Assembly: GCA_965649825.1 (NCBI GenBank)
Contig: OZ287696.1
Location: 725,101-789,100 of the forward strand
Length of the DNA stretch: 64,000 nucleotides
Source of the DNA: Penicillus capitatus
Taxonomy: Eukaryota > Plantae > Chlorophyta
Direction: 5' to 3'
The notes under the pieces: generated by a model
What the model was told of the DNA's origin: nothing
Databases searched by the model: none
Seen by the model: the letters and a program-made list of their open reading frames with translations, nothing else
Shown here: in pieces, positions 1 through 64,000 of the stretch
Layout of the letters: every line of letters starts with the position of its first letter
How positions within the stretch are numbered: the stretch's first letter is position 1
Position numbers and translations under genes: made by a program

Positions 1-1101
1 TGTCTCTTTCACCATCTTCATCTCCTCTTCGTTGTAACCGTTCTCACCCATTGGAGAATTGTGTGAGAAGAGATTAAACGCATACTACATACACCACACT
101 CCATTCCTCGCATCTTGCCTTTGATGGAGACAGAGAGGAGACCTGGAAGGGGAAGATGTCTTTCGTCACTTCTTTACCATCCAACACTTCTCTCGTCTGC
201 AGCACCAGTTCGTTCATCGCCCTCTGTCCTGTTCAAGAAATGCAGGGAGAGATCATTCTTGGACAGATGCTTGGTCGTGTGGATGCCTACCTGCTCCGCT
301 GGCTGCTTGATACGTACTGACTACCATTCTCTTGACACCCGCTTTCTGGTGCAATGGTGTGACACCCATCAGCGCAATGATGGTGGAGCAGTTGGGATTG
401 GCAATGATCCCCGATCCTCCCAGTTTGTACGAAGCCATGTCCTCTTTGTTCACCTCAGGGATAATCAACGGCACGCCTTCTGTCATTCGGAAGGCGGAAC
501 TGTTGTCCACTACCTGAACCGACAAAAGGTGACCAGAGATCCTCACTGTTCAATCAAAGGCCGCCTACCATGCAACCGGCATTGGCGGCGATCGGGCCAA
601 ATTTTTTGCTGATGGACCCTCCGGCGCTGAAGAGAGCCACATCGACGTCTTCGAAACTGCCCAAGCGCATTTCCGCAGCTGAAAGATCGGCAACGAATGG
701 ATCCTACCTGTTTTCTTTGAGCTCTTCGACGATATACTCGGAACCGTCAAAATCGATTTTCTTTCCGGCAGATCTGCGAACATCGCTTTTTGGAATGGAC
801 GGCGTCGTGATCGGATCGATGAACCTTTGACTGGCAAGGAACTTGCATCCACTGTAAGGGAAGTTTCTTTGCTTTAGAACCTGCAAAACGAGTGTTAGGT
901 TATGACAGTCTTGGTGTTCTGTACTTTTAGAAATTCCTGTCCGACAGCTCCCGTAACGCCGACCACCGCAACGCGTGGACCGTCCTTCGTCTTTTCTGCT
1001 CTTACGGCAACGAGACGTCGACGCGGGCGACGTATTCGAACAGCCCTGGCCTTTAAGGCGCCCTTTGGCGGCAGCGCTGTGGGTAGAAGACAAGTAGACA
1101 T
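1..1101 (-). CDS. ASD: Aspartate-semialdehyde dehydrogenase, plastid-targeted; runs off the left edge (3' partial); 6 introns in window
   Basis: Transit-peptide-like N-terminus, then [49 protein letters not shown] and FNLFSHNS...[18 protein letters not shown] introns at 881-924, 774-824, 657-707, 514-568, 229-290 and 85-142 join these into one frame. Confidence 0.95.
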
Positions 1102-1172
1102 CTCAAGAACAACGACGGTGCGCGCACCGTCGTCTCCTTATCATATGTCTCCGTCGCATTCAGCGGACATTC

Positions 1173-2042
1173 ATGGAACTCAGCGAGGCCGATGCCGTCG
1201 ACGGTCTTCAGATCTGTTTCGAGAAAAGCCAAGAGCTTGGAGACGCGCCAACTTCGACCTTTGTCTGTATCGGCGATGTCATTGAGGAAGGCGATGTGTC
1301 TGAGTTGCTCAAGGGACACGGCACACAGTCTCTCAGCAACAAACTCGTCGCCACCGTCTGCGGCAGACTGGAACGCATTAACAAACTCGTTTCTGTGCGT
1401 CCCTTGAAGACGCGTTACCATGCAGAAGTGGGAGATGTCGTCATCGGTCGGATTGCGGGAATCGCCGGCGGTCAGTGGAAAGTCGATATCAATGCTCGAC
1501 AGGATGCCATGATGGGACTGTCGTCTGTCGTTGTTCCCGGTCATGTCCAAAGACGCAAAACAGCAGAGGATGAATCTAACATGCGACAGCTCTTTAGTGA
1601 GACAGATCTGATCAGCGCTGAGATCCAGACGGTACGCCACGACGGCGGAATTCAGTTGCATACCAGAAGTGAAAAGTATGGGAAACTGGGAAAGGGCCAA
1701 GTGGTGAACGTCTCTGCCAGTCTGGTCCTGCGTCAGCGACAACATTTTCATACGCTGGACGATATTGGTGTGACAGTGATCTTTGGATGTAATGGAATGG
1801 TGTGGGTTCGGCCAACGGAAGAAGAGGAAGTCCCATCAGCGAAGGAAGCGATGCAGAATGTCTCGCGGCTCTGTGCTGCAGTGAAAGCAGTGGAGAGGCT
1901 TTGTCTGCCTATCTACCTGTCTTCTGTCATTGCAGTCTATCATCTGTCCTTGGAAGCCGACGTTGATGTGCCGGACATGGAAGAACATCCGTTTTTGAGT
2001 GCCGTAGCGCAGGGGGCTCTGATGCAACGAATGCAGCAATGA
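1173..2042 (+). CDS. RRP4: Exosome complex component RRP4 (S1/KH), intronless
   Basis: 289-aa ORF with LVATVCGRLERINKLVSVRPLKTRYHAEVGDVVIGRI, WKVDIN, LHTRSEKYGKL and IFGCNGMVWV. Confidence 0.93.
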   Translation: MELSEADAVDGLQICFEKSQELGDAPTSTFVCIGDVIEEGDVSELLKGHGTQSLSNKLVATVCGRLERINKLVSVRPLKTRYHAEVGDVVIGRIAGIAGGQWKVDINARQDAMMGLSSVVVPGHVQRRKTAEDESNMRQLFSETDLISAEIQTVRHDGGIQLHTRSEKYGKLGKGQVVNVSASLVLRQRQHFHTLDDIGVTVIFGCNGMVWVRPTEEEEVPSAKEAMQNVSRLCAAVKAVERLCLPIYLSSVIAVYHLSLEADVDVPDMEEHPFLSAVAQGALMQRMQQ

Positions 2043-2764
2043 TGCTGTGCGTCATGTAGACGATCATGACGAATGGAAGCTGTGGTGTATCCCTGTAACA
2101 ATGTCACTGAGATCACACTCTGTATTGAAAATTCCTGCAATCGATTACAGGCAACATGCTAATTATCAACAGAACACCGAGGCTTATTCTCAAACGCATA
2201 TCATTTGCGAAGCTCGTGCTCTAAAAAGTCAGGCTTCTTAAAAAGTGCGAGTCAGTCTTTCACATTTCGGTTCGAAGTGAAGTCGTTTGCGTTTTGGTGT
2301 CCTGGTGTCTTCCCGGAGCACGAATTGAAGTTCATTTTCCTAACTTGCACGAAAGAAGTCCTAGGAGATCTCTACCAAATCTACACCAAAAACTACCAGA
2401 ATCTCAGCACTGTGTGTGATACGAACAAATCAGATTTGTCACCAACACAGATCCTATTTATCTTTTCGATGTCAAAGTGGTTTGCTCCCAAGGGGACAAG
2501 CTGTGTCGAAGCAGAGGCTTCAAAAATCGGCACTACAACACTCGAATAACTAACTACCTGACAGTCGCCCGAAAAGTGTCCGATGAGAAGCATCATATAA
2601 AATACAATCATCATCTGACCCTAAATGTTGATGAGAATATCCAACGCACCGTATCTACTGCGAAGTCTTGTGCGAACTTTGTTTTGTGATAAGGCAAGTA
2701 AGTGGCTTCTTAAGTTTCGTTCGGGGACGACCTTATGCCGAGTCTGTGCAGGTTACGACCGAAT

Positions 2765-5700
2765 ATGCAAGCACCGGATGAAGGACCCAGTGAAGTCGGA
2801 ATCCCCGCATCGGGAATAGGAGGAAGACCCTCTACCAAGCGCTTAACCGTCGGACAGCGCAATGACCCGAGACTTCTGCGTGCTGCCGCGATGAAATATA
2901 ATATCGACAGCACCAAATCGCTGGTGGTCGCGTACAACAAGACGACGGATAAAGACGAACGGGCCGTTCTCCTCAAATGGCTGCGCAAGTATGGCAGACG
3001 ACGCGAAGAATGTCTGAGGCTCGAGTCCGTTCTCGAGTACTCAGAATTGTCCAAAATCAAGTCCCGCTCCACACACGAAGACGACGTTCTGGAGGACTTA
3101 TTTCGGGGCCTCTGTTCCCGTCTCTGCCAAGGAGAGTTCCTCGAAACGTACACGGCTATCGCTCTCTGTAGGACGCTTACGCATGCCGATCCCTCCTCGT
3201 ATGGCGGCACTGCGCAGCTGGTCAACGTGACAAAGAAGCTTCTTGGCACTCTATCGCCACAGCCGAAGCTTACGAGAAAAAACTTTGCACAGTACGAAGC
3301 AACCTTTCAAGCACTACATCAAGCTTTCTTCCTGCTTCACATGTCCAATCGCAATGACATCGAAAGAAAAGAGAAGCAAGATCTCCGCCGGGCCATCGCG
3401 GCCAAGGAGAGTGAACTAGAGCTTTCGTGCAAGTACTACCCTCTGAGATTCCATTTAAATACTCTTCGGCAAGCAGTTGAACGCCTCGAGCTCAGAGATA
3501 CCCCGTCACACATAACACAAGCGATGCGATGCGTCGCTTGCGGACTGTATGTACTCCTCCACGTTTTCCACTGTTTCAGAAATCTGACAAGATGTGATAT
3601 CGATCCCGCGGCCATTGCCGATGCGTACGGAAAAAGCCAAGCCTATTTCGTCGACATGGGGGTATCGAGAAAAGCGTGGTTCGATTCGTTTCGAACTCTG
3701 ATGGCCGCAAGGCTATCTGCGTCGAAAACCGAAATGGATCTTGAGCATTTTGGCTTAGCATATCGCGCAGCAATAGAGGAACAACGAACGACGAGAGACA
3801 GAGAAGACTCGAAGGCATTGAGATTTGGCATCATCCAAGAGTTGGGTGTTCTTGTGAACAAGGGATCACCTGAGCACGTCTGCAGAGACGTCGCATTGAA
3901 GTTAACGGAACTCGTAGCGCGACAAGCTGTGGACGGAGGGTGGATTGATGACGACGATGTTTTGGTCGCACTGTCAGATGTCTTACGAGACACCGATGCA
4001 ATAACCGAATGCAACGAAGAGACCAAAGAAGCGCTTAGGGTCTTGTACGAATCATACAGGAGTGGTGCCTCGAAGGAATTGACGGAATTGATGAAAGCAA
4101 AAGACATGGAAGGCAGACATCGAACTGAAATCTCGCAAGCATTACAGGAGGAACGCGACCATTTGTGTACCAAGATTGGCAGAGACATGGGATATGTTCC
4201 ACCGGCTGTGATGAATTCAAACAAGGAAGACCTAAGGAGAACGTATATGAAAGACGACTTTGCAACGGTAACATCCCTGAAGGGGCAAGGTCATGTGAAC
4301 GAGAGTCTTGTTCTTGAAGGTGGCTTCTCTGTTCGAAGAAGGATCCCACAAACACGTCAAAGACATGAAGCACCACGTCGTTATCTACGAGGAGGTTGTA
4401 GAAGAGCGAAGAATCAAAGCAAGAGATGGTACGGACGAAGCTGTCCAGGGAGTGGAAGCGAGAGAGAGAGAAGGCCATCGGACCGCGAAAAGGATCAAGC
4501 AAAAGAATACTACGAGCAGAGGACGAAGGTCACAAAGCCCATCGCTCTTGACGACTTGTTCAAGCGAAGATCTCTCAAACCGGGAGATCCGGAAAGCGAA
4601 GTGCGGAGAGTCCTCATCTACGGAAACCCGGGATCCGGAAAGACGTGCATCACCAAAGTCGTCGCGAACAAATGGGCGTTGAGAGAAATGGCACGAGAGT
4701 TCAACGCCGTTTACGTGGTGCCGGTGAGAGTCTTGAACAGTGATGAGCCCAAGGGACAACAGTGGACGAGTCTCGAAGAAGTGATATCTCGAATTTGCTT
4801 CTCCAAGAGAAAACGCACTTCGGAGTACGAAGATTTGGCCCTCCAAATAGAAGATGACCTCGATAGTCCTTTAACGCTGCTCGTGGTCGATGGATTGGAT
4901 GAGGCGAATGACGACGCAAGGGAGATCGTGTCCACCATCTGGGAGCGTTCGTGCAAGGTCTTGTTCCTCTCTCGCCCCTACAACATGAGAAACATAAAAA
5001 CACGTGTCGACGTTCAAGTGGAGTGTCTCGGATTCAATGACGAGCAGTTGCGAGATTACATAGAGAGTGAACTGGCAGAGAACGAAGCCACAAACCTGAT
5101 CGAATCCCTCCAAAGCTCTACCGCCATGTGGGAGATGGCGCACATTCCGGTGACGGCGCACATCTTGTGTTCCTTGTCCAAGGACCACGGCACCGCAACG
5201 GAAGAACGAAGAAAGAGAGCGAGCATCTTTCAGATATACAAAGACATGGCAAACTACGTCTGGAAGAGGTTCAAGGAGAAGCCGGCGGCGAGGAACGTCA
5301 AGAGATGCGATCTCTTCGATGACCTGGAGAGAATCGCCTTCGAAACTCTTCGGAGTGGTTTGATTCTCATCCAACCAAGGCTCGTTATTGACTATGCAAC
5401 GTCTACAGACGCAGCTGGAATTTTCAAAGAAAGCGGCCTCCTATTGCTCGTGATGGAGGGTCGGCAGTATCAATTTCCTCACTTGACGTTTCAAGAGTAT
5501 TTTGCCATATCGGTACGTCACGAAGCAACAGCGACGTTGGATGGTATGGACCTTAATACGGTCATTCCTTCGGCTATCAATTTTTCGTCTGCACATGGAA
5601 AGGGTTTGTTTGTCATTTTTATTAGTACTCCCACAACATTAAGCACTCCTACTGAGGATGACATCATGCGTTCTGTTATGTTGCATAATGTCGCTTCAGA

Positions 5701-5812
5701 AGATATTGGAACTTGGACTAAAGACGATGTTGAATGTTTTTTTCAACGGTTGAAGGAAGAATTCTTTGACAGTTTTCCTGGATTGAGGCAATACTTTAAA
5801 ACGAAGAACTGA
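2765..5812 (+). CDS. NACHT (NLR-like STAND NTPase) protein 1 with ~500-aa helical N-terminal domain; likely frameshifted and C-terminally truncated
   Basis: Walker A IYGNPGSGKT, Walker B LLVVDGLDE, and YQFPHLTFQEYFA. The N-terminal region aligns by eye with the gene at 32442-36847. Probable intron 4268-4319. ATG at 2765 (the ORF track starts at 2735). Confidence 0.85.
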   Translation: MQAPDEGPSEVGIPASGIGGRPSTKRLTVGQRNDPRLLRAAAMKYNIDSTKSLVVAYNKTTDKDERAVLLKWLRKYGRRREECLRLESVLEYSELSKIKSRSTHEDDVLEDLFRGLCSRLCQGEFLETYTAIALCRTLTHADPSSYGGTAQLVNVTKKLLGTLSPQPKLTRKNFAQYEATFQALHQAFFLLHMSNRNDIERKEKQDLRRAIAAKESELELSCKYYPLRFHLNTLRQAVERLELRDTPSHITQAMRCVACGLYVLLHVFHCFRNLTRCDIDPAAIADAYGKSQAYFVDMGVSRKAWFDSFRTLMAARLSASKTEMDLEHFGLAYRAAIEEQRTTRDREDSKALRFGIIQELGVLVNKGSPEHVCRDVALKLTELVARQAVDGGWIDDDDVLVALSDVLRDTDAITECNEETKEALRVLYESYRSGASKELTELMKAKDMEGRHRTEISQALQEERDHLCTKIGRDMGYVPPAVMNSNKEDLRRTYMKDDFATVTSLKGQGHVNESLVLEGGFSVRRRIPQTRQRHEAPRRYLRGGCRRAKNQSKRWYGRSCPGSGSERERRPSDREKDQAKEYYEQRTKVTKPIALDDLFKRRSLKPGDPESEVRRVLIYGNPGSGKTCITKVVANKWALREMAREFNAVYVVPVRVLNSDEPKGQQWTSLEEVISRICFSKRKRTSEYEDLALQIEDDLDSPLTLLVVDGLDEANDDAREIVSTIWERSCKVLFLSRPYNMRNIKTRVDVQVECLGFNDEQLRDYIESELAENEATNLIESLQSSTAMWEMAHIPVTAHILCSLSKDHGTATEERRKRASIFQIYKDMANYVWKRFKEKPAARNVKRCDLFDDLERIAFETLRSGLILIQPRLVIDYATSTDAAGIFKESGLLLLVMEGRQYQFPHLTFQEYFAISVRHEATATLDGMDLNTVIPSAINFSSAHGKGLFVIFISTPTTLSTPTEDDIMRSVMLHNVASEDIGTWTKDDVECFFQRLKEEFFDSFPGLRQYFKTKN
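4460..4471 (+). repeat. (GA)6 microsatellite inside NACHT-1 coding sequence
   Basis: GAGAGAGAGAGA at 4460-4471; removing one unit restores the spliced reading frame. Confidence 0.8.
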
Positions 5813-5954
5813 ATCAATGGAAAGCAACGTTCGTTATCCATTTAGTTATTTGTATGACGCGGATCGATTAACTGTTTGCGCTGTATGGCATTAGTTTGGA
5901 ACTTCTCTGTTTGAATAAGCGAGAAATACTCTATCTCTTTGATTATATCGATTA

Positions 5955-6009
5955 AGCTGTCAAGGGACAGCTGTTAACTTCGCTGTCGTACTCTTTGGAC
6001 AGCTGTCCC
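5955..6009. repeat. Cluster of AGCTGTC/GACAGCT motifs forming nested inverted repeats
   Basis: GGGACAGCTGT (5964-5974) and its reverse complement ACAGCTGTCCC (5999-6009). GGACAGCTGTCC (5997-6008) is a perfect palindrome. AGCTGTC-AAGG-GACAGCT hairpin at 5955-5972. Confidence 0.6.
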
Positions 6010-7089
6010 CTTTCGGGTCATATCAACATCTGGATACCTAAACACGTCCCCTGTAGTAACTCTATCTCGTCTGTAATCCATAGTGTTCGTAGCATCCCAC
6101 CTCGACGTAAGCAATTTCTAGTTTCGGAATTAGTTGACTGAGGTTACATCAGAATCAAATCTGATAGCTCAGTTTCAGTTTTGTATTTAGGCTTTGTTGT
6201 GTTTCAAAACAGCTGAAAAGTGAAGAAGCATTATCTGTGTCCATTGCCCAAATCACATGTCAAAGGCTGACGGTGTTCGAACTCTGATTCATACTCACAT
6301 GTGTTTATTGCGATGTTTTGCGAGTTGGCATTTGAAGCGATGCGAAACTCTTCGTTTTATCTCATCAAAACGCCTTATTTACTTCTTGACCATGAGCCAC
6401 AATGAATGAAACCTGCAACATCCTAGAGAGCTCGATTACAAAAGCTATCGTCATAAGCACAGTGAAGGTAATCTTCACATCCGTGGTTTTTGGCTTCATC
6501 GCCGCCTAGACATCAAATCTCTGCCTATCGAGGAGTTAGAGACGTCGAATGGTAGACATATATCAAAGGATCGTTCATGAAATAATTGTTGCGCTTGACT
6601 CGACTTTTACCTTTTCTGCTCTGAAATGTGGTTGATAGAAATGCTCCATTGAATGGGAAAACATCGCATGGTCACTGAGTGTTTTCATTGAAGGTAACAT
6701 CGGCCACCACATCATTATCTCTAGTGTTAAGCATATTCATTGTTTTTCCCTGACAAAACAGTTCTCTTTATTGTCACGATTTACCTGGTCAAGGGCACCA
6801 TCTACGGTTGCCGTTTCTGTGGTTTCTCTAATGAGAGGGTCAAGGCTGAGGTGTCGCTGGGACGAGTATCTGCATGTGTTTCTCATTTCCTATCGCTCGA
6901 TTTCGATGAGATGATATGGGAAGGTCCGTCCGAGTATGTATGATTTCATTAAGCTGTCCTGAACGACTTACTCTAGACAGAGAGTCGGGAGGACACCTCT
7001 AACTTTCACACAAAAAGAGACTTTTACACTCATTCATGTCCAGAGATTTGCAAGTACCTTCGACCATTCTATCAATACGTTTAACCACG

Positions 7090-7770
7090 TCATTACAACA
7101 AAGGCCATGGTGGCACAGAGAACCAAATCTTTTGCAAGGTGAAAGGCTTTCCCGGGATTCTGTCTTTCAAATCGCTCAAAGCGGCCGTAATGCACAATAT
7201 GGCAGAGAAGAACTGTGCCATGTCAAAATCAATCATGCATGTTCCTGTCCTCTTCCTCTTGCCTAGTCTTCTCTTTTCTTTCTCGATGACCCTCTCGACA
7301 AAATCGCGTACAATGCTGTTTCAGTCCATCGTCATTATCTTACGCAGACATATCACACAGCGTCCTTCAGTATTTTCAAGTTAACATCGCCATCCACTCA
7401 CTTGACGATGCATTGGAAGTAGGAGGACAGTGGTCTGTCCATGCCGACCACAAAGTGGAAATCTCGCGCGACAGAACGGGAAAAGTAGGAGGTACATCCG
7501 GAGGCGGGGGCGGAAGCAATGTTCCGTGGACTGATTCTTCTTTCACTTTCTGGACCTTCTTGTCTCCTCCTCTTCCCTCTTCCCTGTGACACCAATCCAC
7601 TTTTCCTACAGAGATCAACATTTTCCGCCTTACCTCCTCGGTGACGGTGGGCTTTCCAAGGTCTCGTGGCTCAGAAGTGCATTACTGTACGAACTGCACA
7701 GACAAAGCACGAGTCCTGCGTTGCTGCCGTGCAGTGGAGCAAACTTGCTTCAGCAACAGATGGCGACCTT
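7090..7770 (-). CDS. Possible small hypothetical protein (spliced; boundaries uncertain)
   Basis: Protein-like frames ...SYFQCIV and IVRDFVERVIEKEKRRLGKRKR can be joined by a GT-AG intron at 7316-7401. The 5' end is unresolved. Confidence 0.3.
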
Positions 7771-7843
7771 CCATCGTTATTGATGTGACACGCGCGTCGG
7801 TCTGCTGCTTTTACCCTTGCATTCGAAGCCAGTTGATTCGAGT

Positions 7844-9123
7844 ATGTATCACGACGACAGAACTGAACGGAACTATACGCGAGAGCGTCGCTACGACCGC
7901 TATGATAACAGATGTGACCATCGCCACGACGGTCGCTATGACAGTCGCTATGACCGACGTTATGAAAGAAACGACAGCTACAGGAACGACTCTTATCGCC
8001 GGTACCACTCTTCGACTCCATCCCCCTCGTCTACAGTTCTGTGAATGTCAGTCGCTCTGGCTATGAGCGTCGAGACTATGGACGTGGAACAAGCAACTAT
8101 GCACCCCCTCGACGCGAGAATCAGCCCATGACCCGTGAACAGCTGGAACGCCGTGTCTACTGTCACAATCTCTCTTACCGCAGCTCCTGGCAGGCGAGCC
8201 CCATCGGGATTCCAAATCACCTGTCACATCATCTCACTGTAGGATCTGAAAGACTACATGAGACAGGCAGGAGATGTTGAACATGTGCGGATCATGGAGG
8301 ATAGTGAAGGTCGTTCCCGGGTATGTCTTGTGAGGAGTCCATGGCTTCCGTGGAGTCACATGGCGGACCACTCGATTCACATTTGTTGCTGCACTATTTT
8401 CTGTCTTTGATGCTGATGCTGATGATGCTGATGGTTACACCGAGAGAGAACGGGATTCGTTACCCTCTGTTCAAAGGAGATCGGTGACGCATGTTTGGAT
8501 TGGTGTTGAAGGGATGCGCTGTGGTCATGTTTACGTCGAAGGAAGGAGCCCGTAAGGCAATCAAAACCCTCAACGACACTCAGTTTGGCGGTAACACTCT
8601 CTCTGCATGTTCAGTTCTGTCCATCCAGGAGATGATGTCGTTTGCAGGGCGTTCTATCTTTGTCCGCGAAGATCGTGCCTACAGCGAAAGAAAATCATCC
8701 AAAGACAGCAGACGCCGTGATTCCTCCACCGATTCTTCCTCCGAATCCGAAAGCAGCTCCCCCAAAAGATCTAGTCGGAGAGATCATCACCATCACCGTG
8801 AGAAAGATGAAGATCACGGAAGATCTTCAAAGCATCGACACCGATCTCGTTCGCGCAGTCCGTCAAGGTAGACAGGACAGAAGGAAAGAAGCTCTTTATT
8901 TCCTTGTCCTGTTTCGCCAGTCACTCCTCCAGTCGCGATGACGAGCGTCGTCATCGAGATCGCTCCTCTGAGAGAAGTTCAAGTCGTGAAGATGACAAAG
9001 CGTCTTCACGAGAAGAGAAGAACGATGAAGTCACGGCATCTGTCACATCGTTCTCTTGTTGATGAATGTTGTTGGATTTTGATTTAGGATGCAAAGCATT
9101 CCAAAGAAGAGCGTGATGCATAG
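7844..9123 (+). CDS. RRM protein (GBP2/hnRNP-M-like RRM) flanked by Arg/Asp/Tyr-rich and Arg/Ser-rich low-complexity regions
   Basis: RVYCHNLSYRSSWQ|DLKDYMRQAGDV...GCAVVMF...AIKTLNDTQFG|GRSIFVRED. RYD repeats at the N-terminus, RSRSRSPS tail. GC-AG intron at 8194-8242. Confidence 0.85.
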
Positions 9124-9197
9124 TTGTTTGTCATCTGATGTTCTGTTTGGCCTGTTTGAGTTCAAGGATGTCTGTTTGGGACGTTTACAAGAGGATT

Positions 9198-10619
9198 TTA
9201 CCATATGAATCGTGCCTCTGTCCCATCATCCCACAGAAACGGTTTCAGCAGGAAGAGACGGAGAATCCAGCAATTGAGGACTGCATAGACAGAAAACTGG
9301 ACAAGTAGCCAAGGGCGATTTAAGGATGGCAGATTGAGGGCAGCTAAAAACGTAGGAGGAAGAAAGTACCTGCCACAGAAGAAGATATAACCAGCATCTG
9401 GTGCAGCAATGGTGCTTACCGGAGTTCCAGCAGTCCACTGGGTACGATCGAGGCGCTGCTGCAGAGAAGGAAGGCCAGTGTCCACAAAGGACCTTTTGCC
9501 CGATTGAGGGTCCTCATCGTCACAAAGGCAGCTGTCCATGTCAGTGGCAACAAGATAAAGACCAGTCTATCTTGTGACAGTACCCTTCTCCAAAGATAAA
9601 ATGTCACATGTCTGTTGTCAGCTAAGAGATATGGATGTGCTATTCTGCCATAGAACAACGAAAGAGATAGAGCGACACAGACTAGGATACTAGAGAAAAG
9701 GGCGGCTCCACTAGAAAGGTGGGAGAGAAGAGATTTCATGAGTTGCGGAGGGGAAATGAAGGGAAAGAACAGAAGTAAGAGAAAGAGAAAGAGATAAGGG
9801 ATTTGAGCACCGTGCAACGCAGGCTGATGGGCTGCTTTGTCGCCCACGACAATACCGCCATTGTACACAACGAATCCGACGAAACTCAGCAAAACCAAGA
9901 GATGTGGCCATGAGAATTTCAACAGTGCGGTCCTCCTGTGCCATGCCTTTCGAATCAGAGCCTGAATTTCAGACCACAGTGTCGAATTCGGTGGAAGCTC
10001 GAGTTTGAGAAATCGCAAGATCGTCTCAAACAACAAGAAAGCGACCCAAATGACATTCGTCTGTCGGACCAGAATCGAGAGCCATCCCATCAAAGCAGCC
10101 CATGCATTACGTTGTTGAAGGGAAAGGAGGTAGGTTAACAGGATGAGAGACATCGACATCATGTCCGTGTAGAACAGGAAGGTGTAGAACCAGTAGACAG
10201 GGAAAAAACTCAAACAGACACTCCACTCTTTACTCTCTTGGCCTTCATGGATTCTATCCCGTACGGCTTTCATCAGAAGAGAATTGCACAACCATAGAGA
10301 GAGGTTGAAGGACCGGAGCACGAACAGATGGCAGCCCACTCCAGTGAGCCAACCAACGCTACGAGAGTAGACTGCCGCTAATAGATGAAATCCAGCAGGA
10401 GTCGTGATCTTGGGATCCCAAGTCCAGAAATCTCCTTGACAGTAGCGCTGTGTTTGGGGAACATGGAAGATTTCGTCCTGCACGTTGCGAGACGCAGCTC
10501 AGCTGCTACGCGCGACGTGTATGCGGTACCATGTATGCGACAGGAACGACGTAGGAAACGAGGATCCATGTAAACAGGACGAACAGTTGTGGGACATAAG
10601 GAATAAATTGTTGCATCAT
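9198..10619 (-). CDS. ALG10: Dol-P-Glc:Glc2Man9GlcNAc2-PP-Dol alpha-1,2-glucosyltransferase
   Basis: Exon 1 (10530-10619) MMQQFIPYVPQLFVLFTWILVSYVVPVAYM, intron 10478-10529, then DEIFHVPQTQRYC...WDPKITTP, RQTNVIW, VVGDKAAH, HPYLLADNRH, LELR|YF and a C-terminal RFIW. Confidence 0.93.
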
Positions 10620-11915
10620 TTTCGATGAAGAAAGGGCAAAGGACTCTGTCCAATTCTAAACTTCGCAATAAATTGTGTCAGCAACTGAGCCACGCGTTGT
10701 GGATCATCTTCATGAATGGCATGACCAGCCGTAGGCATCAAGGCTAGTTGGAATTTTCCCTGCATTTGACCGACAGTCAATATCTTGTCCAGTCGATCCG
10801 TCCCGGCCAGGCAGAGGAGCTTCGGAATGGATAAGCGGAGAAAAAGTTCACTCAATCCAAGGTACCATTCGGTCCAATACGGCTCAGAAGATAGGAGAGG
10901 TGTGCGCCAATGCCATTCCCCGTCAGCAGCTACAAGCATTGAGGGTATAGAAATGGCAGCGGACTCTTCCTGTTTGCACATCTTTGCGGCCAAAGCCCAA
11001 TCCACAGCAGATTCGAGTGACGAGAAGGATGTAGGGCGTTTTTTGATGACGCTTCTCATGTAAGGCAACGATGCTGTATCCGAAAATGAGAAGGCGAAGT
11101 GTGCGAGATGGGAGGTACCGATGGCCGTGCCTTCTACCACATCGATGACGACAATGCCTTCTAGACGCGCCATACGTCCCGTTGCTGCTGCTCGAACTGC
11201 CATCGCTGCTCCCATACTGTGCCCCACCATAACTAAAGGATGCTTCGAAACGCTGTCCTCTTTCTGAAGGCTGTCCCATACAGCAACGATATCTTCTGTC
11301 AGAGTCTGGGAAATACAGGAATCAGACACAGTGGCCTCGTACTCATTTAACAGGAGAGATGCCTGTGCGGACAGATCGCTTTCGTCTTGATGGGAGCTCT
11401 TTCCGTGTCCACGCATATCCATCGCCCACAGATGAAATCTAAGCCACCGAACTTGAATCATATTTTGCCTCTATTGGACAGCTTGTCTATCTTTCATAGA
11501 AACGTCACATAGATCAGAAACACCTTTCATGCATTCATGGATGGCACTGCCATCATCAGATCGACCTTTTGATTGTGCTCATCATTTTAGGACAAGTAAA
11601 AGATGCATTCCACGCTGAATATTTACCTTTCTTTAAGATGTCCAACCATAACAGACCACGTCAATGAAGAGTATCCGCCGCCATGTATCAAGAGCAGACT
11701 AGGTCCATCCTTGATTCCTGTTTCGTAAACACAGAAGGTGCCATCTCTACACACAATGTCATGTTTCGTAACCAGGAAATCATTTCTGTCCACCTCTCCG
11801 GCACCTCCACGTGACGGCATTGGTCCCAGTAGACTTGCCAGTCTGGCGGGATATTCTTCTCCGTTGTCGGACGTCGAAGTTCGCTACTATGATCTTCCTG
11901 CACGATAGGCAACAT
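10616..11915 (-). CDS. PPME1: Protein phosphatase methylesterase 1 (alpha/beta hydrolase)
   Basis: LLIHGGGYSSLTW, DMRGHGKS, VGHSMGAA nucleophile elbow, VVIDVVEGTA, GQMQGKFQL and GHAIHEDDP. Introns include a GC-AG at 11306-11362. Confidence 0.92.
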
Positions 11916-14412
11916 AGTTCCTCTTTAGTTTCTACGAAATGTACGACAATTTTGGCATTCGATGTTCAACGTGCTGTTCTTCTTACGACTGTGCCGTAAT
12001 TTAGGTACAATGGCCGAGACTGAACGACGCAAGGGCATCTCGGTTGCTGATGTCTGTCTACAGAGATGACGCAGGAGATCAAGTGCAAAAAACGTTGTCG
12101 GCCAGATTTTCTTCCAAGAAGTACCGCTTACATTTTAGAAAGATCATTGGCGATTCTAGATAAGATTCTCTTTCTTCTCTTATCTTTTCTCGGGTTACCG
12201 TTGATGGCCATCTTCTGGCAGTTCAGAAACACCCCACAGAATGTCTGTTGTCGACAAAAATGAAGGCTTCAGGATACATATGTACTCTTTTTAGCTGAAA
12301 CTTGGCTTTGCTGACTGAAAAGTGGCGGCGAGGGTCATTCTCGATTGTCAAAAGACAGGTCCATGTTTATAATATGTTGACATAATCCAGTCTTAACTCG
12401 GAGATGACTGACAAGTGACGGAGAACGCTGACTGCGTGTGATTCACTGACAAAGAGCGTAAGCAATGCGCCGTCCTCGATCACCGAGAAACTGCAATCTT
12501 TTCGGTAGCTGTTTTTGTTATCTAGAGTGTACAGATGACCGTTGGAATCAACTGTAATGTCCTGTTTCATGCGTTTTTAAGCCTTTGAAATCTAGTCTCT
12601 GCCAGCAAATGCGGTTCTGACTGCTGTTTTGATGAAATGGGTAGCGCACTGACAATCAGCACAAGAGCACTGAGGGAGCATGACATCATTTAAGTGCTTT
12701 TCCAGACTGTTTCTGCAGTTAGTCCCTTTTCCAGAGACTAAACCGGCCACGAAACCAGTTTCCATCGAAAAAGGAACGTCAAACAGAATCGACAAGCATA
12801 AAAGTCAAAAAAGTTGATTGATGACCAACACGTGCCATTCGAATTATCTAAAATAAGTAAGTGACTGCGTTATATTACTCTTCTCTCACTCATTGTGCGG
12901 CCTTCGCAGAGGCGTGACTGAACGAGCGTCAGTCTTCTGCTTCTCGCATTAAAAAGTCCGAATGATTTCACAAGCGCACAATGGAATAACAAATTGGACA
13001 TGTGAAGCAATTTATTTGTTGTTCACGGCATCCGTTAGTCGAGCGTTTGACTTTATTTCAAAGAAAAGAATCGAACAAGGTAAGGAATTCGACAGTGGCC
13101 CCTTCTCACGAACAGAGTGATATCTAAAATACCGAACGTCAACAGCCAGTTCGTTTGTTCAATTCCAGAGCAAACAGTCAGTCGATGTAACCTCAACGCG
13201 CAAGTCGCATGACAACGAGTTTACAGAACTGATGACGATCCCAGCCATAACTTTATTGTCTTTATTTACCCGGGACGAATCAAGGAAGATCAGTCTTGGA
13301 ATTGCTCCTTAGGTGGAAGAATAGTAACAGATCCGTAGTGGAAACACATCCGTCTCGATTTCGCAATTTCACTGGTCATTTAGTGTGATCGGGGTCACAC
13401 TTTTCGGGGGAGATATCACTGCCATCGTCCTCGACGTCATTGAAGAGCTACTGTCTAACCGTTTTCGAGTGGCCGGTGTCAATCGTCACTTACGGTTAAT
13501 TCTGGTGGATGAAGCAGAGGCAGCGATCTTGACACTGTCGCGTCCAACTGTTAGCACAGAGGTCCTTTCCTCTAACGAATAAGGGTAAGCAGAAAGTATG
13601 AGAATTAACGCTTTTTCGGATTCGATGTTTGCCTTGCAGCTCTCTCTCTCTCTAGGAGCTGCAAGAAAGCTGCCAGACTTCCGCACAGTCATCGTCATTC
13701 TATGGATGTAGCCAATCGCTGACAAGGTATCTGCCCACACGGGCGATTTTCAGCGATCCAATTGTTGAAGCTCTGCACCTTTGCAGCTCTGCCTGAACTA
13801 GCAATGCGAGAGATTGGAAGAACAAGAGTGGCTATGCAGATCTGATACCTGGTAGATCTCGTTGTCATTCCCGAAGGAAAACGCAACAACCAAAGATCCA
13901 TGTGCACATAAGAGCTTGTGGAACAGGTCGAAACTATTCCTTCGCCATTTTGGCTATCAACAACGTTCTGTTTGACGTGTCGAAAATCCATGGAACTCCG
14001 ATCACGTTCCCGGATGCACAGATAAGCAAACCAATTCGCTAAGGACCGTCCAAAATCCGTTGGATTGCACAGAGCTAGTGCAATTTTAGAAGTCGCCTCT
14101 CACAGTAGATCAGGTGAGTGCCCATCACATTTTGAATCTGGCGAAATCTGGCGAGGTAAATGGCACTGTCAGGTCAAATCTCCGCCTCGAAGACAATAGT
14201 CTTTGAGCAAGCAATGCTCGAGCAGACACGCCGTGGTTTTTATTCAAAGAACAGCGCGAGAATGAAGAGGTGGCGATTGGGTATTGGACTCATAAACGGC
14301 AAGTGAAGGGACCATCCGAGCATACGAGCGTCAGGTTGCGTTTTATACATCGACGATGTGACGCTTGTCTTCTTACACCCAAACCCACGTTTTCGACTCC
14401 GCAACTGTCGCC

Positions 14413-15018
14413 ATGCATTCTCTCCTCGTTTTTCTCCTTCTGTCTGCGACAGTCTCGCTGGTTACTGCGAGAGAGATTTCATTCCTACCGTGCGGAGACG
14501 GCGCACCCCTTGCGCTGACGCGTGTCGACTTTTTCCCTTACCCATTGAAACCCGGAGACATCGGATCCGTCACCGTGACAGGCGTCCTCAGTTATCCTTC
14601 ATTCTCCTAGTGTGTTTTGAGGATGTCACACTTGTGTGTCCAAAGACAAGACGGTCCAAGGAGGAGCATATTCCTTCGAATTCGCACCCAGTCCGAGTTA
14701 TGCTACGCTTCCGGAAGAAGCACGAAGTGGCCATCTCTGTAACCTCATTCCCTGTCCTTCGGCACCCGGGCCCATTCTGTTCATGCTCCAAGCCAAAGTG
14801 CCTTCCGACATAGAAGCAGTACGGGATTCCCCTCAATCCCTGTTCTGATTAGCTTCATGAAGGACTCGTACGTTGTCAGAGCCACAGCGATCGATGAAAA
14901 AGAGGAGCCGCTGCTGTGTCTGGCGTTGTCCATTGAAGTAGAGGAAAAGAAGCATGAGAAGGGCGAGACCATGTCCAGCGAGTGGACTCAACCGGAGTTG
15001 CTGCGTTACCAGGTTTAG
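14413..15018 (+). CDS. ML-domain (MD-2/NPC2-like) lipid-recognition protein A, secreted
   Basis: Signal peptide, FLPCG, DFFPYPLKPG, GHLCNLIPCP and LLCL; two short introns. Confidence 0.8.
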
Positions 15019-16220
15019 CAAGAACCTCAAAAACGAAAGTCCGCCCATCTCCACGCAAAAGTGTTTCGAACTGCGCATTTTTATTGTTCCTGTCGAACCG
15101 TGTACATGCAAATTTTGAAGGGAGGTTTTGCGAAAATGATTTGTCAGCGATAGACATGCTGGTTGTGAAACATCGCGTCTCTGTATACCATCGTCGACTG
15201 CCGATGACTTTGTGCCCGAGAATGAAGTTGTATGGGGACAGATGCAGTTGATCTGTCACGTTCTTAGATTTATTGGCTTCCAAGAGTACAAGAAGCACAA
15301 CACGATGGGACTTGGTGTATCAATCTTGATGGCACTGATCGGTGTGAGAAGCACCATTCTGAAGAGGAGAGCGAGACGTACATATTGGCATAGATGGCGG
15401 CGATCTTCTGTTTGAATGTGCCACAGAAAGAAGCACTTGTTTTGGACACTCCGTGAGATCAGCCAACCCGCTGCTTCGAGGCATACATTGTATGTACCGG
15501 TTCCGCGAGCATAATACTCTGCGTGAAGGTGCGCAGTAGAAAGCGATTTCTCCTGTATGAAATGTTTGTTGGATAGATAAATGCAAAGCATGGCACAGGA
15601 GAAAATGTACAAACAAGCTAAGAAATGCTCTTCGGCAACATCAGGTTTGTATCACCATCGCACAGATCTACATGAGCCATGACGCCTTGACGGTTCCCGT
15701 CCCATATACTGGACAGCCGCCGCCACTGCTCTCATCCTTTCTGCATCTACGAACGTTTCAATATTCGCCCAGTGGACGGAGCCATGCCTTGCAGCTCAAT
15801 TTCTACGATCATCCAGACGCATCCCTTTCTGACTTTCCAACAAACATTGCCATCCACCTCCGTAATCACAGACACCATATCTCAGCAACAGCCGAGCTGA
15901 TGGTGTTTTTCCTTTGCAGATCTCAGCCGAATTCCATGTCTACCGAGTGCTACACAATCTGTGATGGTGGTGATGGATAGGGAATGATGGTTTAACGAGC
16001 CTGCGAATGCTATTAGTGAAGAAGCAAACAGCGATGCAAGGTATTCGCTTGACGTAACCAAAGGCAAGGATCGAAAACTTCGCGATGCTATCGTCGATTT
16101 GCCAAAGTGAAGCGCAACCGATCCGTGACAGCGAATTGGTATACTTGCGAACGCCCTGATGTGACGTTGGATGGCGGCGCCAAAGAAAAGAGTCCATCTG
16201 CGATTTGTGCGTCATTCGCC

Positions 16221-16831
16221 ATGAAGCCTTTTCTCTTTCTTACGTTTTTCCTGGCGACCACCTTTGTGGTCAGCGGAACGCACATCGATTTCAAATTTTG
16301 CGGAGAGGAAATCCTCCGCCCAGAATACATCGACGTCAGTCCTTACCCAGTGCAGTCCGGCGAAGAAGTGAAAATTGAAGTGCCGTTCGTTAGCGGTCGT
16401 TTTTCTTTTCCGAAGCTTTGCGCGTGACGCGCACCCTTTTGTGTCTAAAGATGTCGCTGTCAGCGGAGGAACGGTCCATTACGACGTAGATGCAGAGATT
16501 ATTTTTTGGATACCCCTGACGTCCGGCACCGTTGACCTGTGCGAGTATGTGACGTGCCCCTTTGGGCCGGGAGAAACCACATACAAAACAACGTTAGAAG
16601 TTCCTTCCTTAGCCCCGGTATGATTTCGTCATTGTCACATCTCATTTGATGGGAAGTTTAAAGGGCACGACGTACAGAGGCAAAGTCACGATAACAGATT
16701 CGGCAGGTGAAGAGTTGGCCTGCGTAGAAGGCAACTTTAATGTCGAAAACTCGCAAGACAAAGAGAAGAAGGCATGGAGCGCTCTTCGCACAGCACTTGC
16801 AGGAAGAAATGCACATGCCATTGGAGCTTAG
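16221..16831 (+). CDS. ML-domain (MD-2/NPC2-like) lipid-recognition protein B, secreted
   Basis: Signal peptide, FKFCG, DVSPYPVQSG, DLCEYVTCPFGPG and GEELACV; two short introns at positions analogous to gene A. Confidence 0.85.
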
Positions 16832-17326
16832 CCTTACAGCAAGGCATGCACACGCACAGACCCATTCTTAAATCAGTCTCATCAGTCTCACCTTGTTCAG
16901 TTGTTTGTTGAAACAGAGCTTACGTTGTAAGCAATTTTCCCGGGGGATAAATACGGTGGTGGAGGTGGTTGTTGGCTCTGTCAGCCGATTCGAAAACGTC
17001 ACATCATCGCGATATCTTTCCATGCTCGATGGCGAAAGTGTTTCTTACAGATGGATGGAATTGAAGCGCGCTCATGGTTCGAGCTTCAAAAACGCTCTGT
17101 CTTTCGCTCTGTCGCGTCGCCATTGCTGCAAAGGATTCCGGCATTTCATTTGAAATATGTGGCCATCCTCTGTTTTCTCCGAGTAGCGTGACGGCTCAGT
17201 ACGAGCGACACAAGAAGAGAAGTCAACTGTCCATTCAAATTTTCACACCGCGCCGTTCGTTTCTCAGCTACATCTGGTTGCGTCTTCTAGCGCACACTGG
17301 TGTTTTGAAGAGATAAAAGCCAAAAG

Positions 17327-18153
17327 ATGGACGCTGTACTTAAAGATTTCGACGCGGACGCGATAGCAGTTATCGATCGGTGTAGGCGCTCTCATAACCG
17401 TCCTTCAAAAGTCTTATCATCTGAACACCACGTGGTAACCGAGACTCCTTCGAATGAATGAGCGCATTGCGCCATTGGAAGAAGGAGTAAAAAAGTGGAT
17501 GGATTTGTCTTCGTCAATGCAGAAACAATGGTCCGGGATCGCGATGGGCAACTCTCTATGCGCCTGCGTTGACAAAGGCCATAGCATCAGATCCATTACT
17601 GAAATCGAGGAAATTCGTTATTGTGAATGGAGACGATCAGCTTCCGAGAGGCGGAGAACGTGGAATCTTCCCTCGCTGGGGCGTCTGGACAGACTATAAC
17701 AGCAGATTTCAGTTCGATTCTTGGAATTTCATGGTCATGACAAGAAATGCCAAAGTCAGCAACATCGCAACTAGAATGAGTGGTAACGTGTACGAGCATT
17801 CAGGAAAAGAGAGAAAGGACTCCCAGATCTGTTTGCTGCCTATCGGAATAGTTGATTCCCGGAAAGTTTGGCAGCTGGGCACCGTCTCGCTTTCGCTTCC
17901 GACAGCCCTGTCGATCTCATCAAGCCTCTGAAGCCAGCAGTGGAGGCAGATGTTCCGCATGTGCACATCTTCGGTTGGACATCTAATTCCTGACAAGGAC
18001 AGCGACGGAGAGACGCCTATCTATCCGAAATTCAGGTCCAAGGCTCATATGCAATGGAGGGAAAGACATCGAGGGTGGTTGTCTCGTCAGATCTGCCCGA
18101 TACAGACAAAGCAATCGTGGTACCCACCACCTTTAGTGTTTCACAATGTCTGA
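17327..18153 (+). CDS. Hypothetical Trp-rich protein (spliced; structure uncertain)
   Basis: ORFs 17569-17931 and 17950-18153 are in the same frame, separated by one TGA that a GT-AG intron (17884-17937 or -17940) would remove. Ends about 70 bp from the MTR4 stop. Confidence 0.35.
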
Positions 18154-18224
18154 AAACAACGTTAATCATAATATCGTTACAGACAAATCTACTGCCGCTT
18201 AAGCGACACCAGGCATGTGAGATG

Positions 18225-21200
18225 CTATAGATAAAGAGAGGCGGCAAAGATGACATCTCGTTTAACCAGGTCTTGAGCGGCATGTATCTTATCTTGAAGC
18301 TCTTGCTGTCCGGTCAGCACGACAGCGTCTTCGAGTTCCATCAAGACACGGTGCAGTTGACGGATCATTCTCACGGCCGAACCCTAAACATCTCCATTAT
18401 GTGAAGCAAATACATGATATTACGTCATAGCTTCGACCTCGTAGATGTCTGCCAATTTTATTAGTTCTCCAAAGGACGCGCCCTTGCTCCATGCGTACAC
18501 TGCCTCCATGAAATAGGGCCGGAAGCGTTGTGTGTACTCCTGGACATGCTTCACCACCTTGCACTCCGTTGCAGCTTTCCCAATGTCCATAGCTGTCTTT
18601 TCCAACGTCTGAAAGATGCTGGTCAACTCTGTACCGACCTAATCAATACATGACAGATTGGTGATGCGATGGAGAATGTTGACTTGTGTCTTTGGCGTAT
18701 TGGAGTCTGGTTGGATGACGCAGGAGACCAATGCGGCAATGAGTTCAGGAGACATTGCCGCCAGCTGTCCACTAAAGACCATTTCGGTTAGAATCAGTTC
18801 ATCCACTGTCTTGAAGCGCAGGGCAATACGCCCTTTCTGCAGCAACAGTCCGGTGTCGTCAATGTACTGCAGCTGAATGAGCAGTCGCAATGCATGGCGC
18901 AGTTCCTGTTTCAAGATCATGTCCTCTGCTGACTCCAGTTCACTCTCCAAGCTCTTCCTCTCATTCACGAGTCTCTAAAGACGGGACACGGTGAGGCGGA
19001 GATACAGGAAGGGCGAATTCGACGAGCTTCTCTGAGTGCTTGTCGAGACGAAGCTCGATGTCTGGAATCTCTCTGACGTCCCGATGAGCCAATGCCTCCT
19101 CCAAGCTCTTCGTTTTCTTCAGTACCTTCTTTAGTTTTCCACTATTGATCTACGGGGAACGATCCGCGAATGCACAATGGTATGGCAAGCAGATGGTACC
19201 TTCATGTCTTTGACGGGATCCAACAGCGGGATCTTGCCATGCTCTGCCGTGAGGCGACGGATGACTTCCTTTAGACGGTTATAAGCACTGAGGCGCCCGG
19301 ATGCAGATTTTAGGTTTGCAGGAAGATGCACGCGAACAGTACTGAAACTGTAAATCTGATCCAAAGAAAAGCCAACCACATGTGGCACCCCAGTCACGTC
19401 ACTCACTGGCAGCCACTCGTATCCATCGTCTTTCTTGCTTGAGTTGATCAAGACGTCCACAACGAAAGCAGAATCCGCCTCTTCGTCTCCTGACGTGTCA
19501 GCCTTCTTAAAATTGACTAACAGCCCCCAGCATCCTTCAGGTCCCTCTAGGATGCTCTTGGTGTTCCATTCCGTCTTTTTATTTGGTTTAGAGATCGACA
19601 GCAATCTTCCTGGATTCAGAAATGGCAGGCAGTGCTTTGCTTGTGTGATTTTTTGCCGAACGGTCGTCCAAAGCTCTTCTTTCTGTTCATAATCCTCAAT
19701 ATACTGAGCGATTCTTTGATCTGTTGCATCCGTTTGCAATGCCTCCGCCTCTCTTCGACACGTTTCGAGCCGTTCCCTGATCTGTGGCGCGGCAGCCTGG
19801 CAGAGAAACTGTTTGAAACTCTTGCGAATGATGATCTCTGGATCTCCACCCTCCATCTTCAGATTGTCGAGGATCAGTCGATAGCTGATGCGGAATTCAC
19901 TCAGGAGTGGCAAAGGCGTGCCACGAATGATGTCTCGAGTGGTGACGGCATCCATTCCTTTGTCCGCGATCATGATCACGATTCCTCTCTCGTCGATCCC
20001 TCTCCGACCAGCTCTTCCGCTCATTTGTATGTACTCTCCGGCATAGAGCCAACGAAAATGGCCGTCGTCATACTTCTTGGCTCCGGCAAAAACCACGGTC
20101 TTAGCTGGCATGTTCAGCCCCGTCGAAAATGTCTCCGTAGCAAATAAGATCTTGATAAATCCTTCTTGAAAGAGCAGCTCCACGATTTCCTTCACAATAG
20201 GCAGCAGCCCTGAGTGGTGCACGCCGATCCCTCTCTTAAGCATTGGCAGAATGTGTTGGACTTGAGGAAGACGGCGGTCTTGATCGGTCAATCCATCCAT
20301 TGCATTCTTCACGATCTGATCCACCAGCTGCTTCTCTTCGTCGTCGTTGACGTCCATGACAGCCAATTGCAGTGCCAAGAGTTCACAGGTGCGCTTGCTG
20401 AAGGCGAACACAATCACAGGATCGTAACCCCGTTGAAGCACCATCTTCATCAGCTTAAAGATATCCGATGTCTCATCGAAACTAAACTTGCTGTTCTTCG
20501 TTTTCTTCAGCTGCGAAGCGATGGAGTCTCCTGTGATATCGGCACACGCCTGCTGAAAATTCTCTTCGTAGAATCGACACTTTTCGTCGATCGTCATGTA
20601 CATCCCATCAGCTCCTGCCGGAAAGATATAGTGCTGCAACGGCACTGGACGATGTTCCGTATACACGACGTGACATTTCGATCCGTGGACCGTCGCAAAC
20701 CAGGAGGCGAATTCAAAGCCATTTGGCACGGTGGCGGACAGGAAGACAGCTTGTGTCTGGGAGGGCATCATGATGAGGCACTCTTCCCAGACGACGCCTC
20801 TCTCTTTGTCTCTCAGATAGTGCACTTCGTCAAACACAACAGACTTGATTTCGTGAATGATGCTTCTGTTTTCGTAGAGCATGGAACGGAACACCTCAGT
20901 CGTCACCACCAGACACGACGCATCTTCTCGGATGGTCACATCGCCAGTCAGCAACCCCACATCTTGGAAGTCATCGTACAACTCGCGATACTTCTGGTTG
21001 CTTAGTGCTTTTAGAGGAGACGTGTAGATCATCCGTGTCTTGTCCCTGTCACACCATCTCGGTCTGGATGAAGAGCAGGGAATGAATGTATCACCTCAGT
21101 GCCATGGCACAGGCGTATTGAGCCACAACAGTCTTGCCTGCTGACGTATGCGCCGAGACCAGAACAGAATCCCCTGATCACGTCACGTGTGGCAAGCACT

Positions 21201-21513
21201 CTGATGGCGGTCTGAGCTGCATACCGTGTTCGAGACATGCGATCGAGGTTCGCTGGAAGGGATCAAGTTCAAACGGGTAGTCTTTGGCTAGTGGACCGTC
21301 GTAGATCGGCACAGGAATGTCTTGTGCTGCTTCTTGGTCTTTCGGCCATGCAACGCGATGCAAACAGGACTTGTCGCCGACTTCGATATAGGTTCCACCG
21401 TGACCGTGATGCCATTCGGCGCCGGTACGGGAAATCTTGTGCGTTGCATTGGATGTCTCGGCATGTGCGGCAGTATCGTCAAGTTTGCGTTTGACTCCAA
21501 GCTCGTGTGACAT
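18225..21513 (-). CDS. MTR4: DExH-box RNA helicase MTR4 (nuclear exosome cofactor)
   Basis: YPFELDPFQ, SAHTSAGKT, YTSPLKALSNQKYREL, VFDEVHYLRDKERGVVWEE, FLSATVPN, GIGVHHSGLLP, QMSGRAGRRG, KOW/arch region and C-terminal RDVIFAASLYL*. Spliced frame appears intact. Confidence 0.95.
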
Positions 21514-22724
21514 GTCGACCGCGTCGGGTGGAGGTAAGACTGCAGCGAAGACTGCGTACGACAAGATATCTACGGTCGGCGATGATTCTGTTCGTGGCAA
21601 AACCATCATCGTCACAGGACCTACCAGCTGTGGGATGTCATACTTTGGAGACACCTTTAGCAAAACTTGTTCTCAGCGAGATTGGCACGAGAACTGCCTG
21701 GGAATTGGCGAGGCGTGGGGCACATGTCATTCTCGCCTGTCGTAATGTGGAAAAGGGAATGAAACTGAAACACTCTTTCGAAGAGCGAGCACGTCGCGAA
21801 GGGCTTTCAACGTTGTCCCTCGAAATCATGCAGCTCGACGTGTCTCAGCTGAATCCATCAGAGACTTTGTGTCGAAATGGCGATCCTCCGAGAGACCGTT
21901 GCACGTTCTGATCAATAACGCCGGGATCTTTGACATCGGCGGTATGATCGCTCCACAGCGTCGCGCGATGATCGTTTCTTGATGGTGCTGTAGGTCGCCG
22001 AAAGACCGTCGACGCAGGGGTCGAGCAGCACATGATGACCAATTACCTTGGTCCATTTCTGCTGACGCTGGGTCTATTGCCGTCCCTTAGAAGGGAGGCA
22101 AGAAAGGGAGAAGATTGCAGGATCGTCAACGTGGTGTCGATTCTGCACGAAATCGGCATTCTTGATATGAACGATCCCCTCATGGAGCAAACAGGAGCTT
22201 ACAGCTCGGATCAAGCTTACGGACAGAGCAAGTTGGCAATGGTTGCTTCTCCATTGGAAGGATTTCGCCTCACGTCTCCCTCTTCGCCGTGTCCTGCAGA
22301 TTCTGTTTGGAGCTGAACTGCAGAGGAGACTACCGATGGAGGACGGCATCAGCATCTACTCTCTGCATCCAGGAGAAGTCGTGACCGATGTGGTCAGAAG
22401 CCTTCCATCTGTCATGCAGTGGCTGTACAAAAACGTAACAGCCTACGCTCTCTTGACGCCCGAAGAAGGTAGAACGCATCGCAGCCGACGGGACGTGATT
22501 CTGACGATCGTTGCACAGGTTCCCGATGCACCGTCTACTACGCGACGGCCAAAAGTGCCATTGCCGAATCCCAACGGTATCTTGGATACTTTGGATCCAA
22601 CGCGAGGCCGGAGAGATCGAACAAAGATGCCTATTCGTCAGAGACAGCGAAGGAGTTGTGGAAATGGTCGGCAGACACCGTGGGGTTGTCATCCGAATGG
22701 GATCTGCCGCTGACATCTTGCTGA
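21512..22724 (+). pseudogene. Short-chain dehydrogenase/reductase (FEY/retinol-dehydrogenase-like) with three apparent lesions
   Basis: IIVTGPTS..IG, LHVLINNAG, HMMTNYLGPFLLT, YGQSKLA, LHPGEVVT. Intron 1 donor reads CT instead of GT (21628), the motif Gly reads GAG (21678-21680), and there is a 1-nt deletion near 21851. Confidence 0.75.
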
Positions 22725-22853
22725 TCACGAAGGAGCTCGTTGTAGGATGAACTGTGGCTACCTGGCCACGATCATTCGTTCGATCGCGAGAACTTCTCTC
22801 TCCTGATAACATCAGTCCACATGATTATCATTTAAGGTTCAATGTGCCAGTGT

Positions 22854-24090
22854 TCATGCAGACTCGTTTTCTTTTAATCGCCGATTCGATGTTTGCACGG
22901 CCGTTGTCCTTCTGCAAACGCCGCAGATTGCCTCATCTGCACAGAAAACGATGATCGTCTTATTTTGACGATCTCTGAAACCTACTTTCTTCGATGGCGG
23001 CCGGGGGATGTCTTCGTCGGCCTCGGTCTTGATCTTCTTCTTCCACTCGCTTTCTTCTCTCTCTTCACGTTCCAATATTAATCGTTCGCGCTTGAGCACT
23101 TCGTCTTCCCGTTTGCCAGCACGCATCTCTCGGCTATACGCAAAAAAACACACAGATCTCGCTGTAATAGTCGGCTTCTCTACTAAGGCTCACACGAACG
23201 TCTTCAAGAGTTTTTCTTACTCGTCTGTATGTCGTTTCTCACGCTCTGCGAGCGAAGCCTGCCATTGGTCGATCTCTTGAACTTCGATCTCGAGCATTCC
23301 ATTTCTCTTTTAATATACATTTGACATTGTATCGAAGAAAACAATGCCGCTAAGTGCGTAGATTAAAAGGGTATTGCTCGAATGAGAGTTGATGGACTTC
23401 TTCTTCATGAATACGTCTGTCTTCATCCAGTAATGTCTTCGCGAGTTCGAGATCCAATCGTTCCAGTTCAAGTTTCGATGCCTGTTCGTAGTTCTTCCTC
23501 GCGCCTGTCCAATTCTTCTTCGCACTTATCTAGTTCAGCTTCTCGCTTCTTTTAGATCATATTGATGTGTGCTGCTTGTAGCTTCAACTCCATAGCAGCC
23601 ATCGATCCCACCGCAAGGTAGTGCAGCCCAATGGCCGCGTCGCTAGCTCGAGGTTCGGCGTATTCCGGAGTTGGTGGAAGTAGAGAGGAGTTAAGATTCA
23701 TATCACACTGCATCCAGTCTCGCACTTTGGACACACAGAGCTACGCACAGACTCTCTTTGGTTGTTTCCCTTTCCTTCACTTCTAAGACAAGCACTGCTT
23801 TTTGATGGAAATCAAGTTTTGCTATGGCCATGTCGATCAGAGATGGTTATTATCTTCCCGTGCTTCAGGCACACGTGTTATAAGCAAGAAGAAAGCGTAC
23901 TTACGTTAGTGTTGCCAATACTGAAGATCATTTGTGCTCGCTTTTAGCACGTGAGTCTAAACGACGGCAAAAATTGTAGTTAATCTTTCCATTTTTCAGG
24001 CAAGACAGACTACAAGATTCTGCACTGATCCGCTTCGTTTTTTATTCTGTCAGAGGTAGTACCGGGGTGTCGAAGATGCGGAAACTCATG
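22854..24090 (-). pseudogene. Degenerate coiled-coil protein gene
   Basis: Heptad-like segments (KKREAELDKCEEELDRREEEL; KLELERLDLELAKTLLDEDRR; MLEIEVQEIDQWQASLAEREK) lie in different frames, separated by in-frame stops near 23552 and 23470. Confidence 0.45.
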
Positions 24091-24336
24091 CCACGATTCT
24101 GTACCTCGACGAAGCATCACGCTCGTCATTCCGATCCTCGTATCGTTTGTCTCACAGTGCAGTGCGCGCCGTGTGTTTTTGTCTATCCCGCGTTTGTGCT
24201 TTCTATGTGAAGTGTGTTATCACTAGATTCTTTTACAGAAGGAAAACGAAAGACAAGAGATAATTGTGTATCACCGGCCGGGAGAATGCAATGAAATGGA
24301 GTCCGTCCTAAAGTCAAGCTATGTCACACTCATGTT

Positions 24337-25835
24337 TCAGCGACGTCCGTTCGTCTTGTGCAAACGATGTGACCGCAACACCCGCTGTGAAGCCGTAAAT
24401 CTGTCTTCCCTAGCTTTTCTCGCCCTCTTCTGCCGTCTCTTGTGATGCTGCCCTCTAGTCCTTATTGCCGTCTTGCGCCGAACGGGAGTTGACGAGATCT
24501 TCCCGTTCTCTGGTGTTTCTGCATCGTGTCCTGTCTTCGGCGAGGCGGCCCTCGCTTGCGATAGCATCAACATCCCTGACAATGACTGACGCTCGCTCTG
24601 ATGGTCGGGATTCAACGAACACGAAATCTGCTGGACACATTTTGAATCAGACAGGACCGGAGGCCGTGTTTAGTGGACAAGACCTCCTGCTCAACTTCTG
24701 CCAGTAGTAGCTCATTGCGTTTCTTTTTGAGTTTCTCTCGCCTTCGAACCTGATCTGCCAACGTTCTGGCCACCTGAATCCCTCAAAAGATATACTTCCT
24801 GTGTGAACCGTATTGTTAAGCTGACCTCTAGATCTTGTCGAATGATATGGAGTCGATGGAGTTGTTCGTCCAACGGGATTTTGACAGACGGGACGTGCAA
24901 CGGAGCCAATGATCCTTCGAATGGACGTTCTGAATTATCATCTCCTCGTTTCTGACATGCATTTGCCGTTCGACTTTGAAAGGAACGATCCAAAATCACC
25001 TGAACAAACGAACACATGACTCTCGGAGGATGATCGCATGCAGAAGACATTGAAATGGGCATACACTCCATGGAAAAACGTTCCACATTTCTGACAACAG
25101 CGGCTTCTTTAATTCCCTTCTCTTGCAGATCCAGTAGTCATAAACGCGTTCAACCTCGCCTCTCCCGCAGTCGGCAAGCGATGTGACAGCTTCTTCCAGT
25201 GGTAACACCTCTTCCTCATGTGGCACGCTTAGACAAAGACGCCCTGCAGATCCAGCCTCTGTGTCCACGGCGTCAGCCCGATGGCCGTACCGTTGAGATG
25301 CTCGGCTGAGACCTTCTCTCTGAGCTGCTGGAAATGAAGTTTCTCCAGTGACGTCATGATGCGTTCAAATGCAAAGAGCGATACCTGACATTGCGCATCT
25401 CACACTAGCAGAGTGAGATGCCGATTCAATACTCACGCGCCATTTCTTCAGTTGATCGCTGTCATCGTCATCCGCCAAGTACTCGGCGTTCTCTATGGAC
25501 GGAGGACGAAATCGATGAAACGGAGCCTCCGTCAGCGGAAGGGAAATGCTCTCGCTTTCGTTCTTCGACGCCACTGTCCACTTCGGTATGTCTATCTTCG
25601 TTCGCTGCTCCGTCTGCTCGAGCCACGGTTCGGTCTGTATGACATCTCCTTCGCTGTCGAGGACTTGCACCTGGTCGCGCCGTTTGCCCTCTTCGGACTG
25701 CAGCCAACGGTAAAGCTCTGGATGTCGTTTCTGCACTTGAGGAGTGAAACAATAAACAGGAACAGGTTCCGTGATATACAGCGGCCTCGCGCGGAATTGT
25801 CGGACTTCTTTTTTCTCGGCCCTCGATTCCTTCAT
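24337..25835 (-). CDS. EPL1: Enhancer of polycomb-like protein (NuA4 subunit)
   Basis: N-terminal FRARPL, then FERIMTSLEK, VYDYWICKRRELKKPLL and IRQDLE|VARTLADQVRRREKLK. Confidence 0.85.
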
Positions 25836-25856
25836 CGAAAAAAATTCTGGCAGTTA

Positions 25857-28800
25857 ATGAGAGTGAACATGCATCGACGCGAGGGACGCGAGCGTGAAGT
25901 GACGGCAATATTCGAAGCGCTGGGACGCGAAAGCGAAGCACAGGAACTGACGACATACGTCGATCAGCAGGCGCTGAGACTCGAACGACCCGTTTTCCTC
26001 GAACTCCTGCGCGACATCTACGGTCGAATACGCGAATATCTCACAAAGTGAGGAACGCTCTCTGCTGTCTCTCCTTCGAAAGGGCGTTCTTCCTTCAGTG
26101 GGTCTCTGCTTGTCGTCGTCCGTGCGGTTGCCCAATTGGTCCATGTCGAAGTGAGCGCCTTGCTGCGGGATGTGTGACATTGACATCTGACGTTGGCTTC
26201 AGTTTCTGAGAGAGGAATCATCCAAAGCGAAGGATCTCGTCGGATTTCTGACAGCGGTGTTCGACAGTGTGGCCCTGTCCGATGCGGCGACAAAAGATCG
26301 AGTACTGCACAGTGCAGTGGACAGCTTTGGTCGACTGGTAAAACTGGGAGGAGCGATGACAGCTTCCGAAACGAGCAGACACATCGAAGACATGTTGCAG
26401 CTGCTGAACGGCTCTGACGCCTTCTCATCGGCCGTGGCCCTCCGGCTCTTGGCTGAAATTGCCAAGAACGCCCCGGCACGGTTCAACCTCTACGCAGACA
26501 AGTTTGTGGCCAACTTCTACCACTTTCTCTTCCACGAAGATGCCTCTTTACAACAAGATGCCATCAGCGCTCTAAAGGTGAACGCCATAATGTACAGTAT
26601 CTTGTCTGGATGTGCGGATCGTGGCAGGAATGTCTGGGTGTGGTTGCGCAGAGAGCTTCCGGGAAGAGACAGGGATGGTTCCATGATCTGGCTCAGAATC
26701 TGATGACGGTGGTGATGGAGAACACAAAGCCGAAGATGCTAAGGGCTCTCGTCGCACTGCGTTGTGTCATTCAGCACTCGTCAGGAAACCTCTTGGCGAT
26801 CTTCCCTGCGCTAAGCGACATGGTGACGTCGCTTATGTCTTATCCGGATCCATCTATTCAGGCAGAAGTCATCCTGACGATTCCTGTCCTGGCACAGATC
26901 TGCCCTCAGAATTTTGCCCAGTCTATCTGGACGGCGTCGATGGATTACTACCTATCCTATCTCCACAACAAAACGTGCGAATGCTTGTGATTCTGGGAAA
27001 GATCAAAAGCTGTCTGCTGCAGACACGAGGTTCTGGTTTTGGATTCCATTGCGAAGCTCATGCAGATATTGGTCGGTATGGAGTGGATGGATGCCACGGA
27101 ACAGATCCAACAGATATCGATATCCCTTAAAGAGATCTTGACCGATGCATCCTCGCAAACGCCAACTCGTCAAGCTGCAGTGAAAGTGAACGTGTCTGAA
27201 GATCTGCGGCAGTGTGCAGAGACTGTTGTGTAGTGCGTTGGTGATTTGACAGCGGCAATGCAAGGTCCTTGGAAAGAAGAAGTGCTGCAGCTACTCCCTG
27301 TGCTGTTGACGACGACAGTGGATTCCATGCTGATTGATTGCATGCACCAAATCTCTTGTGCATTTCCCCAGACGCAGCCTACCATCCAGGCAGCTTTTCT
27401 TCAGGCTATCACACAGTTTGGATTCGCACAACGAGGCGTGTCTTCAATTATCATCACCCTGCTTTGAATTGTCTGTGGATGCAGAGCATTTGTTGACAGT
27501 CTATCAAATCCTGAGCACCTTTCACTTTGACTTAGCGACGAACTTTCTGGAAGACCTTTCGGCTTCATTGAATCTCATTCTTTCTGGTGATGCTGATGAG
27601 GAACTGCGTTTGACGGCGGCCAAAGCATGCCTCAACATCTTATCCCGCACCATGGACGACTCGACAGGTTCTTGCATGCACTCATCAAGCCGTCTGTACC
27701 GAGATGTGCCCAGGAGACGAAATCTGTCAATGGATGGATCAATTGTGCGACCATTTGACCATTCTGGCTGTTATGGATGTGTCAGACGATCTGCGTTTTC
27801 AGTTGCTAACCGAGATGTGTCGCCAAGAGGAACTGCATCTGAGGTTGGCACAAGATACGACCATCCGTCGGTTGTCCAGCGGACTGTATGACACATCGCT
27901 CCCCATTCGACAAGCATGTGTTCAGCTCATGGGTCGACTCTCGGTTCATAACTTTACGGCCGTCATGCCACTGATGCGAGAACTGCTTCTGAAAGTGATG
28001 GAGGATTTCAAGTTTGAAGGGGACACGGCAATCACCTCCGCCCTCCTATCAGACGCAGCTCTGTTGCTGAGAACACTCTTGGTGGAACATGCCGACGTGA
28101 CAGCACCTATCTGTCAGGAAATCATGGAATCTCTGCTGCATCGCCTGGAAGTGTACACCACTCAGAAAACAGCACAACGCAGTGTGAAGGATCCTACTGC
28201 CAAGTCGATCTGCAGCCTCCTGGTCTGTCTGAAGGAACACGTCCGTCGAAGTTCCCAATCACTCGTGAAGTTGAATGTCCCTCGAATGGCAGTCATTCTG
28301 ACGGCGCTCATCAAAGAAAGCAATGACGAAGGGGAACAGCTGATGGCCATACAGTTGATCAGCCAGATCTGTGACGTGACTGGAGACAGTCTGCTACAGC
28401 ACTTGAGGATCACAGAGCTCATGGCTTGTGTAACAGAGCTTCGAAAAGAGCCAAAGAATGCAGATATCATCGATCAAGTCATTCAGAGCCTCACCGAAAG
28501 AGACTCCGTCTTTCAGTCGCTCATCTCTCAGGCAGATGTGACATCAGAAACGGAAGATCTGCTGTTCCTAAATGAAATGCCGTTCTTTCCAACGGATGAA
28601 TCGACTGTTGGCGATGAGGCATTCTATAGCTCTGCTGCGATTCATGTATCTCTGGCCGTTTTGGAGGATGCTCGGAACACAGACTATGAGAGCATTGTCA
28701 AGGGTCTGATGTGTATCTTTGGCCGCCTGCAGAGATCTGGTGTTTTCTATCTACAACGTGTGATACCTGTACTGGCCAAGATCATTCGCGAGGCAGATGA

Positions 28801-30102
28801 TAAATTGAGGCTTGTCCTTTTCCAACACCTCAGTGACTTGGTCAGAATTGCTGGACCCGATGTACGTCCATACTGCTCAGCCCTGATGGATCTCTGTTCG
28901 CATTTCTGGTCTGGATCTTCAGCCCAGACAGTGCACATCCTCAATCTCATGGCAGAACTGGCGCGTGCTGTTCAGAGCTCCTTCGCCAATTTCTTAAAGG
29001 ATCTCATTCCGCGTTTGAGTGATGTTCTTTCCAACCCGAAAGACTTTCAGTTAGTGGAACCGACATTGGGACTGTTACAAGCTTGTGATGCCGAACTAGG
29101 AAGCTTTTTCCCCGTCTTGTTCCCCATTGTGCTGCAGTTTCTTCAGAGAGTTCCCATCTACGAAGAACCCATTCCGCTAAACATACAACGAGAAGTGCTT
29201 CGAACACTCCGGTGTATACTGGCTGCTGTGAACTTCCGAGAAGAGCAGAAGTATCTGATGGCATCTAAACTGAACATGACCTTAATCGAACTCCTCCGCC
29301 AAGAAGAATCCCTCAGATCCGACATCGAAGACACACTTACTGTCATTCTCTCTGTCTTGGGGCCAAAGATATCGCGCATCTTTGCTTGGCAGATCAATCG
29401 AGTAAAGCCACTAGAGCGTCCAAAGAATCTAACACATCACTCGTGATTTGCAGGCACTGGAGGATTCAGAAGAGCAAGGTCTATTGCATAGAGGTCTTGA
29501 GAGATTGCTGGATCCTGCATTTGAAGAAGCGCATGTTTACACACCGGATGAGATTGCGCATCTGTTTTCAATCCCATTCAATCCCATACAGCGACAGGCA
29601 TCGCAGTCAGGTGGCCCACAGATCCTGTCGCCGTATCTAAAGCGATTTGGCTGTAGATCTGTTTCAGCTGGACATCGTTGAATTGGCTCGAGCATGGGAC
29701 ACGACAGACAGAGGCACGAGAGAAGACTGGGAGGAATGGATTCGTTCTCTCAGCATTGAACTGCTGCGTCAGTCGTCATCTCCTGCTCTCCGTGCCTGTC
29801 ACTGTCTAGCCCAGATCAACCCTTCCGTGGCAAAGTGGCTATTCAAATACAGCTTGCTCTCTGTGTGGTCTAAGCTTGATGATCCCTACCGTGCTCAGCT
29901 GCTGGAGGCATTCGAAACAGTGCTGATGCTGCCGGCTATGCCGCTGGAAGTGGTGCTCCCCATCGTAAGTCTGGGCGAGTACCTTAACTTTATTGAACAG
30001 CAAGAGGTATCCGTGGCGTCTGATTTGACAGCACTCGACACGCTGGCTCAGAAATGTGGTCCGCACTCGACCGTGCTTCACTACCGCATGCGTTCCATGT
30101 AG
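25857..30102 (+). CDS. TOR-like HEAT-repeat protein (N-HEAT and M-HEAT only; ends at start of FAT; no FRB or kinase)
   Basis: TOR-type motifs GGAMTASE, LAEIAKNAP, IRQACVQLMGRLSVHN, TREDWEEWIRSLSIELLRQSSSPALRAC and LAQKC...LHY. Stop TAG at 30100-30102. About 1,200 aa after removing the short introns. Confidence 0.88.
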
Positions 30103-30105
30103 AAT

Positions 30106-32109
30106 TTACACAGCCTTGTCCTTTCCTTCGACCTTTGGCTGATCAACAACAGGTCTGTTTTCTTTTGATGATGAACAGCTTGGCCACTGTTCTGCGTATC
30201 TCTTGGATTTCTTCCGTGGTTGTTTCCGTCGGCATGGCTTGGCTTGTTCCTTCATCTTCTGGTTCTCTTCTTTGAATCCGCTCTCAGATCCCTCGCAAGG
30301 CAGCACATCCTCATCGCAGTAGTCATCAGGATATTCGTATCTTAACGGTGGCTTGGGAATATATCTAAACTCAGTATCTTCTCACCATGTCTTTGGTAAA
30401 GACGGCTTACCTTCCCAGTTTTGGAGAGTATGACTCGAAATGCAGCAGGATGTGACGGTTAGAGATTTTGAATGGGCCCTCAAGGGATTGAAGCTGCTCT
30501 TGCGCCACATACTGCAGCATTCTTGGGCCGCCAAACGAACGAATGGCATCATTTTCATCTAAATGAACGCAACACAGTACTTCAACTCGAACGGTAACTG
30601 GAGATGTCACCTGGGATGATACTGTAGAATGGTTGAACAAAGTTTGTATCCATGTCCGTCACGTATTGCGGATGCCGGCAGACACGATCCCATCCATAGA
30701 TCACTCCTCTGTATCCATGAAGCCTGTGTCGAACCACCTGGGCAAAACACAAAGCCCTGCACTACAGGGATGCTTTGCCCAAGGCTGCCGTACTTGGCCA
30801 ATCGCAAAATCAATGCCTCTCGTGTTCATATGCTCCTGTCTGTTCTTCTCTGTCTCTGCTAATTGCTTGGCATAGGTCGTGTTCAGAAGCCTCAAGGCTA
30901 ACAGGGCACGTGATAGAGCCTCTTCCCCTTCATCCCTCTACCAGAAGAGATACATATGCGTTGAGATTAACATTCGGTGAGAGGACTTGGAGATTCCGAT
31001 TCGTGTGGAAACTCCATCGGACAACGTTTCGAAAGGTGACCGCATCTTGAACCGCGACCTTAGCCTCGGCCATCTCTGGACTCACGAGCTTCAGGTGTTC
31101 CTTCTTGACGCCGAAAGGAATCCGTTCATTAACGCGACTCCACCGAAGCAAACTTCGGTAACACGTGCGAACCAAGGCACGATGTGTCATCGCCAACAGC
31201 GCAGAGTGACGCCTGTCACGTCGCAATGATGTCGCTTGCGGTCATTACAGACAGACACTATGTTCGACGCCTCCTTCCTTTACTCCGTCTATCCGCCGTC
31301 CGATTCTCAATGGATTTACTGGGACGCACTCTGCCACCTCTTTGATGGACACTACGGTTGTTGATTTGGTTCCGGTAAGTACGTGCATCGTCACAGGGTG
31401 GATAGGCATCGATGTCGTGATCATCATCCGACGAGACGCAGTCCACATCGTCTGCTCCATAACGCCGACTGACGGGCATTGCATCAGCGGATCTATATCA
31501 ACACCATAAGTGTGTGAAATCTGAATACTGGGCAAGGAACTGTCGCTGCGTGGAATGGAAATGTGTGACCACATGATCTAGACTGCACAGTTCGCGGAGG
31601 AGATGGGATGGCTCGATATCGCCTCTCTGCTCCAAATGCGTTCTACACCACACAACACCTGCCTGAGTGGATATCACACGCAATGCGTCGAATCTGACTC
31701 GTGACTGGTCAAGATATCGATGATTTCTTGCAGTTGGTTGAAGGTGGGTCCACGTGATGTCTGATTTTGGATATGTCGGGTTCTTTGTAGGAGTCTTCGG
31801 AGATCGCCTAGGAAGAAGGAATGGTCCAGTCCAGCAAATCCTTCGTCCGGTAAGTCATTGGTAGCCTTTCCGCGTTCGAGTGGCATCTCTCGTCCGTCGC
31901 CGAGCACAACGCAGCCGAAAGGGACAGCGCACAGAGGACATCGAGGGTTCTGACGCACTCTGGCCCACTGGACGATGCAGCCAATGCTGGAAGGGAACAG
32001 AATTTGACAGGAGTGCATTGGACGAAGTGCTGGACCAGAATTGGTGGTCGCATTCGGGGATGGATGCCACGTTGCTCGCTATATCTTCCAAACAAATTGC
32101 ACACCGCAT
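30106..32109 (-). CDS. RING-HC finger protein (multi-exon; C-terminal part unassigned)
   Basis: CAICLEDI...CDHQF|C..CIVQW...CPLC (C3HC4). Downstream exons only partly resolved; possible 1-nt indel near 30262. Confidence 0.7.
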
Positions 32110-32441
32110 GTTTCTCTTCGAGCAAGAATTCGGGTTATCTATCCGCGAGTACGTTTTTATCAGCTGTCACGTCAGTTGCGACAAGTACTGCGCCTAGTGA
32201 CTGCAGATACAACGAGCGACATGCGCGATAAACTCAAAGCAAAGTGCGCATGCCCACGATTTAAAGCATCCTTAGTATTCGTTCGTTATTCAGGGACAAA
32301 TGGATCGGTGTTGACACTCCAGTTCGCCAATAGAACTTGCAGATCGGGAGATCAACAGGTATAGCGTGCAAGAGATAATGCCTGTCTAAAAACAACAAAG
32401 GGGTTGTATTTGAGACAAGGTTCCTAAGAACCACACAAGTG

Positions 32442-35400
32442 CTAGTGCAAATTGAAAGGACGTGGCAATTCTGGGTAGTCTTTTGCAAATAGATCCATGA
32501 TTTTAGAATGGAGTGGATAGAATGCATTTCGTGGGTATGAGCCTACGGTCTCGTATCTATCGAGGTGCGCCGTGAGCCTCAGAGTTCCGTCGCGTGCCTC
32601 CGGGCCAACAGTTACCGGCACTTCGATCAGAAGATTCAACAGGCTCTGCGCGGTGGTGTCGTTTTCGCCTCTTTCTTGAATGGCATTGTCAAAAACTCGG
32701 CGGACATCTTCGAGACCGGGCCCTTGAAATCCGTCGCCATTTTCTTCTACGTCCAAGAGCTTCCCATGACAGCCTGATTGGTGTTTGTCCTTGTTTTCGT
32801 GTTTCTTTGACGTTTCTGCTTCCGATTCTTCTGCTTCTTCCACGTCTGGCTCTGCTCTTTTGTCGAGAAGATCTTTCAAAACTTTAAGGACATCGGGGTC
32901 TTCCTCAATAAGACGTTTGAGGGCCTTCATCGCCGCCGCCGCCTGAAGACCAACGTTTTCGTCAATATGGTGGGATTCCGACTCTAGCTTCGATACTATG
33001 TCTTTTGCATTTTGGAACTCCTCTCGTGTGCGAGCGAAAAGTTTTTTCATCACCGATGTACGCTCTTCATCTTCATTCTCTTCGCATTCGAGCCATCGCT
33101 CGTAGGCATCGCTGACGTGGTGTTTGGATTTGTCGCTCTGAAGACAGGCGCAATCAAGAAGCGCATTCGTCACCAAACGCACAGCTTCAGGCTTTTCCTT
33201 GCACCAGTTCTCAAGCCATTCTACTGTATTCTTGACATCAGAATCCCAGCACCAGTTAGAGAAAAGTAAAAGCGCAGTGCCTAAGATTGAACGATCCTTA
33301 TTGTGTTCCAGGCGATGGTCTTCATTCTCTCCCAGACACCTCCAAAGCCTCAACCTGATTTCTTCTGTGCAATCCTTAAACCGAGATTTGACGTGTTTAT
33401 CTTTGCAACAATGAATGACCAATGCATTCCATATAAATGCCTTCACGACCACCAAGTCAACGCAACAATCAGCTTGTCCAACGCATTTCTGTTCAAGCAG
33501 ATTATAAAGGTCATTACAGCGGTCGCCTGGAAAGATTCTGATGAGACATTTTGCCATCTTCACACCTCGGACGATTTCCTTTCCACGCTTGTAGCGTAGT
33601 TTTTGTTTCAATTGCTCGTATACTTTTTCCCAGTGCTTGGGCGAGTACTTCAGCAATCTTACAACGTGCCCGAATCTATACTCGTCCACCAGTTTTTCGA
33701 GTCTCGATGTCTCGATGACTGAATCCAGCACTTCCGAAAATGTATTGAAGATGTTTGGGAGTTTTCGAAACGCTCTGGTTGCAATGTCCCACAGTGCAGT
33801 CGTAGGATCCGTTTTGGCAAGTATACAACTCACGGTGTCTACGAGACGAACGATCGATTCATTTTTCAGAAGTTCGTTGGTCACCGAGTCCACGGCGCCG
33901 GCTAACCATGCATTGAGGATGCGAAGCTTCAGAAGAAAATGCTGTATGCCAATCATCTCCGGGGTCTCTTTGTCCACTAACGAAATCACGTGGAGAAACG
34001 TTTGCACTTTGTTCTGTTCCGCAAGTGATTGTATCGCAAAAGAAACAGACACTCTGTATTTTCCGAGGTATCTTCCAGACTCGATCGTGGACACCACTGA
34101 GTTCCGGATCTTTTTCTCTGGACTCTGCAGGCAGTGAGCAAGGTGTCTTCCCACAAAGTACTCTTGGAATGTGTTGTGGGGAAAACGGTACTGATTTTCT
34201 CTCGTCGAAAAAAACAGTAAACCATTATGTTTCAAGATTTCCCAGACATCGCTATCCGTCGTCTGTCTTGTGACGATAAGTTGACTAATGTAGTGTTGAT
34301 CATTGCGCCATGCTTCGAATGAGATCTTTTCCAGCCAAGAGAAGATCTCTCCGCGGTCCACTTTTTCCATGTTCGGTCTTGACGAGAATCTCGCCCAGAC
34401 GTAGTTCACCATCTTCGTGATCAGAGAATACATGGATCTCTTCTGATTCTCATCATCGGGCCCCAATTCGCCTTCTCTCCACAGTGTGCATACGATATAG
34501 AGCATCATGGGGATGCGCATAATCTCTGCTATCACGGGACAACTGCCAACGGAGTCAATGAGTTTCTCTCCTTGCTCGCCATTGAGTATTTTTTGCACGT
34601 AATTCGTCTGTTGCTCCTTGTCGAAGCCCATACACTCCAACTCGCGATCGGCATATCGCCGCTCGTCGTAGAGATTATGCGGGCGACTGATGGTGAGAAG
34701 GGAGCATTCTTTACGTTTTATGTCGGAGACTATTTCTCTTGCTTCTTTGTTCCCCTCATCCAACCCGTCCAAGATGAGCAGCGTTTTTGGATTGTCGAGA
34801 TCGTCGTTGACTTGCGTCAAGAGTGTCGACGGCATTGAATTATGGCGATCGGAATACCACATATTCACAATGGTCGACGCAACTATGTCCCATTCTCTGA
34901 CATCTTCACTCGGGCGATTGAGCTTTCTCACTGGCAGCACGTACACCATTTCGAATCGATTGCCCAGTTTTCCCGTTGCCCATTTGTGTGCCACTGATTT
35001 GGCGATGCACGTCTTCCCTGTGCCAGGGTCTCCGTACAACAGCACTCTACGGATGTCTGCCGCCTGCCCCGTCTGATCTTCGAAAGGATTGAACAGATCT
35101 TCGAGAGAAATGCGTTTCAGGACTTTCTGGCTTTGGCTGCCTTGTTCCTGTGCTACACCAGCCGAACGCCTTCTCAGTTGTCTACCTCCGCTTTCGTCAT
35201 TACTGCCCAGTTCAGGTTCGTGGACACAAATGGCATGTTGCATTTTATCGACATGAAAAGGTTCACCTTGACCAATCGGCGGCGGCACCTTCACAAAACT
35301 GTTTGGCAAAAGGAGAAGAGAAGCAAACGACGCACCGTCACATTTTCGCTGTTGCAGTATCTTTCCTTCAGGTATTCAATGTTCGAGGCAATCTCGTCGA

Positions 35401-36847
35401 CGGGAATATATCCCATCTCTTGACCCACTTGGCAACACAGTCCTTGGTACCACATTCTTTTCCCCTGTTCGCGTTGCAAAACGCGGTTGCTTTCGAGCTT
35501 CTGATCGAATTTTATCCGATGTGATATGCTCTTCTTTCCTAAACTGTCAAAACGCTGCGGCAGCTCTTGCAACAAAGATTCTATGTCCGCGACGCGTTCT
35601 CCTTTTGCACGAATGCGCAGCACTTCTTCGAAAAAGACTTCAAAAACATCATCATCCTCTATCCATCCCTCCTCAAGGATACGATTCTTCGTCAGCGTCA
35701 TAAATCTCTCTTCAGCTCTCTTCTGCGCATTCTCGTTCCCGTGGATCATAATTTGCGAAAGTTCATAGAGGGCACCACAGCGCAGTATCTTCAAATCGAC
35801 CTCTCTTCTTCTTTTAGACTGAATCTCTACCACAGCATCAAGCCCCTTGAAAAATATGTCCAGTACATTGTCTCCTCCTCGCACAACCAGCACTCTCGCC
35901 GCTTCCAAATCTTGCAGCAAGCAGATTATCGAAGCGTATTGATGTGCCGGACATGTTGGGGCATTCTCTGCACTGGCATCAAGTCTCTTCTCGAGAGCAT
36001 CAGGCTCAATCGATAGATGCACAGGCTCCGTCGAGGTATGAAGCAGTAATAGGATGCCACAACAGTAACCCAGCGTCAAACAGCGTAATGCCCGGAAGAT
36101 GCAGTTGTCCGTTGTGCCAAGACGTTGGATGCTCTGCTCAATGAGAGCGAAATGGAATCGAAGTGGATAGTAATTGAATGAGTTTCGGAGCTCGATTCGC
36201 TTCTTGCTGACTTCTTTGAGAATCGAGCGCTTGTCCTCTGGATACAAACGCGTGTAACACATCTCTCGAAGGTAAAAAACAATCAGATGCAGCGCCACAA
36301 ATGTGGGTCGGTATCTCTCGAAATCCACCGCTTGCAGATCGGGATGCGGCGACAGACTCCTCATGAGCCGTATTGCCAGAGGCATCAGTAATGTATCGTC
36401 ATCGATGACCTTCCTGTGCGCAGACAGGAGTGCCTCGTGAAGCGCCTTCGCAATTTCTGGTTTGGTATCTTCATTCTCAGGTATCGCATGACGGATATCA
36501 GAGAACAGAGATCTGAGAAGGCGCTCGGCCCGGTCATTCCGTGGCTTGATCTTCGCCAGTTGTGTATACTCTATAGTGGCTTCGATGCTCCGAGTTTCCT
36601 GAGCCTTTTCTGCGAATTCTTGCAGCCATTTGAACAGAATCTTCCGCTCCTCGGAATCTTGCACTTCATTAAATGCTTGGACGAGCTTTGCTGTCGATTC
36701 AATCTTGTAATCCCAAGCGAGTCGGCGCAACAGACGGTGCTCGTAACGCTCACGCTCATAGGGACTCATCCTAGACGGTCGCCGAACAAGCGTCTGTGTT
36801 GAAGGACTTCTATCGCCAGGTGTATCGCCAGCATTTCTTGACGGCAT
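32442..36847 (-). CDS. NACHT (NLR-like STAND NTPase) protein 2: helical N-terminal domain, NACHT, and degenerate HEAT/ARM-like C-terminus
   Basis: ORFs of 518 and 955 aa joined by a phase-0 GT-AG intron at 35289-35335. LYGDPGTGKT, LLILDGLDE and YRFPHNTFQEYF; about 500 aa of helical C-terminus. Confidence 0.9.
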
Positions 36848-37017
36848 CTGCCTGGAAGGGAAGTTGTTGGAAGGAACGGTAATAGGCTAAACGTTTTCGT
36901 TTTCTTCGCGAACTGAGTAAGTTCACAGCAGAGTTCTTAACAAGAATTCTCGAAATGGTCAATTACCATTGTGTGCATTGATTTACGTCATCCTTGAGTT
37001 TGGGAGATATTCGCGCC

Positions 37018-39389
37018 ATGCGAAGCAACGAGCCACAGTGGGCCGTTCTCGAAATGGAAAACGAACCTGAAGATGCGCAGTTGTCGCCCATCTACGATTT
37101 CAACACCCGAAGGTGAAGATTGACCATCGGATGACCACGCCTTATCCATCCCTCATCCAGAAACCATTGGAAAGAATGGCGCACGTATTCGCGGAAGCAT
37201 TACACCCGTTGGGTAGAGATCCGTAAGGACAGCGTGTTGTTCTCTCTTATCCCTTGCTCTCTGTTCTGTGCAGTGATTTGGATTGTCCTCTGTTCATTGA
37301 CCATCACCTTCCTCTGTTTGTACATCTCTGCCAAAGATTTAAAGTCTTCACGTGCGGACAACCACGGCGGACAGGAGTCGCTCGGAGAATCGGCCAATTC
37401 TTTGTTTTACTCGGAGACAGGCTACAGCCCCTTCCGCCGCTTTGAAATGAACTCGGATTATCGTGACGTGCCACGCACGCAAACATCATCAAGAGGGATG
37501 GTGGCATCGGATCATGGGAAGTGCTCGGACATGGGTGGGAAGATCCTGAACTGGGGTGGTAATGCTATGGATGCCGCCGTGACGACGGCGCTTTGCATCG
37601 GCATCCGTAATCCATTCGCAAGCGGCACGGGTGGAGGAACGTTCATACTAGTTCATCTGAAGGACGGGACATCCACTGTGATCGATGCACGGGAAGTTGC
37701 GCCAGGCCATGCCACGCAAGACATGTTCGAAGGTAGAGGACAGACAGCAGATCACCCTTGTGCTCTGTCTGAGATGTCAACCAGGTCACGCTCGCCTCGA
37801 TTCAGCTTCGGGAGGACTGTCGATTGCGGTTCCGATGGAATTGTTGGGTCTTGAGATGCTGCATAAAAAGTACGGGGACTTGACATGGAAAGAAGTAGTG
37901 GAGCCCGTCATACCTCTCGCCCGAGATGGCTTCGAAGCCAATCCTGAGCTGGTGATTACTATGCAGATGAACTTTACACGCGACAACATCACCACAGTGC
38001 ACTTCTCCATAACCGTGATCTAAACTGAGATGACTGTTGCAGATGCCGGACTCGATCAAAGAGACGTTCTTTATTCTCGACGAAGGTGTTTGGCGTCTGC
38101 CAAATGTCGGGGAACGCTGCTGCAAGAGGCCAGTATTGGCAGCGACACTGGAGCGCACAATCGAAGAAGGGGTCCAGCATATGTATAACACAGAATGGGG
38201 CGATGATTTGATCAGGGACATTAATGAGCTCCCGTTTCCAGGAATCTTTGAGAAGAAAGATTTGAGGCGTTCCAGGCCCGTCGTCAAAGAGCCGATTAGG
38301 GGAAAGGTTTTCGGAATGGATGTGGTCTCTGTTCCGCCGCCCTCTTCGAGTGCGACACTGATCATGGCTCTGCAGTTTATGGAATCGTATTCCAATCATG
38401 CAAACCAGACACTCAACTATCACAGAATGGTAGATCTGCATCGACCCCTTGAACTATAACCGCCATCTGTTTCAGGTGGAGGCCATGAAGCATATGTTTG
38501 CTGTCCGTTCGCATTTTGGAGATACTGGCACGGAAAACGAGTTCCTGGATATGAACAAAGTGCTCAAAGCGATCTCGACATCATCATTTATCGAGGAACT
38601 GAGGTAAAGTCCATTGCTGTCACGATAAGCGGATACACGTAGAGTGGCATGGCAGACACATCACAACGGATTCTGGCGTCCAAGATATATATGCATACGG
38701 TGGACGCTACTATCGGACGACTGACATCCTGTTGGATAAAGGAACGTCGCAGATTGTAACGGCGGATAGATATGGCAATGCTGTGTCCATGACCACCAGC
38801 ATCAATTGGCATTTCGGATCGTTGATGATTGGAAAGAGAACTGGACTTCTATTGAACAACCACATGGACGACTTCACCACCCCTGGCGTGCTAAATCCAT
38901 CCAGCAGTGCCCAGTTCCTGAAGAACGCGAGCAATTTCATCGCTCCGGGAAGAAAGCCACTATCGTCCATGTCCCCTCTCATCTTCACAGAGAACAAGAA
39001 GCTGAAACTGGCCATCGGCGCTTCCGGAGGCTATCAAATCCTCACGGCGTTGCTGCAGGTGCTGTACAGGCATTTTCGCATGGGAACAGATCTTGAGACG
39101 GCCATCAATACCGGAAGACTTTCGTGCTACGCCGATGTTGTCTATGTGGAAGATGTTCAGAGAGGACATGCAGAATTCGATACTTCAGATGAAATCCTCC
39201 AGTTCCTCGAGAGCCTCGTCTGCAGCTCTGTGCACGTCTCCTATGTCTAAGCGAGCATGCATTTAGGGACATCACGTGCAAACGGACCAGCGTCTTTCAA
39301 GCGTCGTGGCGGTGGAGGTGACCGAAGAGGGCAAGTTTCGTGGATTTGTCGATCCGCGCAAAGATGGGACATCCGCTAGCAATGTATGA
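37018..39389 (+). CDS. GGT: Gamma-glutamyltranspeptidase copy 1 (type II membrane anchor)
   Basis: GMVASDHGKCS, GGNAMDAAVTTALC, SGTGGGTF, IDAREVAP, IAVPMEL, catalytic GTSQ, SMTTSINWHFGS, PLSSMSP and DPRKDG. N-terminal hydrophobic helix. Confidence 0.92.
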
Positions 39390-40012
39390 CGTTCTTGACG
39401 GCACTTAGTCGTCTACAGTCGTTTCAGCGCTTCGCGCTTTCGGACGTACATGAAATCACGTTCGATCGCTTTGTAAGCACGCTTAGAGAGAACCTCATCT
39501 ATCTAGTTTTCCTTAAATTTTTTCTTCGGACATCACACTGGAAGGTACCCTTTCCAAACTCGCAGAGAACAGCCATTTGGCAAAAAACCGCATAACGGAC
39601 GACTTCGCAAATGAATCAGGCAGCTTCATGAGACCCATTGTTCACGAAGCGTGTAATCTGGATGATGTCGTTTCACTCAGCGACGGAGACTTGATGAAGA
39701 TGCACTGTCCCTTCGATCGGCATTGTCACGCTCTCGCGTTAATGATTTTCATTTCTGTGCTTAGTTACATCGTGTCTGCCTTATTTCGCAGAGGTCCTCT
39801 CTTCCAACGGGCGCTTACTAACGGTTTACGACATCCTAGAAGCGTATTTCTCTGGCTCTGAGAGCTGGCTGACTCACCTACCGAGGGAAGTCTTGTCACA
39901 TTTAACGTATAAATAGGCGAATTCGAATCTTAGAAAGCCCCGCTCCGTAAGGTTACAGGTTACAGAGTCTTTCGCTGTACACCTCTGAAGCGCGGCTGAC
40001 GTGACAGTCGTC

Positions 40013-42383
40013 ATGCGTAGCAACGAATCGCAGCGGGCTGTTCTCAAAATTAAAAACGAACCCGAAGATGCGCAGTTGTCGCCCATCTACGATTTCAACA
40101 CCCGAAGGTGACGACTTGCCATCGGATAGCTACGCCTTATCTATCCCTCAAGGAACCATTGGAAAGAATGGCGCATGTATTCGCGGAAGCATTCCAACCG
40201 TTGGGTAAAGATCTGTAAGGCCAGCATGCTGTTCTTGCTTATCACTCGCTCTCTGTTCTGTGCAGTGGTCTGGATTGTCATCTGCTTTTTGACCAACACC
40301 CTCCTCTGTTTGTACATCTCTGCCAGCGATTCGAAACCTTTACGTGCAAGAAACTACGACACTGAGGACTCGTTCGGAGAATCGGCCGGGTCTTTGTTTT
40401 ACTCGGCTTCAGGCTACACCCCCTTCCACAATTTTTGTTGAACTCGGATTATCGTGACGTGCCACGCACGCAAACATCATCCAGAGGGATGGTGGCATCG
40501 GATCATGGGAAGTGCTCGGATATGGGTGGGAAGATCCTGAACTGGAATGGTAACGCTATGGATGCCGCCGTGACGACGGCGCTTTGCATCGGCATCCGTA
40601 ATCCATTCGCAAGCGGCACAGGTGGAGGGACGTTCATACTGGTCCATCTTGACAACGGGACATCCACTGTGATCGATGCACGGGAAGTTGCTCCAAAACG
40701 CGCGACTGAAGAAATGTTCAAAGGTAGAGGAAGCGACAGATCACCCCTGTTCTCTGTCCAAATTGTCATCCAGGTCACGCTCGTCTTGATTCAGCCTCGG
40801 GAGGATTGTCGATTGCGGTTCCGATGGAATTGTTGGGTCTCGAGATGCTGCACAAAAAGTACGGGAAGTTGACATGGAAGGAAGTAGTGGAGCTTGTCAT
40901 ACCTCTCGCCGAAGATGGCTTCGACGCCAATCCCGAGCTAGTGTATATGCTGCGGGAGGGCTTTACACGCTCCGGCGTCACCACAGTGCACTTCTCATAG
41001 CCGTGATCTAAACTGAGATGACCGTTGCAGATGCCGGACTCGATCAAAGAGACGTTCTTTATTCTCGACGAAGGTGTTTGGCGTCTGCCAAATGTCGGAG
41101 AACGGTGCTGCCAGAGGCCAGCATTGGCAAAGACTCTTAAGCGCACAATTAAAGAAGGGGTCGAGCATATGTATAACACAGGATGGGGCGACAAATTGAT
41201 TAGGGACATTAATGAGCTCCCGTTTCCAGGAATCTTTAAGAAGAAAGATTTGAGGCGTTCCAGGCCCGTCGTCAAGGAGCCGATCAAGGCAAAGGTCTTC
41301 GGAATGGATGTGTTGACTGTTCCGCCACCCTCTTCAGGCGCGACACTGATTATGGCGCTTAAATTTTTGGATTTGTATCACGATCATCCAAACGAGAATC
41401 TCAGCGACCACAGAATGGTAGATCTGCATCGACCCCTTGAGCTGTGGCTATCTGTTTCGGGTGGAGGCCATGAAGCATATGTTTGCTGTCCGTTCGCATT
41501 TAGGAGATCCTGGCCCGGATAATAAGTTCCTGAATCTGGACAAACTGCTCAAAAATATATTGAAAAAATCATTCGTCAAGAAACTTAAGTAAAGTCCATT
41601 GCTGTCACGATAAGCGGACACACGTAGAGTGGCATGGCAGACACATCACAACGGATTCTGGCGTCCAAGATATATATGCATACGGTGCGAAGTACCACTA
41701 TAGGCATGAGGTACTGTTGGATGAAGGAACGTCGCACATTGTTACCGCGGATAGATATGGCAATACTGTGTCCATGACCACCAGTATCAATTGGCATTTC
41801 GGATCGTTGATGATTGGAAAGAGGACTGGACTTCTATTGAACAACCACATGAACGACTTCACCACCCCTGGTGTGCTAAATCCATCCAGCAGCGCCCAGT
41901 TCCTGAAGAGCACGGACAATCTCATCGTTCGGAGAAGAAAGCCACTATCCTCCATGTCCCCTCTCGTCTTCACAGAGAACAAGAAGCTGAAACTGGCCAT
42001 CGGCGCTTCCGGAGGCTATCAAATCCTCACGGCATTGCTGCAGGTGCTGTACAGGCATTTGAGCGTGGGAACAGATCTTGAGACGGCCATCAATACCGGA
42101 AGACTTTCGTGCTACGCCGATGTTGTCTATGTGGAAGATGTTCAGAGAGGACATGCAGAATTCGATACTTCAGATGAAATCCTCCAGTTCCTCGAGAGCC
42201 TCGTCTGCAGCTCTGTGCACGTCTCCTATGTCTAAGCGAGCATGCATTTAGGGACATCACGTGCAAACGGACCAGCGTCTTTCAAGCGTCGTAGCGGTGG
42301 AGGTAACTGAAGAGGGCAAGTTTCGTGGATATGTCGATCCGCGCAAAGATGGGACATCCGCCAGCAATCTTTGCCACTGTTGA
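40013..42383 (+). pseudogene. GGT: Gamma-glutamyltranspeptidase copy 2, probably disabled
   Basis: Paralogue of copy 1. A 1-nt deletion in the T-run at 40432-40436 gives a stop at 40439-40441. The intron acceptor at 41459-41460 is GG where copy 1 has AG (38474-38475). Confidence 0.75.
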
Positions 42384-42660
42384 CGGCATTTAGTCGTCCA
42401 CAGTCGTTTCAGCGATTTGTGCTTTTAACCGGGCACGCGAAATTACGTTCGATCGCTTTGTAACCGTGTTTTGAGAAAACCTCATCTATCTGTTTCCTTA
42501 AATTTTTCTTCGGACATCACACTGGAAGGTACCCTTTCCAAACTCGCAGAGAACAGCCATTTGGCAAAAAACCGCATAACGGACGACTTCGCAAATGAAT
42601 CAGGCAGCTTCATGAGACCCATTGTTCACGAAGCGTGTAATCTGGATGATGTCGTTTCAC

Positions 42661-43492
42661 TCAGCGACGGAGAATCGATGAAGATGCACTGTCGCTTGGA
42701 TCGGCATTGTCGCGTCTTCGCATTCTGGACCGTCTGAAACTGGGTGCATTGCACATCGTGACATTCAACGGGCTTCCTGAACTCGTAAGAGTCACTCTAC
42801 ATCCACATACACTCCGAGAGCCTGTCACATCAAGCAAAGTGTGACCTGTGCCGTTTCCCATCATGCGTCGGCGTATCAAAGACTTCGACATCGTGGGATC
42901 CCGTTACGACAAAGAGATTCGAATGGCGCAGCTCTGGGATGTCTGCGAGATCCGACAATCGAACGTAGGCATTGGACAGGATCTCTTCATCACGTTCTTG
43001 TGCCCTCATGGCTTCGTGAACCCGACAAATGTCTTCTTCGACTCTGCGTCGAGCGATCTGCGATGCACAGATGATCGATGCAATGACGAAAGCGTCATTA
43101 CCTCGAGTTGCGCAATACGCGTATGCAATGCCGCGATGCGTTGGGCTTCATCTGGATCTGATGGAGAGCCTGCGCAGTTACCAATCCACTTCATTGTGCT
43201 CTTACGGCATCGAGACACGAGGTCGACGCCTTCGAGCACATTCGTCACATCATAGATGCGTCGTTTCTTCACCTACACGCATAACGCCATCCATCGCCGC
43301 CACGATCGATACCTTCATTGTATCACGGACGTTCAGCACAGATGCTGCGTAGGAGAGGTCCACGATACCATCAGGCGAACGCGCCATCAGGTCGATGAAC
43401 TTTGACGCGAGTGCTCCGAGTGAATTGTCCGACGTGGCGTCTCCATCCGTCTTCTGCTGTCGTCGCGCGGTTCTTCGAGTTGCGCGTTCCAT
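42661..43492 (-). CDS. E2F: E2F-family transcription factor (winged-helix plus coiled-coil/marked box); start codon uncertain
   Basis: SLGALASKFIDLM...DGIVDLSYAASVLN|VKKRRIYDVTNVLEGVDL...KW, then NAYVRLSDL and a final exon RVTLTSSGSPLNV. Confidence 0.85.
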
Positions 43493-43892
43493 CTTCTGCT
43501 GCCGACGACCTAAACAACAACTCCCGCCACATGCGACGCGACATCCGCGCAAGGGGACGGTTAGGAAACGCGCGATGATGAAACGGGGAGAAGAAAGCGT
43601 AGAGCTTCGAAAATGGACACGACGTGCGTTCGAGACATTCTTGTCGATCGCGCAGGGCGTTGTAGACAGACGGTCAGCTATCGACGGACTCAACGCGTCT
43701 GTACCGTTGGAACGAACGCAACCGTTATGAAAGAGGCGCACGGACTTGGGTTAGGTATGTCTTCCGATGTGAATCTTTCGTCTTGGAAAGACGCTTGACG
43801 ATATCTGAGGCGGCGTCTGCGTTTGACACGCTGCTCACGGGGTGCTTTCGAAAAACGGAATCGCGATCTCACAATTGCGCGCCAATTTCCTC

Positions 43893-45082
43893 ATGAATTG
43901 CGATTGGTGTGGACTCCCATGCTCGAATGCCCTGTCCTGTCCGCGATGTCACGCCGTCTATTACTGTTGCGAGGAACACGCGAAGCGACACCGTCGAGCG
44001 CCGCACAAAGACGTCTGTGCTCGACTGAATTGCCAACGAAAGAGGGTCACCACCTTCCCATCCCTCGCGCACTGACCGATCGCATTGCTGCTTAGGTGAT
44101 CCCCGACAAGCCACCTCTTGAAAAAAGCTATGCGTTGGATGCTCCTCTGTGGCATGGATTTCACTATGGAGTCCCTGTCCCAGTGTCAAGGGTGCCCCGA
44201 CGACAATGGACGTGTCTTTGGGGACTGGCACCGGATTCTGTGCCGTGTCTGGAATCCAGAATCTCCCCCTCGATGATGTGGTCCATAGCCACCTGGAGAG
44301 ACTACTTTGCTGTAAGGGGAGTACGTCAACCGTCGCCTCTTCCTGTTCTCATGCAGTATCCACTGTCGATCTACTATGCCCTGCTCCTGAAGCAGCACCT
44401 CTGTCCTGACGATCAAGTGCCCACCAGGAAGGGCATAACGATCTGCTATTTGGGTCCCGAAGTGGAACTGTCCATTCTTCCAGTGTTCTGGGAATTGGGA
44501 AGTTTACTGGGGTCCTTCGACCTTCACATTCACTTCATCGGCCCCGAAGTGCAGCAGAACGGGACGACCTCGAATCTGAACCCGCCCTCTACTCAATGCA
44601 ACGATTCGGAGTGCATCTGCAGAAAGGCACGTGGACTTGAGTCGACTCCACTAACCGTCGAGCTGCTGGACCAAGAAGCAAAGATCACCCTGTCGAGAAT
44701 CACGCCACAGATGCCAGAAAACGAATGTCAAACGTCGATCACGCTTCACACACATACAGGTTTCTATCACACGTGTGATCTGGGGGAAGACCAGCCATCG
44801 TTGGTGTTTGCTTCCAATGCTGGCATTGAACTGTATCCATCATGGATTCCCACACTTGAGAAGCTCACAAGCAGCAGAACGTTTACTGTTTTGACGGATT
44901 ACACCGAAGAGGCCATCTATCGCAGTGTTCAGTTTCTAAAGATGCTTGGATATCGCCCCAGTCTCACATTCCTTAATCCCTTCTGCAATCCGCTGTCAGA
45001 TGAAAGGGCTGGAATTGCTGTCCCGTGTCACAGCAATGGTTTTGGGTTGATTCTCAATGGCGGCGCGTTAAGCAGCATCTGA
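43893..45082 (+). CDS. MYND zinc-finger / MSS51-like protein
   Basis: CDWC...CPRCHAVYYCCEEHAKRH...HKDVC, intron 44046-44095, then WRDYFAVRG, PLSIYYAL, LGPEVEL, HIHFIGPE, NAGIELYPSW and NPF. Confidence 0.85.
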
Positions 45083-47795
45083 TTTGTATTCCTCAGATGC
45101 AAATTTGATCCAGTCGACAAAAGACAGATATCCATTAAACACGACACCAGATTCGCCCTCTAGCGGTTCCTTCAGCTGAAGTGGATCATCCAGCAGCTTT
45201 TCCATGAAGGCCTTGGAATTTTCGTCGCCTTCTCTCGCTGTAAAGTACCGTGGAGCATTCTTGCGACTTTGGCGTAGTTCATTGACCGATTGCCGGATGA
45301 GTGATGAAGGAGAGGGTGGATAAGGCAACTCAGAGTCCTTTAGGTACAGCACACCGACCGTGTCATACGCATCCATCAAGAAGAGCGGTGCCTGGGAGAG
45401 TTTCATCGCCACACGGCTAAGGGAATGACAGGGAAACGCCTAGGATGCATACCTGTGGGTCACTTTTCCATAGACTGAAGGGCTGACCTGGTTGTGAAGA
45501 GACCAGAAGCTCGAAACATTGGGATAGATGGCTCGTTGCAGATCGGCAGGAGGCAGACCGGTCCACAGATGTTGCAGATAGATCTGGTGATCATCTGTGC
45601 CCCGTGTGAAGCCGCCAAGAAGCAGTGGACTCCGCAACAGGCCGTAGACAAGGCGGATGAGCGGCTGGAATGACTCGCGTTCCACAAAGGACTCGGATGG
45701 CACGTGCCGTTTGTACGAGGCGGCAAGAATGATGAGCCAATCCTGAAGAAGGACAGCTGCCTTGAGGACGCCCTCTGTCTTTGCAGCCACCATGACTTTG
45801 TGCATCAGGAATGCTGCCACCACATCTGAGTGGATCTTTTCGTAGATCTCCGCCGGAACCATCGAAATGTTAACTTGAACCGTTGCAATTCTGAGCCGCT
45901 TTTGAAGTTCGAATCGATTGCCGGCCTCTTCTTTGGATGTAAATACGGGCTTGGTGTATTGGAAGGCAATTTGGAGGGCGATCGGGGCGACAAGCTGCTC
46001 CGTGTGCTCCATATCCAGACTGAAGGTCTCGTAAGGATCGCACGAGATGATGTGATAGAGATCTTCATACAGCGAATCTCTCATGAGGCGGCCATAGGAT
46101 TTGGCAATCTTTAACTGTGGCGGCAGTCGTATGCGCATGAGGCATGCTTGCGCATGGACCATCGACAGGTGACGGAACAGATCTTGTGTGAGCATTGTTT
46201 CAGAGAGCGAGCGATAGAGCCACACGCCGCCTCCTGTCAGAGATGCAAGGGGCGAGAGCACTTCAAGACACACAGATCGAGAAGGAAGCAGAAAGAGATC
46301 CAACACAACGCCGAGAGATGCAGCGACAATACCCGTCTGGCTATAGAATTCACTAACGGCGGCCGCCGCCATTTCAAGCTCCTAGCAACACAACGTCGAA
46401 AGGGGCGTTCAGTGGATACATCTGCCTAAACTTTTGTAGCCATTGGACTGTTGGCCTTGCTGCCGACATAGGCCTTGCTTGCAAGATAGGGTTCCAGATT
46501 TCCAAGTCCCAATGTTGGTGGGCCAGTTAAGAAGGACAGGATTCGGATTGTCTGCGTAACATCTCCTTTTGTTTCGCTGTCTTCTTTCTCGTGACCGAGC
46601 GGCTTCTAAAGACACGACCTCTTTTGTACCGGACACCATTTGAATACGTGAACTCCGACAAAGTACTGTAGCAGAGCTTGAAGGACAGTTCCGTAAGCTT
46701 GACCCGACTTCAGGCTCTTGACTCGATCTCTGGATGTCTGGCGGCGATGGAGCAAGCGTTGATGTGCCAACCTAGAGACAGTGATTCTTTTCTCTCTTGC
46801 TGAAGCGGATCGCACGTGCCTCTGTTTGGAGAGGAACAGATCTGTGCTCAATATGTTCAAGCGCTTGCGAGATGGTGGCCTTGCACAGACCCACCGGAGT
46901 CAGGAACTGTTCAAGAGGCAAGATATCTTCCAGGTCTGCCATAAGAGGAACCCCATCCAGCACAGCAAGAGATCGAGAGCTCGGCGCCGGACCTCTGACG
47001 TCCAGTAATCGCACCTACACCTCAGCATGGCATCTCAAAGGCGTCAGGAAGTGTGACAAACGCGGTCGTCAAAAGTGAGGATGCCGATCAGAGAATCGGG
47101 TGGCAGGACATCCAGATTGGCCATCAGAGCATTCTTAATACTCTCCAGCGATTCTTCGTTGCAGTAGGTGTCAATCAGAGCAATCGTCACTGGGAATCCT
47201 TCAGGAATCTGCCGTTCCTACAGCTATCCGAGATGCACAACGATCGCCTCTCCAGTCAACATCTCACACTCTGCTCGTCGATCTCTTCGTCCTCCAATCG
47301 AGGCTCGTGCACATGAAGATCCACGACATTCGAGAGAAGCGTAGCAGGACACCGATCCCCTGTTCTGTGTAGGTAACTGTGGCAAAGCATCCGTCTGTTT
47401 TGGATGGTGCTGTCAAAGGGTGACTGGCCTGAAGTGAAGATCGAGGGAGAAGGTATTCTTGGCGCCACACAGCGAACAGGTCCATTTGTTCGAGTTCAGA
47501 ACGCAGTAGACATTGATATAGCTACAGATGCGACGTTCTCTTCCGCAGCAGAGCAGGCAGAGTATTACGCAAAGCAGCGATGGCATCTGGGTGTCGATTT
47601 TGGATGCGTCTTCTGGTTGTTCGGCTGCCAGACGACTTGGGCATCCTCTGCCAAAGGTGTGACCGCCATGCCAAAAGGCAGACCACATGCTTTCTTCAGC
47701 TCCCCTGCTGGCTCAGAAGCTCGAAGCTCAATACGCGACGATGAGTGCCGATGACCTGACGAGGGAAAGGCCGTAAGGGTGAACTCAATCTTCAT
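45068..47795 (-). CDS. Sec23/Sec24-family protein, most like the plant SEC23D-type
   Basis: GLPFGMAVTP, zinc finger RCHRCFA|YINVYC...WTCSLCG, LVLFLAGPPNIGLG trunk region, RLRIATV and RLVYGLLRSPLL. Confidence 0.85.
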
Positions 47796-47882
47796 CTCTG
47801 TCCTATCGAATGCGTCTTGTCGCTGAAACGGGAGAGACAGTACGCCACGCAGTCTATGATGTGACATTCCGTTCCGGTCGAC

Positions 47883-48380
47883 ATGCTTCAAAAGAAATGC
47901 GCGCTCAAGAAGAAGTCCCGGTCGAAGAGGACGCGCCCGACGTCCACCGGATTGTCCGTCGGATTGCGAGCGAATGGCTCTGGTGTCCGAAAAACCAACG
48001 GCGAAGCTCATATTGCTTCTCTGACTGACGAAGGAATCTCAACAAGGAGTGTCGACTGCGAAACAGAGCTCACACCATACAGATTGGCCTTCCAACGGCA
48101 CATCAATTCCATATTGGATGAATTGGGTAGGCGCTCTCTGCTCGGGTCCCATCCAAACATGACAACAGATGTGATAGAGGCGGAATGGATGGGCCCGCTC
48201 GAAAGGCAACGCATCGAGAAAGAGATGAGCGATGTCCAGATGACTGCTCTCGCTGTGATGAAGGAACTCGAAATGCTGCGCTCCGAAGTGACGCCGCTTC
48301 CACAGAAGAAGAACTTAGATGACTTGATCGGGTGTCTCGGTGATATGTTGAAAGACAGCAGCAGCAAGAGAAACGGTTAA
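47883..48380 (+). CDS. Hypothetical protein, 165 aa, basic N-terminus with helical C-terminus
   Basis: Single ATG-initiated ORF, divergent from the SEC23-like gene, with protein-like composition. Confidence 0.55.
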   Translation: MLQKKCALKKKSRSKRTRPTSTGLSVGLRANGSGVRKTNGEAHIASLTDEGISTRSVDCETELTPYRLAFQRHINSILDELGRRSLLGSHPNMTTDVIEAEWMGPLERQRIEKEMSDVQMTALAVMKELEMLRSEVTPLPQKKNLDDLIGCLGDMLKDSSSKRNG

Positions 48381-48854
48381 GGAGACGCAAAGAACGGTGT
48401 GCTGTGCGTTAGGGTCGACCTTGTACACATCCACAGTAACCGCGGCACTGTTATCGCATCTCCCTGCGTCTCTTCGGGAACATCCCGCTGCACACTGCTC
48501 CGATGCTCACGATGCGAAGAATGTCCTTCATAAGCAGAAGAGCATCACATGTGGACGCACTGTACGGTGTTCTGTCGTGTTCTTTGGGCCAAGAGACGTT
48601 GAAACGTGTGTGGCGTTTTGAGGAATCTTCTCGAGACCTCGGGTAACAGAACGCTAATGCAAACGGTTATTTGAATAGTTCGCACGTCGATGCGCATCTT
48701 TTACCTTCGCCGTGAGTGAATTGCGTTGACAAGGCACTAGGCGAAAGTGTGCGGTGCAATTCGCGTTCTCGTACTACATTGACAGGAAGCCACATGGGGA
48801 ACGGTTCGCTAGTCATCTCTTCGGCGCTTTTGCGACGCGGTTGCAGCTGCAAGT

Positions 48855-50277
48855 ATGTCTGAACGTCAATTAGGCGATCGAGTTGTTTTGGAGCTCGTGG
48901 AAAGCAATGGTCGCGTTCACAGTGCATTTGTCTCAGTTCCACTTCTTTCGCAGACTTCTGACTTTTTTCAAGCCTTCTTCAAACATGCACGGCCGACGAA
49001 CCCCGTTTTTCACGAAGGCATTATTTTGCAAAGTTACTCGTTGCATGTCATGGAGAGCGATGGTGCCTTCTTGACGCAGCTGCTTAAGTTTGCAGAAGGA
49101 GAGCCGTTGGAACTGACCGGGAAAAACGTCGCCATGGCACTTCTTGTGGGTGATATGTGGTGCATGGATGAAGTTCTAGCCGCCGTCGTCGCTTTTCTTT
49201 CTAATTACCTCTCACCTGTCATCTCCCCAAACCTCCCAAAAACAAGAATAAAAGACGATACAGCTGTTCTAAAAATAGTCCAAGTACAGAAACCACAGTG
49301 CTGACGAGGTCAAACCCCAATCCCCCTCTTTGCCTTGTAGGTTTTTCGCTTTCTTGCGAATGCGGCTGCGTATGGAGTGGAGGTCAAGCAGATTGCTGGC
49401 GTTGTGGAACTGCAGAGTCGTTGTTTGGATTGGATGACCAAACGGTTTCCGCAACTCCTGCGATGTCCCCACTTCACGAGTCTCGCCAAAGAAACGCAGC
49501 AAGAGCTCGTCGCTGCATGCAAGCAGAGCATGAATCCGAAAAACTGTATTCAACTGTGGAATGATTATCGCGTGGCCACGGTAACAAGACACCCCGTGCT
49601 GGTCCGCACTCAGCTGTGATTTCTCTCAGGGCAAACTCAGTTTCTCTGCAAAGCAACAGGCCCAAAAGCGAATCGCACAGGAACTGAAGAACCACGCCGT
49701 GGAGTGTGTCTTAGTTATGTTAGACGATGTACTGAAGGCTGAGGAATTTGATATTTTTCTCCGGGATGGATGGAATGCAGACGTACTCAGTGAACTCATG
49801 GACGATGTGCGCCGTTACCTCACACCCGAAACGAGCATCAACGTTTTCAAAGCATTGGACACGAAAGTGCGTGACGATGATACGCCGTTACCTGACACTG
49901 TCGGCTCAATGGTGGTGGTGTTGTTGGCATAGGTCAATGTACTGACGCGACAATTGTTGGAGGGTAGGCTTCGTGCTGCAGATCGTCAGCATGCCTCTGG
50001 CCTGGCCAAAGCTCAGGCGCTAGGGATTCTTGAACGTATGAGTTCCTATGTTTTGGAGTACTGTCAGAGACACGTGCTGGCCGTGCTGCGGAGCGATGGT
50101 TATAAGAGCCTGTCTATAGAAGAGCAGGAATGTATTGCTGAGCGCTTTGATATTGGAGGGACGTGCCGAATAGATGCCAACACGATTAGAGAGATGAATC
50201 GCAGCTGGGACTTTATTGTGATGAATAATGGAACGCCTAAGGGAAGTGCTCAGCATAGTAGAAAGAGCATTGCGTGA
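48855..50277 (+). CDS. BTB/POZ-domain protein with BACK-like helical region
   Basis: VSVPLLSQTSDFFQAFF, LLKFAEGEPLELTGKNVAMALLVGDMW and CPHFTSLAKE; several short introns. Confidence 0.7.
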
Positions 50278-51545
50278 AGAAGACCGTTTAATCATTGGTG
50301 GATTCATAGTTTGTAAAATTATCGACCATCAATCCATATCTTTACGATCAAGACAGCTTGTTTCTTAAGAATTCTTGAGGTCGCTCACATGCGTCATCCG
50401 CCTCTACGCATCGTGAGGAACACAAAACAGAGCGCACGAGAGAACGTTGACTGGACAGGCAGGAATGATCATTCTATACTTAAGGCTCTTAGGGCGAACG
50501 TTCGAAACCGCTGCGCATCGTGAAGCGACAGTCCGTTGCTGACGACATCGAAGAGAGCTGGCATGATTCTGCGACACTGAAGAGGACGTGTCGATTCGAT
50601 CGTCGTCGTCTCTGTCCTGAGTTCGTCAACAGAAGGTCATCGAAGATGGTCATACTCCTGCCGTTTCCTTCTCGGATACTCTTTGCGATCACGCGCGGAC
50701 GACGTCGATAACGCGGATGTCACAGAAATGTCGACCCTCTTGCAGGATCTGCCGTCGTTTTGCCTCAGGTCTGTGTTGTTGTAGTACAGATCAGCCACGT
50801 CTTACGAGTCCGTCAATGTTATACTGAATCTATTATGTCTAGATTTCAATTCGGCTGGCATTCAGATTGAATGGATGGATGTTTGAGATGAAATCGTCTC
50901 GGCGAAAGACACTAGAACGACATGTTATCTCTCTCACACGACTCTCGCCCGTACCGTACCCAAAACGTCAACTTGTCTGTCCGATCTGCTTTCCCGAAAC
51001 ATCAGTACAAATAAAACAGGGAGTACAAACAACTAGAGCGCGTTTTATTAGAAGATCTGCGCACATGTGCCAAAATCATTCGTGAGAAAACCACATGGAA
51101 ACGATGACATAGCCGGCCGTACTGTATAAACAAGTGTATTGGACATTTCTACGGTTGTTATCTCAGAATGCGTAACATGAACTCTCGACAAAATAGGTTG
51201 CCTTATCATCAAACACAACGATTTGTTGCATTGTTATTCAGGCAAAGGGGCGGTGACCAAGTGAATGTGATGTAATGGAAAGGAATAGGAATGAAAAACC
51301 AAAAACGTATGGAAAAACAGGGATATGACTAGAACGGACTTTGCCAGGGCCTAGTTTTAATGAAATAAGGAACCTAAATGTCAATGAATGCTTGAATGTC
51401 CCATTCAGACCTTTATGTAGGAACTGGATGATTACGAGGGTGTGTGTGATGCATTGGCGTTCGACCTCCTAAAGAGACTCAGAATCCTTTTGGTCTTCTT
51501 GCCTGCCCATTTTCTGCATCCCAGTGATATCCTCCTCGCTCCTGT

Positions 51546-53624
51546 CTAGAGAACACAACTGTGGAACTGGATGACGTCACTGTCACGTACTCTTGACTGG
51601 TCTTCTGATTGGGACCTCCTCAGAGAGAAAACTCTTTTGGCTCTCCTTAAGGACCAGAATCTTCCAAGACGAAGCCACCTTCTTTTGTTAGATCTTCCCT
51701 GATCAGCCTGTTCGGCTGTATCTACTGGACTCTCGTCCATTTCACCGTACACTTCATTTAGGAGTTGAATGGCTCTCTCTGGGTCCTCTCTGTTGCCGAG
51801 GCCAATCGAGAGAGCGCGCCTATCAATTTCAGTGTCGCTACCCCCTGCGTCTCCAGAAAGTGTTTTATCCAACTCTTCCCGATCCAAGGCATCGTACGGC
51901 ACCGTGTCTAGTGAAAGCGCCCTGAGACCACGAAACTGAGATTCTGTTGGACAGATTTCCTGTGCAACTATTTCTGACGCAATTTCTTCGGTTGTCGCGG
52001 CAACTGATTTATAATGACAGTGATGATCTTCCTCGAACAGAAAAGATGCCGCCTTAATGCCTCCTATACTAATGGACCTGAGCTCTGTTGCTTGACCATC
52101 ACTTTCAGAGTCCGATTCCGCCTCATCGGATGACGACATGTCCGCCCGACACACAGTGACTGGCCCAAAGATATCATTGAGATGGTTTCCCTCATCTCTG
52201 TACATTGGATGCGTTGAAGCAGAGGAATCCCCATCGACCGACATAACCGTATCCAATCTGTCGTCCACGGCAACAACGCGCTCTGAGGCCTCTCTGTCAT
52301 CATCTGATTCTCTTTCAGCTGAACCATGCTCCCGATCCGTTGTCTTTGACGCGATGGATGGTATGACACCATTCTCGTCTTTGTCTTGCCCTCTCATCTC
52401 GGCCGTCATTTCATCGCTTTCTCCCTTTCTTTTCGTTTCTGTTTCATCGCCATCGGTATCGGAGTCCTCCATCGCTATATACTCCTCTTTCCGTGTTTCC
52501 AATCTTTCTACATCATCTTTGACACTTGCCATGTCAGCGTCAAAGACTCCCTCCGATTCCGAATCCCCCCAGACTTCACATACAACAACAGACTTTACGC
52601 TTTCCGAAATCGGACAAACATCCTTCTCCATCGCCTGCACTTCTCCGCTGATACAGGAGTTGACTTCAGATATTATGGACAGCAAATCTTCCTCAAACAC
52701 AAACCCATCTTTCTCCTCTTTCTCACACAAGATATGTGCATCTTCCGATGTATCTCTTTTTTGAATCTCGCTCATAGTTGATACAGCAGGACTGCATTGA
52801 TCCTTGTCTTCCTCCTCATCACCGACTCGTGTGACGCAGATGTCATGAGTCGACTGCGTAGCCGTCGAAGTTGGATCCCGCCAAACATCCGAAATCTCCG
52901 CAGTCATTTCCAGACTGGAAACACTCTTATCATCATCACCATCAGCGTCTACACAACTGAGATCATCAGAACTCGATGCATCTTCCATTTCTTCATCGAA
53001 ACTCTGCGCTTCCTCACGATCAGAGCACGTCAGCAAACTGTCCAGAATCAGATTGATGTCTGCCTCAAAAAGATCACTCGATCTTGAACACGTCTTATCG
53101 ACAGGATGTCCTGCCGGAGGTACATTGTCTACAGACGAACAAAAAGCCATCTCCAGGAGACATTCCTCTTCAATTCTGCAACACGCTTCCGCTGTGTCTT
53201 CGTCGGCTTCACAAGTCAAAGATCCCCGGCTTTCACAGCGAAGGGGAGATGATCCCATTGCTGTGACATACTCTGAAAGCTGATCCTTTCCATTCGAAGA
53301 ACAACAACCCATTAGGTCAGGAAAGGGTTTTGTCGCAAGGGTCGAATCTGTGCCCTTGCATTGGTGTGGTCGAATATTGGAATCGAGCTCAACACGCGTT
53401 GTCGCTATTTGGGTAAGCAAGGATTCAAGTCGCGTTCTGAGCTGTGCCATTTCGTTTCCAATGGTATTGGTTTCCTGCTCGCATTTGTGCAACCGAGTTT
53501 GCCAATTGTCGACTTTTTCGAACAGAGCGCCTCTTTTGGCGATATTGCGCTCTTCGAAAACCTCGGGTGCCATATCGCAATGATCGATTTCAGGTGGCCC
53601 GCACAAAACGGAGACTTGCAGCAA
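51546..53624 (-). CDS. Orphan acidic low-complexity protein with N-terminal coiled coil, up to 692 aa, intronless
   Basis: Uninterrupted 2-kb ORF; D/E/S-rich; basic/aromatic C-terminal tip. Real start may be the ATG of MAPEVF. Confidence 0.7.
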   Translation of the reverse strand: MLQVSVLCGPPEIDHCDMAPEVFEERNIAKRGALFEKVDNWQTRLHKCEQETNTIGNEMAQLRTRLESLLTQIATTRVELDSNIRPHQCKGTDSTLATKPFPDLMGCCSSNGKDQLSEYVTAMGSSPLRCESRGSLTCEADEDTAEACCRIEEECLLEMAFCSSVDNVPPAGHPVDKTCSRSSDLFEADINLILDSLLTCSDREEAQSFDEEMEDASSSDDLSCVDADGDDDKSVSSLEMTAEISDVWRDPTSTATQSTHDICVTRVGDEEEDKDQCSPAVSTMSEIQKRDTSEDAHILCEKEEKDGFVFEEDLLSIISEVNSCISGEVQAMEKDVCPISESVKSVVVCEVWGDSESEGVFDADMASVKDDVERLETRKEEYIAMEDSDTDGDETETKRKGESDEMTAEMRGQDKDENGVIPSIASKTTDREHGSAERESDDDREASERVVAVDDRLDTVMSVDGDSSASTHPMYRDEGNHLNDIFGPVTVCRADMSSSDEAESDSESDGQATELRSISIGGIKAASFLFEEDHHCHYKSVAATTEEIASEIVAQEICPTESQFRGLRALSLDTVPYDALDREELDKTLSGDAGGSDTEIDRRALSIGLGNREDPERAIQLLNEVYGEMDESPVDTAEQADQGRSNKRRWLRLGRFWSLRRAKRVFSLRRSQSEDQSRVRDSDVIQFHSCVL

Positions 53625-54256
53625 GAAGTCGCTTGGTACACTATAGCAAACAATGATGTCGTTAGACTATGAGGAACAAGGCACAAGGCAGTCCATACTT
53701 GGAAGATTTTGTAAAGATAAGACTCCTCTCTTCGAGGTTTGCGTTGAATTTATTGGAGAACACGTGAAATCCAAGTGTCCTATGATATAGACAGGTACTG
53801 TAAATATCTTTTGCCGCCCCATCGTCCACAGCACCACATCCCCAAAAACACTCTTGCCTCCAGGACGCTGTCCCCAAAGATCGCATTAATCCAGACAGAA
53901 AGACTGCGTAGAAATCACGACGGACATCTTGAATTTCCAGTTGGCGATCGCAAACCAGAATACAGAAGGCGTAAAACTGGGCTCCTCGACACGACTGTTG
54001 GCGAACAAGAGGAAGACGCGTCTGTCGAGAGATGACGGTCTGCATTCCGTGACGCTCTATGTTGAAACGGGTCGCGACGCGTCTGAGGTTTTTCTTCTTG
54101 CCGGGTGTTATGCGGATGTGGGTTACCAGGTAGTGTGTCAGCGGTAGCGGTATCTTTATTGGCGCTCAATGTAGCTGTCGCTGTGCATTCAAGGACACCG
54201 ATGAATTGTTCTAACCGTCGTCGTCACAGATTCACAAATGTCCTACCCGTTGAGCA

Positions 54257-56146
54257 TTATGATTTCTTGCCGGGGGCCACAATTTTCTGCACAAAACCCT
54301 TTCCTCCACTGCTCGGTTTTTTCCCTCTCTGTTGTGGAGATTTCAACAAAGCAAACAGTGCGTTCCATCCTTGTGTAGCAACCTTCAGTCCAGTGAATAG
54401 CAACGTCAAGTAAACCATCACACCCACGAGCAGCATTAAGTCAACCAAGACACCAGCAGCCTTGAAGACGCCCATTTGAAAGACGATTCCATCATAGAGT
54501 GTGAACTCTGGATGCATTTTGAAGGACGTTGTCATCTCCCTATCCGTGTGCAGTTTCAAGAATCGGAACAGCGCTGCACCGAACGGATCTTCAGCAGTGG
54601 CAAAGGGAGCCATTTTGGGAACACTGCCCATGGAGGCAATCCATTTCTCAAGAAAGCGTGGCTCCAAGCCGGGCAAGGCATCCGATAAGTTCGCGAACGC
54701 AGGAAAGGTACGGCCCTCTTCTTCGTAGAGTCTCGTCGAAATGGCATGTCCGACGATCCTGATGGCACTGGCCAGTACTTTACGATCAACGACACTTGGT
54801 CGATCCAGCAGAGAGGCACGGAACATTGGGTTGTCTGCTTCGCCCAAACCGGACAGCGTCGCGCCCAGGAGTTTCTGGTGTGCCCAGTGCTCGTGTTCCC
54901 ACGTCATGTGTGGCAGTGCCAAGTTGATTTTCTTGTGGACCATGTGCATTGTTTTGCCTTCGTGTTGTGCCGCCTCCGAAAATCGACGATACCAATCGGC
55001 AACGATGGGATCTTTGGGCGGTTTTGAATAATGGAAGTAGAGCTCGTGATCCGTGATCACACTCGATATCGTATCCAGGGAAATGACGAATTCGATCGAA
55101 TCCAAGACTCGCGTTTCGGCGGACTTGATCCAGTACTTCAGTCCCATCATGTCCATTCCTCCTCCTCCGGTCAACAGAAAAAGGATATTGACAGGAGGAC
55201 GCGATGCGGCGTTTCTGTACAGAGATCCAAAGAGACGCATCAAAGAGAGGACGGCGACAACGCCAGAACCATTTCCGCCTCCCGGCTTTCCAGGAGCAGC
55301 ACTGAAATCATCGTAATGTGCAGAAATCACGATGGTCGGAGCAGATGGTTTTCCTGGCTTGCCTCCCTATACGTCATCCATTGAGTGATTTCTACGGCAG
55401 GGTCTACCATCACCTCTGACCCCAGCAGCCATCCTTCATAGTTTGTCATCGTTGCCTGCTTTAGCGGCGCTGCATTTGGACTGCGAAAACATTACCCCTT
55501 CTCAGTTATGCACACAGCAGTTGTCGGCGCCTACTTCTTAACTTGCAGCAGATATCCTCCGTTTGCACTCGTAGGAGGTCTCCCTGCCGCAATATCTTTG
55601 TCGATCATCGTCATCTAGATGTACACACATTTCGAAACAGGCTTCTACGGAGTGACCCACAATGCTCTGAAGTTCTTCTGTCTCTTCAATGAAGTATATG
55701 GGTATGGCGATGGACTTGAGAATAAGAAATTTCTCCAGTTTGGAAAAGAGATCGATATCGATCTCTTCGATGGACTCTGCCGATGCATTTATTGGAGGCA
55801 GCAAGAACACCAATCCAGCCACCCCTACCGACGGGTCCAATATCTCTTTGACAAGTTGAAGAGTAGCTTCTCTGACTGGCAGTAGCACAACACTGCGAAA
55901 TAGTTTTGCCCCTTCTCTTTTCAGTGTAGCGTACTGGCCACGATAACGGTCGTGGAAGGAGACAGAGAACAATGTCCTTACCTGTGCGAGACGGACAGTG
56001 CGGGAGCCTGCAGGGATACCGTCTTGATCGTACTGAACGAGGCGATAGGCTTGGAAGACAGAGGCGGCATGCGTTCCGAAGAGGAGGCAAAGAAAGTGGG
56101 TGGCAAACAGAAAGGGCAGCGACCCAGTTAACCTTCGCGCCGTCAT
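54257..56146 (-). CDS. NCLN: Nicalin (M28-like inactive peptidase fold, C-terminal transmembrane helix)
   Basis: Signal peptide, FQAYRLVQYD, AGLVFLLP, PIYF, ISAHYDDF, NGSGVVAVL, ILFLLTGGG, HKKINL and WEHE. Confidence 0.9.
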
Positions 56147-56853
56147 CTTTGAAATCAAGACCTGCATAAATGAAACAAGTTCCGCACAATAGTCTAACGA
56201 AGCAGTTGGGTGACTTTCACGGTTGGTGATTAAGTATCCCGAAGGCACTTGTCTGTTGCATGAAGAGGAAAGGAAAAGCAGCCGGAGCAAAGAAGAATGC
56301 ACTGTTCCATATAGGATGTCCAAGAGCAGATATCTGATACTTTGATGCCTTCAGATCGACGACCTTTAGGACGAACACCCATGTGCCATCTAACAGTGGG
56401 ATAGGCTTCTTACTTACTGCCAAGTGACCCGTGCCAGTTATCACAACTCATCGATCATCTGTTCAAGATGACTTTCTGAATGGTAGCTGGTATGAACGTG
56501 TCGATGCGGCAGGGCCAAGAGGATGGACGAGAACAGTGACGGTAGACAGTTATTTAGACGCATATGGAGTGGGTTGGCCGATGATTTGATCCGTGCTTGA
56601 TCTATCTTGGCTGTCTTGCAGCAGGTCGATGCGATCTGTCAGGTGACGTTTTCTTTGGCAAGAGAAGACGCGTTCTGTTCTCTCCAAAAAATCGATCTTA
56701 TCTTAAAACGACAACAGTTTGGATGTGTCAGACTGATGCAAGTCGCATAACGAGTGATGCGAGTCACGCATTTCTAGTACATGGAATAAACGTCAGTGAC
56801 GTACTGCACTTCTTCCTCACGAAAGCTGAATGTCCAGTCAGCAGTACGGTCAG

Positions 56854-57959
56854 CTATCCAAATTTTCTGCCGAGCTCCTTGTTGATGCCTGCTCTCATGG
56901 CATCGTATGATTCGTATCCTGTATCCTCGAACATGACGCTCTTCCATCTCTTATCAATCTTTTGCAAAACGCGTTCGGCCATAAGGGTAGTTGCTTCACC
57001 CAAGACACCCTTTCTAACTTTGCCACTGTTTTCTGTCAATCCAGCATTCTTGGGAAGGCCACCGATTTCATTTGTCGCCAGTTTAAGTGGATGCTCATCG
57101 AACTTGTTTCGATGTTGCTTCATGAAATCGAAACTTGCCTAAGAACAGAATGCGATACGCTAGACGACCAGGAATCGGGTACCTGATGCACGACTAGCTC
57201 TTGGAGCTCCTTGTCTCCACTTCCGATATCCAGAAAGTCTGCGATCAGGCGAACGCACTCTCTCAGATCTTGATGCAGGTCTTCATAGTGCAGCCACAAG
57301 ACGTTCTCATCATGGCGATGAGGATACCAACTCCCTGAATGGAAGCTGATCAAATCAATGGAGCAAGAAGCTTTGAAGAACTATACAGATGTGGTGGATT
57401 TGTGAGGAGCTTTCCGTGTTCGATACAGGAACTCCACGTCTCAGGTAAAAATGATCGACGAATTCCTCGACGCTGATCGTCCCAGCCTCAAAATACCAGT
57501 TCTCGAAGAAATAGTAAAATGATAGAGCCGCATCACAAGGTCGACTGTTTTGAACAAGGGACTAAACATCTTGTCCGTGTTTCTGTCGATATCTCACCGT
57601 ACGACGACGATATATTTTCCTGCCCCTTTGGGACACTGCGGGTACCAGAAGTGCGTCTTGTACATTCGCGGTAAGAATGGCTGCGGCGCTTGCAGGTCGT
57701 CATATCCATAGGCACTCGCCATTTCCAAACAGGGAATCACTAACGAGATTTCTTCGAAATCCATGTTGCCTTTGGAGCGCAGTCCGTGACAGATCTGCTG
57801 AACCCACGTGGTTCCCGATTTTGATGCTGTGGAAACGATCACGTCAGTGTCCGTGGGCTTGAAGTCCAGTCCTATTTGAAAATGACTCTTCGGATAGCAC
57901 AGACGGAGCTTTTCCAGCATCTGACGCACGCTCGCCGACGGTCCCTCCGTTTGCGCCAT
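56854..57959 (-). CDS. PAPS-dependent sulfotransferase, copy A
   Basis: DVIVSTASKSGTTWVQQICHGLR (5'-PSB loop), PRMYKTH, SWYPHRHDENVLWLHYEDL and GKVRKG; three introns. Confidence 0.88.
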
Positions 57960-59163
57960 CCTTCCACTGAAAGTCAAAGACTGTTAATATGATTGAATGA
58001 TTAGTTACGCAGAGACGATTACGATGATGTTTTCTGTCTCCGATCGTCCCACTAAAAGCACATCTGTTAGAGGGAACATACTTGCCGTCGCTTCGAATCT
58101 AAATATGTGAAGAAAATGAGCGCGCGCATGGTTCATGCTTCACACAGATCATCAGTGATAGGACTTGGCACATACACATTCAAAACGACCTCTCTGTCGA
58201 ATCTTTTTCGTTTCGCAGCAGTTTCTAAACACGGAAGAGCAATCTCCCGGCGTCACTTTTTTCCTCGACAAAAAACTAGATGGTCGTTTGCTCAGGAACA
58301 AGGCCAACCACTTCGATCTTTCTTTTCAATCTCGGTCAATTCACTCATCGCACCTTTAAGCTTCTATAGCAGCACGTCGATCATGTCGTCTTGTTCTCGA
58401 TAATGCTGGACCCTTCGCTATTTCGTAATAAAACTAATATTACCACGTCTGGTTCGTTTGTGTTCATCGTCGATATCGCAGAGCTCCAAATCGACGAAAA
58501 AACCGTTTTCGAGTTCCCCCTTCTATCATCCATTCTTAGTTTTACGTTCTTTAGTGTCATTACTACGAGAGGGCGCTTACATTCTATTTACAGCAAGATT
58601 TCAGTCCAAATGCCAGGAAGTGCAGGAAAACAAAGGTGTGTTTTGAAAAGTGTCGGAACTAAAACCAGTCAGGAACATGTGAAAACCGAATTGTTCTAGC
58701 TCCGTCTTATTACACTATCCAGAACAAACGCGTCGCGAACGGAATGCAGTGAGTTGTGAGAAATGCAATCGCCAGTGTTGCATTGATACCTGCACGCGTT
58801 GCAAAGAGGTGTCGGGCGGCGTCATTCCGATGCGGACGATCACATCGTCGACGGTAAGTTGCTAATAGCTCAGAGTGAATGCGAACAAGGCGTCGTCAGT
58901 GCTCAAGTCAACGAATTCATTCATCAGAGGAATTGTTTCCAGGAAAACTTCCACTGTATAGAACGATGCGTCATCTTCGGATATTTGGTAGCTCTTCTGT
59001 TGTCTTTGCAATGAGAACACAGTCTGACATTGCCCCTCGACGACAATATCGACTTCCGACACTATATCACCAACGCATTCGGGACATTCGTAACCGGCTC
59101 AGAACGTAAAGAACGACGCTTTTGCACATGAAAGCTGAATGTCCAGTCAGCAAGAACAGTAAG

Positions 59164-60270
59164 TTATCCGAATTTTCTGCCGAGCTCCTTGTTGATGCCT
59201 GCTCTCATGGCATCGTATGATTCGTATCCTGTATCCTCGAACATGACGCTCTTCCATTTTTCGTCAATCTTCTGCAGAATGCTTTCTGGAATGTGCGTTT
59301 TCCCTTCCCCTGTGGCGCCTTTTCGGACCTTCCCGCCGTGTCCTGTCAACCCGTGATTCTCGGGTAGGCCAGCATTCCTGTTTTTCATCAATTTAAGTGG
59401 ATGATCATCGAACTTGGTTCGATGTTGCTTCATGAAATCGAAACTTGCCTAAGAACAGAATGCGATACGCTGGACGACCAGGAATCGGATACCTGATGCA
59501 CGACTAGGTCTTGGAGCTCCTCGTCTCCACTTCCGATATCCAGAAAGTCTGCGATCAGGCGAACGCACTCTCTCAGATCTTGATGCAGGTCTTCATAGTG
59601 CAGCCACAAGACGTTCTCATCATGGCGATGAGGATACCAACTCCCTGAATGGCAACTGATCAAATCAATGGAGCAAGAAGCATTGAACGGCTGTACAGAT
59701 GTGGTGGATTTGTGATGACTCTTCCATATCTGATGCTGGAACCCCACGTTTCAAATATATGTGTTCAAGGAATTCCTCAATGCTAATGGTCCCAGCCTCA
59801 AACGTCCAGTTTTCCATGAAATGGAAATATGATAGAGCCGCATCACAAGGTCGACTGTTTCGAAACAAGGAACTAAACATCTTGTGTTTGTTTCTGTCGA
59901 TGCCTCACCGTACGACGATGATATATTTTCCAGCTCGCTTGGGACAGTGAGGGTACCAGAAATGCGTCTTGTACATTCGTGGTAAGAATGGCTGCGGCGC
60001 TTGCAGGTCGTCATATCCATAGGCACTCGCCATTTCCAGGAATGGAATCACCAATGAGATTTCTTCGAAATCCATATTGCCTTTAGAGCGCAGTCCGTGA
60101 CAGATTTGTTGAACCCACGTCGTTCCAGACTTTGTGGCTGTGGAAAGAATGACGTCCGTGGCCGTAGGCTTAAAGTCTAATCCTTTTCTCCAGCTTTCGC
60201 TGGGGAAAAACATGCGCCGTTTTTCCCGAAGGCGACGAATGCCGGCAGGAACGTCGTTCGATTGCTCCAT
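59164..60270 (-). CDS. PAPS-dependent sulfotransferase, copy B (tandem paralogue, offset about 2,310 bp)
   Basis: Same motifs (TATKSGTTWVQQ, LWLHYEDL, GKVRKG) and same intron positions as copy A. Confidence 0.88.
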
Positions 60271-60406
60271 CCTTTTCACTGACGTCCAGGAAGATTGTTC
60301 ATCAAACGGTAAAGGAAAAATTGACGCGTGTACGGCGTGGTTCACGATCTTCATATATCATCAGCTACAGATTTTTTCAGATACTTGCGCGTCACAATGA
60401 CAACAG

Positions 60407-61450
60407 TCACTTGCGAATCCTCTTCCATTTCACAGAAACCGTTCCATCTGGTAGAGTGACCTTCTTGTATTCCTCTCCTTTCTGCAAAAGACTCCACAAC
60501 ATCATCTTTTGTTTCGATTCAAGGCAATTTACCGCCATTTCTTTCTTTAGCCTCAGTTCACTCTCCACAGCTTTGAGTTGCTGCAGCAGCTCGATCTTAC
60601 TACGCAGCTCTTGATATTGCCGTGCGCGTTCCCTAAATCAACTCCTTTATGCCGATCGTCGAAACGGTCCTACATCCTATTCTCTTTTAACTTCCCTTGA
60701 TCTCCTACAGGGAATTGCGTCGTTGCCATTGAGTTCTTCATCTCTTTTCGCCTGGGTCGATTATATCGCCGTTGTAGACATTCCTTTGGCGTGCTAAAAA
60801 ACTCTGTCTCTGTCCACTTCTCTATCTCCGATACATCATCCAAGAATACGAGATGTCGATTTGCTGAAACGCATCCCAAAAGATGTAACCTCCCACGAAG
60901 TCTGTCGACATTCTACACCAAGAACACAATCGATTGGCGCATTCTGTTTACAAGTCTTCGTCCCGCCTTCGTCTCTTGCTGAATGCGTAACTGGATGAAT
61001 GCGAGGTCTTTGCTCTTGAGGGCTAACTCCTCTTCTGGAGTGCACTTCTGATCAAAGCTACGCAACAACGAGGCAATGTTTGCTCACTGACACATTATCC
61101 CTGTCGAAGGGAATCGTAACCTGATCGGGATGCCACTCTTGGTTCGTTCGTGCTCCATGGAAAAATGAAATTCATTTGGATTCCGCTCCTCTGCCTCTCT
61201 TTGAAGCCTCTGTCACGCAATGTCAGACAATCTCCCCCTCGTATGCGAATCGAATTTATACCTCGAGCTCTGCCCTGTGCTCATGGTGTTTCTGAGCTCG
61301 TTCAACATAGTCCTTGTGTTTTTCGAGCAAACCTAGTCGCTTGCGCGACGATCTGTGCTATGCACTTAGAGAGGAGAGATCGCGTCGTGCTTACGGCTGC
61401 GTTCTTTCTCGATAGCTTTTGCGTTTAAGATATTTTCGTAACGACGACAT
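60407..61450 (-). CDS. UTP11: U3 snoRNA-associated protein 11
   Basis: MSSLRKYLKRKSYRERTQP|...LGLLEKHKDYVERA, RNPNEFHFSM, RHLVFLDD, RRYNRPR and C-terminal KWKRIRK*. Confidence 0.88.
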
Positions 61451-61532
61451 CCAGCGTGGTCAGAATGACGGGACAGGTGAAAGGTGTCGCGTGCTCAGCT
61501 CGTTGTCTTTTCCGCTTTTGGCACTTGTCTTT

Positions 61533-62323
61533 ATGGAACGGAAGTCCGAGAAGAAAGAAATTCCTCCCGATATTTCCCCGGTATGACATCGTTATTATCC
61601 CATGGTCGATACTGCGTGCGTTCGTTCGTTCATTTGCGCACGAACCTTCAGGTTGAAGGAGGCGACGACGAAGCGGGTGATGATGACTGGGTGGATGTCG
61701 AATCCTTGCAGTCTGTTGATTCTGTTGGCGAGGCTGCGGAGATGACGGCGATGCCAAGACGCGAAGACGATGATGATTCCGTGTCAAGTGAGTCGGATGG
61801 CGAAGCGGCCGATGCATTTATCCGACAGAACAGAAGCACCTCACCAAAACAGCTAGCCACGTCCGTTCATGCACCGACGGATGGCACTTCGTCACCACGT
61901 GACGTACGATTCTTTCTCTTCGAAGACAGACGATGAGAAACGTGACGGACGACGAATTGTGTGTAGAAATGTCCAAGGTGGTGGCGTGCATTGAAACGCA
62001 TGTATGAGAAGGCGATGACCAGTGCTGCCCGTATTGTACAGCCCATGCGATGGTCACTGTTGAAATGGCTGATTCCAAAGACAACAACAGAGCAACACCC
62101 CGTCAAAGGACATACAGTATGTATGCATTGTTCTCGCTGAGTGAGACAGGGTCATTCAATGCAGTTGGGAGAATCCATGGTGTCTTTTGATTGGTGGAGT
62201 CTGGTGGTACATGGAAGCATGGTTGCGAGTCTGATGGCATGCACTGGCGTCATGATGCAAACAATAGAGCACGGAGCAAAGGAATCGGTCGCCGTGAGAA
62301 GGTTCCCTCTCATCCAAAGATGA
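61533..62323 (+). CDS. Hypothetical acidic protein (3' exons uncertain)
   Basis: MERKSEKKEIPPDISP|VEGGDDEAGDDDWVDVES joined by a GT-AG intron; divergent from UTP11. Confidence 0.45.
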
Positions 62324-62727
62324 CCATCCATGTCCGTTCTTTCTGTTGAGCAGGATTTTGACTTGAACTGTTTCGATGAGCTGATTGTCAACGACCAGGA
62401 CCGACCGACCGATCGACCTCAAAATGAGGCCTGAGAAATGCATGAGTCAGTTTTGCTGTGTATCTATCGAAGCATCATGAGCATCGCCGACGGTGTGCTC
62501 CCGACAGCTGTGTTTATATCGCATCGAAACTGATCTATCTGACGATGAGCTGAAAGTGTGACGACATGATTTGTGGGGTTTCATGCGCGGGTGGGGTGTA
62601 CGATAAAGGCGAAGCACGTTTGCTGACGTTTACATACTTTACGCTGCTGTGTAACATCAAACTCTTTTCTTTGAGTGTCATAGCATATGCCCATCCGGTG
62701 TGTTCTCTTAACGCGACCGACAGGCTT

Positions 62728-64000
62728 TCAGGGGCGACCGCGTCGTGGTTGTCGTGCGATCTTTGGCTTTGAGGCTTTACCGTTTTCGATCATGCGCCCC
62801 TTGTGCCCTCCTTTCGTCCCAGCAACATCCGTTCCACGATTCAGGATGGCCATTGGATCAGTGAGCTCCTCCGTGACGACCGCACGATTCTGCACTCCGA
62901 TCTGATCGCCCCACGGAAGTGCCTTTTCGACATTATTCTGAAAACTTGTTTCCATGGACTGAATCAATGTCCTCTGTGCCTGTGTCGTATAGGCATTCGC
63001 CGCCGTCAGCGATGCCTGCAATACGAGGCCATGTTCACGACCGACGTGCAGACGATCCATCAATCTGTCCATCTTGTCACGTGTGGAATCCAAATCTCGC
63101 TTTCTCTCCGTCACCTCAGCCTTTGCTTCGATAACGGCAGCGGCCGTGATCTCTGCTTGCTGTCTCCATCGTTCCATCTCGTCCGACAGCAGCTTTGTCC
63201 GGATAATGAGCTCCTGTCGAACGCGCTCGAGCTCCAGACCAAGTACGGAGATTCTCTTCTGGTACTCCGTTTCGAGTTTGGCTGTCTCTGCACGCTCAGA
63301 CGCCCGAACGCGTTCCTCTGCCGTTTTCAGGTTCTCAGTCGCTTTCTGCGCCTCCTCTCGCGCTGCAGAAGCTTCTGCATCCAACTGATGGCGCATGTCT
63401 TCCAGTTCTTGACGTTCCTACATCGACACGTCGTCTCTTTTCGCCTTCTCAGGTTTCGATCTAAAGGGCAATACGGATTCTGTTTTGAGGATTTGTTGTT
63501 CGATCTCGGCCTCTCGGTCTTGTTGGCGACGAACGACGGCATCGAACTCTTTCCGCAATTGCAGTTCGTTCTGTAGAGATTCCTCCAGCTGCCGCTCGCA
63601 ATTCTTTCGCGCTTCCTCTTCTGTATGAAGATGACGTTCCATTCGCATCAACATATCTTCCAGTTCCTGCAAGGAGACGATGTGTGCTATACGCGCAGAG
63701 ACAAGGACGTCTACTTTTCTGGCGGCGACCTCTCGCTTGACAGCCTCTTCGAGTTCGGCAATGACGTCTTTCTGTTTCTTGAGTTGCTTTCTGTTGTCTG
63801 CCTCGCTATTGTCCACTGCCTTCGTTATTGATGATCCATTCATAGGTTTCTTCGCCGATGTCGATTGCGCTTCTGCGTGTTCCTCTGCGTCCGCAGTCAC
63901 TTCGTTGTTCCCCGGCTTGTTTTGTTTCGCGTTCGCGTTTGTCTCGACTGTCGACAGGTCTGCGCTTAATTCCGTCGGCGCATCAGGTTGTCGAGGTGGA
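62728..64000 (-). CDS. Long coiled-coil protein, 5' partial (enters from right edge)
   Basis: Two consecutive heptad-rich ORFs (63418-63900, 62728-63396) with frame still open toward 64000. Confidence 0.7.

Follow-up and report, generated by a model that had tools for sequence, protein, structure and literature searches.

Overlap of the PPME1 stop codon with the ALG10 start codon at a conserved gene junction in a green alga

The window analyzed here, a 64,000-nt stretch of DNA from the green alga Penicillus capitatus, carries two complete, unrelated housekeeping genes next to each other on the minus strand. The upstream gene, PPME1 (protein phosphatase methylesterase-1), occupies positions 10616..11915. 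Its five coding exons (11915-11794, 11746-11627, 11438-11363, 11305-11119 and 11073-10616) are separated by four introns of 47, 188, 57 and 45 nt, the third of which has GC-AG borders, and form a 963-nt coding sequence for a product of 320 aa that stops at a TGA (10618-10616). All four intron positions are confirmed by an intron-less, transcript-like JGI contig (L007/P0122) that is 66% identical. In a protein similarity search, the best named matches came from Ostreobium, Volvox and others; those named PPME1 are 44-53% identical across at least 90% of the query, and Pfam domains PF12697, PF00561 and PF12146 lie on the matches. The model has VGHSMGAA at the nucleophile elbow, where alpha/beta-hydrolases are recognized by GHSMGG, and belongs to the PPME1 family. 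The frame ends ...FRIGQSPLPFLHRK*, an end point common to three relatives (...FLNRK* in L001, ...FVNKQR* in L004 and ...FLNKQ* in L007). The start codon has an A at -3, not an obviously weak context. ATG triplets are frequent: 25 in the coding sequence against 16.0 expected (observed/expected about 1.5; 1.56), or one per 38.5 nt. Twenty-three are internal, 12 of them in frame.

Downstream lies the gene for the ALG10/DIE2 alpha-1,2-glucosyltransferase, with three exons. Exon 1 (10530..10619, minus strand) codes for the N-terminal 30 aa, which form a hydrophobic segment with YM at its end (MMQQFIPYVPQLFVLFTWILVSYVVPVAYM). A GT follows, opening a 52-nt intron (10478..10529) that closes with AG and has equivalents in L001 and L004 (54 nt in L004); the frame then resumes as DEIFHVPQTQRYC... 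in exon 2 (9420..10477), and PF04922 (DIE2_ALG10) is assigned to the window ORF. Intron 2 (9370..9419) measures 50 nt, and exon 3 (9198..9369) ends ...GTEARFIW* with a TAA at 9200-9198, a C-terminus that agrees with the homologues. The 439-aa model has more than 1000 ALG10 protein matches, and PF04922 is found on 120 of the 120 matches listed, among which the best named one, from Ostreobium, is 42% identical over 96% of the query. Full-length similarity and domain thus place the product in the ALG10/DIE2 family. In the homologue alignment, exon 1 ends ...VAYM and exon 2 opens DEIFHVPQTQ, so that splicing yields the hydrophobic N-terminus and the YMDEIFH(I/V)PQ motif, ahead of which homologues have 15-45 residues. 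The ATG at 10619 is the first one downstream of an in-frame TAG (10658-10656). Between the window and L001, exon 1 shows four synonymous and four non-synonymous differences and no indels; its L004 counterpart encodes 32 aa, has a single ATG and ends in YV.

The two genes meet without any space between them. On the minus strand, positions 10624-10611 read CGA AAA TGA TGC AA, and the hexamer ATGATG (10614..10619) accommodates an ALG10 ATG (10619-10617), the PPME1 stop TGA (10618-10616) and a second in-frame ALG10 ATG (10616-10614). Stop and restart codons therefore overlap as AUGA / UGAUG, a spacing of -4 nt. The initial annotation had named both genes, taken the PPME1 C-terminus as normal, assigned ALG10 a 30-aa first exon and placed the overlapping codons exactly where we find them; the named homologues, the end point common to three relatives, the splicing to exon 2 with its YMDEIFH motif and the minus-strand sequence uphold each of these points. 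An ATG adjoining a TGA is common enough by itself; the weight rests on the fact that this ATG opens a conserved, hydrophobic and correctly spliced first exon. The PPME1-ALG10 junction is real, conserved and unusual.

The sister genome (L001) has an identical ATGATG junction at its positions 9877-9882, and the same -4 nt spacing. L004, a far more distant relative than the sister genome, keeps the PPME1-ALG10 order with a gap of 23 nt (+23) between stop and restart codons. The synteny of the window with L004 reaches well beyond the pair, so that conserved adjacency alone is not special. In a synteny comparison the adjacency was absent from Ostreobium and Bryopsis, and in a EukProt species 15 gene numbers separate the two models, g1579 and g1594. 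Synteny in related algae, proposed earlier as a check, thus supports tight linkage in L001 and L004 and not in Ostreobium or Bryopsis. General compaction fails to explain the junction, since other same-strand spacers in the window measure about 0.7-1.2 kb; gene density is around one gene per 3 kb, and many small introns are retained. In L004, just 51 nt separate CCT/TCP1 from PPME1, measured between their divergent start codons.

Contigs considered as junction-spanning transcripts were rejected: P0112/L005 is unrelated and has ALG10 beside an HD-domain gene, P0124/L006 and P0154/L008-9 have PPME1 without ALG10, and the intron-less PPME1 contig of a relative (L007) ends 4 nt past the PPME1 stop. 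When the PPME1 tail specific to the clade (FRIGQSPLPF) was back-translated and used for a metagenome-wide scan, just two matches came up, both AT-rich and due to chance; a profile of the clade's ALG10 N-terminus yielded no closely related transcript fragments. Scanning the window from end to end for Rfam families and tRNAs gave no matches.

The pentamer TGTAA is a likely poly(A) signal in this genome because it is enriched near ORF ends: of the 12 in the window, 6 have a copy within 260 nt (binomial P=0.002). A copy on the minus strand at 9185..9189, 9 nt past the ALG10 stop, is the first on the sense strand after one at 12132-12128; none occurs inside PPME1 or ALG10. L001 is arranged in the same way: its first sense TGTAA stands 9 nt past the ALG10 stop, with none between the PPME1 and ALG10 stops. 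Since no TGTAA lies between the two stops, PPME1 RNA may run through ALG10 and would then be bicistronic in structure. In L004, a sense TGTAA occurs 210 nt beyond the PPME1 stop, within ALG10 exon 2. The evidence from TGTAA is thus mixed, the window and L001 giving a hint opposite to that of L004.

We consider it the most likely mechanism, with about an even chance of being correct, that ALG10 has a capped mRNA to itself, from which it is translated. Transcription would start inside the last PPME1 coding exon, probably some 85-190 nt from the ATG, and the ALG10 promoter and 5' UTR would be embedded among the codons of PPME1. The 3' ends of PPME1 transcripts would fall within ALG10 or past it, making the two overlapping transcription units; read-through RNAs over both ORFs may well exist without being the main ALG10 template. 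The genes have lost all the DNA between them in this lineage. The initial annotation had stressed that the junction leaves no room for UTRs or a promoter. This is correct for intergenic space, yet no bicistron need follow from it: both UTRs and promoters can be located within the coding region of an adjacent gene.

The final ~190 coding nucleotides of PPME1 (10620..10810, minus strand), 93-98% identical to L001, are the candidate for such an ALG10 promoter and 5' UTR, or else for a reinitiation element. The part directly upstream of the ALG10 ATG is free of ATGs for 85 nt in the window (10620-10704) and L001 and for 130 nt in L004, as expected of a short private 5' UTR. Within the same segment, pS between the window and L001 drops from about 0.32 to 0.05; in the final 30-45 codons of the gene, synonymous divergence is 0.05-0.10 versus 0.21 gene-wide, and nucleotide identity 95-98%. 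The ATG-free leader and the drop in synonymous divergence are weak signals that point to a nested promoter and 5' UTR. The drop does not reach significance (Fisher P=0.10 for the last 60 codons), other parts of both genes are equally conserved, and a deep comparison of the window, L004 and L007 revealed no codon-level constraint specific to the junction.

Other observations also favour a separate ALG10 mRNA. The internal ATGs of the 963-nt PPME1 ORF put the ALG10 ATG beyond the reach of ribosomes that scan from the upstream cap, and reinitiation following long ORFs is generally inefficient. In L004, PPME1 could be polyadenylated at the TGTAA inside ALG10, and the 51-nt gap between CCT/TCP1 and PPME1 shows that genomes of this clade pack regulatory DNA into genes or tightly up to them. 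Against a separate mRNA count the lack of TGTAA between the two stops in the window and L001, the fact that the window is not uniformly compact, and the finding that colinear ORFs this close in other green algae generally proved to be co-transcribed (PMC7896298, PMC11291117). In our judgement, a promoter buried in PPME1 is slightly likelier than termination-reinitiation.

Termination-reinitiation, which we regard as a possible but tentative explanation, posits a single spliced, capped and polyadenylated PPME1-ALG10 mRNA. After terminating at the UGA, the 40S subunit would restart either at the AUG that begins one nucleotide upstream or at the AUG that overlaps the stop on its downstream side (AUGA / UGAUG). 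The geometry suits it well: spacing is zero, two in-frame ATGs straddle the stop, the arrangement is identical in L001, and the spacer is only 23 nt in distant L004. In the window and in L001 alike, the sense strand is devoid of TGTAA from a point ahead of PPME1 to 9 nt beyond the ALG10 stop. Folding of the junction RNA gave no significant structure (z = +1.43 in the window, -0.78 in L004), which in the window would leave the start codon accessible. Polycistronic nuclear mRNAs are established in green algae, and stop/start-overlapping ORF pairs are already published: at some Auxenochlorella loci, listed with an inter-ORF size of 0, the ORF1 stop overlaps the ORF2 start (PMC7896298, PMC11291117). 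The published high-confidence set also holds a small number of long, ATG-rich first ORFs, such as that of Cre03.g152425, with 957 nt and 15 ATGs upstream of ORF2 (PMC7896298, PMC11291117).

Several points weigh against reinitiation. PPME1 is an ORF of 320 codons, and the known cases of efficient reinitiation after long ORFs need dedicated elements. No UGGGA (motif 1 of the viral TURBS elements, in its general definition and not derived from the host's own 18S rRNA) occurs within 100 nt upstream of the junction in the window or in L004, and significant structure is likewise absent from both. The Auxenochlorella loci with inter-ORF size 0 have first ORFs of only 189-399 nt, with 0-7 ATGs upstream of ORF2, and at published loci with long, ATG-rich first ORFs ribosome footprints on ORF2 are mostly a few percent of those on ORF1, up to about 25% (PMC7896298, PMC11291117); such yields seem a poor fit for an essential glycosyltransferase. 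The possible PPME1 poly(A) signal within ALG10 in L004 also speaks against a common mRNA, and with two ALG10 introns located past the PPME1 stop, we infer that such an mRNA would ordinarily be a target of nonsense-mediated decay. The initial annotation's proposal of termination-reinitiation gains no positive support from motif, structure or ORF1 length. That ALG10 comes from a conserved PPME1-ALG10 bicistronic mRNA, through reinitiation at AUGAUG/UGA after an AUG-rich 320-codon ORF, is in our estimate rather doubtful.

It is improbable that the ALG10 start is mis-modelled, that is, that ALG10 uses another first exon or another start codon, or is fused to PPME1 by a -1 slip on A-AAA-UGA. The ALG10 frame is indeed the -1 frame of PPME1, L004 shows the same relative frame, and next to the stop codon the lysine tRNA could slip back by one base from its AAA codon onto another AAA. 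However, L004 has no slippery sequence ahead of the PPME1 stop, and sharing a relative frame is a 1-in-3 coincidence. Exon 1 provides the hydrophobic N-terminal segment found in all homologues, and its ATG at 10619 is the first in an open frame that splices precisely onto exon 2. An upstream start is needed in L004 too, because Val there replaces the Met at position 30 and the only ATG lies 23 nt past the PPME1 stop.

Far less probable still is leaky scanning of a bicistronic mRNA, suggested in the initial annotation and demonstrated for green-algal bicistrons. Only the tight spacing and the green-algal setting favour it. Twenty-three ATGs lie between the PPME1 initiator and the ALG10 ATG, and the observed/expected ratio of about 1.56 compares with 0.43-0.49 upstream of ORF2 at verified loci (PMC7896298, PMC11291117); this count effectively refutes the mechanism. 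The 963 nt of PPME1 also contrast with published ORF1 medians of 291 nt (Auxenochlorella) and 357 nt (Chlamydomonas), the start context of PPME1 is not obviously weak, and in the published system a single AUG re-introduced into ORF1 abolished ORF2 expression (PMC7896298, PMC11291117). Finally, an assembly or sequencing artefact, conceivable for a window taken from a metagenome assembly (ENA ERZ25074695, contig ctg340469_44x_l), is ruled out to near certainty by the identical junction in the independently assembled L001 (ERZ26696514, sister species, 184x coverage), whose flanks are collinear with those of the window, about 90% identical and without indels.

Either way, the PPME1-ALG10 locus is a sharply defined test case, of limited practical value since its organism is represented by metagenome assemblies only. 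If one mRNA yields both proteins, bicistrons in algae would extend beyond short upstream ORFs that lack AUGs and are read by leaky scanning. If reinitiation is responsible, nuclear bicistrons of algae would be read in a second way besides leaky scanning. The locus would also be one of the rare cellular instances in which ribosomes reinitiate efficiently downstream of a long ORF, and would come from a lineage close to Bryopsidales in which no polycistrons are known to have been described. Co-translation would also mean that about 100 nt plus AUGAUG/UGA make a compact natural element for two-gene expression in algae. If instead the ALG10 promoter resides in the last PPME1 exon, the locus would offer a clean, conserved eukaryotic case of regulatory and coding information on the same bases; such nesting would be a warning for annotation pipelines, which are prone to merge, truncate or drop genes of this kind.

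Among known systems, bacterial translational coupling has the identical 4-nt stop/start overlap, in the ATGA overlaps of operons. PPME1 and ALG10 differ in being spliced and eukaryotic, with green algae as their closest relatives, and no Shine-Dalgarno logic applies. Termination-reinitiation of the TURBS type also works at overlapping stop and start codons, as in caliciviruses or at the UAAUG of influenza B M1-BM2, and relies on motif 1 (UGGGA), which is complementary to 18S rRNA and presented by a defined structure. The AUGA / UGAUG geometry after a long upstream ORF is similar; unlike those systems, the junction lacks a UGGGA in the 100 nt upstream and a stable or conserved structure, belongs to a cellular gene pair, and opens to a 23-nt gap in L004.

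Overlapping transcription units in compacted eukaryotic genomes were reportedly described by Williams et al. in PNAS in 2005. They are known from microsporidia and nucleomorphs (PMC3629993). As in those genomes, there is no intergenic space between PPME1 and ALG10, transcript start and end signals must sit in neighbouring genes, and L004 has its 51-nt divergent spacer; in contrast, the window, with about one gene per 3 kb, same-strand spacers of 0.7-1.2 kb and many small introns, is not uniformly compacted.

The closest comparison is with the polycistronic nuclear loci of Chlamydomonas, Chromochloris and Auxenochlorella (PMC7896298, PMC11291117). PPME1 and ALG10 are absent from the Dataset S01 lists and the other supplements examined. 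PPME1 departs from them in its length (963 nt) and in its lack of ATG depletion (about 1.5 versus 0.43-0.49), and the pair, known here from genome sequence alone, belongs to a lineage related to Bryopsidales and not to Chlorophyceae or Trebouxiophyceae. Like the published bicistrons, whose median inter-ORF distances are 40-183 nt (PMC7896298, PMC11291117), PPME1 and ALG10 have a very short inter-ORF distance (-4/+23 nt): both ORFs are complete, they share a strand in the nuclear genome of a chlorophyte, and the gap between them is far smaller than is usual for colinear genes.

The junction between PPME1 (protein phosphatase methylesterase-1) and, downstream on the minus strand, ALG10 (alpha-1,2-glucosyltransferase) is a real and conserved stop/start overlap; both nuclear genes are full-length and spliced, and their functions are unrelated. 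Read directly, the minus strand at 10627-10609 is ...CAT CGA AAA TGA TGC AAC AA..., in which the PPME1 stop TGA (10618-10616) overlaps a first ALG10 ATG at 10619-10617 and a second at 10616-10614. These positions match exactly those of the initial annotation, where two in-frame ALG10 ATGs were described as straddling the TGA. Because a TAG lies in the ALG10 frame at 10658-10656, the ATG at 10619 is the first start codon available.

ALG10 comprises three minus-strand exons. After the first (10619-10530; 30 codons, MMQQFIPYVPQLFVLFTWILVSYVVPVAYM) come a 52-nt GT..AG intron and then DEIFHVPQTQRYC..., with which the ALG10 core characteristically begins; exons 2 and 3 span 10477-9420 and 9369-9198. 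The spliced model yields a 439-aa product matching more than 1000 ALG10 proteins. Among the matches listed, 120 of 120 contain PF04922, and named ALG10 relatives include those of Ostreobium (42%) and Bryopsis (37%). Homologues have 15-45 residues before YMDEIFH, compared to 29 in the window; the leader is thus normal, as had been claimed for an exon 1 of ordinary length, and exon 1 splices correctly to the core. PPME1 (minus strand; exons at 11915-11794, 11746-11627, 11438-11363, 11305-11119 and 11073-10616, the last providing the upstream frame of the junction) encodes 320 aa once introns of 47, 188, 57 (GC-AG) and 45 nt are removed. An intron-less contig of a relative (L007, JGI), encoding a PPME1 of 66% identity, confirms each of the four intron positions. 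The protein ends in ...FRIGQSPLPFLHRK*, at the same point as in L001, a sister genome (...FLNRK*), L007 (...FLNKQ*) and L004, a much more distant relative (...FVNKQR*), bearing out the C-terminus anticipated earlier.

Introns of both genes are tiny (45-57 nt), bar PPME1 intron 2. The GC-AG intron (11306-11362, minus strand) is in frame in the window; nonetheless, its change in length, from 57 nt here to 56 nt in L001, confirms that it is non-coding. The sole long intron (11439-11626, minus strand; 188 nt) harbors a C/D-box-snoRNA-like element at 11513-11588, with AUGAUGA, a 14-nt block (ACAAAAGGUCGAUC) invariant across the window, L001 and L004, and a terminal CUGA. Rfam returned only sub-threshold matches to several C/D families for this segment (best sR5, 20.3 bits, E=0.01).

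Among the matches listed, both proteins are closest to Bryopsidales homologues. L001 (a 1.39-Mb contig from assembly ERZ26696514, distinct from ENA ERZ25074695, the metagenome assembly whose 942,848-bp contig includes the window) shows ~90% DNA identity, and its junction at 9877-9882, CGAAAATGATGC, is identical. L004 (Logan assembly of SRR33785045; ALG10 46% and PPME1 last exon about 66% identical) keeps the gene order, but there the PPME1 stop is TAG, the genes are 23 nt apart and ALG10 has a lone ATG, the start of a hydrophobic exon of 32 codons that ends in YV|GT. The synteny in related algae raised by the initial annotation was therefore found in part: the genes adjoin in L001 and L004 but lie apart in Ostreobium and Bryopsis, where ALG10 has other neighbours, and in a EukProt species, where g1594.t1 (ALG10) and g1579.t1 (PPME1) are 15 gene numbers apart. 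As the window and L004 are also syntenic for an RRM gene, RRP4 and aspartate-semialdehyde dehydrogenase, the adjacency belongs to general collinearity and is not uniquely preserved. The spacing of the pair is unusual within the window, where gene density is ~1 per 3 kb and other same-strand ORF-level spacers measure ~0.7 kb (RRP4 to a NACHT gene) and ~1.2 kb (between two gamma-glutamyltranspeptidase copies).

Other features of these regions were recorded. In L004, PPME1 (plus strand) and a CCT/TCP1 chaperonin gene (minus strand) are divergent, with only 51 nt separating their start codons (8481-8533). Window positions ~12500-16000 interrupt the collinearity with L001, which has no equivalent stretch (flanks: L001 7675-7908 = window 16201-16067; L001 8019-8255 = window 12444-12247), and contain no long ORF with a Pfam match; they may represent an insertion or a fast-evolving region. 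Of two paralogous large NACHT/NB-ARC genes, that at 2735-5812 (plus strand) is one continuous ORF whereas that at 32442-36847 (minus strand) is split into two ORFs overlapping by 19 nt. The gamma-glutamyltranspeptidase gene is tandemly duplicated (37234-39250 and 40435-42235, plus strand), and in each copy TGTAA follows the last ORF at a distance of 222-224 nt. The segment 9100-9311, comprising the ALG10 3' end and a 135-nt spacer to a convergent plus-strand RRM/RS-domain gene (stop about 9062), is 97-98% identical to L001, and the last 45 ALG10 codons show almost no synonymous changes between the two, a pattern suggestive of 3' UTRs overlapping in antisense or of some other element in common.

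Of the 12 ORF ends with Pfam support in the window, 6 have TGTAA no more than 260 nt downstream (binomial P=0.002); given this enrichment, TGTAA probably serves as the poly(A) signal, as it does in other chlorophytes. On the sense strand, the window and L001 alike lack TGTAA from upstream of PPME1 until 9 nt beyond the ALG10 stop, which fits a PPME1 RNA that continues through ALG10. L004, in contrast, has TGTAA within ALG10 exon 2, 210 nt past the PPME1 stop, so that evidence on the PPME1 3' end is mixed. No spliced ALG10 of the clade was among the matches to ALG10, PPME1 or a clade ALG10 N-terminus profile, the PPME1 tail specific to this clade had only two matches, both by chance, in a metagenome-wide scan, and the L007 contig ends 4 nt beyond the PPME1 stop.

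We consider it an even call that the ALG10 promoter and 5' UTR are nested in PPME1, the ALG10 transcript starting inside the last PPME1 exon; the two would then be overlapping transcription units, possibly accompanied by read-through RNAs. The stretch directly upstream of the ALG10 ATG is free of ATGs for 85 nt (window and L001) or 130 nt (L004), PPME1 overall having one per 38.5 nt. Across the last 30 PPME1 codons, synonymous divergence of the window from L001 declines from ~0.32 to 0.05, a dip that is not significant (Fisher P=0.10, last 60 codons) and has similar ones elsewhere; deep codon comparisons (window, L004, L007) revealed nothing junction-specific.

A bicistronic mRNA with ALG10 translated by termination-reinitiation is possible but rather doubtful. 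An AUG on either side of the UGA is ideal geometry for it; however, no TGGGA motif is present in the 100 nt upstream of the junction (window and L004), RNA structure there is not significant (z=+1.43 in the window, -0.78 in L004), and PPME1 is long for a first ORF. Published Chlamydomonas bicistrons include some with long, ATG-rich first ORFs, at which ribosome footprints on the second are mostly a few percent of those on the first (maximum about 25%). A mis-modelled ALG10 start or a frameshift fusion is improbable. At CGA-AAA-UGA (10624-10616, minus strand) the lysine tRNA could re-pair one base back, just before the stop, and enter the ALG10 frame, but L004 lacks such a slippery site, making fusion unlikely. 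Leaky scanning, the other bicistronic option initially envisaged, is excluded almost entirely. Though demonstrated for green-algal bicistrons, it requires a short, ATG-poor stretch ahead of the second ORF, whereas PPME1 measures 963 nt (median 291-357 nt in verified cases) and contains 25 ATGs, 23 of them internal, for 16 expected (observed/expected about 1.5, versus 0.43-0.49), and in the published green-algal system a single re-introduced AUG abolishes expression of the second ORF. An assembly artefact is ruled out, to near certainty, by the identical junction in the independently assembled L001.

Stop/start overlap in algal bicistrons is already published (PMC11291117), so the PPME1-ALG10 pair is a further case of a known phenomenon, to which it adds atypical features; it would count as a distinct variant of algal bicistron only if reinitiation were demonstrated. 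At Auxenochlorella loci of inter-ORF size 0, the first ORF is 189-399 nt in all, as opposed to the 963 nt of PPME1.

Follow-up and report, generated by a model that had tools for sequence, protein, structure and literature searches.

An intact TOR-like gene of Penicillus capitatus that appears to encode the HEAT half alone and to end where the FAT domain begins

The window, that is the whole 64-kb stretch of DNA that was analysed, carries a TOR-like gene on its forward strand between positions 25857 and 30102. The final spliced model consists of 10 exons and nine GT-AG introns of 46–52 nt. The spliced frame is uninterrupted and encodes a protein of 1,267 aa, which agrees with a first-pass annotation that had described a lesion-free open frame of about 1,200 aa running from the TOR N-terminus. 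Exon 1 (25857..26047) starts with the ATG at 25857, encodes the canonical TOR N-terminal helices and ends at the donor GTGAGG; its amino-acid identity to a sister species (L007) is 96.9%. Exon 2 (26099..26150) is a 52-nt micro-exon encoding GSLLVVVRAVAQLVHVE. It was seen as a conserved block within the presumed intron 1, and is homologous to the proteins of an orthologous locus (L001) and of Bryopsis. Exon 3 (26203..26577) begins at a CAG acceptor that is kept in the sister species. The acceptor of exon 4 (26628..26974) is placed 24 nt further upstream, and the residues gained in this way (ECLGVVAQ) agree with those of the sister species and of a further relative (P0050). Both exon 2 and the exon 4 acceptor were defined by alignment with the sister species, and the model without them comes to 1,239 aa. 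Exons 5 (27023..27185), 6 (27234..27437), 7 (27487..27667) and 9 (29454..29610) are taken from the spliced gene model. Exon 8 (27714..29401) is 1,688 nt long and encodes the middle HEAT region, with a match to the Pfam family mTOR_dom (PF11865) at approximately 28570–28850; its amino-acid identity is 94% to the sister species and 50% to L001.

Exon 10 (29657..30102) contains EDWEEWIRSLSIELLRQSSSPALRAC...LAQKC and ends with LHYRMRSM, the C-terminus of the protein being LAQKCGPHSTVLHYRMRSM, followed directly by TAG at 30100–30102. The stop thus lies a few codons past LAQKC...LHY, where it had been placed originally. This exon matches the part of canonical TOR where FAT starts, and is the segment closest to the canonical protein (42% identity to a canonical chlorophyte TOR). 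Some other ulvophytes read TAG and TAA as glutamine. A variant code of this kind was rejected here, as there are no in-frame stops in 1,267 conserved codons; readthrough of the TAG, which would add just 22 codons before a TGA, also counts against it.

The TOR-like gene is tightly flanked on both sides. A convergent gene with a YccV-like domain (PF08755) has its last exon on the reverse strand at 30106..30381, and the TAA stop of this exon (30106–30108, TTA on the forward strand) is separated from the TAG by 3 nt, as the first-pass annotation had noted of an opposite-strand gene. The open frame of this exon and its TAGAATTTA are kept in the sister species. At the other end, approximately 20 nt separate the ATG of the TOR-like gene from an opposite-strand ATG. 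The downstream gene varies by species, and is the YccV-like gene, an EBP gene or an unrelated gene. NACHT open reading frames are also present in the window.

The homology of the protein to TOR is far above chance. A phmmer search against PDB returned mTOR and Tor2 at E ~5e-46, with an alignment reaching mTOR residue 1400, and the Pfam match to mTOR_dom has an E-value of 5e-11. The AlphaFold2 model is all helical with a pLDDT of 84.5, and its 16 best Foldseek matches are all mTOR or TOR (E from 1e-30 to 3e-19), drawn from mTORC1, mTORC2 and TOROID chains. The HEAT solenoid homologous to TOR (N-HEAT, M-HEAT and mTOR_dom) is present, and the protein ends ~18 residues inside the region where FAT begins. 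The catalytic half has no counterpart at this locus. The FAT domain (PF02259) gave no Pfam match in the protein and no tblastn match in the window; the FRB (rapamycin-binding) domain gave none in the protein or the 64 kb. The PI3/PI4-kinase domain and FATC gave none in the protein, the window, or the ~10-kb flanks of L001, L007 and the Bryopsis locus (L008). In tblastn searches of the 64 kb, the best E-value for mTOR FAT, FRB, kinase and FATC probes was 1.3, and the C-terminal half of a real chlorophyte TOR found nothing convincing (E ≤ 1), so that the original observation of no such sequence elsewhere in the window holds. From the sequence and the predicted fold, the gene thus appears to be an intact, kinase-less TOR HEAT half ending where FAT begins. 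This reading, proposed at the outset from the letters of the sequence, is now supported by family and comparative evidence as well.

The shortened gene also occurs in at least seven other samples of related bryopsidalean algae. These relatives came from a search with only the last exon and from an exhaustive phmmer run, which gave 1,072 matches at E ≤ 0.001, the best 150 being listed; a word-indexed protein search with the whole protein gave no match, and a scan of JGI metagenomes with the family alignment found no relative. In the alignment, all eight family members (eight samples or species) stop 8–17 residues past a conserved A-x-K-C, at a point where canonical TORs continue with ALHYKELEF. 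The residues after A-x-K-C differ in both length and sequence among the eight. Four species have an intact frame. The L001 orthologue is an intact protein of 1,287 aa that is 47% identical to the one in the window, and the Bryopsis orthologue (GMH32551.1) is intact, annotated and 1,313 aa long, with 29–30% identity. The gene model of GMH32551.1 was made by annotation using RNA-seq, which lends indirect support to a working gene. Within the family the last exon is the most conserved part, and shows 41–42% identity to canonical TOR. Because related algae carry the same shortened gene, it would seem to encode a working protein rather than to be a defective gene or a fault of assembly, and the HEAT-only end point is ancient.

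Against the sister species, the exons are free of indels throughout their 3,804 nt, and the introns are more diverged than the exons. Differences at the three codon positions number 60, 34 and 303. The estimates for this pair are dN 0.033 and dS 0.45, giving a dN/dS of 0.07, as against 0.06 for an MTR4 control. Purifying selection on the TOR-like gene is as strong as on this housekeeping helicase, which answers an early concern that the frame might be evolving neutrally. MTR4 of the same genome is 65% identical to that of Caulerpa and 54% to that of Bryopsis, and the next matches are from land plants and other green algae (44–51%). These identities mark the host as bryopsidalean and reject a filamentous fungus, which the NACHT frames and the 48-nt introns could otherwise suggest.

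The kinase-less family shows only 21–26% identity to canonical TORs, while the N-halves of the latter are 35–42% identical among themselves across supergroups. This greater divergence favours a paralogue with changed constraints. In a simple distance (NJ) tree on a fast alignment that included 59 canonical TORs, the family is monophyletic with a bootstrap of 100/100 and a long stem, and 92 alignment columns are specific to it. By distance, chlorophyte TORs are the closest canonical TORs. A test for rare residues common to the family and any single canonical TOR gave no outlier, and the indication of a chlorophyte donor lineage, by the distances, is therefore weak.

Based on these observations, the gene is probably an old, selected and lineage-specific HEAT-only derivative of TOR, a duplicate that would coexist with canonical TOR and serve as a non-catalytic scaffold or as a competitor or modulator. 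The family would be specific to bryopsidalean (siphonous, coenocytic) green algae. The predicted protein comprises the whole TOR alpha-solenoid, i.e. N-HEAT, M-HEAT and the first helices into FAT, corresponding to approximately mTOR residues 20–1400. Most likely a green-algal TOR was duplicated and the catalytic half was then lost, with canonical TOR retained beside the HEAT-only gene. In TOR complexes, the HEAT half gives the TOR–TOR dimer and RAPTOR contacts. The algal protein could act without catalysis through these same binding surfaces, in which case it may serve as a scaffold, or compete with or modulate the assembly of TORC1. To our knowledge TOR is nearly universal in eukaryotes, and it is on this near-universality and on the divergence of the family that the term paralogue is based.

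The main alternative is a split TOR, in which the HEAT half encoded here would assemble non-covalently with the product of a separate FAT-FRB-kinase-FATC gene elsewhere to form a working TOR. This is possible but unlikely. The break sits exactly at a domain boundary, the alignment continuing through mTOR residue 1400, and the part most conserved, and most like canonical TOR, is the last exon, next to which FAT would lie. That likeness speaks against the preferred reading of a duplicate, as it could equally mean docking on a FAT-kinase partner. Purifying selection at the level of an essential gene fits a split TOR as well. The mTOR-deltaN fragment (approximately residues 1376–2549), the laboratory construct behind the mTOR–mLST8 crystal structure, is stable and active with mLST8, which also speaks for a split. 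The natural end of the algal protein nearly coincides with the start of this fragment, and the algal gene would therefore encode the complementary piece, although the fragment is an engineered catalytic half and the non-catalytic half is here encoded by a natural gene. If the split were real, it would represent a natural PIKK fission at the very boundary chosen by structural biologists for cutting mTOR. No canonical bryopsidalean or other ulvophyte TOR occurs among the 30 labelled matches from the best 150 of 1,072, which is uninformative at this depth of listing and with a protein library clustered at 50% identity. Four candidate fragments of canonical TOR (P0011, P0006, P0012 and P0120) traced back to other samples or to unlabelled organisms. 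However, the HEAT half has fallen to 21–26% identity to canonical TOR although MTR4 is normally conserved, and if this were the only TOR, its RAPTOR and dimer surfaces should have stayed conserved. The variable tails past A-x-K-C are also unlike a conserved docking end. A duplicate beside canonical TOR is accordingly favoured over a split TOR, as far as sequence comparison goes. It is improbable that the lineage lost the TOR kinase altogether and kept a HEAT-only remnant for a scaffold function outside TOR signalling. Strong divergence from canonical TOR despite strong constraint, and the 92 family-specific columns, would be compatible with such a loss. However, TOR loss is known mainly from reduced parasites; it would be unexpected in free-living photosynthetic algae, and nothing in the data shows it.

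Two further readings treat the gene as defective or incomplete. One is an artefact or unfinished gene, by misassembly near 30100 or by long-range or trans-splicing, with a donor site on the stop codon, to FAT and kinase exons. A GT does overlap the stop (AT followed by GTAG, 30098–30101), and the crowding of the flanking genes described above could be taken in the same sense. However, two further contigs (near-identical haplotypes with 99.4% and 99.76% identity) are collinear over the stop, as is the sister species, which comes from another sample, across the 3' end. Misassembly, which the first-pass annotation had named as a way in which its reading could fail, is excluded by three collinear contigs, the window's own included, and the sister species. 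The neighbouring gene ends in an exon whose open frame is conserved, and species with other genes downstream share the end point. At an exon junction the residues ahead of the stop would be conserved, which they are not. Neither the 64 kb nor the 10 kb downstream in three other species contains any FAT or kinase sequence, which excludes splicing from the GTAG at 30099 to such exons over this range. An artefact is thus very improbable and already largely refuted. The other reading takes the gene for a TOR duplicate that was truncated recently or is decaying as a pseudogene. A young truncation had also been raised at the outset, and the comparative data now refute this reading. Truncated copies of TOR are known from the accessory chromosomes of Fusarium oxysporum (PMC6001611). 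Against a comparable origin here stand the dN/dS and the absence of indels over 3.8 kb, the same end point in all eight relatives, and intact orthologues at 47% and at 29–30% identity. A pseudogene would have high identity to a resident core TOR and a disrupted or neutral frame; neither is seen in this gene.

The Fusarium case differs from the algal one in several respects. The accessory-chromosome paralogues accompany a core TOR; truncated forms occur among them, and one lacks the kinase domain. They are recent (~96% identical to the core TOR), strain-specific, partly broken by transposons and barely expressed (PMC6001611). Truncated TOR copies exist in both groups, but the algal family is old and order-wide, always ends at one and the same residue and evolves under strong purifying selection, with far lower identity to canonical TOR (21–26% as against ~96%). 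Canonical TOR/mTOR itself, a PIKK serine/threonine kinase, shares homology with the algal protein over the whole N-terminal solenoid to approximately mTOR residue 1400, but the latter has no FAT body, FRB, PI3/PI4-kinase or FATC and forms a separate clade. A third comparison is provided by TRRAP/Tra1, a PIKK without catalytic activity that serves as a scaffold and has kept FAT, pseudokinase and FATC. The role proposed for the algal protein is similar in that a PIKK-derived protein would be kept for non-catalytic scaffold work. However, the algal protein is without the entire C-terminal half.

Growth in eukaryotes is under the central control of TOR, a protein whose architecture hardly varies. 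A literature search found no published description of a kinase-less TOR-HEAT gene, and TOR is not mentioned in the genome papers of Bryopsis, Halimeda and Ostreobium. What the present family would add is a HEAT-only TOR under strong selection across an algal order in which the body is one giant multinucleate cell. It may be a naturally occurring regulator of TOR complexes that works without catalysis, or else one of the two halves of a split TOR. Under both readings it would offer a natural experiment on the TOR solenoid without its kinase and a new way into the control of growth in coenocytes. Bryopsis can be cultured and RNAi works in it (PMC12961179), so that the gene is testable there.

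The TOR-like gene (25857–30102, + strand) appears in six-frame translation of 25800–30300 as a run of + strand frame pieces separated by very short GT-AG introns. The final model consists of 10 exons (25857–26047, 26099–26150, 26203–26577, 26628–26974, 27023–27185, 27234–27437, 27487–27667, 27714–29401, 29454–29610 and 29657–30102, the last including the TAG stop) and encodes 1,267 aa. Alignment with the locus of a sister species (L007) placed the 52-nt second exon, which forms a conserved block, and the acceptor of the fourth. This confirms the single spliced open frame without lesion described in the first-pass annotation. All nine introns are GT-AG and fall between 46 and 52 nt. This strikingly short and uniform size recurs in a relative (L001, 6230–10429; introns of 39–49 nt), whose gene lacks one of the nine introns.

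The protein ends in ...LDTLAQKCGPHSTVLHYRMRSM, followed by TAG at 30100–30102. The last exon of a gene with a YccV-like domain (PF08755, identified by Pfam) approaches on the − strand, and its TAA occupies 30106–30108 in the + strand image. The two convergent genes are separated by 3 nt (TAG-AAT-TTA, 30100–30108), the spacing noted earlier, so their 3' untranslated regions must enter each other's coding exons. The same arrangement is kept in the sister species. At the other end of the gene, a minus-strand ORF (MKESRAEKKEVRQFRARPLYI..., 25368–25853) has its ATG ~20 nt from that of the TOR-like gene. Most of this ORF, together with a short-chain-dehydrogenase-like gene, lies in a 4-kb segment (21581–25627) that is missing from the sister species. 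There, the helicase gene MTR4 immediately precedes the TOR-like gene, and all that is left of the ORF is a remnant of its first ~55 codons with stops in it.

A misassembly at ~30100, raised as a possible source of the early stop, is refuted by other contigs. Two contigs of the ENA metagenome assembly ERZ25074695, ctg340460 (844 kb, 99.4% identity) and ctg339103 (106 kb, 99.76% identity), are collinear with the window across the stop codon and on into the downstream genes. In the sister species (ERZ26696514, a 1.39-Mb contig at 184x coverage), the gene, the stop codon and the TAGAATTTA junction are all as in the window. Between 19648 and 40100 the window is near-identical to both ERZ25074695 contigs and identical to neither, indicating the assembly of three or more near-identical haplotypes or strains of this alga.

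The encoded protein is a complete TOR solenoid with no catalytic part. Pfam detects mTOR_dom (PF11865, 5e-11) and no FAT, FRB, PI3_PI4_kinase or FATC domain. Against PDB sequences, phmmer retrieves only mTOR and yeast Tor2 chains (E ~5e-46), with an alignment reaching mTOR residue 1400, which we take to lie ~18 residues inside the region where databases begin the FAT domain. Read against relatives, the first 65 residues match the pattern of the canonical TOR N-terminus, which makes the front of the solenoid complete. Residues 69–1267, modelled with AlphaFold2 on a 26-sequence alignment, form helical repeats throughout (mean pLDDT 84.5). The best 16 PDB fold matches of this model are chains of mTORC1, mTORC2 and the yeast TOROID (E 1e-30 to 3e-19), and CAND1, the importins and other generic HEAT proteins rank below these, from 1e-12. 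TM-scores are low (~0.37), a value to be expected when a long, flexible solenoid is modelled in isolation. Within the 64-kb window, tblastn with mTOR FAT, FRB-kinase and FATC probes gives only chance-level matches (E > 1), and the C-terminal half of a real chlorophyte TOR (L004) gives nothing at E ≤ 1. The initial description of an intact, kinase-less HEAT half ending at the entrance to FAT, with its missing domains found nowhere else in the window, therefore stands.

The gene belongs to a family found in bryopsidalean green algae. A query with the last exon recovers ORFs in four other samples at 71%, 65%, 58% and 54% identity. When 1.8 billion representatives (library clustered at 50% identity) are searched exhaustively with phmmer, several family pieces outrank every canonical TOR. 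So does GMH32551.1 (BSKO_00385, Bryopsis sp. KO-2023), an annotated protein of 1,313 aa deposited as a 'hypothetical protein', which aligns to query residues 21–1157 at 30% identity. The L001 orthologue (Logan SRR33785046) is intact, with 9 exons encoding 1,287 aa, and shares 47% identity with the protein from the window. When eight family members are aligned with six canonical TORs, all eight stop 8–17 residues past a conserved A-x-K-C, where the canonical proteins run on through ALHYKELEF into the FAT repeats. The family tails beyond this point differ in length and sequence, like true C-termini. The downstream neighbour is the YccV-like gene in the window and the sister species, at a distance of 3 nt; in L001 it is an EBP gene at 313 nt, and in Bryopsis an unrelated gene at 2 kb. 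No FAT or kinase sequence lies within ~10 kb of the family gene at these four loci. A shared end point among differing neighbours indicates that the truncation is older than the divergence of these algae and independent of local context.

Across an order of algae, strong selection has preserved the HEAT-only TOR gene. Between the window and the sister species all 10 exons are equal in length, with no indel over 3,804 nt, and identity is 87–95% in exons and 76–83% in introns. Differences fall 60/34/303 at codon positions 1/2/3, and the Nei–Gojobori method yields dN 0.033, dS 0.45 and dN/dS 0.07, close to the 0.06 of the MTR4 control. This comparison with a relative, proposed at the outset, rules out both a decaying copy and a recent truncation; together with the common end point, it disposes of the young truncation previously offered as one reading. 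Fusarium oxysporum has truncated extra TOR copies, but these keep ~96% identity to the core copy, are confined to particular strains and are in part disrupted (PMC6001611). Literature searches on kinase-less or HEAT-only TOR, and on TOR in Bryopsis, Caulerpa or Bryopsidales, turned up no account of the family, and TOR goes unmentioned in the genome papers on Bryopsis, Halimeda and Ostreobium.

Identity among canonical TOR N-halves (plants, chlorophytes, amoebozoans, fungi and others) is 35–42%, whereas the Bryopsis family member shares 21–26% with any of them. Neighbour joining of four family proteins with 59 canonical N-halves over 1,069 columns groups the family as a single long-stemmed clade in all 100 bootstrap replicates. 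The shortest distances to canonical TORs lead to chlorophyte sequences (Picochlorum and a related one), a weak sign that the family originated in green algae. At 92 alignment columns the proteins of the window, L001 and Bryopsis agree on a residue that canonical TORs seldom have, and no single canonical TOR shares these in excess. Conservation is uneven: within the window's clade it is highest over the last ~170 residues (59–72% versus L001), and residues 1101–1200, corresponding to the start of FAT in TOR, are closest to canonical TOR (41%). MTR4 from the window (19131–21032, recognized by homology) is 65% identical to that of Caulerpa lentillifera, 54% to that of Bryopsis sp. KO-2023 and 44–51% to the remaining named matches, a set made up mainly of land plants along with some further green algae. 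These identities place the host among the bryopsidalean (siphonous) green algae and reject a fungus, which the NACHT ORFs of the window and its 48-nt introns might suggest.

Taking the gene as real, these comparisons make it probable that it is a paralogue coexisting with a canonical TOR, since its sequence has drifted far outside the narrow range of canonical HEAT halves while MTR4 of the same genome shows ordinary conservation. The chief alternative is a split TOR, with its FAT-kinase half made from a gene at another locus. The break at a domain boundary, the high conservation of the segment abutting it and selection as strong as on an essential gene all fit such a split, which nevertheless seems rather unlikely given that drift. 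The candidate canonical TOR pieces were traced to samples other than that of the window. The 30 labelled matches include no ulvophyte TOR, an absence that is uninformative because they come from the best 150 of 1,072 matches (E ≤ 0.001) in a library clustered at 50%.

Within TOR complexes, the TOR–TOR dimer contacts are formed by the HEAT half, which also holds RAPTOR. A HEAT-only paralogue would presumably act by binding; since these contacts belong to the HEAT half, a free copy could dimerize with TOR, or associate with RAPTOR and further partners. It might then serve as a scaffold, or as a competitor tuning TORC1 assembly.

Elsewhere in the window, a ~2.7-kb tandem duplicate (37014–39737 and 40009–42721, 89% identity) spans gamma-glutamyltranspeptidase-like exons. 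Two long ORFs, at 2735–5812 (+) and 32442–35309 (−), carry NACHT NTPase domains of NLR-like STAND proteins, here located in the genome of a green alga. The second of these is also present in the sister species.
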